A stretch of DNA of 64,000 nt from an uncultured Acidaminococcus sp. (GTDB taxonomy: Bacteria > Bacillota > Negativicutes > Acidaminococcales > Acidaminococcaceae), in the NCBI GenBank assembly GCA_905213155.1, contig CAJMHI010000001.1:11111-75110 (forward strand), given 5' to 3'. Made by a program: the position numbers and the translations under genes. Positions 1 through 64,000 of this stretch are shown piece by piece. The notes beneath the pieces were generated by a model. It was not told where the DNA came from, searched no databases, and was given only the letters and a program-made list of their open reading frames with translations. Every line of letters starts with the position of its first letter. Positions within the stretch are counted from its first letter, which is position 1.

Positions 1-2
1 AG

Positions 3-449
3 TTCTATGCAGCGTATTTTTCTATCCGGGCACCTAAATTCGACTATACCCTGGTACACAAGGGCGAAGACTTTATGAAGCGGTATATCAAAAACGTGAA
101 CGCCCAGGGCAACAAGGCCAAGGTGAACGACAAGGATGCCGCTACTTATATGGAACTGTGCGTGGAAATGATAGAGCGGGGCTATCAGTTCGAGAATATC
201 GACCTGTATAAGTCCGACGCCTCGAAATTCCTCGTCACGGACAAGGGCCTTTTGCCGCCCTTGGGAGCCATCAGCGGTATTGGGGGCGTAGCCGCCGAGA
301 GCATTGTGGAAGCCCGCAAAAAAGGGCCCTTTATTTCCCAGGAGGATCTGCGCAACCGGGCTAAAATCTCTACTACCAACTGTGAGATTCTGGAATCCTT
401 AGGGATTCTAAAAGATCTGCCCAAAAGCGATCAAATTGAGCTATTTTAG
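3..449 (+). CDS. polC: DNA polymerase III alpha subunit PolC, C-terminal end (5' truncated by window)
   Basis: Open from nt 3 (FYAAYFSIRA...); contains EMIERGYQF, IDLYKSDASKF, GPFISQEDLRNR and ends LPKSDQIELF, typical of the PolC C-terminus. Confidence 0.95.
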   Translation, partial: FYAAYFSIRAPKFDYTLVHKGEDFMKRYIKNVNAQGNKAKVNDKDAATYMELCVEMIERGYQFENIDLYKSDASKFLVTDKGLLPPLGAISGIGGVAAESIVEARKKGPFISQEDLRNRAKISTTNCEILESLGILKDLPKSDQIELF

Positions 450-456
450 TACCCTA

Positions 457-494
457 GAGGTAAAGTACCGGGAATCCCGGACTTTGCCTCTTTT
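457..494 (+). terminator. Intrinsic terminator after polC
   Basis: GAGGTAAAGT-ACCGGGAATCCCGG-ACTTTGCCTC hairpin followed by TTTT. Confidence 0.7.
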
Positions 495-651
495 CTTATG
501 CAGGAAATTGCAACGGTTTATAAAAATGTCATAGAAAAGTCACCGCAAAATTATCTCCCGTTTAAGAAAATAGTAGTATACTTGTTGGTATGAAATTGAC
601 CGGTCAGTCCGGTCCTTTTTGCAATTTTATATTTTGAAAGAAGGCATTGCA

Positions 652-1686
652 ATGAAAAAAGGTAAGGTATTGGCAATCACGCTGGCTGCACTGTCCGCAG
701 CTTCCGTCGCTGCTGCGGCTCCCCAAACCCAGTGGACCCAGGGCGAATGGCAAATGGACTTGGGCGCTTGGGATCCTAAATCCAAGATTTCTGATTTTGA
801 ATCCGATACCAAATGGAATTTTGCAGGCGGCTTGGGCTATGCCCTCAGCGACAAATGGGCGCTGCGCTATGATTATCATGGGCTAAAGACCAAAGAAGGG
901 GACTACAAGACCTACGGGGATGAACACGAAGTCAACCTGGCCTACAGCCTGGGGAAGAACTGGGCCGTATTTGCCGGCTGGAACCGCATCAATAACGATT
1001 TCGACGGGCATAAAGCCTACAACGTAAATAACAATGTAGCACAAATTGGCCTGGCTACCAACTATGAACTGGCCAAGAACCTGCACTTCTATGCCGAAGG
1101 CGCTCTGGGTACTAAGAAAACTTCCCTATGGGAAGCTGGCCTGGCGTATACCATCGCCAAGGATTGGGATATCAATGCCGGGTATCGCTATGTAGATACC
1201 AAGTATGATGACGACAACAACATCAAATACCGTGGCTTCCTGGTAGGCCTGTCCTATCGTTTTGGCGGCCATCATGCAGCTGCTCCGGCTCCTGTGGTAG
1301 AAGAACCGGCTCCTGTAGTGGAAGAAGCCGCTCCGGCCCATGTGTACAATGATTATTATCTGGATACCATTCATTTTGGCTATGACCAGGATCAGCCGCT
1401 GCCCAGCGAAGCAAGCAAACTGGCCAACTTCGTAGAAGTCGCCAAGGATCATCCGGATTCTACCTTCAAATTGGTGGGCAACACCGACAGCGACGGCACC
1501 AACGCCTACAACGATGACCTGAGCAAACGCCGGGTGGATAACGTAGCCAAATACGCTGAAAATAACGGCGTAGATGCTTCCAAGATGAACCTGGAATACA
1601 AAGGCAAGCGCGATCCTGTGGCCGATAACTCCACGGAACAAGGCAAAGCCGATAACCGGAGAGTGGATATCTGGGAACACAAATAA
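652..1686 (+). CDS. OmpA-family outer membrane protein (beta-barrel + Pro/Ala linker + peptidoglycan-binding domain)
   Basis: Signal peptide MKKGKVLAITLAALSAA; amphipathic strands ending GLSYRF; PAPVVEE linker; OmpA-C motifs GNTDSDG, YNDDLSKRR, NRRVDI. Confidence 0.9.
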   Translation: MKKGKVLAITLAALSAASVAAAAPQTQWTQGEWQMDLGAWDPKSKISDFESDTKWNFAGGLGYALSDKWALRYDYHGLKTKEGDYKTYGDEHEVNLAYSLGKNWAVFAGWNRINNDFDGHKAYNVNNNVAQIGLATNYELAKNLHFYAEGALGTKKTSLWEAGLAYTIAKDWDINAGYRYVDTKYDDDNNIKYRGFLVGLSYRFGGHHAAAPAPVVEEPAPVVEEAAPAHVYNDYYLDTIHFGYDQDQPLPSEASKLANFVEVAKDHPDSTFKLVGNTDSDGTNAYNDDLSKRRVDNVAKYAENNGVDASKMNLEYKGKRDPVADNSTEQGKADNRRVDIWEHK

Positions 1687-1739
1687 TTCCCGGATAGTGT
1701 GCAGCAACTACGCTGTGATAAAACTTTATAGTAACAGTG

Positions 1740-1775
1740 TGCCGGCAGGGATTTTTCCTGCCGGTGCTTTTTTTA
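1740..1775 (+). terminator. Intrinsic terminator after ompA-like gene
   Basis: GCCGGCAGG/CCTGCCGGT stem followed by a long T run. Confidence 0.8.
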
Positions 1776-1786
1776 TTATCTCAGCC

Positions 1787-1815
1787 TTGCCCGTGCTGGT
1801 ACGCTATGGTATGAT
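1787..1815 (+). promoter_or_regulatory. Putative sigma-A promoter of the autotransporter
   Basis: TTGCCC-17 nt-TATGAT with TG extension. Confidence 0.5.
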
Positions 1816-1880
1816 ACAATTAGAAAAATCTTAATTGGGGAGAGCTAACTACGATCACATAGAGAGGACGGGAAAACTAC

Positions 1881-4800
1881 ATGGGGACAAAACGGAAACT
1901 GGAAAGAACGCAAATGCACGCCATGGGTAAGAAGGTGCTGCCCTGGACCACGCTGGCCTTAATGGCACTGCTTACTTCTTATACAGCACCAGCTGCCGCA
2001 GCAGGCATTACGACACAGGCAGAAGCGACTTCTGTTTTAAATAATCCGCTGGATTCAGGGGATTTTACATATACTGAAGGTGTTATTACACAACATGGTG
2101 GCTCTGTAATAAGTAATGTGGAGGCCGGTGAGCCAATTGGCATTGGGGGAGCTGAGAATAGTACGCTATCGCTATCTTTGAATCTTCCCGAACGTAATAC
2201 TTATACGAATACACATAACTTAGCCGCATATCAATCCGAAGGCCCAATTCTCATAGGAGCCCTGGACACCTTAAAATTGTCCCTTTAAGGATATCCAGGC
2301 TATTCTCTATTAACTACCTCCAATGTTTTGGCCTCCAAAGGTACTATTACAATTGATAAATCTGTGAAGAAACTAGAGGTATCCAACAATATACAGCGCA
2401 CTGCTGCGTATCCAGCTGAAAGCAATGGTACCATGTTAGCGGGTGGAAATGGTGTAATCCGTGTTTTTAGCCCGGATGTCAGCATTACCACCTACGGACG
2501 CGGTCAAGCAGTCTCTGCAATAACAAGTGCAGCTAATGAATTTTCCCAAATTAGTTTAGGGTCTGAAGACCAGTTCCTGAACAGCGTTACAATTACTAAT
2601 ACTAATACTAACCAAGCAGACAGATACGGTATTACTGCTAATGCCAGTACCAATGATTCTACCGCTAGTGTGGATATTTTTACAAAAAAGTTGGATATCT
2701 CCAATATGGATTCTGCCATTAGAACGAATGGGTCTTATTCTGAACCCTTTGCTAACGCCGTAGTGACAGTAGGGACAGTCGCCCATCCTGTTGATACTGT
2801 AACCATCACAAACAGTGCTAAGGGTGTACAAGCGACTTACAATGGAAGCATTGCCCTGTCCGGGGAAAAGATAAACATCGAGGCAAGCGCCGCTGGTTTG
2901 GAGGCCTTTGGATATGGTATGAGCCGTGATGAGCAAGGCCATTATAATGGCGGAGGCAACGTCACTGTAAATGCCGGGGAAGAGGAAGGCGAAGGCCTGT
3001 TTATAACAGGTACTGGACAGCATAATACCTATGGAATACTTGCTTGGGCCGGTGATGACACTAATGTTGCGATAACTAGTGGGAATGTCAATATTTCAAA
3101 TTTCAATTATGGTATGCTTACCAGTATGGGAGGGACGATAGACCTTAAAGGTAAAAAGGTTACGGCAGACAAGGTGTCAGTAGGCATAGAAAGTCTTTCA
3201 AAAGGTAAAATCACATTGGATTTAGGAGAAGAAGAGGGGAACGGTCTGTTATTGAAAGGCCCTGCAAATGGCAATTTGGCAACGTATGGAATCATGGCAC
3301 AAGGCTCAGATACATCCGTCTCCGTTCATGGAGGAAAAACAATCAATGTACAAGATTTCAATTCTGCTTTACGTGCTGTGAGTAATGGGGTTGTAGAACT
3401 TGGAAGTAAAGAGGCGCCTGTTGGAGATATAGCGTTGTCAAATGGTCAGTACGGGCTGTATAATCAAAGTGGCGTTATTAGCATAAACGCAGATTCTTTC
3501 ACAATCCCTGATGGATCTTTTACATTGCCGGTTCGCGCCGGAAGCCATTATACCAATCTTGAGACCAACTTAAAAATACCTAGCGAAACGACCATACACA
3601 CAGCGAAGAAAGCTTATATTGGAGCAGCAAATTCTACGACAGGTAATGTTGTGGAAAACACAGGAAGTATATTATCTGTTAATATGAATGCTTCTGACGG
3701 TGCTACTGTACTAAAGGGTAATCTTTTGACCAGAGGCTCTACTTCCACTACGGCAATTAGCCTTCATACAGATGATTCTGTCCTGGATGGGGCTGTATAT
3801 GACCGTAGTGGTGGAAAGACTACGCTGGAAGTCCGTGATGGTGGCACCTGGAATGCCAGAGAATATCTGAATGATGCTGTAGATGATAAAGATGACGGAT
3901 GGTCAACCAGTGGGTATCCCAATGATTATGCCACTAATGGCTGGACTAGTAACTTTGATACTCTGGATCTCTCCACTGGCGGGACGGTGAATTTAGGCTC
4001 TGCTTCAGACCGGTACCACTATGTCCGTGTAGCAAACATGACGGGAAATGGCGGGCTGCTTAAATTTAATACTGACCTTGGGGCCAGCAATGAAGATAAA
4101 AATGTCATGGGTCACAGTGATATTCTGGACATTACCACTAGTAGTGCTGGGAATCATGAAATCATGGTAAATGACCATAGTAAGACACTAAAACAAGCGG
4201 TGGGTAATGGTTACGTGCTCCTGGTACATGATACCAGTGCAAATCCTTCTGGGAGCTTTACTGGTTATGCCCAGCTGCAAAATGGCGGAGTATTTACCAA
4301 AGTTGCCAAGATTACTGATGAAGATCCTGCTGAGGGAACTTATCAAAATGTACCTGCCTCTGGCAAAAATTGGTACCTGACGTTGGTGGAACCCCAGCCT
4401 GAACCTGAGCCAGAGCCTCAACCAGAGCCCAATCCAGAACCGGAGCCAGAACCACAGCCTGAACCAAATCCAGAACCGCAACCAGAACCAGAGCCGATTC
4501 CTCATCCCCATATGACGGAAAATGGGGAAAATAATATTTACCTGAACTGCAGCCGGTATGCAGCCCTGTGGCTGGATCAGGATACGCTGAGAAAACGGCT
4601 GGGAGAATTACGCAATAGTGAGCAGGACGACGGCCTGTGGGTACGTCTGCGCCGGGGCGAATACAGAATTAAAGGCTTGGAGGGTCTCTCCGACTTTACC
4701 ATGTACCAAATCGGCTACGACAGGGAACTGAAACGGCAGGGCAAAACCCGCCGCTTTGTGGGTGCGGCCTACCACCATACGGATGTGGACTTCGGTCATC

Positions 4801-5414
4801 CTCGCATGGGAGAAGATTCCGGCATGGATATGGACGTAGCCAGCGTGTATTACACCACGCTGTGGGATAAGGGCCATTATCTGGATCTGGTCGGTAAATG
4901 GGGCAGTGCCAATGGCAAGATGAAAGCCTTTGGCGATTATCCGGAAAATGCCCGCTGGAGCGGCAATGTCTACGCTCTCAGTGTGGAATACGGACGCAAA
5001 GCACAATGGGATAACGGCTGGTATGCTGAACCCCAGGCCCAGCTCACCTACAGCCATTTAAGCGGCGACAGCTATACCTCCAGCCAGGGAACCCATGGCT
5101 ATCTGGAAGGCATCAATAGTTTGCTGTTCCGTACCGGCGTTACTCTGGGACGAAAACTGAACAAGACCGAATACTATGGGAAACTCTTCTGGAACCACGA
5201 ATTTTCCGGGGATACCCGTGCGTACTTTGCTGATAAAAATGGAGATACCCTGCGGGACGACTACGACTTTGGCAGCAGCTGGCTGACCGTAGGCCTGGGT
5301 GCCCAGACCGCTATCGGTAAGGGAGCCTATCTCTATGGCGATGTGGAAAAGAACTTCGGCGGCGCCGTACGGAGCAAATGGATCTGGAATATCGGGGTGC
5401 GGTGCTCGTTCTAA
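1881..5414 (+). pseudogene. Autotransporter (type Va) adhesin-like gene interrupted by one in-frame TAA at 2286-2288
   Basis: ORFs 1881-2288 (signal peptide) and 2328-5414 share a frame and read continuously (LKLSL*GYPGYSLLTTSNVLASKG). Beta-helix-like passenger, PE linker, and C-terminal barrel (LRKRLGELR, YQIGYD, EPQAQLTY, terminal F). Confidence 0.85.
4389..4496 (+). repeat. Coding tandem repeat, (E/Q/N)P linker
   Basis: Encodes EPQPEPEPEPQPEPNPEPEPEPQPEPNPEPQPEPEP with 6-nt periodicity. Confidence 0.95.
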
Positions 5415-5457
5415 AACGCTTCTAACAAACTAACACAGAAAAAGGGGAGTTAATCAT

Positions 5458-6273
5458 ATGGTGCAAGAAATCGCGGCGGTGTCCTTCAGCCCTACTGGGC
5501 AAACGGCAAAGGTGGTGGAAACCCTGGCAGAAAAGCTGGGGCAGCTTCTGCAGGTGCCGGTGCGTAAGGATCACTTTACCCTGCCAGGAGAGCAAAAAAT
5601 TATGCGGGTGTACGGAGAGGATACCTTGGTGGTTTTTGGTACTCCTACCTATGCGGGGCGGGTCCCTAATAAGGCCCTGCCCTTTGTGCAGCAATTATTC
5701 GGAGGAAAGAAAACCCCGGCTCTCGCAGTAGTGACCTTCGGAAACCGGGCGTATGACAGTGCACTGACGGAATTGCGTAACGAGCTGGAACATAATGGCT
5801 TTACCGTAATCGGCGCCGGGGCCTTTGCCACACCGCACGCCTTTGCCAATATCGGGAAAGAACATCCCTCGGCAGCGGATCGGGCTCTCTTAGATTTTTT
5901 TGCAGAGCGGATGGCCGAAAGGCTGCAAGAGGGAAAACCGCTGCAAACGGTAAAAATCCGGGACGATGCCCCGGTGGCGCCTTACTACATCCCCAAAGGA
6001 ATGGACGGGCAACCGGCCAAATTTTTAAAGGCCAAGCCCCAAACGGACCTGGCCAAATGTACCCACTGCGGAACCTGCGCCCGGGTGTGCCCCATGGGCT
6101 CCATCAATCCGGACAATACGGACGAAGTGCCCGGCATCTGTATCAAATGCCAGGCGTGCGTTACCTATTGCCCTACCGGGGCTAAATATTTTGACGATCC
6201 CCGGTTTTTGTCCCACAAGGAATACCTGGAGACACATTTTCAGCGTTCCGCGTTTTCCAACGTCTTTATTTGA
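5458..6273 (+). CDS. EFR1-type flavodoxin/2[4Fe-4S] ferredoxin fusion
   Basis: FSPTGQT, PTYAGRVP, FGNRAYD; CTHCGTCARVCP and CIKCQACVTYCP. Confidence 0.9.
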   Translation: MVQEIAAVSFSPTGQTAKVVETLAEKLGQLLQVPVRKDHFTLPGEQKIMRVYGEDTLVVFGTPTYAGRVPNKALPFVQQLFGGKKTPALAVVTFGNRAYDSALTELRNELEHNGFTVIGAGAFATPHAFANIGKEHPSAADRALLDFFAERMAERLQEGKPLQTVKIRDDAPVAPYYIPKGMDGQPAKFLKAKPQTDLAKCTHCGTCARVCPMGSINPDNTDEVPGICIKCQACVTYCPTGAKYFDDPRFLSHKEYLETHFQRSAFSNVFI

Positions 6274-6278
6274 AAAGT

Positions 6279-7196
6279 TTATGTTTGCGTAGATTTAAGG
6301 ATGCCCGTGCCGTCAAAGGCCGGAATAAACTGGCTGTCGGCGGAGGCACCCTCCTGCACAAACCCGTCTTCAATGGAGGTGGAGAAGAGATACTTCTCCA
6401 CCTCTTCGTATTCTGCATTGGTCAGTGTCCGGTTCAGATCGGGATACTGGGAGTCGGACACGCTGCCGCAGGGTACGTACTGCCGCATCAGGCTAAAGAG
6501 TACATCCCCCGGGCGAAAGGTTTGTGTCACCCAGTCAATGATACGTTTACTGTCCTCAATAAGGCCGGGGAGAATCAGGTGGCGGATGATGATGCCTTTT
6601 TTTAAAAGACCTGTTGCATCATCCATTTCATAGGGTCCGGTCTGTCGAAACATTTCTAAAATAGCCTTTGTGGCGGTCTCAAAATAGTTAGGCGCATGGC
6701 TGTAGCGACGGGCCGGGGACTCACTGTAATATTTTAAGTCCGGCAGATAAATCTGGACTTTGCCTTTCAAGCGTTTCAACGTGGCAATAGTCTCGTACCC
6801 GCCGCAGTTGTACACTACAGGCACCGGCAGGGCAGGGGTTAAGGATTCTAAAATCGTAGGAAGATACTGGGTAGGTGTGACCAGATTGATGTTGTGAGCG
6901 CCTTGCTGGATGAGATTATGGTAAATCTGCCGCAGTGCTTCGGCTGTAACTTCCCAGCCCTTTCCTTCTGTGCTGATGACGCTATTCTGGCAGAATACGC
7001 ATTGCAGCGTGCAGCCGGAAAAAAACACGGTGCCGCTGCCCTTAGTGCCGCTGATCACCGGTTCTTCCCAGAAATGCAGCGCAGCCCGGGCTGCCCGGGG
7101 CATGGTATAACAACGGCAAAATCCCAGCGTGCCGGGGGCTCCCGGACGCAGGGGACGATTCACATTGCAAGTATGGGGACAGAGATTGCACAGCAT
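6279..7196 (-). CDS. Radical SAM protein, PflX-like
   Basis: CNLCPHTC, LHFWEEPVISG, CTLQCVFCQN (CxxxCxxC), IYLPDLKY, RHLILPG. Confidence 0.9.
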   Translation of the reverse strand: MLCNLCPHTCNVNRPLRPGAPGTLGFCRCYTMPRAARAALHFWEEPVISGTKGSGTVFFSGCTLQCVFCQNSVISTEGKGWEVTAEALRQIYHNLIQQGAHNINLVTPTQYLPTILESLTPALPVPVVYNCGGYETIATLKRLKGKVQIYLPDLKYYSESPARRYSHAPNYFETATKAILEMFRQTGPYEMDDATGLLKKGIIIRHLILPGLIEDSKRIIDWVTQTFRPGDVLFSLMRQYVPCGSVSDSQYPDLNRTLTNAEYEEVEKYLFSTSIEDGFVQEGASADSQFIPAFDGTGILKSTQT

Positions 7197-7226
7197 GGGA
7201 TAGCCTTCTTTCTTTACAATGCTACC

Positions 7227-7277
7227 ATTATACCATGGGGCCTTTACATTGACAAAAGCCCTGTAAAACTCTATAAT
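7227..7277. promoter_or_regulatory. Back-to-back sigma-A promoters for greA-lysS (+) and the radical SAM gene (-)
   Basis: + TTGACA(7249)-17-TATAAT(7272); - TTGTCA(7255)-17-TATAAT(7232). Confidence 0.75.
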
Positions 7278-7331
7278 TTACAAGATATGGAAAAATCACT
7301 TACAAGGAAAAGATAAAGGAGTCGTGAAACA

Positions 7332-7820
7332 ATGGCGGAACAAACGATTGTGACCCAGGAAGGTCTGAAGAAACTGGAAGACGAGCTGGAATATCTTCGC
7401 AGTGAGAAACGGCAGCAGGTTGCCGAGCGGCTGAAAGTCGCCATCAGCTATGGGGATATCAGCGAAAACTCCGAATATGACGATGCAAAAAATGAACAGG
7501 CCTTTGTGGAAGGGCGTATCCTGACGCTGGAAAATATGATCCGCAATGCCAAAGTCATTGAGGCTTCTGAAGTAGATAAAGACGTTGTAGCCTTAGGCAA
7601 CAACGTAAAAATCGAAGATGTGGAAACCAAGGAAACAGAAGAATATACCATTGTGGGAACCACGGAAGCCGACCCTATGGCAGAACCGCCCCGGATCAGC
7701 AACGAATCCCCGGTAGGACAGGCAATTTTGGGCCACAAGGTGGGGGACGTGATCAAAGTCCGCACTCCGGTAGGGGAATTGGATTACAAAGTAGTCGCTA
7801 TTGACCACCCCAAGAAATAA
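7332..7820 (+). CDS. greA: Transcription elongation factor GreA
   Basis: GDISENSEYDDAKNEQ, ISNESPVG. Confidence 0.97.
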   Translation: MAEQTIVTQEGLKKLEDELEYLRSEKRQQVAERLKVAISYGDISENSEYDDAKNEQAFVEGRILTLENMIRNAKVIEASEVDKDVVALGNNVKIEDVETKETEEYTIVGTTEADPMAEPPRISNESPVGQAILGHKVGDVIKVRTPVGELDYKVVAIDHPKK

Positions 7821-7842
7821 GAAGCTAGAGGAGAGAAGTCTC

Positions 7843-9801
7843 ATGTCCGAAATAACTACCAGCCAGGACGCAGAAAATCAGGTTCTGGCGGACGAAACTA
7901 TGAATGAACAAATGCAGGTGCGCCTGGACAAGATGCACAAGCTGGAAGCGCTGGGCATCCAGCCCTTTGGCCATGCGTATCCCTGGACCCATCATACCAA
8001 AGATGTTCGGGATAACGTGGAGCAGATGGAGCAGGACGGCACCGTTGTGAAAGTCGCAGGCCGTCTCACGGCTATCCGGGGGCACGGCAAGACCAGCTTT
8101 ATGGATCTCCAGGATAAAACCGGGAAAATCCAGGTGTACTGCCGCAAGGATGAAATGGGCGAAGAAGCCTATGCCGTGGTAAAACTTTTGGATATTGGCG
8201 ATGTTGTAGGCGTAGAAGGCGCTGTATTTAAAACCCATATGGGCGAACCCTCCATCCGGGTGCAGAAGCTGGACTTTTTGTCCAAGGCGTTAAAACCTCT
8301 GCCGGAGAAATGGCATGGGCTGAAAGACAAGGAAATCCGGTATCGCCAGCGCTATGTGGATCTGATTGTGAATCCGGAAGTACGGGATACCTTTGTCAAG
8401 CGCTCCGAGATCATTAAGACTGTGCGTGCGGTGCTGGATGGGGAAGATTACCTGGAAGTGGAAACGCCGGTGCTAAACACCATTTCCGGAGGCGCTACGG
8501 CCCGTCCTTTCGTGACCCACCACAATGCTTTGGATATTGATTTGTATCTGCGCATTGCTACGGAACTGAATTTAAAGCGTCTGATTGTAGGCGGTCTGGA
8601 ACGGGTGTATGAACTGGGCCGGGTCTTCCGTAACGAAGGCATGGATATTAAGCACAACCCGGAATTTACGTCCCTGGAATGCTATGAGGCGTTTGGGGAT
8701 ATGAACACCATGATGGATCTGACGGAAAAGATAGTTACCGCCTGTGCCCAAAAGGTGCTGGGAACGCTGAAAATCCGCTATGAGGATACGGAGATTGATC
8801 TGACCGGTCCGTGGCCCCGGATGAGCATGATTGACGCTGTAAAAAAATACAGCGGCAAAGATTTCACCGGCATCAGCGACGTGGCAAAAGCCCGGGAAAT
8901 GGCAAAAGAAGCGGGCGTTACCGTGGAAGCCTCCTGGGGCGTGGGCAAGATTATCAATGCGTTCTTTGATGAATTTGTAGAAAAGAACCTGATTCAGCCC
9001 ATCTTTATTACCGGGCATCCCAAGGAAATCTCCCCGCTGGCTAAGAGCAGCGCAGCGGATCCGGAGATCACAGACCGTTTTGAAGGCTATATCTTTGGCC
9101 GGGAAATCTGCAACGGGTTTACCGAGCTGAATGATCCGCTGGACCAAAAAGAACGGTTTGAAAAACAGGTGGAAGAACGGAAAGCCGGGGATGAAGAAGC
9201 CGGCATGATGGACGAAGACTTTATCAATGCCCTGATGCATGGCCTGCCGCCCACGGGCGGCTTGGGGATCGGTATTGACCGGCTGGTGATGTTCCTTACC
9301 GGAGCAGAATCTATCCGGGACGTCTTGCTGTTCCCCACCATGAAACCGCTGGATCTGGCCAAAGAAGAGACCACAGAACCGGAAGCTGTGAAAGTGGATC
9401 CTAACGCTCCTTTTGCCAATGCAGTGGATCTTAGCAAGGTAACGGTGGAACCGCTGTTCCAGGATTTTGTAGACTTTGATTCCTTTGCGGCCTGCGATTT
9501 CCGTGTGGTAAAGGTGAAAGACTGCGTGGCCGTACCCAAGAGCAAAAAGCTGCTTCAATTCACTTTGGACGATGGCACGGGTACGGACCGGACCATCCTT
9601 AGTGGCATCAAGGCCTACTACAATCCGGAAGACCTGATCGGTAAAACGCTGGTAGCCATTGTAAACTTGCCGCCCCGGAAGATGATGGGGCTGGAAAGCT
9701 GCGGCATGCTGCTGTCTGCCGAACATATGGAAGGGGACGAACGCAAGCTGAACCTGGTGATGGTTGCCTCCGGGCTGCCTGCCGGTGCAAAGCTGTGCTA
9801 A
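7843..9801 (+). CDS. lysS: Lysyl-tRNA synthetase (class II) with C-terminal tRNA-binding OB-fold extension
   Basis: RYRQRYVDLI, GGATARPF, FRNEG, HNPEFT, GLGIGIDRL; extension SKKLLQF...RTILSGI...NLPPRKMMG.ES.GMLL. Confidence 0.97.
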   Translation: MSEITTSQDAENQVLADETMNEQMQVRLDKMHKLEALGIQPFGHAYPWTHHTKDVRDNVEQMEQDGTVVKVAGRLTAIRGHGKTSFMDLQDKTGKIQVYCRKDEMGEEAYAVVKLLDIGDVVGVEGAVFKTHMGEPSIRVQKLDFLSKALKPLPEKWHGLKDKEIRYRQRYVDLIVNPEVRDTFVKRSEIIKTVRAVLDGEDYLEVETPVLNTISGGATARPFVTHHNALDIDLYLRIATELNLKRLIVGGLERVYELGRVFRNEGMDIKHNPEFTSLECYEAFGDMNTMMDLTEKIVTACAQKVLGTLKIRYEDTEIDLTGPWPRMSMIDAVKKYSGKDFTGISDVAKAREMAKEAGVTVEASWGVGKIINAFFDEFVEKNLIQPIFITGHPKEISPLAKSSAADPEITDRFEGYIFGREICNGFTELNDPLDQKERFEKQVEERKAGDEEAGMMDEDFINALMHGLPPTGGLGIGIDRLVMFLTGAESIRDVLLFPTMKPLDLAKEETTEPEAVKVDPNAPFANAVDLSKVTVEPLFQDFVDFDSFAACDFRVVKVKDCVAVPKSKKLLQFTLDDGTGTDRTILSGIKAYYNPEDLIGKTLVAIVNLPPRKMMGLESCGMLLSAEHMEGDERKLNLVMVASGLPAGAKLC

Positions 9802-9874
9802 CAAAATTATTTTAGAAAGAGGGATTTCTTTAGAGAAGTCCCTTCTTCTGTATCGGGGAAAGGAGTGGATTCGT

Positions 9875-10603
9875 TTGACCAGACCTTTGATTGGTATTTC
9901 TGGAAATCATTTGGTGGATGAAGGTGGCCCTTTTGCCGGTTACCACCGTGCCTATGTGAATCACGATTATGTGCGTTCGATTACGGAAGCGGGCGGAGTG
10001 CCTATGGTTATTCCCTTTAATGAGGATGCAGAAGCGGTGAAAGAGTGCGTCGCCCGCATTGATGCCCTGCTGATGACCGGCGGGCATGATATTTGCCCCC
10101 TCAATTACGGCGAAGAACCTCATCAGAAGATTGGCCCCGTTTGGCCGGAGCGGGATGCCTTTGACCTGCTTTTAATCAAAGAAGCAGAAAAGCGCCGGAT
10201 CCCTATTATGGGCATTTGCCGGGGCCTCCAGATTTTAAATGTGGCCCATGGCGGCACGCTGTATCAGGATTTATCCCTGGACAAAAACTGCTATATCAAG
10301 CACGCCCAAAAACAGGATCCTGCCACTGCTACCCATTCCATCCTCATTGAAGAGGGCAGCCGCCTGGCAAAAATTATTGGGCAGTGCCAGTGGGTCACCA
10401 ATTCCCACCATCATCAAACGGTCCATAAAGTGGGAGAAGGCTTCAAAGTCACGGCACGGGCCAAAGATGGAACCGTGGAATCCTTGGAAGGGACAAACTA
10501 TCCCTATCTCATGGCGTACCAATTCCACCCGGAAATGATGTCCGCTAAGTATGCGCTGGCAAAGAAAATCTTTGTTGATTTTATTGTCGCCGCAGGAAAA
10601 TAG
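9875..10603 (+). CDS. Peptidase C26 / gamma-glutamyl-gamma-aminobutyrate hydrolase family
   Basis: TTG start after AAGGAG; GICRGLQ, NSHHHQ, QFHPE. Confidence 0.9.
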   Translation: MTRPLIGISGNHLVDEGGPFAGYHRAYVNHDYVRSITEAGGVPMVIPFNEDAEAVKECVARIDALLMTGGHDICPLNYGEEPHQKIGPVWPERDAFDLLLIKEAEKRRIPIMGICRGLQILNVAHGGTLYQDLSLDKNCYIKHAQKQDPATATHSILIEEGSRLAKIIGQCQWVTNSHHHQTVHKVGEGFKVTARAKDGTVESLEGTNYPYLMAYQFHPEMMSAKYALAKKIFVDFIVAAGK

Positions 10604-10732
10604 GCCCTACTTTTGCCTTTTTGACCTTTTTACGGTATACTAAAGAAAAGACTCCGCAGCAAATCGGAATACACTCCGGTTTGCTACGGTTTTTTCGTAT
10701 ACAGTAAATTGTGCTATAAGGAGGCAATTGTG

Positions 10733-11236
10733 ATGAAAGTAACTTGGGCAACACTGGAAGACCTGGAGCAAATTTACGGGCTGGAAATCCGCTGTTTTCC
10801 GCCCGGTGTGGCAGAAGAACGACAGGTTATCCGCAAACGGATTGAGACCTGTCCGGATAATTTTGTCCTGGTGTGGGATGAGGGGAAACTAGCAGCCTTT
10901 GTCAATGGTATCGGCTCTTCACTGCGGGACTTGTCGGACGATATGTTTACCGGCGAGTATCTCCACGATCCTGAGGGCGACTGGAAAATGATGTTAAGCG
11001 TAGGAACGGATCCTAAGTATCGAGGCAGAGGACTGGCTGGAAAAGCCATTTTGCGCTTTGTCAGCTGGGCCAAAGAAAAAGGCCGCAAAGGCGTGGTGCT
11101 CACCTGCCGCGAACCCTTGCTGCCCTTTTATGCCCGCTTTGGCTTTAAAAACGAAGGTCTGTCCAAGTCCCGCCACGGGGATGAGGAGTGGTACCAGATG
11201 CGGCTGACGTTTCCGGAGAGTCCCGCAGTACCTTGA
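10733..11236 (+). CDS. GNAT-family N-acetyltransferase
   Basis: PKYRGRGLA acetyl-CoA motif; FYARFGF. Confidence 0.9.
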   Translation: MKVTWATLEDLEQIYGLEIRCFPPGVAEERQVIRKRIETCPDNFVLVWDEGKLAAFVNGIGSSLRDLSDDMFTGEYLHDPEGDWKMMLSVGTDPKYRGRGLAGKAILRFVSWAKEKGRKGVVLTCREPLLPFYARFGFKNEGLSKSRHGDEEWYQMRLTFPESPAVP

Positions 11237-11240
11237 AGTT

Positions 11241-12563
11241 TTATACCTGCTCTTTTTGTGACACCAGTTTTCCCACTTGGTTGATGGCATAGAGTGGCAG
11301 ATTCATCAACCATTGTACCTCTTTGAAGTCTGCCAAAGAGGTACGAATAGAGAGTTTTGGGGCGAATTTTTCATAGTATGTTTTTAGGCTTTTTGCCCGG
11401 AGATTTACTTCGGCTTTTACTTCAATGGGAATAATCCGGTTCCCTATATCTGCCACAAAGTCGATCTCGCAGGAACCTCTGTTGTTCGTATAGTAATAGA
11501 CATCCAAATTTTCAATGGTTTTGAGCTGCTGGCAAACGTATTGTTCTGTAAGGGCTCCTTTGAACTCAACAAAAAGATCATTTCCATCCAGTAAGGTGCG
11601 CTGCTGCAACCCAGTCAGACAGCTTAACAGCCCTACATCCAATACAAAAAGCTTAAATGCTTTTAAATCTTCATAGGCCCGCAAAGGGATCTCAGGCGTG
11701 GTAACCCGTCCCACCTTGTGAATGAGGCCGCAGTCCTGGAGCCACAGCATGGCGATTTCATATTCTTTTGCTCTCGCACCTTCCCGAATCAGGCCATAGA
11801 TGAATTTTTTATTTTCTTTTGCCAGCTGGGAAGGGATGCTGTTCCATAGCATGCGCAGTCGGGGAACGATTTCATTGGGAGCATGTTTAGAAAAATCCTG
11901 CTCATAGGTGGAAAGGATACGTTGTTGAATTTTTCGCACGGCACTAAAGTCTTTGCTATCGGCAAAACATTGTACGGCTTCCGGCATACCGCCGACAAAA
12001 TAATATTGTTTTAATGCCTCAATATAGGTCTGTTTAAACGGTGTAGCCATAGCAAAATCCAATGAATCCAGGACTTTTGCAAACCGTTCTTTACCCGTTG
12101 CCATTAAAAATTCATTAAAGGAAAGGGGGAAAAGCTTTAAAAATTCCACTTTCCCCACGGGAAACGATGTGCCTTGGTGCAAGGCGATTCCCAGTAGAGA
12201 GCCGGCGCAGATTATTTGATACTGGGGCGCTTCCTCATTGAAGTATTTGAGAGAAGTAAGGGCACGGGGGACTTCCTGGACTTCGTCAAAAATTAATAAC
12301 GCATTCTCCGGGTCAATCTTACGCCCCACATAGAGCTCCAGCCCCATAATCAAACGTGCCGGAGTAAGGTCAGCGGAAAAAAGTTCCGCCATTCTGGAGT
12401 TTGAATCAAAGTTGATATACACAGTATCCTTATAGGCTTGTCTGCCGAATTCTTTCATAAGCCAGGTCTTTCCAACCTGACGTGCTCCTTCTATAATGAG
12501 AGGTTTACGATATTTGTTTTGTTTCCATTTTAAAAGTTCCTGGATAGCGACTCTATACATCAT
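11241..12563 (-). CDS. AAA+ ATPase (AAA_14 + DUF4143-type) with C-terminal PD-(D/E)xK-like motif
   Basis: GARQVGKT Walker A, IFDEVQ Walker B, GGMPE, EIDF...PIEVK; RBS GGAGGTG. Confidence 0.88.
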   Translation of the reverse strand: MMYRVAIQELLKWKQNKYRKPLIIEGARQVGKTWLMKEFGRQAYKDTVYINFDSNSRMAELFSADLTPARLIMGLELYVGRKIDPENALLIFDEVQEVPRALTSLKYFNEEAPQYQIICAGSLLGIALHQGTSFPVGKVEFLKLFPLSFNEFLMATGKERFAKVLDSLDFAMATPFKQTYIEALKQYYFVGGMPEAVQCFADSKDFSAVRKIQQRILSTYEQDFSKHAPNEIVPRLRMLWNSIPSQLAKENKKFIYGLIREGARAKEYEIAMLWLQDCGLIHKVGRVTTPEIPLRAYEDLKAFKLFVLDVGLLSCLTGLQQRTLLDGNDLFVEFKGALTEQYVCQQLKTIENLDVYYYTNNRGSCEIDFVADIGNRIIPIEVKAEVNLRAKSLKTYYEKFAPKLSIRTSLADFKEVQWLMNLPLYAINQVGKLVSQKEQV

Positions 12564-12818
12564 TACACCTCCATACGTTTTCTTATTATAAAGAATAGCA
12601 TGTTTTAACAAAAATTACAACGAACTTTCGTTATATCAATACATTTTTTACAATGAAAAATGCGATTTATTTACATTTATATCAAACATGTATGGAGCTG
12701 AGAATCGGTACTATCCATATTCTGTTAACTTTCCTTTACTTTGTCAAAGAAGTACAGTACAATTAACCTTGTTGAATTCCCGTAGTTCCTTATAAAATAT
12801 TTTTTGAGGTGAAGCGGA

Positions 12819-14264
12819 TTGAATTGGTATTTGCTGGTGATTGTCGGGTATGCGGTGCTTTTGATTCTCCTGGGACACATGGTGGGAAAACATGTGAAGA
12901 AGGCGGCGGACTTCTTTGTAGGCAGCCGCACCTTCAGCACAGGTCTTTTGTTTACCACATTGATTGCTGCCAATATCGGGGCGGGGTCCACCGTAGGGGT
13001 AACGGGGCTTGCGTATAAGTCCGGGATATCTAGCTGGTGGTGGATCGGCTGCAGCGGGCTGGGCTCCCTGATTTTGGCGTATATCGTAGGACCGGCAGTG
13101 TGGAAAGTTGCCCAAAAACACAGACTTTATACCATGGGAGATTACTTGGAACTTCGCTATTCCAAGGCTTTCCGGGGTGTTACCAGTACCATGATGGCCA
13201 TAGGGACGCTGGCGCTATTTTCCGGGCAATTGATCGGAATTTCCTGGATTTTAAACGTAGTAGCAGGAGTCCCCAAAGCCTACGGAATTATTATTGCCTC
13301 TGTGGTGGTAACGCTGTATTTTTCCAGCGGCGGTATTAAAAGTGCAGCCATCGTCAATATTATTGAACTTGTGGTGATTCTCCTGGGCTTTTGTGCGGCG
13401 GCGCCCTTTGCCCTGCAATATATCGGGGGATGGGATGGCCTGTTTGCTACCGTGTCCCAGAATATGGGAGATCAGGCAAAGATTGCCAAGTACTTTGCCT
13501 GGGACGGCCTGGGAACGGAAACCATTCTGGGCTATTTCCTCATGCTGACGCCGGCCTTTTGCATTTCTCCGGGGCTTATCGGGAAAGTGTATGCAGCCAA
13601 AGATGAACATGCGGTAAAAGTCGGGACGCTACTTAACGGATTTGTCCAATTGATTTTTGCCTTTTTGCCCATGATTATCGGGATGTGCGCTTTTGCAGCG
13701 TTCCCCCATTTGGAAAATCAGGAATTGGCACTGCCAAAAGCCATGAAAGAGATGATGCCCTTTGGGATCAGTGCCTTTGCTCTCTCGGCGATTTTTGCTG
13801 CGGAAGTCAGCACCAGTGACACGGTGCTGTATATGCTGGCGACGTCCTTGTCACGGGATCTGTACCAGACCTTTTTCCATCCGGATATCAGCGATGAAGC
13901 ACTGCTGAAAGTCAGCAAGAAATTTACGGTAGCCTGCGGGATTTTGGGGATTTTCATTGCCTATTATATGGCGAATATTATTACGGCCCTGGCGATTTTC
14001 TATTCTCTCATGACCGTGTCCCTGGCCGCTCCGTTTTTGTTCGGTCTTTTTACCAAGCGTGCCTCCACAAAAGGCGCATTTTGCTCGGCGGTGCTGGGCG
14101 TTATGGTGGTGCTAGGGCTGCGTATCTTTAACGGGGGAAAAGGCATCGGCATTTTGAATGCCACCAGCCTGGGAATCCTTGTGGCGGCAGTGATTATGGC
14201 CCTGAGTCTTTGGATCTTCCCGGCAGAAACCAGAAAGGATGACGAATCCCATCTTGCGCAATAG
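12819..14264 (+). CDS. Sodium:solute symporter family protein
   Basis: FFVGSR, ANIGAGSTVG, GDYLELRY, AAEVSTSD; many TM helices. Confidence 0.9.
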   Translation: MNWYLLVIVGYAVLLILLGHMVGKHVKKAADFFVGSRTFSTGLLFTTLIAANIGAGSTVGVTGLAYKSGISSWWWIGCSGLGSLILAYIVGPAVWKVAQKHRLYTMGDYLELRYSKAFRGVTSTMMAIGTLALFSGQLIGISWILNVVAGVPKAYGIIIASVVVTLYFSSGGIKSAAIVNIIELVVILLGFCAAAPFALQYIGGWDGLFATVSQNMGDQAKIAKYFAWDGLGTETILGYFLMLTPAFCISPGLIGKVYAAKDEHAVKVGTLLNGFVQLIFAFLPMIIGMCAFAAFPHLENQELALPKAMKEMMPFGISAFALSAIFAAEVSTSDTVLYMLATSLSRDLYQTFFHPDISDEALLKVSKKFTVACGILGIFIAYYMANIITALAIFYSLMTVSLAAPFLFGLFTKRASTKGAFCSAVLGVMVVLGLRIFNGGKGIGILNATSLGILVAAVIMALSLWIFPAETRKDDESHLAQ

Positions 14265-15129
14265 AAAAAGAAATACGTTACTTTGCATCTGTCTGACCTT
14301 GCTTTTGTCCCTGTCCCTGGGCTTCTGTGAGGCGGCAACTTCGGTAAGTCCGTCTAAAAAGCCTGACACTGTAAAAAAAGCAGCGACTACGCAAATAAAA
14401 CGCCCACCTAAGGTGATTGGGATCCAGGGAGAACCGCTACAGCTGCCGCCGCCATATAATTCCGGTAATACGGCAGGACTGCGGAACGATGATAAAATTA
14501 TCAAAGATCCCAATCTGAAACTCCTTGCGGACCGGCTTATGACGACGGCTACCATCTGGGAGATTCCGGAAAACTACCAGCAGGAACCCATTGCGGGTCA
14601 AGGGGAAGTCTCCCGGGAACAAGCCGCTACATTTCTCAAACGGTACAATTCCAAATTGCCTATCAAAGCAACGCCGGAAGAAATGGTGGAATGGTATTAT
14701 GAAGAAGCAGGACGGGAAGGCCTGCGCTGGGATGTGGCGTTCTGTCAGGCGTTAGTAGAAACTGGCTTTTTCCACTTTGGCGGCACGGTAGTCCCGGAAC
14801 AGAATAATTTCTGCGGGCTGGGGACCACCAGTGCAACGGTGCAAGGTGCACGGTTTGCCACGCCCCAGGAAGGGGTACGGGCCCATGTGCAGCATTTACT
14901 GGCTTATACCATGCCACGGGCACCTCATACGCCCATCATCGATCCCCGGTATCAGCTGGTGCACAACCAAAAAGCATTGGATAACAGCTATTTTACCCGC
15001 TGGTCCCAGCTTAATGGAAAATGGGCCATGGGCAGTTACTACGCAGAAAAAATTTTAAATCTTCACGAACAAATGAAAAAAGGAATTGCCATTAGCGGCT
15101 ATCCCTGGAAAGAAGACAAAACAAAATGA
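14239..15129 (+). CDS. Secreted glucosaminidase-domain peptidoglycan hydrolase
   Basis: Signal anchor; AFCQALVETG, QNNFCGLG, EGVRAHVQHL, DPRY, LNGKWA. Confidence 0.8.
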   Translation: MTNPILRNRKRNTLLCICLTLLLSLSLGFCEAATSVSPSKKPDTVKKAATTQIKRPPKVIGIQGEPLQLPPPYNSGNTAGLRNDDKIIKDPNLKLLADRLMTTATIWEIPENYQQEPIAGQGEVSREQAATFLKRYNSKLPIKATPEEMVEWYYEEAGREGLRWDVAFCQALVETGFFHFGGTVVPEQNNFCGLGTTSATVQGARFATPQEGVRAHVQHLLAYTMPRAPHTPIIDPRYQLVHNQKALDNSYFTRWSQLNGKWAMGSYYAEKILNLHEQMKKGIAISGYPWKEDKTK

Positions 15130-15596
15130 TGCATGTGGTATTGGTGGAGCCGGAGATTCCCGGCAACACCGGAAATATTGCCCGGTTGTGTGCGGCTACT
15201 GGTGCTTGTCTGCACCTGGTGCGGCCCTTGGGATTTTCGGTGGACGATAAATACCTGCGGCGGGCAGGGCTGGATTACTGGCATTTGGTGAATGTGCAGT
15301 ATTACGATCATGTGGAAGAAGTGCTGGCCGCCTATCCCCATAGCGCTAAATTCCTTCTTACCACCCATGCCCATCAGTCCTATACCAAGGTGCACTACCC
15401 GGAAGACAGCCTGCTTATCTTTGGAAAAGAAAGCGCAGGCCTGGCCCCGGAATTTCGGAAAAAATATCAAAACGACTGTGTGCGCATTCCCATGGTGCCG
15501 GAAGCCCGCAGCCTCAATCTGGCCAATTCTGTAGCTGTAGTGCTGTATGAAGCCTTGCGGCAGAATGATTTTGACTTGGCGCCAGGATCGATTTAA
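15126..15596 (+). CDS. trmL: tRNA (cytidine/uridine-34-2'-O)-methyltransferase
   Basis: EPEIPGNTGNI, RAGLDYW, FGKESAGL, RSLNL. Confidence 0.95.
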   Translation: MMHVVLVEPEIPGNTGNIARLCAATGACLHLVRPLGFSVDDKYLRRAGLDYWHLVNVQYYDHVEEVLAAYPHSAKFLLTTHAHQSYTKVHYPEDSLLIFGKESAGLAPEFRKKYQNDCVRIPMVPEARSLNLANSVAVVLYEALRQNDFDLAPGSI

Positions 15597-15610
15597 ACGG
15601 AGGGAATGCT

Positions 15611-15973
15611 ATGATTTGCATTAAGGAATTTGAATTTGATGCAGCACACTATCTGCCGAATTACCACGGCAAATGCGAACGGCTCCATGGCCATACCTAT
15701 AAACTGGTGGTAAAAGTAGAAGGAACACCGGATAAGGAAGGCATGGTTTTGGATTTTGTGCAGTTTAAAAAGACGGTAAATGAACTGGTGGTTGACCAGC
15801 TGGATCACCATCTGATCAACGATATCCTGCCACAGCCGTCCGCAGAAAATATTGCGGTCTGGGTATGGCAGCAGCTGAAAAAGCCCCTGACAGGCGAAAA
15901 TTATGCCCTCTATGAGGTGGAAGTCTGGGAGACCAAGACCAGCGGCATTGTATACAGGGGGGAAGCATGTTAA
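15611..15973 (+). CDS. queD: PTPS-family protein (QueD-like, PTPS-I/III motif)
   Basis: FDAAH, CERLHGHTY, GMVLDF, LDH, SAEN, WET. Confidence 0.9.
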   Translation: MICIKEFEFDAAHYLPNYHGKCERLHGHTYKLVVKVEGTPDKEGMVLDFVQFKKTVNELVVDQLDHHLINDILPQPSAENIAVWVWQQLKKPLTGENYALYEVEVWETKTSGIVYRGEAC

Positions 15974-16737
15974 AAGATGTGCAGGCGCAACAGGATGAGC
16001 GGAATATTCCCTTAAAGCACGTAGGCATTGCCCATCTGCGCTGGCCTATTACACTGGCCCAGCGGGACGGCGGCGTGCAGCATACCGTGGCAGAAGTGCG
16101 GATGGCGGTGGATTTACCCAAGGAACAACGAGGTACCCATATGAGCCGTTTTGTGGAATGTTTGCAGCAGGTAGGCCCCATTCGTCCCCACGATTTAGAA
16201 AAAGTGCTGGACGGGTTAAAAGCGCATCTGGAAGCCCAATCGGCTCTTTTAGAATTTACCTGTCCGTATTTTATCACGAAAAAAGCACCGGTATCCGGGA
16301 AAGAAAGCTACCTGGATGTGAACTGCCGCTACCGGGCGGAAAAAGGCAAAACCTTTTCCCTGGAAATGGAAGTGGATGTCCCGGTTCATACCCTATGCCC
16401 CTGCTCCAAGGAAATCAGCCGTTACGGGGCGCATAACCAGCGTGCCTGGGCCAAAATGACCATTCATTCTAAGGGACAACCGGTATGGATTGAGGAACTG
16501 GTGGAGAAAGCAGAAAAAGGCGCTTCTACGCCTCTGTATTCTCTGTTAAAACGGCCGGATGAAAAGTTTGTCACGGAAATGGCCTATGAAAATCCCCGTT
16601 TTGTGGAGGACGCCGCCAGGGAAATTGCTTTGCAACTTAATGCAGATCCCCGGATACAGTGGTACAATGTAACCGTGGAAAGCGAAGAGAGTATTCATAA
16701 CCATAATGCCTTTGCCAGTGTAGAAAAGGAGGGCTAA
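15967..16737 (+). CDS. folE2: GTP cyclohydrolase IB
   Basis: GTHMSRF, LCPCSKEIS, GAHNQR, LKRPDEK, ESIHNH. Confidence 0.95.
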   Translation: MLKDVQAQQDERNIPLKHVGIAHLRWPITLAQRDGGVQHTVAEVRMAVDLPKEQRGTHMSRFVECLQQVGPIRPHDLEKVLDGLKAHLEAQSALLEFTCPYFITKKAPVSGKESYLDVNCRYRAEKGKTFSLEMEVDVPVHTLCPCSKEISRYGAHNQRAWAKMTIHSKGQPVWIEELVEKAEKGASTPLYSLLKRPDEKFVTEMAYENPRFVEDAAREIALQLNADPRIQWYNVTVESEESIHNHNAFASVEKEG

Positions 16738-16738
16738 C

Positions 16739-17929
16739 ATGTATCTTGTGATCCCACCCCAACGGGTGAAACAGCAATTGGAACAGATGGATGTGCATCC
16801 TGTGGGTGTGGATCTCATGGCACCAAAAGCAGAAGTCCTGCCCCTTAAAATCCTGGGGGTAAAGAGTCCTGCGGCTAACATTATCAAACAGGAAATGCTG
16901 TCTTTGGGCGGAGAGTGCGCTACGGCAAAAGGGGCCATTACCTGTTCCATCGACAGCGGCCATATTCTCCTTTTTGGCACGCGGGCGCAGTATGCCCGTC
17001 TGGCAAAAAAATTACAGTCCATGGCGAATTGGTTTGGACTGGGAGACGTGATTGCAGACCTGCAAAACTATTTAAAAGCGCAGCCACTTACAACCGTGTT
17101 GGCAGATGGCCGTGTGCTCACTTATGAAAAGATGCGTGTCATGGGAATTTTGAATGCCACGCCGGATTCCTTTTTCGCCGGCAGCCGGGTGCAAAATGAC
17201 AGTGCCCTGCTTAAAAAAGCGGAAACCATGCTCCAGGATGGAGCGGATATTCTGGATATAGGCGGGGAATCCACCCGTCCTGGCAGCGATCCGGTTTCCC
17301 CGGAAGAAGAAGTGCGCCGCGTGGTGAATGCAGTTCGCCAGATACGGCAGCATTTCCCAAAGAGTGTTATATCTGTGGATACCTATCATGCCCGTACGGC
17401 CGAAGCGGCCCTGACAAGCGGCGCTGATATCATTAACTATATCACAGCGGGGGAAGGGGACCCGAAAATGCTGGCGGTAGCAGCTGCGTTTCATGCACCG
17501 GTAATCTTGATGCATATGCGGGGAACGCCGCAAACTATGACCAATCCTGAAAATCAGGTCTACAAAAACGTAGCAGAAGATGTGACGATCTATCTGTTAG
17601 AGCGGGCCAGGGAATTTATCCAAAAAGGCTTCACAAAGCAGCAACTCATTCTCGATCCGGGGCTTGGCTTTGCCAAAAACAAAGAGCAAAATCTGGCGCT
17701 GTGCCGGGATCTTCCGCTGATGACGGCCCATGGGATGCCCGTCTTGCTGGCCGGATCCCGCAAGGGATTTATCGGCAAAGTCCTGGGCGATCTGCCTGCG
17801 GAAGAACGTTTGGAAGGCACTATGGCCCTTTCTGCGGCGGCCTTTTATGGAGGCGCGCAGCTGGTACGAGTGCACGACGTGAAAGAAAATGTTCGTCTCC
17901 TTCGGATGCTGGAGGCCATCGGAAAATGA
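16739..17929 (+). CDS. folP: Dihydropteroate synthase with N-terminal extension
   Basis: MGILNATPDSF, GGESTRPG, DPGLGFAK, SRK, RVHDV. Confidence 0.95.
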   Translation: MYLVIPPQRVKQQLEQMDVHPVGVDLMAPKAEVLPLKILGVKSPAANIIKQEMLSLGGECATAKGAITCSIDSGHILLFGTRAQYARLAKKLQSMANWFGLGDVIADLQNYLKAQPLTTVLADGRVLTYEKMRVMGILNATPDSFFAGSRVQNDSALLKKAETMLQDGADILDIGGESTRPGSDPVSPEEEVRRVVNAVRQIRQHFPKSVISVDTYHARTAEAALTSGADIINYITAGEGDPKMLAVAAAFHAPVILMHMRGTPQTMTNPENQVYKNVAEDVTIYLLERAREFIQKGFTKQQLILDPGLGFAKNKEQNLALCRDLPLMTAHGMPVLLAGSRKGFIGKVLGDLPAEERLEGTMALSAAAFYGGAQLVRVHDVKENVRLLRMLEAIGK

Positions 17930-18402
17930 CAGTAGGCTATGTAGCTTTAGGGAGCAATCTGGGAGATAAGGAACAAAATCTTCGCCGTGCCCTGCGGCTG
18001 ATGGAAACTGCAGGCATCCGGGTGCAAAAAGTATCCCCGTTTTATACTACGGCACCTTATGGTGTCACCGACCAGCCGGAGTTTTTAAATGCGGCCGCAG
18101 AAGTGATGTGGAATGGGGATGCAGAAGGGCTCTTGCATTTACTGCTGGGGATTGAGCAGCAAATGGGGAGAAAGCGGCTGCGGCACTGGGGCGAGCGCAA
18201 TATTGATTTGGATCTCTTATTCCTGGGGGATCAGGTACTTAAAACAAAGGATTTGGTGCTGCCGCATCCGGATTTGGAAAACCGTAGCTTCGTCCTGCAG
18301 CCGTTAAATGATATTGCCCCACTTTTTGTGCATCCGGTGCTACATCGGACCATCGGGGCGCTGTGGCTGGCGCTCCAGCAAAAAAATAAAACAGAGGAAT
18401 GA
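17926..18402 (+). CDS. folK: Hydroxymethyldihydropterin pyrophosphokinase
   Basis: ALGSNLG, FLNAA, WGERNIDLDLL, LPHP; ATG overlaps folP stop. Confidence 0.95.
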   Translation: MTVGYVALGSNLGDKEQNLRRALRLMETAGIRVQKVSPFYTTAPYGVTDQPEFLNAAAEVMWNGDAEGLLHLLLGIEQQMGRKRLRHWGERNIDLDLLFLGDQVLKTKDLVLPHPDLENRSFVLQPLNDIAPLFVHPVLHRTIGALWLALQQKNKTEE

Positions 18403-18409
18403 CCGGAAA

Positions 18410-19138
18410 ATGCTGAAAGAGCGAATCAAAACCGGGCTTGGGCTGACGCTGCTCTATGCCCTTGTATTTTGCTTGTCCCGTTTCCATGAAGTGGTGCCCC
18501 ACATGAGTGGCTTGCGCCTCACAGGTATATTGACTATGCCCTACGGGCTTTTATTTGGACGTACAGGGGCTTTGTCCGCAGCTTTTGGGGCAGCGCTCGG
18601 CATGTTTGTCCTTAAGGGGAATCCACAACTCATTCCCGTGGAGTGTTTGGCGGCCTTGCTGTCCTGTTATCTGCCGTTTCGCATTTGGCAGGGGATGAAA
18701 AGCAACCGGGAGCCCCATCTGTATGTGGAAGATGTGCGGACGGGCACTATGTTTTTGATTTTGGGCCTTGTGGGGGCGATTCCGCTAGCCGTACTGCCCG
18801 CTGTGGGAGGAGACTTGTACCATATTGTCCCCTTTTCTGCCTCCTACTTGCCGATGTTATTGGGAGCGCTTATTTGTACCATTTTAGGCGGCTTGTTGCT
18901 TTATAACAAAGTTGCTGTGTTTATGCTGGAAGGGCCGGGCGAGGCACTCTACAATAAAATTCAGGATACCAAGACTACCACCCGCAGAATGGCTGTGGCC
19001 ATGCTCCAGATTACCCTCATGGGTGGCATGGTGGGGAGCGGACTGGCGCTTCTTTTTCCCCATGAATTTGATTTGACGGTAGTAGAATATGTGATGGGCG
19101 TATATTCCATTATCCTTGTTATTATGACGGCAATATAA
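18410..19138 (+). CDS. Integral membrane protein, weakly ECF S-component/QueT-like N-terminus
   Basis: About 7 hydrophobic segments; PYGLLFG..GA.SAA.G pattern. Confidence 0.55.
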   Translation: MLKERIKTGLGLTLLYALVFCLSRFHEVVPHMSGLRLTGILTMPYGLLFGRTGALSAAFGAALGMFVLKGNPQLIPVECLAALLSCYLPFRIWQGMKSNREPHLYVEDVRTGTMFLILGLVGAIPLAVLPAVGGDLYHIVPFSASYLPMLLGALICTILGGLLLYNKVAVFMLEGPGEALYNKIQDTKTTTRRMAVAMLQITLMGGMVGSGLALLFPHEFDLTVVEYVMGVYSIILVIMTAI

Positions 19139-19149
19139 GGCGGTGTTCC

Positions 19150-20367
19150 ATGTATGAACTGACGCTGGTCATCCAGGTGATGTTGTTTAGTACCTTTGCC
19201 TGGGCAGCTTGTACCATCTTGCGCGGCATGAGACGAGGCAGGATAGAAAAAAGTGCAACGGGAGATCCGAGCCGGTTTGCTATTATTGTTTGTGCCCACA
19301 ACGAGGCGCAGGTAGTGGGAAAGCTGCTGCAAAGCCTGGAGAACCAGCGCTATGACCGGAACCTGTTCCATGTGTTTTTAGTAGCGGACCATTGTGGGGA
19401 CCAAACGGCAGCAATAGGGGAGCGGTTTTCCAAGGTTACCGTATGGCGCAGGAATGAGGGCCCACGCACAGGCAAAGGGGCTGTTTTGCGCTGGGGGATT
19501 TCCCGCCTTGTAGCCCAGTACGGGAACCGTTTTTCCCATTTGATCATTTTTGATGCGGATAATGTTGCAAGCCCCGACTTTTTGACATGGATGGATAAAA
19601 GCTTCCGCCAAGGGGAAACTTTGGTAATGGGCAATCGCCGGCCCCTCAATCCCTATGATACGCTGCTTACACGCTGGTACAGTCTGTACTGGATTTGCGT
19701 GGATGTGTTCTTATGCCAGCCCAATGCAAACCTGGGACGGCCTGCAATTATTTCCGGCACAGGGTTTGGCTTTTCCTTAGACCTTTTGGATCATGGGCAG
19801 TGGCCCACCCAGACTATGGTGGAAGACATGGAATTTTCCATGCAGCAGAATTTCAAAGGGATTTTTGCTACCTATCAGGAAAAAGCCCTGTTTTATGATG
19901 AACAGCCGGAGAATCTTTCCACCCTTGTCCGGCAGTTCCGGCGTTGGTTCACAGGGCATTTCCAAATTGCCCGCATTTATTGGAAACCGTGGATTCGTCA
20001 TTTCCTCCATACGCCTGATGCCCGGCTGATTGATAATTTTGTACCCACCCTTTTATGTGTTACCTTTGGATTTTACCTGCTCATCAGTGTCGGCTGGGTA
20101 TTGTATAATGCCATAAGTGGACAGGCGCTTTTTCATTTGAAGGATATCCTGTGGTGGGGCATGCTGTATCTCTTGAGCCTGGGCATTGCCTCCTGGGCTA
20201 CGCAGCTGGGACATCTATCGTTTAAAAAGATGTGGCCGGGCATTGCCACCGGAGGATTGTATTGCATTTTATTATCCCTTATTGCGGTCTATTCCCTCTT
20301 TTTCCCGCAGCGGCAATGGGTGCCCATTGCCCATACCTACAATGGCCTGCCGGACAATTTGAAATGA
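19150..20367 (+). CDS. Membrane GT2 glycosyltransferase (processive-type motifs)
   Basis: AHNE, DAD, VEDME, QFRRW; N- and C-terminal TM helices. Confidence 0.9.
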   Translation: MYELTLVIQVMLFSTFAWAACTILRGMRRGRIEKSATGDPSRFAIIVCAHNEAQVVGKLLQSLENQRYDRNLFHVFLVADHCGDQTAAIGERFSKVTVWRRNEGPRTGKGAVLRWGISRLVAQYGNRFSHLIIFDADNVASPDFLTWMDKSFRQGETLVMGNRRPLNPYDTLLTRWYSLYWICVDVFLCQPNANLGRPAIISGTGFGFSLDLLDHGQWPTQTMVEDMEFSMQQNFKGIFATYQEKALFYDEQPENLSTLVRQFRRWFTGHFQIARIYWKPWIRHFLHTPDARLIDNFVPTLLCVTFGFYLLISVGWVLYNAISGQALFHLKDILWWGMLYLLSLGIASWATQLGHLSFKKMWPGIATGGLYCILLSLIAVYSLFFPQRQWVPIAHTYNGLPDNLK

Positions 20368-20417
20368 CAGGCCCAATTTTGCTATAATAAGAGCAAAAAA
20401 GAAGGGAGCGTGGGAAC

Positions 20418-20753
20418 ATGAAAAAACGATGGGGTTGGGGGATTGTTTTTATCTGCCTGAGCCTGTTCTTTCTCATGGGTACGGCGCTGGCATCTTCTGC
20501 GATTTCTGATAACGGCACCTTTAAAGGCATTCGACTTGCGGGAAAGGTTCGTGTGGTTGAATTCAACCCCGACATCCGGGTGCAGGTGGTAACAAGTTTT
20601 CCTGACCTGAACGTCAAGGTTGTGGATCATTTTCCCAGTGACATCGGGGAATGGCAGTTTGTGGAATACGGAGAAGACTTTACCATACAATTTGTGACAA
20701 GCTTTCCCGATATCCGCATCAAATACGTCAGTTCTTTCCCTGGGGTTGCCTAA
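20418..20753 (+). CDS. Small secreted repeat protein, probable 7(1) septoil-knot family
   Basis: Signal peptide then ~11-aa repeats (V-V-x-x-F-P-D) around GEWQFV. Confidence 0.7.
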   Translation: MKKRWGWGIVFICLSLFFLMGTALASSAISDNGTFKGIRLAGKVRVVEFNPDIRVQVVTSFPDLNVKVVDHFPSDIGEWQFVEYGEDFTIQFVTSFPDIRIKYVSSFPGVA

Positions 20754-20759
20754 CTGCAA

Positions 20760-20798
20760 AAAAAGAAGACACAGGCTAAAGCGGTCTGTGTCTTTTTG
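20760..20798. terminator. Bidirectional terminator
   Basis: AAGACACAG/CTGTGTCTT stem flanked by A and T runs between convergent genes. Confidence 0.75.
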
Positions 20799-20813
20799 CT
20801 ATTATGGCCTTTT

Positions 20814-21683
20814 CTAACTGCTTTGCAAAAATTGGATGAAGCGTTTAGCGGCGCCCTGGCAGTTTTCCCCTTTCAGGGTTGTTAAATACATGTGACGGGT
20901 AATGCTGTCGCCGGGCAGGGGGAGTCGCTGGATTTGGTAAGTTTCCATAATCACATCAGACCAGGGAATCAGGGCGCACCCAAAGCCGTGTTCTACCAGG
21001 GAAGCAATGGCATCTTCTGTAGGCGCCCGATAACTAAAGGTAAGCGAACTATTGCGGCGGCCAGCCACCTCCTGCAGCATTTCATCCATAACGGAATGTT
21101 CCTCATAGCCGATGAGTGGCTGCGTCACCAACGTTTCCCAGGTGAGCGTGGATTTAAGTGACGCTGTTTTGGGAGCAATGAATACCAGTGGTTGGGAGAT
21201 CAGCGGGACTTGCTCCACGTCTTCATCGCTGCTTTTGGAGCAAAGTAAAAAATCAAATAAGCCATTTTTTAAACGGCGGATCAGTTCGGCTGTATTGGCT
21301 GTTGAAAATTCAAAACGGACATGGCCATTTTCTGGTTTTTGCAGAAAGGCCCGCATTCTTTCGGGAAAATAATGACGCAAAAGCGGTGTAATACATCCGA
21401 GACGAATCATGGTCTCCCGGTTTTCTGCCAGGCGGCGCATATGGACTTTTGTCTCATCCAGCTCTTTCAGTACTTTTTTAACATGCTCCCAAAAGGCTTC
21501 TCCCTCTGCAGTGAGTTCCATTCGGTGCCCTTTACGGGAAAACAAAGAAATTCCCAGTTCTTTTTCTAGCTTTGCCAGAGAAACGCTCAGGCTGGGCTGG
21601 GAAATAAAGAGCTTTTCGGCTGCCTGTCCCATATTCTTGCAATCCGCCAGGGTGTTGAAATACAAGATTTGATTCAGCGTCAT
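20814..21683 (-). CDS. LysR-family transcriptional regulator
   Basis: AAEKLFISQPSLS...LEKELG.LF.R HTH. Confidence 0.95.
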   Translation of the reverse strand: MTLNQILYFNTLADCKNMGQAAEKLFISQPSLSVSLAKLEKELGISLFSRKGHRMELTAEGEAFWEHVKKVLKELDETKVHMRRLAENRETMIRLGCITPLLRHYFPERMRAFLQKPENGHVRFEFSTANTAELIRRLKNGLFDFLLCSKSSDEDVEQVPLISQPLVFIAPKTASLKSTLTWETLVTQPLIGYEEHSVMDEMLQEVAGRRNSSLTFSYRAPTEDAIASLVEHGFGCALIPWSDVIMETYQIQRLPLPGDSITRHMYLTTLKGENCQGAAKRFIQFLQSS

Positions 21684-21818
21684 AACGCCCTCCATGAATC
21701 AAAATAGTTTAAAACTATAAAAATATAGTTTTTTAATATTTGCTTTATTATACTACGAAAGCTATACTTAAACTATAAGAAAAGTATGGAAATATCCATA
21801 ACGGAGGAGGAAACTATC

Positions 21819-22997
21819 ATGATAAATGAGAAAAAGACTGTGGTTGTGGGAACCCTTGGGGCCGGCTATGCAGCGCACCTCCATGGAAACGGGTATGCTA
21901 AGGTAAACGGCGTGAATGTACGTCTGAAAACGATTTGTGATATTAAAGCGGACCTGGCTGAAAAAGTCAAAGCGGCTTATGGATATGAACAGATTTGTAC
22001 CGACTATGACAAGATGTTGGCGGATCCGGAAATTGATGTGGTGGATATTGTGACGCCGCCGTTTAACCACGTGGCCATGGCTGTCAAAGCACTTAGAGCG
22101 GGTAAGCATGTCATCTGCGAAAAGCCCCTGACCGGCTATTTTGGGAAAAAAGGGGAAGAACAGGTAGGCAAAACACCTAAGACGAAAATGTATCAGGAAG
22201 TTCTCCGCTCCATGGAAGAATTAAAACAAGTCATGGCGGGAACGGACCGTAAGTTTTTCTATGCGGAAAACTTTGTGTATGCTACCCCGGTACAAAAAGC
22301 AGCAGAAATTATTCGGGCAAAAAAGAGCAAAGTTCTCTTTATGAAAGGGGAAGAAAGCTTGAAGGGCTCCAGCTCTCCCCTAGCTGGCAAATGGAGCGGC
22401 ACCGGCGGTGGTACGCTAATCCGTACCGGGACCCATCCTCTTTCCGGGATGCTGTGGCTTAAGCAGCAGGAAGCCTGGGCAAGAGGAGAAGTGATTACAG
22501 TAAAAAGTGTTACTGCCGACTGCGGTACGGCAACCCGCTGTCTGAATGAATACGAGCATCGGCACATTGCCGCCCGCCCCGAAGATGTGGAGGATTTTGG
22601 GACCATTATCCTGACCTTCTCCGATGGCACCAAGTGCATGACCATTGCTTCTGATACGGTACTGGGCGGAACCAAAAACTATATTGAAGTGTATAGCAAT
22701 GACAGTGCCCTGCTATGCAACATCACACCCACGGATCTGTTAAATACCTATCTATTGGATGAAGATGGGATGGAAAACGTGGAAATCTCTGAAATGCTGC
22801 CGAAAAAACTGGGCTGGAACAAAGCCTTTGTGTCTGACGAAGTCATCCGGGGCTATACAGGAGAACTCCAGGACTTTATGGAAGCCGTTGCCTATGACCG
22901 GGAGGCAGCCTCTGGGTTTGACCTGGCCTATGAAACCATTAAGGTGATGTATGCCGCCTATCTGGCAGCAGAAGAAGGCAGACGGGTCGAGCTGTAA
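21819..22997 (+). CDS. Gfo/Idh/MocA-family oxidoreductase
   Basis: GAGYAA, GKHVICEKP, GGGTL...H; divergent from LysR. Confidence 0.9.
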   Translation: MINEKKTVVVGTLGAGYAAHLHGNGYAKVNGVNVRLKTICDIKADLAEKVKAAYGYEQICTDYDKMLADPEIDVVDIVTPPFNHVAMAVKALRAGKHVICEKPLTGYFGKKGEEQVGKTPKTKMYQEVLRSMEELKQVMAGTDRKFFYAENFVYATPVQKAAEIIRAKKSKVLFMKGEESLKGSSSPLAGKWSGTGGGTLIRTGTHPLSGMLWLKQQEAWARGEVITVKSVTADCGTATRCLNEYEHRHIAARPEDVEDFGTIILTFSDGTKCMTIASDTVLGGTKNYIEVYSNDSALLCNITPTDLLNTYLLDEDGMENVEISEMLPKKLGWNKAFVSDEVIRGYTGELQDFMEAVAYDREAASGFDLAYETIKVMYAAYLAAEEGRRVEL

Positions 22998-23020
22998 ATT
23001 TTATATGAAAAAACAATGCA

Positions 23021-23046
23021 GGAGGAGTCTTTTTAAGGCTCCTCCT
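23021..23046 (+). terminator. Hairpin, probable terminator
   Basis: GGAGGAGTCT/GGCTCCTCC inverted repeat. Confidence 0.55.
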
Positions 23047-23238
23047 AAAATTATGACTCAAAATTTGCATATTTTCTCTATCGTGTCACAACAAACGTGG
23101 AAAATAGATAGTTTTTTATAATTTTATTGTATTTTTGTGCAAATAGGTGTATGATAAGTCCATCTTAATACTTTAATTCGCTGGAGCGGAGAGAAAAATA
23201 ACTGCGCTGGAGAACTGGAGTAAAAGGGGAGGATAGAA

Positions 23239-24645
23239 ATGGCAGAAGTAAAAGCAGAAGAAAAGAAATCCCGGTTTGTACTGCCCCATATTTACGTCCT
23301 GCTGTTCGGCGTTATCGTGGTATGTGCTGTTTTGACCTGGATCTTGCCCGCAGGGGAATTTGACCGTGTGACCAATGCCACAGGGCAAAAACTGGTGGTG
23401 CCTGGTACTTTTCATTTGGTAGAAGGAAATCCCGTTGGGATTTTTGGCATGTTTAAATGTATCTATGACGGGCTTTGCAATGCAGCGCCGGTCACTATGT
23501 TTACCTTTGTGGCCTACGCTTTTATCGGCCTGATTATCGGCACGGGCGCCTTTGATGGCCTGGTGGCAGGGTTATTAAAGGTCTTTAAGGGCAAAACAAA
23601 AGTCGCCATCATCCCGATTTTTATTACGCTCATTGGCTTTGCGTCTTCTACCATTGGCGTGTTTGAGGAAACATTCCCGTTTATCCCTATCTTTGTAGGC
23701 ATTTCCATTGCACTGGGCTATGATGCCATTGTGGGTATGGCGATTGTGTCGCTCGCGGCGGCCATTGGGTATTCCGGCGCCTTTATGAATCCTTTTACCG
23801 TAGGGACGGCGCAGAGCATTGCCGGGCTTCCCATTATGAGCGGGGCGGGATACCGAATCTTTTGCCATCTTTGCATGATTGTGGTAGCTTCAATTTATAC
23901 CATCCGCTATGCCTTAAAAATAGAAAAAGATCCCACAAAGAGTCTTGTGTATGGCGATCCCAATGATTTTGCTATCAACCGGGCTGATGTAGAACAACAC
24001 CGTTTCGGGATCCGGGAAAAGCTGGTGCTGCTGGTGCTGGCAACGGGTATCGGTATTCTTGTCTATGGCACTAAAACCTATGGCTGGTATTTCAAGGAAT
24101 TGTCAGCGCTCTTTATGATTATGGGGCTTTTGTCCGCTGTGATTATCGGCTGGAGTCCCAATGAAATTGCCCGGCGCCTGACCAAAAGCTTTGAAGATAT
24201 TGCCATGGCTTGTATGATGATCGGTTTTGCCCGTGGGGTGCTGATGGTCATGCAACAGGGCAAAGTGATTGATACTTTTGTCTATGGCATGTCCCTGCCG
24301 CTGGCGTCGTTGCCGCCGGTCTTATCCGCTGAGTGCATGCTACTGGTGCAGACCTTGCTGAACTTCCTGATTCCTTCCGGGAGCGGCCAGGCGGTGGTCA
24401 GCATGCCCATTATGGCACCGCTGGCAGACTTGCGCCATTTGCCACGGCAGCTGGCTGTTTTGTGCTTCCAGTACGGCGATGGGTTGTCCAATATCTTGTG
24501 GCCTACCGCATTTGCACCGGTATGTTCTGCCATCGCAGGCGTGAAAGTGAACAAGTGGTGGCAATGGTTTATCCCCTTGTTCCTCCTATTGCTCCTTACC
24601 CAAATGGGCACCGTGGCATTGGCCCTTATCATCGGCTGGCAGTAA
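23239..24645 (+). CDS. YfcC/DcuC-like transporter
   Basis: PHIYVLL, LTWILPAGEF, NPFTVG.AQ.IA, PSGSGQA, QYGDG..N. Confidence 0.9.
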   Translation: MAEVKAEEKKSRFVLPHIYVLLFGVIVVCAVLTWILPAGEFDRVTNATGQKLVVPGTFHLVEGNPVGIFGMFKCIYDGLCNAAPVTMFTFVAYAFIGLIIGTGAFDGLVAGLLKVFKGKTKVAIIPIFITLIGFASSTIGVFEETFPFIPIFVGISIALGYDAIVGMAIVSLAAAIGYSGAFMNPFTVGTAQSIAGLPIMSGAGYRIFCHLCMIVVASIYTIRYALKIEKDPTKSLVYGDPNDFAINRADVEQHRFGIREKLVLLVLATGIGILVYGTKTYGWYFKELSALFMIMGLLSAVIIGWSPNEIARRLTKSFEDIAMACMMIGFARGVLMVMQQGKVIDTFVYGMSLPLASLPPVLSAECMLLVQTLLNFLIPSGSGQAVVSMPIMAPLADLRHLPRQLAVLCFQYGDGLSNILWPTAFAPVCSAIAGVKVNKWWQWFIPLFLLLLLTQMGTVALALIIGWQ

Positions 24646-24673
24646 AAGTGACATAATATAAAAAATGCATAGA

Positions 24674-24721
24674 AAAAACGAGGAAAAGAGACGTTAGCAA
24701 AAATATCTTTTCCTCGTTTTT
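24674..24721. terminator. Bidirectional terminator
   Basis: AAAACGAGGAAAAGA/TCTTTTCCTCGTTTT. Confidence 0.8.
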
Positions 24722-24740
24722 GTACTTTTAGGATAGGGAA

Positions 24741-25370
24741 TCAAAGGGTACGGAAGACGGCGATGACGCGGCCTTTAATTTCAATATTGTCCGTGCCCAC
24801 AATGGGGTCATAGGCTTCGTTCTCTGGCTGCAAGCGGATTTGTTTCAGTTCCCGGAAGTACCGCTTAACAGTGGTTTCTTCCCGATCAATCAGGGCGACT
24901 ACGATATCCCCGTTGGTGGCATAATTCTGCTTCCGGACGAAGATATAGTCATGATCCAGGATACCGGCATTTTTCATGCTGTCACCTTCTACCACCATCA
25001 TGAACACATCTTCTCTGCAGCCAATCAGATCCAGTGGAATGGGGTAGGTGTCCTCAATATTTTCTACTGCCAGCATCGGATCTCCGGCATGCACGGCTCC
25101 CACCAGGGGAACCGGAACCATGCTTTTTTTGCGCCAGCCAACTTCCTGGGTAAGCCCATAGGTACGGGGCTTTTCCGGATCCCAGGTGACAAAACCCGCT
25201 TCTGCCAATTTTTTGAGGTTGTTGTGAACGGAGGCGCTGGAAGAAAGGCCCACGGCTTTTCCGATTTCCCGTACGGACGGAGGATAGCCGTTAGAAAAAA
25301 TATATTGTTTGATAAATTCCAGAATACTGCTCTGCCGTGCGTTGATGACTTTGCTGGGTTCTTGTTCCAT
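24741..25370 (-). CDS. lexA: SOS repressor LexA
   Basis: GYPPSVREIG, VHAG (Ala-Gly cleavage site), GDSM, TVK. Confidence 0.97.
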   Translation of the reverse strand: MEQEPSKVINARQSSILEFIKQYIFSNGYPPSVREIGKAVGLSSSASVHNNLKKLAEAGFVTWDPEKPRTYGLTQEVGWRKKSMVPVPLVGAVHAGDPMLAVENIEDTYPIPLDLIGCREDVFMMVVEGDSMKNAGILDHDYIFVRKQNYATNGDIVVALIDREETTVKRYFRELKQIRLQPENEAYDPIVGTDNIEIKGRVIAVFRTL

Positions 25371-25458
25371 GATTTCCGTTCTCCTTGTATATCACTAGAT
25401 TAGTCTGGTTTTGGTTCCGAGCTGTGCAAAATGGGCACACAGGCCCTAAATCAAATAA

Positions 25459-25500
25459 AGTATAACAAGGATTTTACCGCCTGTCAAACAGGCGTTTGAC
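25459..25500 (-). promoter_or_regulatory. lexA promoter with overlapping palindromic operator
   Basis: Minus strand TTGACA-17-TGnTATACT; GTCAAAC-AGGC-GTTTGAC (25483-25500) overlaps the -35. Confidence 0.75.
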
Positions 25501-25538
25501 AAAAAAGACTCCCCGAGGGGAGCCTTTTGCTGGGAGGT

Positions 25539-26492
25539 CTATTTTACGAACAGACTGTCCACATCCACTTTCTTTTCCATCATGCCGGATTCCACCAAAA
25601 AGTCCTGCGTTTTTTTCAAAGAAGCAATGGCTTCCGGTGTAATCTCCATGCTGAAGTCATACAAGGGCGCCATATCTTTAACCGCCTGCAAGGGTAAATC
25701 CGTCGCCTTGGCGGTCATGTTTTCTGCCGCAGTGGGGTTTTTCTTAATAAAGTCCAGGGTTTCTTTCTGGACTGCCAGGAAGGTATCCACCAGATCTTTA
25801 TGTTCTTTATAAAATTTTCCGCTGACAGCTGTAACGGTAAGGCCGGACACCAAGTTTTCACCCGTCGTAACGATATGGGCCCCTTTCCTTTCCATGGTGT
25901 AGGCCATAGGGCCGGCAAGAAGTGCACAATCGGCGCTGCCATTGATCAGGGCTGCTGCGGCCTGGGGAATGCCCATATTCACAAACTTAACGTCTTTCAT
26001 GGAAAGGCCGCCTTGTTTCAGATAGGCTACCAGCAGTTCGTTTAAAATCGTTCCTTTAGGCCCGGCAATGGTCTTTCCTTTTAGATCTGCAGGGCTTTTG
26101 ATGGTAGTGTCCTTGGAAAACAGACGGAAAGCCTTCGGTGCCTGAGAATACAGGCTGACGATTTTAATATCGGCCCCGTTGGCAGCGGATAAAAGGACGG
26201 AAGAACCACCGACGCAGTTCAAGAATTGGATATCGCCGCTGGCAAGGGCGGCAGTTTGGTCGGCTCCGGAAGTAATGGTGGAATAGCTGGCGGTAATATC
26301 TTTTTCCTTGAATTTCCGCTCAAAGCTTTGCTGCTGTTTCTCCACAATGGATGGGATATTAAGCGGCGCCTGTACATAGGTTAGGCTGACCTTATCCACT
26401 TTGGAAGAAAGCGGGTTACTGCAGCCGCCTACGATGGCTGACGCAGCTAGTAAAAATACGCAAAGTGCGGCGCTCCACTTTTTTTTTATCAT
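25539..26492 (-). CDS. ABC substrate-binding lipoprotein, SsuA/TauA/NitT family
   Basis: Lipobox VGGC; ALASGDI, DLKGKTIA. Start approximate. Confidence 0.85.
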   Translation of the reverse strand: MIKKKWSAALCVFLLAASAIVGGCSNPLSSKVDKVSLTYVQAPLNIPSIVEKQQQSFERKFKEKDITASYSTITSGADQTAALASGDIQFLNCVGGSSVLLSAANGADIKIVSLYSQAPKAFRLFSKDTTIKSPADLKGKTIAGPKGTILNELLVAYLKQGGLSMKDVKFVNMGIPQAAAALINGSADCALLAGPMAYTMERKGAHIVTTGENLVSGLTVTAVSGKFYKEHKDLVDTFLAVQKETLDFIKKNPTAAENMTAKATDLPLQAVKDMAPLYDFSMEITPEAIASLKKTQDFLVESGMMEKKVDVDSLFVK

Positions 26493-26520
26493 CAATGTTA
26501 TCAAATCCTTTCTATGTGAT

Positions 26521-27207
26521 TTATTCCAGGGCAGTAAGCAGCCTGCGCTTTTCCGCTATAAAGACAGGGGATAACAGGTCACGTGCCGTTTTTTCTTCTT
26601 CCAGCCGGGCGCTATAGGCAATGCGGTCATTTTTCAAGACCAGTAAACGGTCGCCTAAGGTCAAGGCTTCGTCTATATTATGAGTCACCAAAATAGTACC
26701 AATCTGTACTTTTTCCTCTAAATGAAGCAGCTCCTGTTGCATCTGCGTCCTGGTGAAGGGATCAAGAGCTGCAAAGGGTTCATCCATGAGAATCATCTGG
26801 CTATGCATGGCCAGCGTTCGTGCGAGAGATGTCCGCTGCTGCATCCCGCCGGAAAGGGCACCAGGATAGAGATCTTGTGCTTTGGTTAAGCCGGTCATCT
26901 GCAGCAGGGATTGCAACTCTTCAGAAGAGTAATGGTTACCCATGCCAAGGGCAATATTTTCTCCGCAGGTCAGCCAGGGAAAGAGTCTTGCTTCCTGGAA
27001 CATCATACCAAGAGTAAGCCCTTCCGGCCGTAGGATCGTGCCGCTGTCCGGCGTCTCCAGCCCAGCCAGTAGCCGTAGCAGCGTCGTTTTGCCGCAGCCG
27101 CTTTTTCCCAGAATCACCGTACAGCGATTTTCGGGAAAGGATGCCTCCAGATGCTGCAAGACGGTATTTGCCCCGTAGGCTTTATTTATATTGTGCAATT
27201 CAATCAT
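26521..27207 (-). CDS. ABC ATP-binding protein, SsuB-like
   Basis: GKSGCGKT, LSGGMQQR, MDEPF. Confidence 0.9.
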   Translation of the reverse strand: MIELHNINKAYGANTVLQHLEASFPENRCTVILGKSGCGKTTLLRLLAGLETPDSGTILRPEGLTLGMMFQEARLFPWLTCGENIALGMGNHYSSEELQSLLQMTGLTKAQDLYPGALSGGMQQRTSLARTLAMHSQMILMDEPFAALDPFTRTQMQQELLHLEEKVQIGTILVTHNIDEALTLGDRLLVLKNDRIAYSARLEEEKTARDLLSPVFIAEKRRLLTALE

Positions 27208-27964
27208 GAGATGCCTTTCGTTCATAGGGCAAAAGCCACCAGGTCAGGCAGGAAAAGATACCATCCAGCAAGAGCCCAAGGGCTCCGATCACTAAAATCC
27301 CAATGATCACTTTATCACTGCGGCTCATAGCCTGTGCGTCCAAAATGAGATAGCCGAGGCCGCTGTCACTGGCTACCATTTCCGCACCGATTATAGCCCG
27401 AAGGCTGTAGCCCATTCCTAGTTTCAGTCCTGTTAAGATATTGGGCAGGGCAGCGGGGAGCCGGATCTTTCGTAAGGTTTCCAACGGGGTAAATCCCAGT
27501 ATTTTCCCCACTTCTAATAATTTACTGTCACAGTGGCGGAAGCCGTCATCCATATTCAGGTACATAGGGAAAAAAGAAGCAAGCACAATAATAATGGTCT
27601 TTGGCAGTTCACCAATGCCAAACCATAAAATCAGCAGCGGAATCAGGGAAATAGGCGGTACATGCCGCAACACTTCTAATATCCCGCTGTACCAGCGGCG
27701 CAGATGAGGATAAAGCAGCCCCAGGCTGCTGCAAATAATGGACAGCAAAAATGCCCAGCCAAAGCCCCACAAAATGCGCCGCAGGCTGATAAGAATGTGG
27801 CGCGGAAGCTCTCCCGTGCGCAGCATTTTATACCCTGTCTGCCAAACTGTTTCGGGAGCGGGGAGAATATAGGCGGTCCAAAGGTTGCCGGCGCTGGCGC
27901 CCTGCCACAAAAGGAGCAGCAGGATAAAAGGGATAAGACTGGTAAGGCTGGTAAAGCGTTTCAT
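27200..27964 (-). CDS. ABC permease, SsuC-like
   Basis: PLLILWFGIGE, LPAALP, AEMVA.GLGY. Confidence 0.9.
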   Translation of the reverse strand: MKRFTSLTSLIPFILLLLLWQGASAGNLWTAYILPAPETVWQTGYKMLRTGELPRHILISLRRILWGFGWAFLLSIICSSLGLLYPHLRRWYSGILEVLRHVPPISLIPLLILWFGIGELPKTIIIVLASFFPMYLNMDDGFRHCDSKLLEVGKILGFTPLETLRKIRLPAALPNILTGLKLGMGYSLRAIIGAEMVASDSGLGYLILDAQAMSRSDKVIIGILVIGALGLLLDGIFSCLTWWLLPYERKASHD

Positions 27965-28027
27965 CCTGTGTCTCCTTTCGTCAGGCTGCATAGAAAAGCC
28001 GCATCAAGCGATGCGGCCTACTGATTG

Positions 28028-29545
28028 TTACGTCTGCGGACTTTCCAGGTCCTTGTCTTTTTCCTTCTTGAAGAATTTCATCACGAAGGGGGAGAGCAGG
28101 GACAACAGGCAAAGGCCCAGCAAAATCTTGCAAATATTGGTAGAAAGGAGAATGCTAAGATCCCCACCGGATAGGCTGAGGCTCCGGCGCAGTCCTCTTT
28201 CGCCCAAGGGGCCAAGAATGAGAGCCAGCACAACGGCGGCGGTATTCATGTTGGTTTTGCGCATTAGGTACCCGATGATTCCGAAGATGAACATGATTTC
28301 TACGTCAAAAACGCTGTTATTGATGGCAAAGGAACCTACTACGCACAGCACAAAAATACAGGGAATCAGGATTGCGTCTGATACCCGGGCAATCTTGGCA
28401 AAAAGACGAGCCCCGATCAGGCCAATCACCAGCATGAAGAACTGGATAAACACAAACCCGCCAAAGAAGGTGTAGGTCATTTCCGCATACTTGGTAAAGA
28501 GCTCCGGTCCTGGCTGCAAGCCGTGAATAATCAGTCCGCCCATAAGCACAGCCGTAACACTTTCACCTGGGATACCCAGGGTCAGTGTCGGAATCAGGGA
28601 GCCGCCGGTTACCGCATTGTTGGCAGCTTCGCTGCCGGCTACCCCTTCCATGGAGCCATGGCCAAAAAGTTCTTTGTGTTTGGAAAAGCGCTTGGCTTCA
28701 TTGTAGCCCATAAAGCAGGCAATGGAAGCGCCGGCGCCTGGTAAAATACCAATGATATTCCCGATAATCCAGGAACGCAGGATGGTGGGCGTCAGCATTT
28801 TCAGCTCGGAGAAGCTAAGAAGAATCTTGTCTTTAAATTTCGCCGCAAGTCCCCGCTGCACAATGGCCTTTTCCGCCAGAATAAAGGCCTGGCTCATGGA
28901 AAAAAGTCCAATCAGGGCACAGGTGATATTGACACCATTATAAAGAGCATCCTGGCCGAACATAAAACGTTCTGCGCCTTCCATAGGATCCATCCCGATG
29001 GTGGAGATTACAAGACCAAAAGCGCCGCTGATCAGTCCCAGAATCATGGAATCTGTATTAATCCCGGCGATAATGGTAAGACCAAAAAGGCTCAGCCAGA
29101 AATATTCAGGACTGCCAAACTCCATAGCAAGGCGTGCCAAAAGCGGTGCGAAAAAGTACAGGGAAATGCAGCTTAATAAACCACCAAAAAAAGAAGCGGT
29201 GCAGGCTGTTCCCAGTGCTTTACCTGCCTGGCCTTTTAAGGTCATGGCATAGCCATCAATGGCTGTTGCAGCAGAAGCCGGGGTACCTGGCGTATGAATT
29301 AAGATGGCAGAAATCGAGCCGCCAAAAATAGCACCGCAGTAAATCCCGCCCAGCATAATTAGCCCCGTGGAAGGATCCATCCCGAAGGTCAGCGGGAGCA
29401 GCAGTGCCACCCCCATGGCAGCAGATAATCCCGGCATACAGCCGATGATAATTCCCATGGTAACACTGGCAGCCATGGTTACGATATTCAGCGGCGTCAG
29501 GGCATTGACCAGTCCCATCAGCATAAGTACATATTGATTATCCAT
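28028..29545 (-). CDS. tctA: Tripartite tricarboxylate transporter permease TctA
   Basis: GCMPGL, PGTPAS, E.ANNA, PTLTLGIPG, GLQPGP. Confidence 0.93.
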   Translation of the reverse strand: MDNQYVLMLMGLVNALTPLNIVTMAASVTMGIIIGCMPGLSAAMGVALLLPLTFGMDPSTGLIMLGGIYCGAIFGGSISAILIHTPGTPASAATAIDGYAMTLKGQAGKALGTACTASFFGGLLSCISLYFFAPLLARLAMEFGSPEYFWLSLFGLTIIAGINTDSMILGLISGAFGLVISTIGMDPMEGAERFMFGQDALYNGVNITCALIGLFSMSQAFILAEKAIVQRGLAAKFKDKILLSFSELKMLTPTILRSWIIGNIIGILPGAGASIACFMGYNEAKRFSKHKELFGHGSMEGVAGSEAANNAVTGGSLIPTLTLGIPGESVTAVLMGGLIIHGLQPGPELFTKYAEMTYTFFGGFVFIQFFMLVIGLIGARLFAKIARVSDAILIPCIFVLCVVGSFAINNSVFDVEIMFIFGIIGYLMRKTNMNTAAVVLALILGPLGERGLRRSLSLSGGDLSILLSTNICKILLGLCLLSLLSPFVMKFFKKEKDKDLESPQT

Positions 29546-29559
29546 AACGTTTTACCCCC

Positions 29560-30018
29560 TTATAGAAATTCCGACAGCAGTTCGCCCGGAGGCAGGGGAA
29601 CGTTAAGAAATTCGCTAAAGACTATATAAATGAGCGCCAAAAGTACCACCAGGGTAAGCACAATGTATTTTTGGGGAATATGGAAAAACAGTAGCATGCC
29701 GCCCAGATACAAGATGGCTGCAGGATAAAATCCAATCAGATACATGGCAATAAAAAAAGCGATACAGCTGCCAGCCATGACAAAAAACTGTTTGGGCAAA
29801 AACCCCTTCCATACTTCTGGCAGATCATTGACAAGCGCCAGATGACCGTGGCAGCTGACCACCATTTTGATCAGCTGCAGCACGGTCAAAACCGCCAAAA
29901 GGCCAATGACAAATTTGGGATAGTGCTGGGCTGCCGGCGGCAGTTCCAGCGTTTGGTTGTAGAAGAACCCACAAAATCCCAACATGAAAATAACAATACA
30001 AAGTTCCGATTTTTTCAT
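29560..30018 (-). CDS. tctB: Tripartite tricarboxylate transporter TctB
   Basis: 4-5 TM, F..FLNVPLP.G; lies between tctA and tctC. Confidence 0.85.
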   Translation of the reverse strand: MKKSELCIVIFMLGFCGFFYNQTLELPPAAQHYPKFVIGLLAVLTVLQLIKMVVSCHGHLALVNDLPEVWKGFLPKQFFVMAGSCIAFFIAMYLIGFYPAAILYLGGMLLFFHIPQKYIVLTLVVLLALIYIVFSEFLNVPLPPGELLSEFL

Positions 30019-30049
30019 AGTTGAAGTTCCTTACAGGCGGTTTCGTTTC

Positions 30050-31045
30050 TTATTGGTAGAGTTTGGATACCACATCTTTACAGAAGGCCAGTTGTTCTTC
30101 AATTAGCTTGCCCAGTTCCTTGCTGTCCATGTAGTGGAGTTCCAGACCAGCGTTCTTGTGATCCCGGATGGTCTGTTCGTCGGTCATGGTCAGTTTGAAG
30201 GCATCTTCATAGAACTTAATGATATTGGCCGGAGTTCCTTTGGGAGCAACCAGGGCACGGGCAGAGCCATACCATTTGTTGTAGTAACCCAGTTCACCCA
30301 AGGTGGGAACATCTTTCAGGGCATCCACCCGTTTTTCGCTGAATACGCCCAGCACTTTCAGTACGGCATTGTTGCCACGGATCAGGGATTCAATATCGCC
30401 CAGCTTAGCACAGGAGAAATCTACTTCGCCTTGACGCAGTGCCAGCAGCTGATCCGCTGTGCCGCCATAGGGGACTGCATTGTACTTAAAGTCGGCAGAT
30501 TTGGCTAAAAGCTGTGCAGCTGTATGGTTGGAAGCCTGTACTCCGTTGGTGGAAGCTTTCAGCTGACCAGGATGGGCCTTGGCATACGCAACTAAGTCTT
30601 TCAGGCTGTTAAACTGGCTGTCTTTTTTCACGACCACGACACCAGTTTCCAGCAGGTGGTTGGCAATGGGAACAATGCTCTTGTCGTCAAAGGCAGCGCC
30701 TTTTTGCAGGGCCAGGGTGGTGTAGGTGGGCAGGTTGATGAACCCGATGGTGTAGCCATCCGGCTTGGCTTTTACCAGTTCCGTCCAACCGATTTTGCCG
30801 TCCGCACCGGGTTTATTTTCAATGATCAGGGTATGGCCAATGAATTTTTCTGCATCCTTGCACAGTACCCGCGCCCCGGTATCTGTGCCGGACCCCGCCT
30901 TATAGGCCACAATCACTTTGATGTCTTTCTGGGGCTTCCAGGCATCTGCGGACTTTTGGTCTGTTTTGTTTCCCCCGCCGCAGGCTGCTGCTGCCAGTGC
31001 CGTGGCACACAGGGCGGAAGCCGCCAACAGTTTCTTCAATTTCAT
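30050..31045 (-). CDS. tctC: Tripartite tricarboxylate transporter substrate-binding lipoprotein TctC
   Basis: Lipobox AAAC; AGSGTD..AR, ENKPGA.G, PDGYT, DVPT..E.G. Confidence 0.92.
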   Translation of the reverse strand: MKLKKLLAASALCATALAAAACGGGNKTDQKSADAWKPQKDIKVIVAYKAGSGTDTGARVLCKDAEKFIGHTLIIENKPGADGKIGWTELVKAKPDGYTIGFINLPTYTTLALQKGAAFDDKSIVPIANHLLETGVVVVKKDSQFNSLKDLVAYAKAHPGQLKASTNGVQASNHTAAQLLAKSADFKYNAVPYGGTADQLLALRQGEVDFSCAKLGDIESLIRGNNAVLKVLGVFSEKRVDALKDVPTLGELGYYNKWYGSARALVAPKGTPANIIKFYEDAFKLTMTDEQTIRDHKNAGLELHYMDSKELGKLIEEQLAFCKDVVSKLYQ

Positions 31046-31221
31046 CTTCCTCATCCTCCTTAAATAATGTAACAATTTTACAACTTTCATTGTATCCCGG
31101 CTGCGTCCAGAAACCGTCAGTCCTATGGAAAACTGCGCATCCCCTCATGCGTACACAATGATGCTTGCTGCTTTGATTATACTGGCAACCTATAGAAAAG
31201 TAAAGAAAGAAAAACCCTGCA

Positions 31222-31243
31222 AAATGTTGCTAAAGCAACATTT
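31222..31243. promoter_or_regulatory. Perfect palindromic operator candidate between divergent genes
   Basis: AAATGTTGC-TAAA-GCAACATTT. Confidence 0.55.
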
Positions 31244-31340
31244 ATTTTCTGCTTTCAAGGTATACTTATAGTGTAAGATGTTTTTCGGATATAATGAGAA
31301 ATAAAGGAATCGTAAAAGCTGTAAAGAAAGGAAATAGACC

Positions 31341-32879
31341 ATGGAAAAAGTATTGGATCTGTCTAAAAGCGTGTATGAACTGTGCCGGGAATATCCGGAA
31401 CTGATTCAGATCATGGCAGAGCTGGGGTTTAAGGAAATCTCGCAGCCGGGGAATCTGGAGCATGTAGGAAAGATGATGACCATCCCCAAAGGCTCCGTGA
31501 TGAAACACATCAGCATGAAAAAGATTGTGGATACGCTGCGGGAAAAAGGATTTACCCTGACGGCTCAGATGCCGGACTTCCCTGGTATGATGCCTAATTC
31601 TGCAGCAGCTCCTACCGATCCGGAAAAACAAAAACGGATTGCCCTACTTACCAGTTATATAAAGAGACTGGGGGAGGGAGAAGATCTGGAAAGTGTGCGC
31701 AAAGATTTTGTGGAGCATTTTAAGGACGTAGATGCCGCGGAAATCGCCCAGGCAGAACAGCAGCTACTGCGCAGCGGCGTTCCCCTGGATGATGTCACGA
31801 AATTGTGTGATGTTCATGCCGCCCTGTTTAAAGGGAAGACCCGGGCAGAAAAGATTGCCAATGCAGAAAAAATGGTGGCAAAGACCTGGCCGGGCGGGAG
31901 TGCACCCAAAGCGGCCCCGCTGCGTCGCCAGGACGGAGCAGACCTGACGTATCAAAAGTTGCAAGAGATTGCGGGACATCCTCTCCAGATCTTTCACCTG
32001 GAAAATGAAGCCATTGGGCAGGAGATTGCTAAGCTCCGGGCTGCCATGACTACGGGGGAAAACTACCTTCCGCAACTAGACAAAGTGCGGCAGCTGGCCA
32101 TCCATTATGCGAAAAAAGGGGATTTGATCTATCCGCCGCTTAAAGAAACCTACGGTTTTTCCGGTCCCTCCGATGTGATGTGGAGCGTGGATAACGAGAT
32201 CCGGGATGCACTGCGGCAGCTTTCGGCAGAAGCAGCGGCAAACCCAAAGCGCCTGCAGGAAACCCAATGGCGGGAAAGCTTGGAGCAGGCACTGACACGG
32301 GCAGAGGAAATGATTTACAAGGAAGAGAACATCCTGCTGCCCCTGTGCGCCAAGAACTTTTCAGAAAAAGAATGGAAGCAGATGGCACGGGATATGCAAG
32401 GATATGAGTCCTGTTTGATTCAGCCGGTGCCTTTGTGGAAGGAAGCGGAGGAACCAGAACCAGTGCCCGTTGACAGTGGGGACCGTATTACCTTGTCATC
32501 CGGCAGTTTTACCAAAGCAGAATTGGAAGCGGTGCTGAATACGATTCCCCTGGAACTCACCTTCGTGGATGCGGAGAATATCAACCGGTATTTTAACGAT
32601 AACGGGGAACCGAAACTCTTTAAACGTCCCCTGGCAGCACTGGGACGGGAAGTATGGTCCTGCCATCCGGTGAAGATTCAACCCATCGTGCGGCGTGTCA
32701 TTGAAACCCTGCGCAGTGGGGCAGAAAATTCCGTGGATGTATGGCATACTCGGGAAGGGAAACCTGTGCTCGTTCGGTATTTGGCTGTACGGGATAAGAA
32801 AGGTACATTCCTGGGCGTTTTGGAGACCGTACAAAAATTGGATTTTGCCAAAGCGCATTTCATGCCAGAAACCAAATAA
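31341..32879 (+). CDS. DUF1858/DUF438 + hemerythrin-like + PAS domain protein
   Basis: YPEL...ELGF, AEQQL, LCDVHA, GHP...EN, HYAKK, VMW.VD, KEENIL, FVDA.N..RYF, CHP. Confidence 0.85.
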   Translation: MEKVLDLSKSVYELCREYPELIQIMAELGFKEISQPGNLEHVGKMMTIPKGSVMKHISMKKIVDTLREKGFTLTAQMPDFPGMMPNSAAAPTDPEKQKRIALLTSYIKRLGEGEDLESVRKDFVEHFKDVDAAEIAQAEQQLLRSGVPLDDVTKLCDVHAALFKGKTRAEKIANAEKMVAKTWPGGSAPKAAPLRRQDGADLTYQKLQEIAGHPLQIFHLENEAIGQEIAKLRAAMTTGENYLPQLDKVRQLAIHYAKKGDLIYPPLKETYGFSGPSDVMWSVDNEIRDALRQLSAEAAANPKRLQETQWRESLEQALTRAEEMIYKEENILLPLCAKNFSEKEWKQMARDMQGYESCLIQPVPLWKEAEEPEPVPVDSGDRITLSSGSFTKAELEAVLNTIPLELTFVDAENINRYFNDNGEPKLFKRPLAALGREVWSCHPVKIQPIVRRVIETLRSGAENSVDVWHTREGKPVLVRYLAVRDKKGTFLGVLETVQKLDFAKAHFMPETK

Positions 32880-32886
32880 GATGCAG

Positions 32887-32914
32887 AAAAAGGGCGGCCT
32901 TCGCCGTCCTTTTT
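32887..32914. terminator. Bidirectional terminator
   Basis: AAAAAGGGCGGC-CTTC-GCCGTCCTTTTT. Confidence 0.8.
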
Positions 32915-33050
32915 CGCTGCTCGTAGCTCATGTTCTTTAGGATTTTGTGGTAGCGGCTATGGAGAGGGGAGTGAGTCACCTTTTCCTTGGTAGTACTTTT
33001 TAATAGTTACGCTAGTGTAAAGGATACACCTACCAAGGTTTTATGTTTTT

Positions 33051-33120
33051 TATCCTGACCTTACTTGTACTACCCTGTACTAAACTAACCTATACTAACC
33101 TTACCTAACCTTACCTAACC
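33051..33120 (-). repeat. 14-unit pentamer array (GGTTA/GGTAA-type)
   Basis: Minus strand: GGTTA GGTAA GGTTA GGTAA GGTTA GTATA GGTTA GTTTA GTACA GGGTA GTACA AGTAA GGTCA GGATA. Confidence 0.9.
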
Positions 33121-33142
33121 TACGCCGCGAAATTGACGCAAG

Positions 33143-33200
33143 TGGTTGCGCTATTTGCACATGTGGTTGCGGAATCTGCACTTTTGGTTGCGGAATCGGT
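33143..33200. repeat. Three iteron-like direct repeats, 21-bp period
   Basis: TGGTTGCG at 33143, 33164 and 33185; units 2 and 3 share TGGTTGCGGAATC. Confidence 0.9.
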
Positions 33201-33201
33201 T

Positions 33202-33549
33202 TTACGGGTTGATAAGGTCATACAGGCTGTCCTCGCCCAGACGTACCTGCTTGTGTTCTGGTAAAACGCTGGGGCTGTAGCGGTCTCTTCGAATCTGGTT
33301 ATGCCAAGCCCAATGACGAATAGCCATCACGCCACTGGGAAAGGGCAGCATATAGCCACCTGCCACTAGCGCCTCCACATCCTTTGGTGTACAACCCAGG
33401 AGTCGCGCTAGAGATTTGGGGTTCGTGATAAAGCCGTCATCATCTGCTTCCATGACGCACTGGAGGTAGAGATATTGTGCAGGAAGGGGGAGCTCCAGAA
33501 AATCATCCTGCCGGATCAACTGGATATGTAGCATACGTCGTTTGGCCAT
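33202..33549 (-). CDS. Orphan phage replisome-organizer/replication-initiator N-terminal domain (115 aa)
   Basis: RBS GAAAGGAGG; MAKRRM...DDFLELP..AQYLY......ADDDGF..NP...GVMAIRHW..HNQIRRDRY matches Firmicute phage initiator N-termini. Confidence 0.85.
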   Translation of the reverse strand: MAKRRMLHIQLIRQDDFLELPLPAQYLYLQCVMEADDDGFITNPKSLARLLGCTPKDVEALVAGGYMLPFPSGVMAIRHWAWHNQIRRDRYSPSVLPEHKQVRLGEDSLYDLINP

Positions 33550-33616
33550 AAGGGGCCTCCTTTCGGTATGGGTGCCGGATTGCCCGGCAAATCTATAGGC
33601 GCGCCGCTTAGTACGG

Positions 33617-33702
33617 TATCGTGTGTTCGAACATGCGATAGTATATATAAAACAATCGGGATTGTAAAGGAACTCTAGTTCCCGCGCCAAGAACTGCAGT
33701 TC
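33617..33702 (-). promoter_or_regulatory. Sigma-A promoter with tandem LexA (SOS) boxes
   Basis: Minus TTTACA(33668-33663)-17-TATACT(33645-33640); GAACTCTAGTTC 33670-33681; GAACTGCAGTTC 33691-33702; palindrome TATCGTGTGTTC/GAACATGCGATA 33617-33640. Confidence 0.8.
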
Positions 33703-34049
33703 CTGGCATGAAATTGCGTTCTGTGCTTAGCGAACGTATACTCTTTTTTGAATTTTGAAGAAGAATAACCATGTAGGAAATAACTGGAAAAAACGGAAAA
33801 CAAAATAAAAAAATATGAACATAAAAATGCAACAATATATTTACGTTCGTATTTTGGAGAGAAAAGAAATTTAAAAATTTTTGATAGGGAAATTGTGGCC
33901 GTGCATTTATATCTTCCATCGTGCACAACATTTTTCAACTACCCTAGTCATTATCTATCTGGACAAACTGTCTGATTTCTTTTACAATAAAAGTGAAAAT
34001 CTTGTTTTTATAGGGCGATATAGTAAAAAACGAAGAAAGGATGAGGCAG

Positions 34050-35732
34050 ATGGTCTTGGACGAATACAAACGGTGGGCTGGTACCGATTTATTGGATTTT
34101 GATCTGAATAAAGAACTGCAGGACATTGCAGGGGATACTGCCGCTATTGAAGAGCGTTTTGCTGTGGCACTCCAGTTTGGGACTGCGGGACTAAGGGGTA
34201 TTTTAGGCGCAGGGACAAACCGGATGAATATCTGGGTGGTGCGGCAGGCCACCCAGGGCGTAGCCGACTGGGTAAAGACCCAGGGCGGCACACAAACCGT
34301 TGCGATTTCCTATGACAGCCGGATCAAGGGCTGGGATTTTGCCAGACATGCAGCGGGCGTCCTAGCTGCCAATGGGATTCATGTACGGCTGTATGAAGCG
34401 CTAATGCCGGTGCCGGCCTTGTCGTTTGCGACGCGGTACTATCATTGCAATGCAGGCATTATGATTACGGCCAGCCATAATCCTGCCGCTTATAACGGGT
34501 ATAAAGCCTACGGCCCCGACGGGTGCCAAATGACCGATGATGCGGCCGCTGTGGTTTATGCCTCTATCCAAAAGACGGATGTCCTGACCGGTGCCCGTTA
34601 TATGTCCTTTGCTGAAGGGGTAGCAAAGGGACTCATCCAGTTTGTAGAGGAAGACTGTCTGAAGGCCTTTTATGAAGCGATCGAGTCCCGTCAGGTGCGC
34701 CCCGGTCTTGCAAAAACTGCGGGGCTGAAACTGGTATATTCTCCGCTTAATGGCACGGGCCTTGTGCCGGTAACCAAAGTGCTGAAAGATATCGGAATTA
34801 CTGATGTGACCATTGTGCCGGAGCAGGAATATCCCAATGGGTATTTCACCACCTGCACCTATCCCAATCCGGAAATTTATGATGCCTTGCAAAAAGGACT
34901 GGAACTGGCTAAAGAAAAGAAAGCGGATCTCATGCTTGCTACTGATCCGGATGCGGACCGGGTAGGGATTGCTATGCGCTGCGCCGATGGCTCCTATGAA
35001 CTTGTCACCGGCAACGAGATGGGCGTACTGCTTTTGGATTATATTTGTGCAGGACGGATTGCCGCAGGAACCATGCCAAAGAACCCCGTAGCGGTGATGT
35101 CCATCGTATCCACGCCGCTAGCAGATAAAGTCGCACAGCACTATGGGGTGGAACTGCGTCATGTGCTTACGGGCTTTAAATGGATCGGGGATCAGATAGC
35201 CCAGCTGGAAGCCAAGGGCGAAGCCAAGCGCTTCATTTTCGGCTTTGAGGAAAGCTACGGTTACCTGGCCGGTTCCTATGTCCGGGATAAAGATGCGGTG
35301 GTAACGTCCATGCTGATCTGCGAGATGGCAGCCTATTATCGGAGCATTGGTTCTTCCATAAAACAGCGCCTGGAAGAGATCTATGCCCAGTATGGCCGGT
35401 ATTACAATCAAGTGGATTCTTTCTCATTCCCGGGGCTTTCCGGGATGGAGCAAATGAAAAAGATCATGGAAGGGCTTCGTAACAATCCCCCCAAAGCGTT
35501 TGCAGGAAAACAGGTAGTGAAGGGTCTGGATTATATGCAGGCAGAAACGACGGGTCTGCCCAAGGCGAACGTACTGATTTACCACCTGGATGACGGGTCT
35601 ACGGTTGTGGTCCGGCCTTCTGGCACGGAGCCCAAAATCAAGACCTACTTCACCACACTGGGCAAAAGCCTGGAAATTGCAAAAACAGAAAAAGAAAAAC
35701 TGGCCGCAGCCGTCAAACCATTTCTGACGTAA
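34050..35732 (+). CDS. pgm: Phosphoglucomutase/phosphomannomutase
   Basis: FGTAGLRG, TASHNP, DPDADR, FEESYG, RPSGTEPK. Confidence 0.93.
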   Translation: MVLDEYKRWAGTDLLDFDLNKELQDIAGDTAAIEERFAVALQFGTAGLRGILGAGTNRMNIWVVRQATQGVADWVKTQGGTQTVAISYDSRIKGWDFARHAAGVLAANGIHVRLYEALMPVPALSFATRYYHCNAGIMITASHNPAAYNGYKAYGPDGCQMTDDAAAVVYASIQKTDVLTGARYMSFAEGVAKGLIQFVEEDCLKAFYEAIESRQVRPGLAKTAGLKLVYSPLNGTGLVPVTKVLKDIGITDVTIVPEQEYPNGYFTTCTYPNPEIYDALQKGLELAKEKKADLMLATDPDADRVGIAMRCADGSYELVTGNEMGVLLLDYICAGRIAAGTMPKNPVAVMSIVSTPLADKVAQHYGVELRHVLTGFKWIGDQIAQLEAKGEAKRFIFGFEESYGYLAGSYVRDKDAVVTSMLICEMAAYYRSIGSSIKQRLEEIYAQYGRYYNQVDSFSFPGLSGMEQMKKIMEGLRNNPPKAFAGKQVVKGLDYMQAETTGLPKANVLIYHLDDGSTVVVRPSGTEPKIKTYFTTLGKSLEIAKTEKEKLAAAVKPFLT

Positions 35733-35760
35733 AAAACAGAATGTCCCTGTGCCGGGTATA

Positions 35761-35792
35761 AAGCGCAGCAGTCTTAGGGTTGCTGCGTTTTT
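35761..35792 (+). terminator. Intrinsic terminator
   Basis: AAGCGCAGCA/TGCTGCGTTT followed by T run. Confidence 0.7.
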
Positions 35793-35872
35793 GCGTTTCA
35801 TTTGACGTTCACACAAAATTTTCCGGTTTGTGGTAAAATAAAGTGTTAAAATTGAGCAGAGGGGAATAAGCA

Positions 35873-37204
35873 TTGATGAACCAGAACTACACCATTTTAA
35901 ATTATGGCTGCCAGATGAATGAAAGCGATTCGGAGCATTATGCAGGGCAATTATCCGACCTGGGGTATGCATATACCGACGATTATCATAACGCCGATAT
36001 TATCCTGATCAATACTTGCTGCGTGAGAGAAAGCGCAGAAAAACATATTTTAGGCAAAATCGGTGAGATGAAGCAGCTAAAACGGGAACACCCGGACCGG
36101 GTATTATGCGTAACCGGCTGCATGGCACAGAAAAACGGGGATGCCTTTATGAAAAAATATCCCCAGGTGGATCTTTTGATTGGGACGGCCCACGTCAATA
36201 ACTTCAGTGCCATTTTGCAGGACTATCTCAGCAGGGAAAAACGCAAGGCGGGCATCTATACGGACCTTACCCTGGCGCCCAAGGAATTTGAAGGGCATTT
36301 TGTACGAAAAAGCAGCTATGCAGCCTGGGTTCCTATTATGTACGGCTGCAATAATTTTTGTACCTACTGCATTGTTCCCTACGTACGGGGCAGGGAGCGG
36401 AGCCGGGAGCCGGAAGCCATCTGTGAGGAAATCCGTAAAGCCGTAGCCCAAGGGTATAAGGAATTTACCCTGCTGGGACAGAATGTAAATTCGTATGGGA
36501 AGGACACCATGGGCAAAAGCGCCTTCAGTGACCTTTTGAAAATGGTGGATCAGATTCCCGGTGTGGAACGGATCCGCTACATGACCAGTCACCCTCGCGA
36601 CATGAGCGAGGAACTGGTACGCACCATTGCAGAAAGCCGGCATGTGTGCAAGCATTTTCATATTCCGGTGCAAAGCGGCAGTAGCCGGATTATGGAGAAA
36701 ATGAACCGGGGCTATACGCGGGAATCCTATCTGCATTTGGTTAAAACCATTCGGCAGTATGTGCCAGAAGCCGTACTGACGACGGATATCATTGTGGGAT
36801 TCCCAGGGGAGACAGAAGAAGATTTTGCACAGACCATGAGCCTTTTTGACCAGGTCAGCTACGATGCGGCGTACACCTTTATGTATTCCAAACGCTCGGG
36901 AACACCGGCGGCTACCATGGAAGCGCAGGTGCCGGATGACGTAAAAAAAGATCGTCTGAACCGGCTGATGGCGCTTCAGAACCAACACAGCCTGCAACAT
37001 AACCAGCGTCTGGTAGGGAAAACCCTTCCCGTGATTGTGGAGGGACTATCCCACAACAATAACAAAATGTGGAGCGGCCGAACCGATGGCAATAAATTGG
37101 TCCTGTGGCCTGTGGAAGACCGGATTTTAAATCCGGGTGACATCGTACCTGTGAAGATGGAGATGGCACAGACCTGGCTGCTTAAAGGACGTGCTGATTT
37201 ATGA
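35873..37204 (+). CDS. miaB: tRNA-i6A37 methylthiotransferase
   Basis: YGCQMNE.DSE, NTCCVRE, GCNNFCTYCIVPY.RG, TRAM C-terminus. Confidence 0.96.
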   Translation: MMNQNYTILNYGCQMNESDSEHYAGQLSDLGYAYTDDYHNADIILINTCCVRESAEKHILGKIGEMKQLKREHPDRVLCVTGCMAQKNGDAFMKKYPQVDLLIGTAHVNNFSAILQDYLSREKRKAGIYTDLTLAPKEFEGHFVRKSSYAAWVPIMYGCNNFCTYCIVPYVRGRERSREPEAICEEIRKAVAQGYKEFTLLGQNVNSYGKDTMGKSAFSDLLKMVDQIPGVERIRYMTSHPRDMSEELVRTIAESRHVCKHFHIPVQSGSSRIMEKMNRGYTRESYLHLVKTIRQYVPEAVLTTDIIVGFPGETEEDFAQTMSLFDQVSYDAAYTFMYSKRSGTPAATMEAQVPDDVKKDRLNRLMALQNQHSLQHNQRLVGKTLPVIVEGLSHNNNKMWSGRTDGNKLVLWPVEDRILNPGDIVPVKMEMAQTWLLKGRADL

Positions 37205-39807
37205 CAACCTTAACACCGATGCTGCAGCAATACCTGGATATTAAAAAAGACCATCAGGATGAGCTGCTGTTTTTCCGCCTGGGAGATTTCTACGAACTGT
37301 TTAACGAAGATGCCGTTACAGCATCCCGGGAACTGAACCTCACTTTGACGCACCGGGCGGGGGGCAAGGTGGGCGCCAGTGCCACCATGCCCATGTGCGG
37401 GGTACCTTTCCATTCTGTGGATGGGTATCTGGCCAAATTAATTAAAAAAGGTTACCGGATCGCCATTTGTGACCAAATGGAAGATCCTAAAAAAGCAGTG
37501 GGCATCGTCAAACGGGAAGTGACCAAAATTATCACCCCGGGGACCGTGCTCAGCGATGCTGTTTTGGAAGAAAATCACAACCAGTATCTGGCCTGTCTCA
37601 TGCGGGACAAGGAGTCTCTTTGTCTTTCTTTTGCCGATGTTTCCACAGGGGAATGTGCCTGGTACCTGGCAGAGGGAAAAAATCGGGAGGAAGCGGTCCT
37701 GGATCAGATCTATCGCATCCAGCCGGCGGAACTGGTCCTTACAGAAGACGCTGACCGCTTCGGGAAGCTTTTGCCTAAGATTTTGCAAAAACACCCGGAG
37801 TGTATGGTGAACCAGTTTGTTCCGCTGCCGAAAGAGACCTATTTCACACAGCATTTCGGCGCGGACGATGCGGCAGGGGAGCGGCCTTTTGTGCGGCGCA
37901 CCGTGGAAGTCATGCTGGAATACATCCACGAAAATGTAAAAAGCGATCTGGCGCAGATCAACCGGCTCCGGGAGATTACAACCGATCATGTGATGGATCT
38001 GGATGCCACAGCCATTCGTAATCTGGAACTGGTTAAAAATATGAAGGACGGGACCCGTCACGGAACGCTCCTGGATGTGCTGGACTATACCCAAACAGCC
38101 ATGGGGGCACGTCAATTGCGGCAGTGGGTGGAATCCCCCCTCCTTGATCCGGCAAAAATTACCGGGCGGCAGCAGGCCATTGGGGAACTCTTAGAACATG
38201 CTACCAGCCGCAACGCACTGGGAGATGCTTTAAAGGAAATTACCGACCTGGAACGGATTCTTTCCCGGGTAGAAGTTGGCTCTGCCAATGCACGGGATAT
38301 GGCGGCCTTGCGCAGTGCACTGCAAGCGCTGCCCGCTGTAAAACAACTGCTGGCATCCCAGCAAGGCGGACTGCTCCATGCCCTGGATGGCCGTATTTCC
38401 CTGCATGAAGAAGTGCTGGATACCCTTGAGAGGGGCATTGTGGATGACCCTCCGTTTACGGTGCGGGAAGGCGGTATGATCCGCAAAGGATTTAATAAGG
38501 AGCTGGACGAAGTCCGGGATATTGCAGAACATAATACGGTCTGGATGCAGCGCTTTGAGCAAAAAATCAAAGAAGAAACGGGCATCAAAACCCTGAAGGT
38601 AGGCTATAACAAAGTCTTTGGCTACTATATTGAGGTCAGCAAAGGGCAAGTCAGCCAGGTGCCGGATTCCTTTATCCGCAAGCAGACGCTTGTGAATGCA
38701 GAACGGTATATTGTCCCGGAGCTGAAAGACTTTGAAAATAAGATTCTTTCTGCCAAAGAAAAGATTCAGCAGCTGGAATATTATCTCTTTAATGAAATCC
38801 GTCAGCAAATCCGGGAACACCTGGTGCCCATCCAGCGGACAGCCCGTGCCATCGGCGCCCTGGATGTGCTGTATTCTCTTGCTATGGCGGCTTTTAAAGG
38901 GAATTATACCTGTCCGCGCCTTAATGCCCGGCAGGAAATCCGTATCCGGGACGGGCGGCACCCGGTAGTAGAAAAATTGCTAGAACGAGAATTGTTTGTT
39001 CCTAATGACACTTATCTGAACCAGACAGATGAACGCCTGATGATTTTAACCGGCCCTAATATGGCCGGCAAATCCACCTACATGCGGCAGGTAGCCTTAC
39101 TCGTTCTCATGACACAGATGGGCAGCTTTATTCCCGCACGGGAAGCGGATATCTGCCCGGTGGACCGGATTTTTACCCGGGTGGGGGCAAGCGATGATTT
39201 AGCCACCGGGCAAAGTACCTTTATGGTGGAAATGAACGAAGTGACCAATATTTTAAAATTTGCCACCAGCCGCAGTTTGATTATCCTGGACGAAGTGGGC
39301 CGGGGGACCAGTACCTATGACGGGATGGCCATCGCCCGGGCCGTGGTGGAATTTATCAACAAAAAGATCAGCGCCAAGACATTATTTGCCACCCATTACC
39401 ATGAATTGATCGAGTTGGAACAACTAGAGCCTGGCATCAAAAATTATTCCGTAGCCGTTAAAGAAAAAGGCAAGGACGTGGTATTTCTGCGGCGAATTGT
39501 GCCCGGCGGCACGGATAAAAGCTATGGGATCCACGTTGCCAAACTGGCAGGCCTGCCGGGCAAAGTGGTAGAGCGGGCAGAAAAACTGCTGGAGGAATAC
39601 ACCCAAACGGGCGGCAAAGCGCCTGCTATAGCTATGCCGCAGAATATACCGAACGTGCCAGAAGATCCCCAGCCCAGCTTATTTGGGGACAGCATCCGGG
39701 AAACGCTGAAGAGTCTGGATGTGATGACGATGACACCACTGGAAGCCTTAAATACCCTGTATGAGCTCCAGAAAGAAGCAAAACGGGAAGGAGGGATGGC
39801 GGAGTGA
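37201..39807 (+). CDS. mutS: DNA mismatch repair protein MutS
   Basis: GDFYELF, TGPNMAGKS, DEVGRGTS, ATHYHEL. Confidence 0.98.
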   Translation: MTTLTPMLQQYLDIKKDHQDELLFFRLGDFYELFNEDAVTASRELNLTLTHRAGGKVGASATMPMCGVPFHSVDGYLAKLIKKGYRIAICDQMEDPKKAVGIVKREVTKIITPGTVLSDAVLEENHNQYLACLMRDKESLCLSFADVSTGECAWYLAEGKNREEAVLDQIYRIQPAELVLTEDADRFGKLLPKILQKHPECMVNQFVPLPKETYFTQHFGADDAAGERPFVRRTVEVMLEYIHENVKSDLAQINRLREITTDHVMDLDATAIRNLELVKNMKDGTRHGTLLDVLDYTQTAMGARQLRQWVESPLLDPAKITGRQQAIGELLEHATSRNALGDALKEITDLERILSRVEVGSANARDMAALRSALQALPAVKQLLASQQGGLLHALDGRISLHEEVLDTLERGIVDDPPFTVREGGMIRKGFNKELDEVRDIAEHNTVWMQRFEQKIKEETGIKTLKVGYNKVFGYYIEVSKGQVSQVPDSFIRKQTLVNAERYIVPELKDFENKILSAKEKIQQLEYYLFNEIRQQIREHLVPIQRTARAIGALDVLYSLAMAAFKGNYTCPRLNARQEIRIRDGRHPVVEKLLERELFVPNDTYLNQTDERLMILTGPNMAGKSTYMRQVALLVLMTQMGSFIPAREADICPVDRIFTRVGASDDLATGQSTFMVEMNEVTNILKFATSRSLIILDEVGRGTSTYDGMAIARAVVEFINKKISAKTLFATHYHELIELEQLEPGIKNYSVAVKEKGKDVVFLRRIVPGGTDKSYGIHVAKLAGLPGKVVERAEKLLEEYTQTGGKAPAIAMPQNIPNVPEDPQPSLFGDSIRETLKSLDVMTMTPLEALNTLYELQKEAKREGGMAE

Positions 39808-41717
39808 GTGTACCTGTCAATTTACTGGACCAAAATACCAGCAACCAGATTGCAGCAGGGGAAGTGGTGGAAAAACCGGCTTCTGTGGTTAAAGAGCTGA
39901 TGGAAAATTCCCTGGATGCCGGAGCCAACCGGATTGATGTGAGCATTTTTGCCGGCGGCACGGAATTTATCCAGGTCAAAGATAACGGCAGCGGTATGGA
40001 TGAAAAAAATGCCCGGATGGCCCTCTTGCGTCATGCTACCAGTAAGATCCGCAAAGCTGACGACCTTTTAACCCTCCGTACCCTGGGCTTTCGGGGAGAG
40101 GCGCTGCCCAGCATTGCCTCTGTATCCCATTTCAGGCTGCTTACCCGGGAACCAGAAGCAGAGTTTGGTACCCAAATCACCATAGATGGGGGTGAAGAGG
40201 AAGACGTTGGACAAATGGGCGGCGATGTGGGTACCACCATTACCGTCAAAGATTTGTTCTATAACGTGCCCGCCAGGAGAAAGTTTCTTCGTACCGTTCA
40301 CACGGAAGGCCGCTATATCAGCGAAATTGTCAGCCGTATGGCGCTTTCCCGCCCGGATGTACATTTTACCCTCACTCGGGACGATAAGGAAGTAATCAAT
40401 ACCCCTGGCAGCGGGGATATCTTAGACACCATTGCTTCCTTGTATGGCAAAGAAGTCATCCGTCAGCTTTTAACCGTTGACTATGCCCAGGAGGGGATAC
40501 AGGTAAAAGGCTACATCAGCCGCCCGACGTTGTTAAAAGGCACGCGGCAGTGGCAGACATTATTTGTAAATGGGCGCTGCATTAATAACCGCATGGTCAG
40601 TAAAGCCATAGATCATGCCTACCAGTCTCAAATCCCCAAAGCAGGCTTTCCTTTTGCAGTGCTGGATATACTGGTAGACACCCATGCCATTGATATCAAT
40701 GTTCACCCCCAGAAAAGTGAAATCAAATTTGGAGACGAGAGCGCTGTGTACCGGGCGGTTTACCATGCCCTGACTAACGCCCTGACCCAGCCCATGGCAG
40801 GAAAAACGGCGACCGATGGCAGTGTGGCACTGGCGCAGCCAACGCCGCAGCATTTTTCGGCGGCTCCCGCCCAACCAACACCGGAGACAAGCACGCTTTT
40901 TACCGGAGGCGACCGGGGGAACCAATACCGGTCCCCGTCTTTTGGACGGAGCTTTGCTTCCAGTCCTAATGGCAGTTATGGGCAAATGGTGTGGAAAACG
41001 CCGGACACAATTGCCGAAGATGCTTCCGAGAAGTTCTTTGAAGCCCAGCGGATAACGCCGGAAGATCCCGCTGCAAGCTCTATCACGGAATCTGGCAACC
41101 AGGAAACAGTGCCGGGTGAGGAGTTAGAAGGAACGCTAAGTAGTGGCGTGGATATGATCTGGCCTTTGGGACAGGTGGACCGGGTGTTTATTATCGCCCA
41201 GTCGGAAACGTCCTTGTATCTCATTGACCAGCATGCGGCTCATGAACGGGTATTGTATGATAAATTTGTCCGCCAGCAGCAGGATATTCCCTCCCAGCAG
41301 CTGTTACTCCCACTGTTTCTCAACGTAGCCCGGATGGATGTGGATGCGGTTTCCAATTACCGGGAAGCCTTTTTGCAGCTGGGCGTAGATGTAGAGCCCG
41401 CAGGGGAAACGACCCTGCGTGTTTCTGCGTTGCCGGCGGATGTGCAAAGCGGCCAGGCAGAAGGGTTTATTGAAGATATTTTAACGCTGCTTTCTGAAAA
41501 CAAAAATATTAAAGCCAGCGATCTCAGAGAAAGCGTGCTGCACTACGCCGCCTGCCACTCGGCCATACGAGCCGGAGAGGTGTTAAATATCCGGCAGATG
41601 CGGCAGCTGATTTTGGAACTGTTAAATACAGAACATCCTTTTACCTGCCCCCACGGACGGCCTTGTATGATACAGCTGACCAGTGAGGAATTGTACAGGA
41701 TGTTCAAACGGACATAA
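39804..41717 (+). CDS. mutL: DNA mismatch repair protein MutL
   Basis: IAAGEVV, GFRGEAL, DQHAAHE, CPHGRP. Confidence 0.98.
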   Translation: MSVPVNLLDQNTSNQIAAGEVVEKPASVVKELMENSLDAGANRIDVSIFAGGTEFIQVKDNGSGMDEKNARMALLRHATSKIRKADDLLTLRTLGFRGEALPSIASVSHFRLLTREPEAEFGTQITIDGGEEEDVGQMGGDVGTTITVKDLFYNVPARRKFLRTVHTEGRYISEIVSRMALSRPDVHFTLTRDDKEVINTPGSGDILDTIASLYGKEVIRQLLTVDYAQEGIQVKGYISRPTLLKGTRQWQTLFVNGRCINNRMVSKAIDHAYQSQIPKAGFPFAVLDILVDTHAIDINVHPQKSEIKFGDESAVYRAVYHALTNALTQPMAGKTATDGSVALAQPTPQHFSAAPAQPTPETSTLFTGGDRGNQYRSPSFGRSFASSPNGSYGQMVWKTPDTIAEDASEKFFEAQRITPEDPAASSITESGNQETVPGEELEGTLSSGVDMIWPLGQVDRVFIIAQSETSLYLIDQHAAHERVLYDKFVRQQQDIPSQQLLLPLFLNVARMDVDAVSNYREAFLQLGVDVEPAGETTLRVSALPADVQSGQAEGFIEDILTLLSENKNIKASDLRESVLHYAACHSAIRAGEVLNIRQMRQLILELLNTEHPFTCPHGRPCMIQLTSEELYRMFKRT

Positions 41718-41725
41718 GGATAACT

Positions 41726-42511
41726 ATGGATTATGGAGTGACGGTGGGCCTTAAAGGGTCGGCCGCTTTGATAAAAAAAGCCAAAGCCTGGGCAGAGGAG
41801 CTACAGCTGCCGTTTTTTATGCGGTCCCGGCATGGCACCTTGCAGGATTTTTGTGCAGAGCGGGGACTCAAGGCCCTTTTGATAGCTTCGCATCTGGGGG
41901 CACAAGTCTTTACCCAGGAAGGAATTTTGCGTTATCATCCTTCTATGGGCGTGCCCCGGATCCGCATCCTGGAGCGGGGCGGAACGGATCATTTGGTCGA
42001 AGCTTGTAACCTAAAATCGGGGAAACGCTATCTGGATTGTACCCTGGGGCTTGCGGCCGATGCTGCCGTAGCTTCTTTTGTGGTAGGCCCTGCGGGAAAA
42101 GTTACAGGACTGGAGGCGTCCCCCGTTTTATACATGCTGGCGAAAGAAGGTCTGGAAACTTACCCCATGCCGGACGATAAGAAAATTGAAGCGGCGCTGC
42201 GACGAATTGAAGCTCTGTGGAAAAAAGCCGAAGACTTTCTGCCCACGCTGCCAAGTGACAGCTATGATGTGGTGTATTTTGACCCCATGTTTCGCCGACC
42301 GGTAGGCAGCTCCGCCAGTATGCAGCCTCTGCGGCCCGCATCCTATCATAAGCCGCTGGATTGTGGAATGATTCGAGAAGCCCTGCGGGTGGCGCCCTTG
42401 GTGGTCGTCAAAGAACGGGATGAAGCGTTGCTGCAGCAATTAGGCGCGCAGGAAATCCAGGGCGGTAAATACAGCCGGGTAAAATATGGCATCATCAGGA
42501 GGCAGCTATGA
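41726..42511 (+). CDS. Class I SAM-dependent methyltransferase (RsmJ-like)
   Basis: LDCTLGL..DA, YFDPMF; usual mutL-miaA position. Confidence 0.85.
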   Translation: MDYGVTVGLKGSAALIKKAKAWAEELQLPFFMRSRHGTLQDFCAERGLKALLIASHLGAQVFTQEGILRYHPSMGVPRIRILERGGTDHLVEACNLKSGKRYLDCTLGLAADAAVASFVVGPAGKVTGLEASPVLYMLAKEGLETYPMPDDKKIEAALRRIEALWKKAEDFLPTLPSDSYDVVYFDPMFRRPVGSSASMQPLRPASYHKPLDCGMIREALRVAPLVVVKERDEALLQQLGAQEIQGGKYSRVKYGIIRRQL

Positions 42512-43440
42512 ACACCAAGCCTAAAGTCGTAGCCATCATAGGTCCTACTGCCACAGGCAAGACCGGCCTTGGGATTCGCTTAGCCAAAAAATGGGGCGGG
42601 GAAATTATTTCCGGGGATTCCATGCTGGTATTTCGGCGGATGGATATTGCTACCGCCAAGCCTACTCCGGAAGAACTCGCAGAAGTACCGCATCATTTGG
42701 TGGATATATTGGAGCCAGCGGAAAAATATTCGGTGGTCGCCTTCCAGGAGCAGGCGGATTTTTGGATCCGGGACTGCAACCGCCGGGGCGTGCTTCCCAT
42801 CTTAGTGGGGGGGACGGGGCTATATTGCCGGGCGCTTTTGGAACACTACGATTTCTCCACTGTGGATGAATCCGAAGGACTTCGCAAGGAACTCATCTCG
42901 TATGCAGAGGAAAACGGCAATGCGGCCTTGCATAAAAAGCTGGAGAAACTCAATCCTACGCTTGCAGAAAATTTGAAGGTCAATGACAGAAAGCGTATAA
43001 TAAGAGCAATTGAAACAACGCTGGGGGGCGATGCCGCATTCACTCGAAAGGCAGCAGAAAGTCCCTATGAGGCTGTAGTTTTTGGCCTAGCCATGGAGCG
43101 CCCGGTACTCTATGACCGGATTAACCGCCGGGTGGATTTGATGGTACAGCAGGGGCTTTTTGCAGAAACCAAAAGGCTTTTACAAGAAGGTATCCCTGCA
43201 AATTGCCAATCCATGAAGAGTATAGGGTATCGGCAGGCGCTGGAATATTTTCAGGGCCATTGGACCCAAGAAGAATGTATTGATAAAATCAAGCAAGCTA
43301 CCCGGAATTTTGCCAAACGGCAGATTACCTGGTACAAAAAGATGCCGTATATAAGGTGGCTGCATCTTTCGGATCCGGTGAATGAAGCTGCAGCCCTAAA
43401 GGCAATGGAAGAGGTATTGTTAGAAGAAAGATTTATATAA
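42508..43440 (+). CDS. miaA: tRNA dimethylallyltransferase
   Basis: GPTATGKT, DSM...MDI.TAKP, GGTGLY, AKRQ.TW. Confidence 0.97.
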   Translation: MNTKPKVVAIIGPTATGKTGLGIRLAKKWGGEIISGDSMLVFRRMDIATAKPTPEELAEVPHHLVDILEPAEKYSVVAFQEQADFWIRDCNRRGVLPILVGGTGLYCRALLEHYDFSTVDESEGLRKELISYAEENGNAALHKKLEKLNPTLAENLKVNDRKRIIRAIETTLGGDAAFTRKAAESPYEAVVFGLAMERPVLYDRINRRVDLMVQQGLFAETKRLLQEGIPANCQSMKSIGYRQALEYFQGHWTQEECIDKIKQATRNFAKRQITWYKKMPYIRWLHLSDPVNEAAALKAMEEVLLEERFI

Positions 43441-43462
43441 AACGGCTACTCCAGAAAAAGGA

Positions 43463-44368
43463 ATGATCAGATTGACACGCAAGACCGATCTAGAGAATGA
43501 AATCAATATTTTTTTAGAGTATTTGACGGTGGAAATTGGGCTGGCACAGAATACCCGGGATTCATACGGACGGGATCTGCGGCTGTTTGCAGTCTGGGTG
43601 AACCGGCCTTTAACGGAAGTGACAAAAGACGATATATCCCGGTATCTCAAAATGCTGAAAGAACAGCATTATGCACCCACGTCCCTGTCCCGCAAGCTGG
43701 CAGCGCTCAAGGCATTTTTCCGGTTTATGACCGGGGAAGGGTATTTGGAAGAAGATCCTTCCGAAGTGGTGGAAGCCGGGAGCCGGGGAGCTATGCTGCC
43801 CAAAGTTCTGAGCCTGGAGGAAGTAAAAGCGCTTTTTGCTGCCGTGGATCTCACGCAAAAAGAAGGCATCCGGGACCGGGCCATGCTGGAAGTGATGTAT
43901 GCCACCGGCATGCGGGTTTCTGAACTGCTGGGGCTTACCGTGAACCGTGTCAATTTGAAAACCCATTATGCGATTGCGTTTGGCAAGGGGTCCAAGGAAA
44001 GGTTGATCCCTTTGGGACACTATGCCATTTACTATTTGGAAAAGTATTTGCTGGAAGTACGGCCTAAAATGGTCCGTGCCCAGCATCCTACGGATGATCT
44101 TTTCCTCACCGTCCGGGGCAGCGGCATGACCCGGCAGCGTTTTTGGCAGATTATCAAAGTATATGGTCAAAAGGCTGGTATCAAAAAGCCCCTGACGCCC
44201 CACATTTTGCGTCATTCTTTTGCGACGCATATGTTAAATAACGGGGCAGACCTTCGGACCGTGCAGGAGCTTTTAGGACATTCGGATATTTCTACCACTC
44301 AGATTTATACCCATTTGACGGATAACCGGCTTAAAGCCGTATTTGACAAGAGTCACCCCCGGGCATAA
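43463..44368 (+). CDS. xerD: Tyrosine recombinase XerD
   Basis: YATGMRVSEL, GKGSKER, HILRHSFATH, LLGHSDISTTQIY, HPRA end. Confidence 0.93.
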   Translation: MIRLTRKTDLENEINIFLEYLTVEIGLAQNTRDSYGRDLRLFAVWVNRPLTEVTKDDISRYLKMLKEQHYAPTSLSRKLAALKAFFRFMTGEGYLEEDPSEVVEAGSRGAMLPKVLSLEEVKALFAAVDLTQKEGIRDRAMLEVMYATGMRVSELLGLTVNRVNLKTHYAIAFGKGSKERLIPLGHYAIYYLEKYLLEVRPKMVRAQHPTDDLFLTVRGSGMTRQRFWQIIKVYGQKAGIKKPLTPHILRHSFATHMLNNGADLRTVQELLGHSDISTTQIYTHLTDNRLKAVFDKSHPRA

Positions 44369-44379
44369 AGGAATAATCC

Positions 44380-45342
44380 ATGAGAAGAAAAAAATCAAAG
44401 AATCATTTTTTTCGTAATGCTGTATTATTGTTGGTGGTATGTGCCTGTGCCGGATTATTCTATGCCTACCGGCAGGAAAAGTCTGCCCATCCGGAAGAAA
44501 GCTGGCAGGAAGCAGCCCAAAAGACCATTACCGATACCGTAGAAAAAGGAAAAGAGCTGACGCCAGAAGGCAAAGACAGTGAGGATAAGGATAAAAAAGC
44601 TACTGAGAAAACGGACGTAACCAAAAAACAGCCATCTTCTCCTGCTTCTGGCAGGGATTGGTTGCCGGGCCTTAGCAAACGGCAATATAAAGGAAAACTG
44701 GCAGTAGTGATTGATGACTGCGGGTATGATATGGACGCACTGCGTACCTTGACACGGCTTCCGCTGCCCATGAGTTTTGCCATTATTCCCTTTAAAACCC
44801 ATAGCCGGGATGCCTTGCAGGAAATTCGCAGTCAGGGACGTGTCGCTATGCTGCATTTGCCTATGGAGCCTATGAGCGGCGGCAGCAGCGAAGCAGAAGC
44901 GGTAAAAGTGGGCATGACAAAAGAACAGATTCAGCGTTTTACCCAAAAAGCCATTGACAGCCTGCCAGGGATTCAGGGCGTAAATAATCACCAGGGCTCC
45001 AAGGCAACATCTAACGGTCCCACCATTACCGCAGCGCTAACGACCATGAAGCAGAACGGGCTCTTTTTCGTAGACAGCCGCACATCCAGCAACACGGTGG
45101 CAGAGGAAAAGGCTGCAGCGCTGGGGATGCGCACGGGACACAATAGTCTTTTCCTGGATAATAGCGCAGATGAGGAGACCATCCGGCGGCAGATTGGCAA
45201 AGCCATTGCTCTGGCGGACCAGTATGGATCCCTTATCGTGATCTGTCATGCCCGACCCCATACGGCCGCAGCCTGGAAAAAAAGTGTAGCAGCCATACAA
45301 GCTACCGGCATTCGGCTTGTGCCGGTGACCGATGTGTTATAA
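44380..45342 (+). CDS. Divergent polysaccharide deacetylase (YibQ-like)
   Basis: VIDD.G, HLPMEP, NNHQGS, FVDS.T, ICH. Confidence 0.9.
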   Translation: MRRKKSKNHFFRNAVLLLVVCACAGLFYAYRQEKSAHPEESWQEAAQKTITDTVEKGKELTPEGKDSEDKDKKATEKTDVTKKQPSSPASGRDWLPGLSKRQYKGKLAVVIDDCGYDMDALRTLTRLPLPMSFAIIPFKTHSRDALQEIRSQGRVAMLHLPMEPMSGGSSEAEAVKVGMTKEQIQRFTQKAIDSLPGIQGVNNHQGSKATSNGPTITAALTTMKQNGLFFVDSRTSSNTVAEEKAAALGMRTGHNSLFLDNSADEETIRRQIGKAIALADQYGSLIVICHARPHTAAAWKKSVAAIQATGIRLVPVTDVL

Positions 45343-45368
45343 GTTGGTGTGAAGGAGGAGGGATTGCC

Positions 45369-46232
45369 ATGCTAAAAACAACCTTGTTAATGGCCATGAT
45401 GACGGCTATTTTAATGGTCATCGGAGAGTATGTAGGGGGCACCGATGGGATGACCATCATGCTTATCTTTTCCCTGGTATCTAATTTTGCGATGTACTGG
45501 TTCAGCGACAAAGTCGTCATCAGTCAATACAACGCCCAGCAGGTAGATGCTACAAGCGCCCCTCAGTTGTATCATATCGTGGAAGGCCTGGCGCAGCGTG
45601 GCGATCTGCCCATGCCCAAAGTCTATATCATTCCTACCCGTCTGCCCAATGCATTTGCCACGGGGCGCAATCCGGACCATGCGGCTGTCTGCGTGACAGA
45701 AGGACTGCTGGACTTATTGGAGCCTCGGGAAATCGCAGGTGTTTTGGGGCATGAGATGAGCCATATCAAACACCGGGATATTTTGATCAGTACCATTGCT
45801 GCCGGAATGGCAGGCGTGATTTCGCTACTAGCCCGCTTTGCTTTTTGGTTTGGCGGTAGCCGGGACAACCGTCGCAATAATCCCATAGCAGCGATTCTGA
45901 TTCTGGTATTGACACCCATTGCGGCAGCGATTATCCAGTTGGCCATTTCCCGTACCCGGGAATATATGGCAGACTACACCGGGGGGCAATTGTCCGGTGA
46001 TCCGGATGCCCTGGCTGATGCCCTTGGAAAAATCGAAGGGTACGCACGGCAGCGCACCATGCCCCATGCTACGGAGTCTACTGCTCATATGTTTATTATT
46101 TCCCCGTTTTCTGCCCAGGATGCCAAGGCTCTTTTCAGCACACATCCCTCTACGGAAGAGCGTATTGCCCGTCTCCACAAGGAGGCTCAGGAAATGCGGG
46201 AGCAGGGGATACTCCATCCGCTGGTAGAATAG
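45369..46232 (+). CDS. htpX: Zinc metalloprotease HtpX
   Basis: PNAFATG, HEMSH, SRTREY.AD, STHP...RI. Confidence 0.95.
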   Translation: MLKTTLLMAMMTAILMVIGEYVGGTDGMTIMLIFSLVSNFAMYWFSDKVVISQYNAQQVDATSAPQLYHIVEGLAQRGDLPMPKVYIIPTRLPNAFATGRNPDHAAVCVTEGLLDLLEPREIAGVLGHEMSHIKHRDILISTIAAGMAGVISLLARFAFWFGGSRDNRRNNPIAAILILVLTPIAAAIIQLAISRTREYMADYTGGQLSGDPDALADALGKIEGYARQRTMPHATESTAHMFIISPFSAQDAKALFSTHPSTEERIARLHKEAQEMREQGILHPLVE

Positions 46233-46428
46233 CAATCAAAATACTACGAGTTCTCTTTCATGAGGGCAATTAAAATTTTCTAAAATAAATGTAAAAAAAT
46301 GAACAGTTTTACTCTTTTATTCTTGTAGCGAATATGCTAGAATAGGACCAGTGGAAATAATTGGACTGGAGACATAGCCATTTCCACCTGCAATTATTAT
46401 TCGTTATCTTTCTGAGGGGGTATGAAAA

Positions 46429-47670
46429 GTGGTACCGGTCTTGAAATTGACTATGTTTCATACATTGGCGCTGGCAGTATTGTCCATTTGGTTTGGGGAT
46501 TGGCTGAGAAATAAGCTGCCCATTCTGAAAAAATATTGCTTGCCCGGTGCAGTGGTAGGCGGTACGATCTTTGCCTGTATTTCACTGGCACTCTACGAAG
46601 CAGGAATTTGTGAACTCAATTTTGACTATAAGGTTGTCAACAGCCTGTTCTACTGCATCTTCTTTGCAGCCAGCGGAGCCGCTGCCAGCCTGAGCTTATT
46701 AAAAACCGGCGGTAAATATGTTATCCTGTTCTGTATTTCCGCAGCAGTTTTGGCGGCAATCCAAAATGCCCTGGCTATCGGCCTGGGCCAAGTTCTAAAC
46801 GTACCGCCGCTGGTTTCCATGATGACCGGTTCCATTCCTATGACCGGCGGTCACGGCAATGCGGCAGCTTTTGCCCCCATGGCGGTTAAAATGGGCGCCA
46901 GCAACGCCTTGGAAGTAGCTATTGCCGCTGCTACCTTTGGCCTGATTTCCGGTTCTATTATCGGCGGACCGCTGGGCCGTTTCCTGATTGAACACAACCA
47001 CCTGACCGATCCTGCTCTGGATGGTAAAGGGGATGTGGCAGAACAAAACGACGGCGAAGTAGGGACTGCGATTTATCGGGGCGACGTGGTGCAAGCCATG
47101 TATCTGATGTGCTTGGCACTGGGCATTGGCGGCGCTGTAATGGTCGTACTGCAAAAACTGGGCATTGCGTTCCCGATTCACGTATGTGCCATGTTGGGCG
47201 GCATCCTGATTCGGTTGTACTATGATGCTAAAGCAGGGGATCATACCAAGCTGTACGAAGGTATTGACACTGTCAGCGATTTCAGCCTGGGACTTTTTGT
47301 GGCCATGTCCATTATTTCCATGAAATTGTGGACACTGTCCGGTTTGGGACTGCAGCTGTTCCTTTTGTGCATGGCACAAGCAGTGTTCATCATTCTCTAC
47401 TGCGTATTCATCGACTACCCGCTCATGGGCAAAGGCTACGATGCTGCGATTATCGCTGTAGGACACTCCGGATTTGGTCTGGGCGCCGTGCCGGTATCCA
47501 TGACCACTATGACTACCGTGTGCAACCGGTATCGCTATTCTAAATTAGCCTTCTTTGTAGTCCCGGTTATTGGTGGGTTCCTGAGCAATATCACCAACGC
47601 TGTGATCATTGTAAAATTCCTGGATATTGCCCACAGCATGACCGCTGCGGCTACGGCTTTCCTGTTCTAA
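46429..47670 (+). CDS. gltS: Sodium/glutamate symporter
   Basis: GSI.MTGGHG, AATFGL..G..IGGP, GFGLGA.P, VPVIG.F. Confidence 0.9.
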   Translation: MVPVLKLTMFHTLALAVLSIWFGDWLRNKLPILKKYCLPGAVVGGTIFACISLALYEAGICELNFDYKVVNSLFYCIFFAASGAAASLSLLKTGGKYVILFCISAAVLAAIQNALAIGLGQVLNVPPLVSMMTGSIPMTGGHGNAAAFAPMAVKMGASNALEVAIAAATFGLISGSIIGGPLGRFLIEHNHLTDPALDGKGDVAEQNDGEVGTAIYRGDVVQAMYLMCLALGIGGAVMVVLQKLGIAFPIHVCAMLGGILIRLYYDAKAGDHTKLYEGIDTVSDFSLGLFVAMSIISMKLWTLSGLGLQLFLLCMAQAVFIILYCVFIDYPLMGKGYDAAIIAVGHSGFGLGAVPVSMTTMTTVCNRYRYSKLAFFVVPVIGGFLSNITNAVIIVKFLDIAHSMTAAATAFLF

Positions 47671-47696
47671 TACAAGAAAACTAAAAAAGAATATAT

Positions 47697-47729
47697 AAAA
47701 ACGGCTCCACTCCAGTGGGAGCCGTTTTT
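47697..47729 (+). terminator. Intrinsic terminator
   Basis: AAAAACGGCTCC/GGAGCCGTTTTT. Confidence 0.8.
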
Positions 47730-47949
47730 GCGTGAAAGAAATCATCTCTTTATGGATGGTATTTCTGTTATATATGTAAGAGACAGTTTTTATCTCTTCT
47801 TATTTTTGACTTATACCATTATACGGGTTTTACCAGACTCTGTTTCCTGTACTTTTAGATTATACCTATTGTATAAAAATGCGAAAAGACGTATAATAAC
47901 ATAACAAGACTAAAAAAACCTGGCAAGGGGCTTATTTGGAGGGGTAACA

Positions 47950-48726
47950 ATGAAAAAGATGCATGTATTGGCAGGACTAATGGCGGCGTTGATGCTTGCT
48001 GTAGCAGGCTGCGGCGGCAGTGATACGAAGCAGGCGGCAACAGAGCAAAAGGTTTTAAAAGTAGGCACAGAACCTACTTTTGCCCCGTTTGAATTTCAGG
48101 AGAAAGATTCCAAGGATTTCACGGGGTTTGACATGGACCTGATTCGTGCAGTTGGTAAGCAAATGGGAATGAAGGTGGAAATCCAGAATATGGGCTTTGA
48201 TGCCTTGATTCCGGCATTAAACAGCGGAAATATTGATGCTGCCGTAGCGGGTATGAGCATTACCGAAGAACGGAAGAAAAACGTGGACTTTACGGATCCG
48301 TATTATACCTCCGGTCTGGTCGTGGTCGTAACGAATGACAATACCAGCATTAAGAGCATTAACGACTTAAATGGGAAAAAGATTGCAACACAAATCGGCA
48401 CCACCGGTTCCGAACGGGCTTCCAAAGTACCGGGTGCAAAGGTGACTAACTTTAACACCAACGCGGAAGTTTTCCTGGAACTGGAAAATAAAGGAGTGGA
48501 TGCCGTCGTAATCGATAAACCGGTGGCAGCTTACTACCTGACCCAGGGAGGCAAAGGCAAGGACAAAATTGTAGGCGATACAATGGAAGCAGAAGACTAC
48601 GGCATGGCCTTCAAGAAAGGTAGCAAACTGACAGCAGAAGCCAATAAAGTGCTGGCAGAACTGAAGAAAAATGGCGAATATGATAAGATTTATGCCAAAT
48701 GGTTTGGGACAGCCGCTAAAAAATAA
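47950..48726 (+). CDS. Polar amino acid ABC substrate-binding lipoprotein
   Basis: Lipobox VAGC; FAPFEF, GFDMDL, ITEER...VDFTDPYY. Confidence 0.93.
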   Translation: MKKMHVLAGLMAALMLAVAGCGGSDTKQAATEQKVLKVGTEPTFAPFEFQEKDSKDFTGFDMDLIRAVGKQMGMKVEIQNMGFDALIPALNSGNIDAAVAGMSITEERKKNVDFTDPYYTSGLVVVVTNDNTSIKSINDLNGKKIATQIGTTGSERASKVPGAKVTNFNTNAEVFLELENKGVDAVVIDKPVAAYYLTQGGKGKDKIVGDTMEAEDYGMAFKKGSKLTAEANKVLAELKKNGEYDKIYAKWFGTAAKK

Positions 48727-48742
48727 CTAGGAAGGATTTTTC

Positions 48743-49399
48743 ATGAATTTTGAGATTATCGAACAATCCCTGCCGCTACTTTTGGCAGGGGCAGGGATTA
48801 CTGTTGAAATTACCGCTATGAGCGTAGGCCTTGGTATGGCTATTGGCATTGTGGTAGCACTGATCCGTATGTGTGGCATCAAAGTGCTGAAGGTTCTGGG
48901 GGATATTTACGTAGATTTTCTCCGGGGTACGCCGCTTTTGGTCCAGATCTTTCTGGTGTACTTTGCGCTGCCCGCCTTGATCCATCACCGTGTGGATGCG
49001 TATGTAGCCGCCGTTTCTGCCTGCTCTATCAATAGTGGTGCGTATGTGGCAGAGATTTTTAGAGGCGGTATAGAAGCCATCGACAAGGGACAGATGGAAG
49101 CCGGACGCAGTCTGGGTATGACGTGGTGGCAAACTATGCGCCACATTATTTTGCCCCAGGCGTTTAAGCAGATCATCCCGCCATTGGGCAATGAATTTAT
49201 TGCGATGCTAAAGGATTCTTCCTTGGTGTCTGTTATCGGTTTTGAGGAACTGACCCGGCGGGGGCAGCTGATTATCGCCCGCACCTATGCATCCTTTGAG
49301 ATCTGGATGGCGGTTGCTGTAATTTACCTCATCATGACATTTGTGGTGGCGCGGTTTACCGGCTACCTGGAAAAGAGGTTTAAAAAGAATGAACAATGA
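48743..49399 (+). CDS. Polar amino acid ABC permease
   Basis: [28 protein letters not shown]. Confidence 0.93.
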
Positions 49400-50120
49400 A
49401 CTGATCCAGGTCCGGGGACTTAGGAAAAACTATGGCAATAACGAAGTCTTAAAGGGGATTGACGTCACCGTGCACGAAAAAGAAGTGATGGTGGTAATCG
49501 GTCCATCCGGCGGCGGCAAGAGCACGTTTTTGCGTTGCTTAAACTATTTGGAAGTGCCTACAAGCGGAGAAATCACCTTTGATGGGATCCCGTTAAACGG
49601 GGACGCAAATATCAACGAAGTCCGCAAAGAAGTGGGAATGGTATTCCAGCGGTTTAATTTGTTCCCCCATATGACGGTTATGGAGAACCTGACACTGGCG
49701 CCTATGATTGTCCGTAAGATGCAAAAGGAAGAAGCAGTGGAAACTGCCAAAAAATATCTGGACAAGGTAGGACTTTTGGAAAAAATAGATGCCTATCCTG
49801 GCTCTTTGTCTGGTGGACAGCAGCAGCGGGTAGCCATAGCCCGCGCTTTGTGTATGAAACCCAAAGCCATGTTATTTGATGAACCTACCAGTGCCCTGGA
49901 TCCGGAAATGATCAATGAAGTGTTGGACGTGATGAAGAGCCTGGCTCACGAGGGCATGACCATGGTAGTGGTAACCCATGAGATGGGGTTTGCCCGGGAA
50001 GTGGGGGACCGGGTTCTGTTTTTGGACGGCGGCATCATTGCAGAGCAGGGGGATCCCCAGGAATTTTTTGCTCATCCACAGAATGAACGGGCCCGCAGCT
50101 TTTTGTCCAAGATTTTATAG
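49389..50120 (+). CDS. Polar amino acid ABC ATP-binding protein (GlnQ-like)
   Basis: [26 protein letters not shown]. Confidence 0.93.
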
Positions 50121-50204
50121 AAAATATTGCAGGATTTTTCCTATCCATGTAGAACTAATACTATAACAACAAACAGGAATGCCTGTTCTGAGGAGGTAGT
50201 TATC

Positions 50205-50750
50205 ATGGCAGTAAGAGTTCGTGGTAAAAACATTGAAGTGACCCAGGCTTTAAAAGACTACGTGGAAAAGCGCATTGTTACGATTACTAAGCAATTTAAG
50301 ACAGTAGGCGATATTAGCGCTGTAATGCGTGTGGAAAAGGGCAGCCATATTGTTGAAATTACCGTTCCTGCCAGTGGCATTGTGCTGCGGGCTCAGGAAA
50401 GTAGCGACAATATGTACGCCTCTATCGATAAATGCGTGGACAAGATTGAACGGCAGATTCATAAGTATAAAACCCGCCTGATGCGCCGGAAATACAACAA
50501 CTTCCGGGATGAAGCTCCGGCTCCGCTACCAGTGGATGACGAAGAGGTGCAGGAAGAAACGGGAGACTTCGTAGTAGCTCGTGAAAAGACCTATGCCATG
50601 CGTCCCATGGGTGTACAGGAAGCTATTATGCAGATGAATATGCTAAACCACGACTTCTTTGTGTACTTTGATGCAGAGACAGAAAAAATGGCCATTGTAT
50701 ACCGCCGGAGAAGCGGGGACTATGGCGTAATTCGTCCAGAATTGGCGTAA
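50205..50750 (+). CDS. hpf: Ribosome hibernation promoting factor (long HPF)
   Basis: GKNIEVT, MYASID...K.ERQ, EAIMQM..L.H.F.V. Confidence 0.93.
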   Translation: MAVRVRGKNIEVTQALKDYVEKRIVTITKQFKTVGDISAVMRVEKGSHIVEITVPASGIVLRAQESSDNMYASIDKCVDKIERQIHKYKTRLMRRKYNNFRDEAPAPLPVDDEEVQEETGDFVVAREKTYAMRPMGVQEAIMQMNMLNHDFFVYFDAETEKMAIVYRRRSGDYGVIRPELA

Positions 50751-50785
50751 ATGGCGATTGAATCAAGAATTTCATGAAATTTTTA

Positions 50786-50818
50786 CAAAGAGACAGGGCT
50801 TTTGCCCTGTCTCTTTTT
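50786..50818 (+). terminator. Intrinsic terminator
   Basis: AAAGAGACAGGGC/GCCCTGTCTCTTT. Confidence 0.85.
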
Positions 50819-50906
50819 GCTTTTCCTAAGTGCTTTTGCTATAATAAAAAAATAAGCTTAGAGGAGTGTAGAGCACCTTTGGTGCTTTAGAATAGGAGTG
50901 ATATTT

Positions 50907-53321
50907 TTGCTGGAACAGCTGATGAAACTGGTCTTTGGGGATCCTAATAAAAAAGAACTGAAGATCTGCCAAAACTATGTAACGCAAATCAATGCTTTGG
51001 AACCAGAAATTTCCCGGCTCAGTGATGCCCGCCTCCGGGCAAAAACCGATGAATTCAGACTGCGCCTTACCAAAGGGGAGACACTGGATGACCTTCTGCC
51101 GGAAGCGTTTGCTGTGGTGCGGGAAGCGTCCAAGCGCGTTTTGGGGCTCAGACATTTTGATGTGCAGCTCATCGGGGGCTGCATCCTCCATCGGGGAAAT
51201 ATTGCGGAAATGAAGACCGGTGAAGGTAAAACTCTTGTTGCCACGTTGCCGGCATACCTCAATGCACTGGAAGGCAAGGGCGTTCATGTTGTAACAGTTA
51301 ACGACTATCTGGCACGGCGTGACAGTGAAGATATGGGCCGGGTATACCGCTTTTTGGGGATGAGTGTAGGTCTTATTATCCATGACCTGGATTATCCTGA
51401 TCGGAAGGCTGCCTATGCTGCCGATATTACCTATGGCACTAATAACGAATTTGGATTTGACTATTTGCGGGATAATATGGTGGTTTCCCTGGACCAGATG
51501 GTACAGCGGCCCTTGCATTATGCCATCGTGGATGAAGTGGATAGTATCCTGATTGACGAGGCTAGAACTCCGCTGATTATTTCCGGACCGGGAGAAAAAT
51601 CCACAGAACTCTACAATGTGATGGCAGCCATTGTCCACAATTTCAAAGAGAATACAGATTATACCGTGGACGAAAAAATGAAAACAGTAGCACCTACGGC
51701 TGCCGGTATTGCTAAAACTGAAAAAGCCCTGGGTGTACAAAATATGTATGAGACCACAGACGGCGTAGACTATTCTCATCAGCTGATGGCCGCACTGAAA
51801 GCGAAATCTCTCATGATCCGTGACCGGGATTATGTGGTCAAAGACGGGGAAGTTATTATCGTAGATGAATTCACCGGCCGTTTGATGTATGGCCGCCGCT
51901 TCTCAGAAGGGCTGCACCAGGCTATTGAAGCCAAGGAACATGTAAAAGTAGAACGGGAAAGCCAGACCCTGGCTACCATCACGTTCCAGAATTATTTCCG
52001 GATGTATGACAAATTATCCGGCATGACCGGCACGGCTAAGACGGAAGAACAGGAATTCCAGAAAATTTATGGCCTGTCCGTTTATGTAGTGCCTACGAAT
52101 AAGCCAAATATCCGGATAGATCATCCTGACGTAATTTATAAGACCAAAAAGGCAAAATATCGGGCTGTGGTACGGGCTATCAAAGAACTCCATGCTAAAG
52201 GACGCCCGGTGCTAGTGGGTACAACCTCAATCCAACAGAGTGAGGAACTGTCCGGTATGCTCCAGAAAGAAGGCATTCCCCATAATGTATTAAATGCCAA
52301 GTTCCACGAAAAAGAAGCGGAAATTGTGGCAGATGCCGGGCAAAAGAATGCTGTTACCATTGCTACCAACATGGCGGGCCGTGGCACGGATATTGTGCTG
52401 GGCGATGGTATCGCTGAACTCGGTGGCCTTCATATCATCGGGACAGAACGGCACGAATCCCGGCGTATAGATAACCAGTTGCGAGGCCGTTGTGCTCGTC
52501 AGGGAGACCCGGGTTCCACCCGTTTTTACCTGTCTTTGGAAGATGACTTGATGCGGCTATTTGGCAGTGATAACATCTCAGGCATTATGGACCGGCTGGG
52601 CATGGACGAAGACGACCCCATCGAACATAAATTGGTAACGCGTTCCATTGAAAATGCCCAAAAGAAAGTGGAATCCAGAAACTTTGATATCCGTAAACAC
52701 GTTCTGGAATACGACGACGTGATGAACGAACAAAGAGAAGTGATCTACGACCAACGGCGGAAGATCCTGGAAAAAGCGGTATTGAAGGATACCGTGCTGG
52801 ACATGGCCGATCATATAGCAGACCGGGCCCTGGAAATGTATGTGCCAAAGGATGCGTATAGTGAAGATTGGGACTTAAAAAGCCTCGTAACCTATACAGA
52901 AGAATTCTTTGCGCCGCAGGGCAAGTTGCAGGTGGATGAATTGTCCAATATGAGCCGGGAAGAACTGGCCGAATACCTGCATAAGGTGGCTCACGACTAC
53001 TATGATGAACGGGAAAAAGCCATCGGAGCTCCGATTATGCGGGAACTGGAAAACCTGATCATGCTGAAAGTGGTAGATAATCACTGGATGGAACACTTGG
53101 ATTCCATGGATGCCCTGCGGGAAGGTATTGGACTTCGGGCCTATGGGCAACGGGATCCGCTGGTGGAATACAAATTTGAAGCGTATGACATGTTTGAAGC
53201 CATGAAGGAAGCGATTGTAGACGATGTAGTGAAATATATGTACCGGGTGAACGTGGTAACCCAACCCACGGTGGAGGACCACCTGTCCCAGGCTTCGGAA
53301 AACAATCCCTCCGTGGATTAA
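50907..53321 (+). CDS. secA: Preprotein translocase SecA lacking the C-terminal SEC-C motif
   Basis: [43 protein letters not shown] start after AGGAGTG. Confidence 0.97.
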
Positions 53322-53446
53322 AAATGAAAAGCCATTGTGGCAAAATGCAGGAACGGAGCCGGGGGAGTACTGGCTTCGTTTCATGTGTTTTTAAAGAGCT
53401 CAGAAAGATTTGTTTATGAGATTGCTAAGAAAAGGGGTAGGACAGC

Positions 53447-54547
53447 TTGTTACTGGAAGAAATGAGACCGGCCATTAGCCGCTTGAAAGAAAAATTAGAG
53501 GAATTAAAAGGCGGACTCAAAATCGAACAAAAGGAAGAGCGGATCCAGGACTTAGAATACCAGATGGCAGCGCCGGGCTTTTGGGATACGCCGGATAAAG
53601 CCCAGAAGACAGCCCAGGAAGCCAACAATCTTAAAAATGATGTGGATACCTACAAAAAGCTGGAACAAAAACTGGACGATCTGGGGACCCTATGGGAAAT
53701 GACCATGGAAGAAAAGGACGACAGCCTGCAAAAAGAAATGGAGCAGGATCTGGAAGATGCCCAAGTATCCCTCCGGGAATTGGAGCTGGGTATGTTGCTG
53801 TCGGATGCCTATGACGCCAATAATGCTATTTTGACCTTGCATGCCGGCGCAGGCGGCACGGAAGCCCAGGACTGGACTAGCATGCTGATGCGTATGTTCA
53901 CCCGCTATGCAGAAGAAAAAAACTTCACTGTAGACCTATTGGATGTGCTCGCTGGAGAAGAAGCGGGGATTAAAAGCGCTACTCTTTCTATACAGGGACA
54001 CAATGCGTATGGCTATTTGAAAAGCGAAAAGGGGGTGCACCGTCTCGTTCGGATTTCTCCCTTTGATTCCAATGCCCGCAGGCATACTTCCTTTGCCGCC
54101 GTGGACGTGATGCCGGAACTGGATGATACGGTAGAAGTGAATCTGAATATGGACGATGTCCGGGTAGATTATTACCGTGCCAGCGGTGCCGGTGGGCAGC
54201 ACGTCAACAAAACATCCTCTGCGGTACGGATGACACATATCCCTACGGGAATTGTAGTGCAATGCCAGAATGAACGGAGTCAGCTCCAAAACAAAGAGCG
54301 CTGTCTGCAGCTTTTGCGTGCCAAACTCTATGAGTATGAAAAAGCAATACAGGATGAAAAAATCAGTGAGATTGCCGGGGATTATCAGTCCATTGAATGG
54401 GGTAGCCAGATTCGCTCGTATGTATTCCAGCCTTATACTATGGTTAAAGATCACCGGACTGGAGCGGAGTCCAGCAATGTGCAGGCTGTGATGGATGGAG
54501 ATCTGGATCCGTTTGTGGAAGCCTATTTACGGAGTCTGAAGCATTAA
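53447..54547 (+). CDS. prfB: Peptide chain release factor 2, uninterrupted ORF
   Basis: SPF motif (RISPFD), GAGGQHVN, WGSQIRSY. Confidence 0.96.
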   Translation: MLLEEMRPAISRLKEKLEELKGGLKIEQKEERIQDLEYQMAAPGFWDTPDKAQKTAQEANNLKNDVDTYKKLEQKLDDLGTLWEMTMEEKDDSLQKEMEQDLEDAQVSLRELELGMLLSDAYDANNAILTLHAGAGGTEAQDWTSMLMRMFTRYAEEKNFTVDLLDVLAGEEAGIKSATLSIQGHNAYGYLKSEKGVHRLVRISPFDSNARRHTSFAAVDVMPELDDTVEVNLNMDDVRVDYYRASGAGGQHVNKTSSAVRMTHIPTGIVVQCQNERSQLQNKERCLQLLRAKLYEYEKAIQDEKISEIAGDYQSIEWGSQIRSYVFQPYTMVKDHRTGAESSNVQAVMDGDLDPFVEAYLRSLKH

Positions 54548-54548
54548 T

Positions 54549-56645
54549 ATGAAACGTTATCAAAAACTATTCCTGGCCTTGGTGGGATTGGGATTATGTG
54601 CTACGCTCTATCTCAATTTCCAGCGGGAACAGGTAGAAAATGCTAATAAAACGATAGAAACGGTAATGGAATATAACGCCCTGGTACGAATTGCCCAAAA
54701 TGAGGGGGTTCCTAAAGAGACGGTCTTTAACGAATTTAAGAAGCGGGGAGTAACGACTCTCGCTGTCTTTGATACCAGTTTGGATAAGCTGGTGCAGAAT
54801 GGGAGTATTACTGCCATTACCGGGACAGAACTGCTTAAGCAAAAAAATACGGGAAGCCTATCTCCTTTATGGCAGCAGGTGATCCATCGTCCAGATTTTA
54901 CCGTGGATGCTGTCTATTTGATGGCGGGCACCAGCGAACGGGGCTTACAGGAAGCAGCAGAGGATATCCGGCTGCGTTTTGGTCCCAGCAGGATCCGGGA
55001 AATGAGCACTTCTCCACAGATTTTCCAATTTACCGGGGATATGATAAGCAGCAAGAATGCGGTTGCCGGTGACGAACGTGGCGTGCGGGAGATGGACTTA
55101 GGCCCCAGTACCGACGAATTAGAAGATGTGACAAAAAATGGGTTTATGGTTGCCGTTCGTCCCACGAACTATTGCGCCAGGTATACCGCAGAAGCTGCCA
55201 GTGAAAAAGAGCAGGTGGAGGCTTTTTTCAAACGCCTGGATCAAAGCGGGGCACATATTTCCCTGATCTTAGGCAGCGGCAAGCAGATGCTGGGCAATCC
55301 GGATCAGCTGTCGCTTGTTGCTGAGGAATTACTCCGCCGGCATATCACACTGGGCATGGTAGAAGGCGTAACACAGCTGCAGTTTATTAAACTAGAAGGG
55401 CTGACCGACCTGGCAAAACTCATGCACTACCAGGGCGCACGTACCTACGTCATTGCCGATGCGGAGCAGCGCAAAATGGAAGTCTTTGATGCGTTCCGGC
55501 GCTGGTCTTTATCGGATGAAGAACGGAATATCCGAGTGAATTATATTAAAACTTTCCTGACACCTCGTGATAATAAAACGCTTCTTGCTACCAACCTGGA
55601 TTATGTGGAGCAGGTAACGCGGGATGTAAACCGCAAAGGATTTCAAAGTGGTGCGGCAGCGATTTATCAGGTCTACCAGCCCAGCAGGCTATTTTATATT
55701 CCTATGGCCTTTTCCCTGGCTGCTGCCTGGTGCCTGTATTTCTTAAAAATGGGGATTTTGCGGGAAGCGCACTATGCTAAATTGACCGTAGTATTAGGGC
55801 TTTTACTTTGTGCGGGCATTGCAGCAGGACCCCTTACTCTTTTGACGAGGCAGTCGATTGCTTTAGGCGCTGCGGTTATCTTCCCGGTGCTTTCCATTAG
55901 CCGCATGCTTACTATTTGGGATAAAAATAATGGACAAGGTTCGTTACTTAAAGTTGCCTCCAGCAGCGTTGTCTATTTGTTTGAAACCCTGTTCCTCAGC
56001 ATGGTAGGAGCTTCTATGATCGGGGCGGTATTAAGTGATACCCGCTTTCTTTTGGAATTGGACATCTACCGGGGTGTTAAAGCAACCTTCATGCTCCATG
56101 TGATCCTCACGTTCCTGCTATTTATCCGTACCCACGGATTGTGGCAGGAAGGGGAATCCTGGTTAACTCCATTACGCCGAATTAAAAACTTTTTGGCCCG
56201 GCCGCTGACGCTAAAGGCACTTGTGATACTGGGAGTATTTGCCTTTGTGGCCTGGGTATTTATTGGTCGCAGCGGCCATACGGCAGGGGTGCCAGTACCT
56301 GGCATTGAAATCAAGCTCCGCTGGTTCTTGGAAGAAACCATGCGGGCGCGTCCCAGGGAAAAAGAATTCCTTATTGGACACCCAGCTTTCTTCCTGGCGG
56401 CTTGGGCAGCCTGGAAAAAACTTCCTGTTTGGTTCTACGGACTATGTACAGTAGGCGCAGTTATCGGACAGGGCAGTGCTGTGCAGACTTTTTGTCATAT
56501 GCGCTCGCCGATTTTACTAAGTTATACCCGTGCCTGGGATGGTTTTTTGGTAGGTTCTGTGCTGGGACTTATTGCCCTATGTCTTTTTGCAGGTATCTAC
56601 CGGGTATGGAAAACATGGTGGCAGAGGAGGAACGGGCTTGCGTAA
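54549..56645 (+). CDS. DUF5693-type membrane protein (csaB-associated)
   Basis: ERNIR, RGVK, RPR.KEFLIGHP, TFCH; multi-TM C-terminal half. Confidence 0.8.
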   Translation: MKRYQKLFLALVGLGLCATLYLNFQREQVENANKTIETVMEYNALVRIAQNEGVPKETVFNEFKKRGVTTLAVFDTSLDKLVQNGSITAITGTELLKQKNTGSLSPLWQQVIHRPDFTVDAVYLMAGTSERGLQEAAEDIRLRFGPSRIREMSTSPQIFQFTGDMISSKNAVAGDERGVREMDLGPSTDELEDVTKNGFMVAVRPTNYCARYTAEAASEKEQVEAFFKRLDQSGAHISLILGSGKQMLGNPDQLSLVAEELLRRHITLGMVEGVTQLQFIKLEGLTDLAKLMHYQGARTYVIADAEQRKMEVFDAFRRWSLSDEERNIRVNYIKTFLTPRDNKTLLATNLDYVEQVTRDVNRKGFQSGAAAIYQVYQPSRLFYIPMAFSLAAAWCLYFLKMGILREAHYAKLTVVLGLLLCAGIAAGPLTLLTRQSIALGAAVIFPVLSISRMLTIWDKNNGQGSLLKVASSSVVYLFETLFLSMVGASMIGAVLSDTRFLLELDIYRGVKATFMLHVILTFLLFIRTHGLWQEGESWLTPLRRIKNFLARPLTLKALVILGVFAFVAWVFIGRSGHTAGVPVPGIEIKLRWFLEETMRARPREKEFLIGHPAFFLAAWAAWKKLPVWFYGLCTVGAVIGQGSAVQTFCHMRSPILLSYTRAWDGFLVGSVLGLIALCLFAGIYRVWKTWWQRRNGLA

Positions 56646-57732
56646 GATTCTGATTTCTGGATATTATGGCTTTTCTAACGCAGGGGATGAGGCCATGCTG
56701 ACTGCCATTGTCACAGGGCTCAGAGCCCAAGATCCCCAGGTAGAACTGACTGTTTTGTCCGGACATCCGGAACTGACCCAATCACTGCAGCAGGTGAAAT
56801 CTATTCACCGCTTTAACGCTTTAGGGATTTTGCGGGCAATGTGGCACACAGATCTGCTGCTTTCCGGCGGTGGCAGCTTATTGCAGAACGTAACCAGCCA
56901 GGTAAGCCTCTTTTATTATTTATCTATTATCGGGTTAGCGTCCCTCTTTGGGAAAAAAATCATGCTTTTTGCTCAGGGCATCGGCCCTATCCACGGGCGG
57001 TTTGCCCGCTGGCTCACACATCAAATCTGCCAAAGAGCAGATTTGATTACAGTACGGGATGATGGTTCTCTGAATGATTTAAAGCGCATGGGGTTTAAAG
57101 AAAGCGTAGTGCATGTAACCAGCGATGCCGTCTTCTCTCTGCCTGAGGGACAGTTTGCAGCTGGAAAAAAGCGGCTGGCTTCCTTGGGCCTGGATCTCAA
57201 GCGTCCGATTGTCGGCATGGCACTCAGGCACTGGAAAGGGGAAGACCGGTATATCCGGGAATTTGCTAAGGCTGCGGATCAGTTAAGTGCAGCCTATCAT
57301 GCCCAGATTTTATTTGTCCCTCTGCAGTTTCCCGCCGATCTAGACCTATCCCGCCGCGTACAGGCGCAAATGAAAACAAAGGATGCTGTATTTATCCTGC
57401 CCGCCAAATGCTCTACCCAGGGATATCAGGATCTGGTGCGCTGCTGCCATATGCTTATCGGGATGCGGCTTCACGCACTGGTCTTTGCGGCGCTTAATAA
57501 TGTGCCCTTTATGGCAGTATCCTACGATCCGAAGGTTGACCGCTTTGTTAAGGGCATGGAAGGCGCGATAGCAGGCAATATAAATACGATTACATCTAGT
57601 GATATTGTTCAGGCGGCGGCGTCCCTATGGCATAAAGATGGGCGGCAGCCAAGCAATAAAATCCAGGCTCTGCACCAGGAAGCTGTCGCCAACTTGCAGC
57701 GGGCACTGAAACTTTTGCCCCAGAGCGAATAA
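56638..57732 (+). CDS. csaB: Polysaccharide pyruvyl transferase
   Basis: SGYYGF.N.GDEA, GGGSLLQ..TS, QGIGP, MRLH, YDPKV. Confidence 0.92.
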   Translation: MRKILISGYYGFSNAGDEAMLTAIVTGLRAQDPQVELTVLSGHPELTQSLQQVKSIHRFNALGILRAMWHTDLLLSGGGSLLQNVTSQVSLFYYLSIIGLASLFGKKIMLFAQGIGPIHGRFARWLTHQICQRADLITVRDDGSLNDLKRMGFKESVVHVTSDAVFSLPEGQFAAGKKRLASLGLDLKRPIVGMALRHWKGEDRYIREFAKAADQLSAAYHAQILFVPLQFPADLDLSRRVQAQMKTKDAVFILPAKCSTQGYQDLVRCCHMLIGMRLHALVFAALNNVPFMAVSYDPKVDRFVKGMEGAIAGNINTITSSDIVQAAASLWHKDGRQPSNKIQALHQEAVANLQRALKLLPQSE

Positions 57733-57750
57733 ATTAAGGAGGTGCCCGAA

Positions 57751-58437
57751 ATGCTCATCATGCGTCATGCAGGAAAAACATATCCGGGCGGGGCAGCGGC
57801 CCTGACGGATGTCAATATACATATTCAATCAGGAGAGTTCGTTTTTCTAGTGGGTCCCAGCGGCGCTGGAAAATCTACGTTCATGAAACTCATCACACGG
57901 GAAATTGAGCCTACCAGCGGGCAAATCCTGGTGGACGGGGTGGACGTTATGCAGCTGCACAGGGGAGATATTCCCTATCTAAGACGGCAGCTGGGGATTG
58001 TGTTCCAGGATTTTCGTCTGTTAAATGATCGCACAGCTTTTGAAAACGTGGCCTTTGCCATGCGTGTGATTGAAGCGCCCCGGAAAAAAATCAAATCCAG
58101 GGTGCAGGAAGTCATGGAACTCGTAGGCCTTAAAGATCGAATGAACAACTATCCAGGGGAAATGAGCGGCGGAGAGCAGCAACGCGTTGCTATTGCCCGG
58201 GCCATCGTAAATGATCCTTTGATGGTGATTGCGGATGAACCTACCGGGAACCTGGACCCGGAAACCAGTATGGATATTATGAATATTTTCTCCCAGATCA
58301 ATCATAATGGGACTACCATCATCATGGCGACCCACGATAAGACCATGGTGGACTATATGCAAAAACGAGTTATTGCCATTGAAAACGGGCGCGTCGTCCG
58401 GGATGAACGTAAAGGAGTCTATGGGTATGAACTTTAA
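57751..58437 (+). CDS. ftsE: Cell division ATP-binding protein FtsE
   Basis: [25 protein letters not shown]. Confidence 0.95.
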
Positions 58438-59314
58438 TACACTGGAGTATTATATAAAAGAGACCTTTACCTCCCTGAAACGAAATTCCCTAATGACCAT
58501 TGCCTCTATTTCCACAGTGGCTCTATCTATTCTGGTTCTAGGCATGTTTCTGGTCATGGTGCTGAACGTGAATAACATCGCCTCCCATCTGGAAAACCAG
58601 GTGCAGATCACGGTTTATATGAAAGATCAGGTCAGCGCCACACAGCTGCAGCAGATGGAAAAAGTCCTGAAAAGTAGTAAGGGCGTGGTTGATGTAACGG
58701 CGGTAAGCAAACAGCAGGCGCTTGCGGAGTTTAAGAAACGCCTGGGAGATCAACAGAGACTGCTGGATGCCCTGGGAGAAGATAATCCTTTCCCCGCCTC
58801 TTTTGAAGTGCAGGTGGATCAACCGGAGCGAATTGCCAAACTGGTACCTCAAATTGAAAAAATGCCAGGGGTAGAAACAGCCCGCTTTGGACAGGAAGCC
58901 GTAAAGAATCTCTTTCGCTTAACCCGTATTCTGCGGCTGGGCGGCCTCCTTTTAATCTTTCTTTTGGCTGTGGCCACGCTCTTTATTATTTCTAATACCA
59001 TCCGAATTACGGTATTTGCCCGCCGCCGTGAAGTAAACATTATGAAATATGTGGGAGCGACAGACAGCTTTATTAGATGTCCTTTTATTTTGGAAGGGAT
59101 GCTCATGGGCTTTACCGGGGCTCTTTTGGCCGCACTGGCACTGAACCAGCTCTATTTAGCGGCGCAGGAACGTATTTATGGTATGCTGGCCTTCTTCCCT
59201 CTGCTGCCCTATTGGCCCATGATGGGGATTTTGGGGGCCGGCCTTGTCCTGGTGGGGACACTCATTGGTGCTCTGGGCAGTATGCTGAGCCTGCAACGGT
59301 TCCTCAAGGTGTAA
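58427..59314 (+). CDS. ftsX: Cell division permease FtsX
   Basis: ISNTIR...ARR.E..IMK.VGAT..FIR.PF..EG. Confidence 0.95.
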   Translation: MNFNTLEYYIKETFTSLKRNSLMTIASISTVALSILVLGMFLVMVLNVNNIASHLENQVQITVYMKDQVSATQLQQMEKVLKSSKGVVDVTAVSKQQALAEFKKRLGDQQRLLDALGEDNPFPASFEVQVDQPERIAKLVPQIEKMPGVETARFGQEAVKNLFRLTRILRLGGLLLIFLLAVATLFIISNTIRITVFARRREVNIMKYVGATDSFIRCPFILEGMLMGFTGALLAALALNQLYLAAQERIYGMLAFFPLLPYWPMMGILGAGLVLVGTLIGALGSMLSLQRFLKV

Positions 59315-59326
59315 GGGGGCAGTACC

Positions 59327-60457
59327 ATGAATAAACAAGCGGCCCTGCTGCTAACACTGCTACTTTCTACGCAGTTAGGACTCACGACGTGGGCAGAATC
59401 CATTCAGGATAAAAAAAATCAGCTGAACCAGGTTCAGCAGCAAATGGAACAAAAAAATGCGCAGCGCCAGGCGAAAACGCGAGAAGTGGGTAATGCAGTA
59501 GAACGCCTGCTCGAGGCCCAGACCGAACTGGCACAGGCCCAAAAGGAGCTGGCGCAAGTGGAACACCAGCAGCAGGCACTTTCTATTGAAATCCGGCAAA
59601 ATGAAGAGGCGCTTGCGGTCAAGCAAAAGGCCTATGAAAAGACCCGCGCCATGTATAAAAAACGCCTGCGGGACATTTATGAAAATGGCCAGATCAATTA
59701 TCTGGACGTGCTGCTAGGCGCAGCAGATTTTCAAGATTTTTCTTCCCGGATGTACCTTTTGCAACGCATCATTCAGCGGGATTTTGCCTTGATTGATAAG
59801 GTGGAAACCCAACGCAAGGCTCTTCTGGCTGAGAAAAGCCGGCTGGATGCCAAGAAACGGGAGTTGGACAATACCCACAAACTCGTAACGCAGAAAAAGC
59901 AGCTGGTGGCAGAAAAGACCAAAGAACGCCAGCGGCTTTATCAGCAGGCATTGGCTGAAAAGGCTCAGCTGGATGCGGAATATGAAGCATTGCAAAGGAG
60001 CAGCGCGCAGATTACTGCCATGATCAAACGGATGGAAGAAGAAGGCAGATTGCAGGCCCGGGCTCACGGCACGGGGCAGCTAAGCTGGCCGCTTTACGGA
60101 CCGATTACTTCTCCTTTTGGTTGGCGGATTCATCCGATTTTTAAATCACGAATTTTCCACTCCGGGGTTGATATCGGTGCGGATTACGGGGAGCCAATCC
60201 ATGCTGCGGATAGCGGGCGAGTGATTTTTGCCGGCTGGATGGGGGGCTATGGCAATGCGGTGATGATTGATCACGGTGGGGGTATGGTGACGCTTTACGG
60301 CCATAATTCTTCTTTTACTGTGGGCGTAGGCCAATCGGTTGCCAAAGGCCAGACCATTGCGTTGGCGGGCAGTACCGGGAATTCAACCGGCCCTCACTGC
60401 CATTTTGAAGTGCGGCTGCATGGGGAAGTAACAAATCCCCTGCGGTATCTGCCATAA
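59327..60457 (+). CDS. Coiled-coil M23 peptidase / EnvC-like
   Basis: Signal peptide, coiled coil, HSGVD, GNSTGPHCHFEV. Confidence 0.92.
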   Translation: MNKQAALLLTLLLSTQLGLTTWAESIQDKKNQLNQVQQQMEQKNAQRQAKTREVGNAVERLLEAQTELAQAQKELAQVEHQQQALSIEIRQNEEALAVKQKAYEKTRAMYKKRLRDIYENGQINYLDVLLGAADFQDFSSRMYLLQRIIQRDFALIDKVETQRKALLAEKSRLDAKKRELDNTHKLVTQKKQLVAEKTKERQRLYQQALAEKAQLDAEYEALQRSSAQITAMIKRMEEEGRLQARAHGTGQLSWPLYGPITSPFGWRIHPIFKSRIFHSGVDIGADYGEPIHAADSGRVIFAGWMGGYGNAVMIDHGGGMVTLYGHNSSFTVGVGQSVAKGQTIALAGSTGNSTGPHCHFEVRLHGEVTNPLRYLP

Positions 60458-60472
60458 AGGAGCGAAAATAGT

Positions 60473-61618
60473 GTGAAAAAAAGGTTTACAATCCTGCATT
60501 TGGCGGGTGCTGTGGTGTTATCCTTTGGGGCTTTTGCCGGAGGAACTTGTCTGCTCTTAAAAAGCTGGGTGGGGAGCCCATGGCCGCTGATGCGCCTGGC
60601 GCAAACGCTGCATCTGATCCAGCAGCATTATGTTGGAAACGTGGACCAGAGTAAGCTCTATGATGGAGCCTTAAAAGGCATGGTAAGCATTTTGGGAGAT
60701 CCTTATTCCAGTTATCTTAACCATGAGGATTTTGTATCCCTGTCAGCAATGACGGAAGGGCACTTCGGTGGCGTTGGCATGGTGATGGGCGTAAAGGACG
60801 GCCAATTTATTGTGGTGGCACCCATTGAAGACACACCAGCGTTTAAAGCGGGAATAAAAGCCGGGGCCGTGCTTACCAAAATTAATGGCAAAGAGCTGAA
60901 AGGACTGAGCCTGGATCAGGTAGTAAAACAAATCCGGGGACAGAATGGAACGCAGGTAGTGCTCACTCTCCAACAGGGAAAAGAAAAGCCTAAAGAGTAC
61001 ACCATCGTGCGCAGTGATATTAAAATAAAATCCGTATACGGTAAAATGGATGACCATGGGATTGGGTACATCCGAATCACCAATTTCAGCGAAGATACAG
61101 CCAAAGATTTTGGAACCGAACTGCAGAAACTGCAGCAAGAAGGGATGAAGGCCCTGGTACTGGACCTTAGGGACAATCCCGGCGGCCTTTTGCAAAGCGG
61201 GGTAGGGGTAGCGCGCTATCTGGTACCGAAAGGGCCCATTGTATCCATAACGGACAAACAAGGCCGCACGGATACGGAAACCTCTACGCTGGAAAAAGTT
61301 GGCTTTCCGCTGGCTGTCCTTGTCAATCATGGCACTGCCAGTGCAGCAGAAATTGTTTCCGGTGCTATCCAGGATACCCACACGGGAAAACTGTTCGGTA
61401 CGAAAACCTATGGCAAAGGTGTCGTACAGAATGTGTATATGTTGGGCAGTGATACGGCGCTCAAGCTGACTATCGCAAATTATTATACGCCCAGCGGCAG
61501 GAACATTGATAAGGTGGGAATTACTCCGGATCAGGTGATAACGGCAGACGATGATGCAGGGAGTAACCAACTGACGGCGGCGGAAGCCTATCTGAAAGAG
61601 CAACTTGGAGCAAAGTAA
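60473..61618 (+). CDS. ctpA: Carboxyl-terminal processing protease (S41)
   Basis: PDZ domain, DLRDNPGG, TASAAE, GKG.VQ, TP.G. Confidence 0.9.
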   Translation: MKKRFTILHLAGAVVLSFGAFAGGTCLLLKSWVGSPWPLMRLAQTLHLIQQHYVGNVDQSKLYDGALKGMVSILGDPYSSYLNHEDFVSLSAMTEGHFGGVGMVMGVKDGQFIVVAPIEDTPAFKAGIKAGAVLTKINGKELKGLSLDQVVKQIRGQNGTQVVLTLQQGKEKPKEYTIVRSDIKIKSVYGKMDDHGIGYIRITNFSEDTAKDFGTELQKLQQEGMKALVLDLRDNPGGLLQSGVGVARYLVPKGPIVSITDKQGRTDTETSTLEKVGFPLAVLVNHGTASAAEIVSGAIQDTHTGKLFGTKTYGKGVVQNVYMLGSDTALKLTIANYYTPSGRNIDKVGITPDQVITADDDAGSNQLTAAEAYLKEQLGAK

Positions 61619-61632
61619 AAAGGAGGCTAGGC

Positions 61633-62976
61633 ATGGATATGGCGATACAATGGGTGCAGCAACTGCAGCTTTTCTTTCAACACCTGGCCCAGGGGCAATT
61701 TGCTGCACTGCTCCCGGGGGAACCTGTGGGAAAACTATTGCTGCTACTGGCAGTACTCTTGTTTTTAGGTTACCGCATCAGAACGTATCAGGTGCGTAAA
61801 GAGCGGCAGTTTAAATACCAGATTAACGGGCTCTTGTCCCATCTATGTACGACCTATGACCAAATGGAAGATGTGGATTGGAAAAACCAGAAAGTACAAC
61901 GGTATACTTTTGCTGATGGAACCATTCACACAGAAAGCCATGAGATCAGTGGCGTGACAGATCTGATTGGCCCCTTGCATCCGGAAGATGCAGGAAAATA
62001 TACCCCTGAATTTATCAAAGGTGCCATTGAAAAAGCCATGAAGACTTGTAGCCAGATCGAATTTACCGCCCGGGAAAAGAAAAATGACGAAGCTTTTGAA
62101 TGGACCAGCTTTTTGTTGCAGGGCATCCGGTCTGGCGCTACCCATGAACGTTCCTGCCTATTGCTCAAACGGAACGTGGATGCTGCACGGGGCGAAGAAA
62201 TGGAACGACGGGCCCAATTATCCCAGGATGCGAATGCAGCCCGGGAAGAGGCGGAGAAGAAGAGCCTGTTTATGGATCAGGTAAGCCAGGATTCCCAGCA
62301 GGCGCTGGAAACACTGCTGGATACCCTGAAAGAGATAGAAATAGAAAAAGAACCGGCCACGCAGAAGCAGTTGTTGCAAAATAGCTCCGGGCAGATCCTC
62401 TACTTGGAAAAAGTAAATAAAGCCATTCATGATTTGTCAGCCCTGGAAAGCGGGGCCCTGCATCCAGTGCAAAAGCAGTTTAATATGGAAAAAACGCTGG
62501 AGCGATGGAATGACACATACCAAAAAGAAGCCGAGAAACGGAAGATTACCTTTAGCTACAGCACTGAACCCATCCTGTATCCTCATGTCATTGGAGATAA
62601 GAAGCGTCTCCAGGTTTTGTTGGATCACTTGCTAAGCAGTGCGTTACTCTTTACTCCCACCGGAGAAAAAATTCAGTGTGGTGTGCGGCAAAAACTGGTT
62701 CGCAGCCATCAGGTTGTGATGGAGTGGACACTGGTTGCTCCGGCGATGCAAGTACCAGAAGAAATGGCAGAAAAAGTATTTTTGCCTTATGGCATGGTCC
62801 AGGCAGTCAGCACAAGTGGCAATGGGGGATTAGGCATTTCTATCATTTATCGTTTAGCGGAACTTTTGGGAGGGAAAATCCAGGTCATCCGCTCCCAGAA
62901 TCGGGGGATGCGTTTTGTCCTGGAACTGCCATATGATTTTGTCAGCGGTATGGATGTCACGGCAGCACAGGCGTAA
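61633..62976 (+). CDS. Degenerate sensor histidine kinase-like protein
   Basis: TM + PAS-like + DHp/HATPase layout (GD.KRL, GGLGISI..RL.ELLGG.I); H, N and G1 boxes altered. Confidence 0.8.
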   Translation: MDMAIQWVQQLQLFFQHLAQGQFAALLPGEPVGKLLLLLAVLLFLGYRIRTYQVRKERQFKYQINGLLSHLCTTYDQMEDVDWKNQKVQRYTFADGTIHTESHEISGVTDLIGPLHPEDAGKYTPEFIKGAIEKAMKTCSQIEFTAREKKNDEAFEWTSFLLQGIRSGATHERSCLLLKRNVDAARGEEMERRAQLSQDANAAREEAEKKSLFMDQVSQDSQQALETLLDTLKEIEIEKEPATQKQLLQNSSGQILYLEKVNKAIHDLSALESGALHPVQKQFNMEKTLERWNDTYQKEAEKRKITFSYSTEPILYPHVIGDKKRLQVLLDHLLSSALLFTPTGEKIQCGVRQKLVRSHQVVMEWTLVAPAMQVPEEMAEKVFLPYGMVQAVSTSGNGGLGISIIYRLAELLGGKIQVIRSQNRGMRFVLELPYDFVSGMDVTAAQA

Positions 62977-63042
62977 GCAAGCTGTATTTTTACTATCAGA
63001 AACGACCTGTCCTGCGAGTAAAAGAAAGTGGGGGTGTGATCT

Positions 63043-64000
63043 ATGGTGAATGAAAAAATGTTCGAACTGGGTTCAAAAAAATCAACCATTCGGACGATTT
63101 TTGAATATGGGCAAAAACGGGCCAGGGAAGTCGGCCCAGAAAATATCTGTGATTTCAGCTTGGGGAATCCAAATGTTCCGGCGCCGGACTATATAAAAGA
63201 AGCAGTACTGGACATTATGAATGAATTGCCACCCCAGGATATCCATAGTTACACGGTAGCGGCCGGAAATCCTGCCGTGCGGGAAACGTTGGCTCAGGAC
63301 ATCAACCGTCGCTTTGGCACTGATTTTACCGCTGGTAACCTGTTTATGGTCAGCGGGGCGGCTGCGGCTATCACCATTTGTTTCAAAGCTTTGGCTGAAC
63401 CGGGGGATGAATTTCTGGTATTTGCCCCATTTTTCCCGGAATATCGTTGCTTTGTGGAAAGTACAGGAGCAACGCTGACAGTGGTCCCTGCTCGTACAGA
63501 AGATTTCCAGATCGACTTTGCCGCTTTTGAAAAAACGCTGACACCGCATACTAAAGGCGTTATTGTCAACTCTCCCAACAACCCCAGCGGCGTGGTATAT
63601 ACCGAAGAAACCATTCAAAAATTAACCAGTCTGCTGGAAACCAAGGAAAAGGAGTATGGACACCCGATCTTTCTGATAAGCGATGAGCCCTACCGGGAAA
63701 TTGTTTATGGGGATATTCAAGTCCCTTATATTCCTTTGTATTATAAAAATACACTGGTCTGTTATTCCTATAGTAAATCTTTTTCCCTGCCCGGGGAGCG
63801 GATTGGATATATAGTGATTCCTGGTGCTGTGACAGATTTTGCTAAAGTCTACGGTGCCATTGCCGGTGCTGCCAGGGTAGAATGCCATGTGAACGCACCC
63901 AGCCTGTGGCAGCTTGTGGTCGCCCGCTGCGCGGGAAAGCCTTCCAACATCAAACCTTATGAGAAAAATGGAAAACTGCTGTATCAAGGCCTAAAAGAAG
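63043..64000 (+). CDS. PLP-dependent aminotransferase class I/II (3' truncated by window)
   Basis: MVNEKMFELGSKKSTIR..FE, DFSLGNP, NSPNNPSG, SDEPYRE, SYSKSFSLPGERIG. Confidence 0.93.
   Translation, partial: MVNEKMFELGSKKSTIRTIFEYGQKRAREVGPENICDFSLGNPNVPAPDYIKEAVLDIMNELPPQDIHSYTVAAGNPAVRETLAQDINRRFGTDFTAGNLFMVSGAAAAITICFKALAEPGDEFLVFAPFFPEYRCFVESTGATLTVVPARTEDFQIDFAAFEKTLTPHTKGVIVNSPNNPSGVVYTEETIQKLTSLLETKEKEYGHPIFLISDEPYREIVYGDIQVPYIPLYYKNTLVCYSYSKSFSLPGERIGYIVIPGAVTDFAKVYGAIAGAARVECHVNAPSLWQLVVARCAGKPSNIKPYEKNGKLLYQGLKE

Follow-up and report, generated by a model that had tools for sequence, protein, structure and literature searches.

The window analysed here, a stretch of 64,000 nucleotides from an uncultured Acidaminococcus sp. 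(genome G000), carries between a DUF438 gene and pgm an insert of about 1 kb, whose parts are listed in Table 1. The boxes, promoter, ribosome-binding site, 115-aa ORF, repeats, 14 pentamers, stem and terminator described in the original prediction were all present in their places on the minus strand, and, as had also been stated, no prophage surrounds the insert: no integrase was found by eye among the ORFs of window positions 24000-42000 or of positions 32000-55663 of contig C6 from the same genome, and no terminal direct repeat was found at the insert. Contigs from three public studies (X1, X3 and X4) run across the junctions, which rules out an assembly artefact. The genome holds two copies of the cassette, the window insert and a module on contig C6, which share four matching blocks; the window copy has deletions of about 145 bp, 252 bp (the HTH-type gene) and 1.35 kb (the ATPase gene and most of the sigma gene, giving the junction between the sigma-gene remnant and the DnaC-like gene start). 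The promoter, the ribosome-binding site, the ORF and the origin were all untouched by these deletions.

Table 1. Features of the insert between the DUF438 gene and pgm (window coordinates)
Positions	Strand	Feature	Basis or remark
32886..32915	.	Terminator of the host DUF438 gene, T/A runs on either side	Present in G016 and G010 without the cassette
32915..33946	-	Whole insert, a stripped copy of the secF-linked module	Missing from G016; four blocks match G000:C6
32933..32981	-	Sigma-factor gene remnant (last codons), fused to DnaC-like gene start	82% identical to C6:44324-44372; alignment and translation
32985..33038	-	9-bp inverted repeat around a 24-bp segment (32988-33011)	24-mer invariant in 5/5 copies
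33051..33120	-	14 pentamers of GGTTA/GGTAA/GTATA type, non-coding	Sequence
33129..33191	-	Three iteron-like repeats, GCAACCA core, 21-bp period	Same core in Tuc2009 origin region
33202..33549	-	115-aa initiator N-terminal domain (Rep2009/PHROG 5708 type), predicted winged helix	ORF intact
33556..33564	-	Ribosome-binding site GAAAGGAGG	Sequence
33608..33628	-	Remnant of deleted 76-aa HTH-type gene: final six codons with stop	Deletion of about 252 bp
33628..33641	.	Weak LexA-like half-match directly behind the -10 box	Score 7.2; kept in three copies
33640..33668	-	Sigma-A-type promoter TTTACA-17-TATACT	Conserved in C6 and G016; other spacer in ORF-less copies
33670..33702	.	Twin 12-bp palindromes, 21 bp apart, touching the -35 box	33702-33691 and 33681-33670
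33731..33884	-	A+T-rich left end of module	77% identical to C6:46908-47055; shortened by a deletion of about 145 bp

In the sister species G016 the corresponding site is empty, with the DUF438 terminator running straight into the pgm promoter, which counts against the original interpretation. In G010 the DUF438 gene and pgm are unlinked and the site is broken up; since the window and G010 have nine bases upstream of the pgm promoter in common, the empty state of G016 is only possibly ancestral. The terminator, previously assigned to the cassette itself, is found in both of these genomes without the cassette and therefore belongs to the host DUF438 gene, although it may also end the cassette transcript. 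The nested stem-loop of the original prediction is present as an inverted repeat, but its reading as an RNA structure was rejected, as none of 19 pairs shows a compensatory change among five copies; Rfam returned a single weak match, far under the gathering score. Of the sequencing runs, the one presumed to be RNA contributed only two short contigs to the stretch, and the ORF was covered by neither. A 16-bp inverted repeat (32857-32872/33699-33714) was likewise dropped as an element end or inversion site, because only one of its arms falls within the insert, the other being part of the DUF438 coding end, and because the inner arm recurs in module copies far from DUF438. At a cut-off of E <= 1e-100 no more than 3 of the 17 genus genomes had a match to the type of pgm found here (window 34041-35732), which suggests a clade-specific acquisition.

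The 115-aa ORF, for which Pfam has no family, corresponds to the N-terminus of PHROG 5708/8489 (PHROG 5708, E 1.4e-36) and is alike to Rep2009/ori2009 of the lactococcal P335 phage Tuc2009 and to ORF13 of TP901-1, with 41% identity to the Tuc2009 Rep over residues 1-100, confirming its assignment as the N-terminal domain of a phage initiator. Structure prediction gave a confident winged helix (pLDDT 91), whose model has a TM score of 0.92 to a siphovirus model. Foldseek against the PDB returned nothing at E <= 0.001, the best rows being N-terminal domains of plasmid initiators (E 0.02-0.05), a wide structure search returned generic winged helices only (Z <= 6.0), and the homodimer prediction scored 0.07.

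In both Tuc2009 and the window, GCAACCA-type repeats followed by pentamers sit directly behind the domain, the window cores lying at 33191, 33170 and 33149 within complete repeat units that are only about 71% alike. The phage repeats are in frame within a 260-aa protein, and Rep is reported to bind these direct repeats in its own gene, where they serve as origin (PMC8965321). The window ORF differs in being chromosomal, with a promoter of its own, and in stopping at codon 116, before the repeats, with further downstream stops in all three frames, so that the in-frame linker and C-terminal domain of Rep2009-type replisome organizers are absent; one frame of the pentamer array still reads VRLGKVSIG, like full-length phage initiators. 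Given this likeness, and given that the Tuc2009 repeats form an origin inside their own gene, the origin-like reading of the window DNA is well founded, and the earlier view of the repeats and pentamers as an in-frame origin linker turned non-coding holds. Since the C-terminal domain of the phage relatives is missing, even the whole module may not initiate.

Short forms of this kind are not typical of viruses. In a set of 50 viral homologs, one of which ran off its contig and was excluded, 47 of the 49 complete ones were longer than 200 aa and the other two had 171 and 179 aa. No viral homolog exceeded 46% identity. Homologs in other genomes were longer than 200 aa in 63 of 77 complete cases (three of 80 were open). 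A phylum-wide search matched 5 of 401 genomes, the four besides G000 having full-length, prophage-like copies, a metagenome scan returned one distant locus, and the 24-mer had no match in viral contigs. The same initiator family is present in streptococcal satellites.

The gene had been described as an orphan. Contig C6, however, carries a 92%-identical ORF with the identical stop, inside a 4-kb module located after secF (G000:C6 42962-46744) and comprising, in order, a 76-aa HTH-type gene, the initiator, the origin, and genes for an IstB/DnaC-like ATPase, a sigma-like protein, Amidase_2, DUF1659, DUF2922 and YvrJ. The HTH label of the 76-aa gene was given by analogy with congeners, as it has no Pfam match of its own. 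No integrase or virion gene was seen next to the C6 module, and the genome, which is 86% complete, yielded no terminase ATPase. The parent is a phage-derived, capsid-less module of the chromosome, equipped with an HTH protein, a DnaC-like ATPase, a sigma factor and lysis-type genes of its own, and it is not a prophage. The window insert, which has the promoter, initiator, origin and gene remnants in common with the module, descends from it, having lost the lysis-type cassette (amidase-DUF1659-DUF2922-YvrJ); the HTH, DnaC-like, sigma, amidase, DUF1659 and YvrJ genes are found only on C6, with none in cis at the window copy.

The same module lies at secF in G016, spread over two contigs (C7 and C69), and comparison with it gave dN/dS values of 0.08 for the HTH gene and the ATPase gene, 0.24 for the initiator and 0.26 for the sigma gene. 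As the C6 and G016 modules keep the same place behind secF and evolve under purifying selection, they are the better experimental target. The regions upstream of the amidase genes (L183, L019, L021, L025, L185, L188, L189 and C6) have in common the conserved motif CTTA(T/C)A-N-AGTGTA, which may be a promoter or a binding site recognised by the sigma factor of the module. Two more DUF2922-like ORFs lie outside the module (G000:C13 15778-15969 and C4 29981-30175), and 40 of 61 relatives have DUF1659. Among the neighbours of the modules are restriction-modification, toxin-antitoxin and Cas genes; those of several congeners (L018, L019, L021, L182, L185 and L186) abut type I/II/III restriction-modification or other defence-type genes, at varied chromosomal sites and with no integrase of their own. 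A replacement of the host helicase loader was rejected, as DciA, the host loader, is present in 5 of 5 genomes.

Parts of this arrangement have counterparts in known systems. The C6 module resembles the S. aureus SroA/SroB pair, a DUF1659-DUF2922 pair under SigS, in having DUF1659-DUF2922 behind a small sigma factor, a pair that the window copy has lost; the available part of that account differs in containing no initiator, origin, ATPase, amidase or YvrJ (bioRxiv 10.1101/2022.10.19.512975). Phage-inducible chromosomal islands (PICIs) and the streptococcal satellites are likewise small and carry replication genes without virion genes, but neither G000 copy was seen to have an integrase or terminal repeats in or beside it and, unlike PICIs, the parent module is syntenic between species and has a lysis-type cassette. 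No prior description of the module or of stand-alone domain-only initiators was found in the literature searched, which included few subscription papers and no supplements.

Within the genus, 7 of 16 congeners had a match. All ten complete ORFs, among them the two of G000, encode 115-189 aa and terminate ahead of the pentamers or on reaching them; seven are followed by the ATPase gene, and three (that of the window and two in G011) are not. In a quick tree of 116 columns the genus ORFs form one branch with two contigs labelled Lachnospiraceae (SH-aLRT 95). The short initiator is an ancestral, genus-wide feature and its truncation is old; contrary to the original prediction, it did not arise at the window locus. 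In two congeners the cassette has a different initiator family, PF09681. The two copies of G011 (L017:9440-10264 and L023:9465-9905) consist of initiator plus origin without the ATPase, in a genome without a DUF1659 match, and in one of them the beginning of the ATPase gene survives with a frameshift. Decay takes other forms in further copies of the genus (G007:C45 and G015).

At one orthologous site, G010 (L066:8522-8935) and G016 (L067:9160-9546) carry the promoter plus origin with no ORF, facing an exonuclease gene and adjoined by restriction-modification and toxin-antitoxin genes. These two copies are 89% identical over 361 nt, compared with 58-67% at four-fold sites of the neighbours and 58% in the flank; since a control promoter-bearing intergenic region is just as conserved (90%), this figure indicates constraint and is not proof of origin function. 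The five copies of the three-species clade all have the palindromes, promoter, repeats, pentamers and 24-mer, with the ORF being optional. In run X1, one contig links a flank of the ORF-less type with 81 nt that match the window origin exactly.

The same domain was also found as a stand-alone gene amid housekeeping genes in uncultured Clostridia. Searches around these genes matched 9 of 101, 12 of 121 and 11 of 81 genomes, in sets that overlap and with prophage-like copies counted. At a first site, following the gene of an ABC ATPase or facing that of S1, the gene was present in seven genomes, five with full-length forms (235-293 aa) and two with 114 aa; at a second (beside a HAD hydrolase) in three genomes, with 113-124 aa; and at a third (before DUF1385) in two genomes, with 114-115 aa. 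The short forms are followed by non-coding, purine-rich, pentamer-like arrays, some without clear repeats, and their synonymous sites are saturated or their dN/dS is 0.06-0.15. The ATACTTAC promoter motif was present in all 12 Clostridia genes examined and a perfect SOS box in none of the 12. In line with what had been foreseen, domain-only forms do recur in Clostridia, stand-alone, outside prophages and under purifying selection, and they make up a real and recurrent, if patchy, class. These stand-alone genes (L193, L215, L219, L196, L220, L211, L216, L197, L198, L212, L221 and L217) often occur two per genome, and several short forms have a small hairpin behind the pentamers.

The control of the window gene was reconsidered in the light of its two palindromes. 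The genome has 10 perfect GAAC-N4-GTTC sites, against 19 expected, and four of the 10 lie in the two copies of the cassette; the twin palindromes are not there by chance. Perfect palindromes were found in three close copies and in one ORF-less copy, but in none of 10 other module promoters; the ORF-less copy of G010 keeps the pair as an inverted repeat that no longer reads GAAC-N4-GTTC. The original prediction considered them SOS boxes. The recA promoter of all five congeners examined carries a GAAC-N4-GTTT box between its -35 and -10 elements, and the genus LexA box is (G/A)AAC-N4-GTTT, not GAAC-N4-GTTC (window 25470-25485; recA upstream regions L028-L032). A matrix was built from five recA and five lexA sites, the latter chosen by eye in the window genome and in 4 of 5 congeners, and on this small, partly hand-picked set the training sites score at least 15. 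Its top hits included, from outside the training set, two sites before what we take, from sequence motifs, to be a Y-family polymerase gene and one before a gene presumed, on the same grounds, to be uvrB. The window palindromes score -1.2 and -2.4, and the weak LexA-like site behind the -10 box scores 7.2, which is not significant genome-wide, 810 sites scoring above 6. Some B. subtilis LexA boxes tolerate inner bases like those of the window palindromes. Taken together, the palindromes are probably not LexA sites, and binding of LexA to them is unlikely; they were inherited from the module promoter and do not fit the genus LexA box, contrary to the proposal that the host had placed the gene under LexA. 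Most likely they are the operator of the module's own regulator, and, judging by position, the HTH protein would bind them.

We next consider what maintains the window copy. Its ORF has a dN/dS of 0.067 at a dS of 0.58 against the C6 copy, far below 1 as had been predicted, and 19 synonymous and 5 non-synonymous changes fall on the window branch (8 changes were not assignable). Identity between the two copies is 89% in the origin and 89% in the promoter, and 58% at four-fold sites of the ORF. The exact window protein was found on 61 contigs, the C6 paralog on 62 and the neighbouring genes on 46-83, so the window ORF occurs as often as the genes around it. Since the species is nearly clonal, however, fixation says little and within-species variation cannot separate selection from drift. 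Moreover, the substitution counts allow the last 14-18% of the window branch to be neutral, for which reason the deletions cannot be dated.

We favour, with a probability of about 0.45, the explanation that the window insert is a co-regulated satellite origin of the whole module. That the ORF is optional while the promoter plus origin is common to the five copies fits a cis-acting site served in trans, and two further initiator-plus-origin copies without DnaC exist in G011. Under this model the HTH protein of the whole copy would control the window promoter in trans; on induction, this promoter would provide extra initiator together with transcription across the repeats, an activating step with a precedent in lambda; initiator from either copy would bind the repeats, the ATPase of the whole copy would load the helicase at the pentamers, and the outcome would be local over-replication around pgm. 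The DNA site is then probably what selection keeps, and the window ORF may be dispensable and starting to decay. Against this explanation stand the empty site of G016 and the broken-up site of G010, the initiator's lack of the C-terminal domain of its phage relatives, and the HTH protein, which has no Pfam match and is assigned to the palindromes by position.

The main rival, which we consider rather unlikely, is that the window copy is a recent functionless relic: a duplicate would first have shed its repressor and later the genes that do harm, leaving an innocuous rest that is yet to decay, the low dN/dS dating from the time when the copy was whole. The HTH, DnaC and sigma remnants at the junctions agree with such a history, as do the different modes of decay of the other genus copies and the uninformative fixation in a near-clonal species. 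So does the S23P change in the window ORF, which is hardly ever found among 181 homologs, 93% of them having S/T there. In a profile test, moreover, the five changes specific to the window copy were no milder than random changes (p = 0.12). Allele P0037, called only from M33, suggests a 5'-broken copy in one strain, its linkage to a divergent pgm allele being read from their equal longest contigs (41,307). The excess of synonymous changes on the window branch and the conservation of the ORF-less copies over two species nevertheless speak against a relic, as does the sigma remnant, which is more changed than the ORF (3-5 window-specific amino-acid changes in 13-15 codons, while C6 and G016 differ at one), although this last signal is weak because the whole sigma is itself loosely constrained.

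A role for the short protein and repeats as a stand-alone DNA-binding regulator or brake, titrating or repressing the whole module or regulating other genes, of the kind that the stand-alone Clostridia genes may play, appears improbable. The confident winged-helix model is compatible with it, as are the syntenic stand-alone forms of 113-124 aa (saturated synonymous sites or dN/dS 0.15), some of them having pentamers without clear repeats, and the presence of DciA, which implies that core replication was not replaced. But the short protein is encoded on C6 as well, which leaves the window product without a longer partner that it could antagonise as a truncated form, and the ORF-less copies are kept without any protein. 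Least likely of all is that the cassette, under LexA control, acts against phage replication as a decoy or dominant-negative inhibitor and so forms a natural defence of the Per type: the repeat core is that of the Tuc2009 origin, of 33 distinct viral homologs 11 have two or more CAACC/GGTTG motifs in the linker and 5 have them in a control stretch, cloned origin plus initiator of Tuc2009/TP901-1 are reported to give resistance (PMC8965321), modules adjoin defence-type genes and a weak LexA-like site exists, but the palindromes score below zero and are absent from the other congeneric module promoters, the genome yielded no terminase ATPase, viral homologs are all at or below 46% identity, and a single chromosomal copy is present.

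Beyond the satellite-origin explanation, we propose as a speculative and rather doubtful extension that the whole module is a domesticated, capsid-less system of run-off replication and lysis, in which the module and its domain-only initiator would over-replicate the stripped copies, acting as chromosomal satellite origins beside acquired or defence genes, after which the cell would open and release the amplified DNA; the 113-124-aa genes of Clostridia would then represent parallel, repeated domestication. Our working analogy is run-off replication in Bartonella, where a conserved phage-derived chromosomal origin amplifies neighbouring variable DNA (PMC2697382). The comparison is one of analogy, and neither the window copy nor the module, both seen in assembled contigs, shows capsid genes.

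Should the window copy prove a mere relic, it would be of value as a dated step in the decay of the module. Domain-only forms were absent from the phages examined, none of the 49 complete viral homologs being shorter than 171 aa, whereas chromosomes carry them repeatedly and under purifying selection. Stripped copies that do fire or titrate would offer a small, testable handle on a widespread and unstudied module, and would mean that a phage initiator can persist without its C-terminal half.
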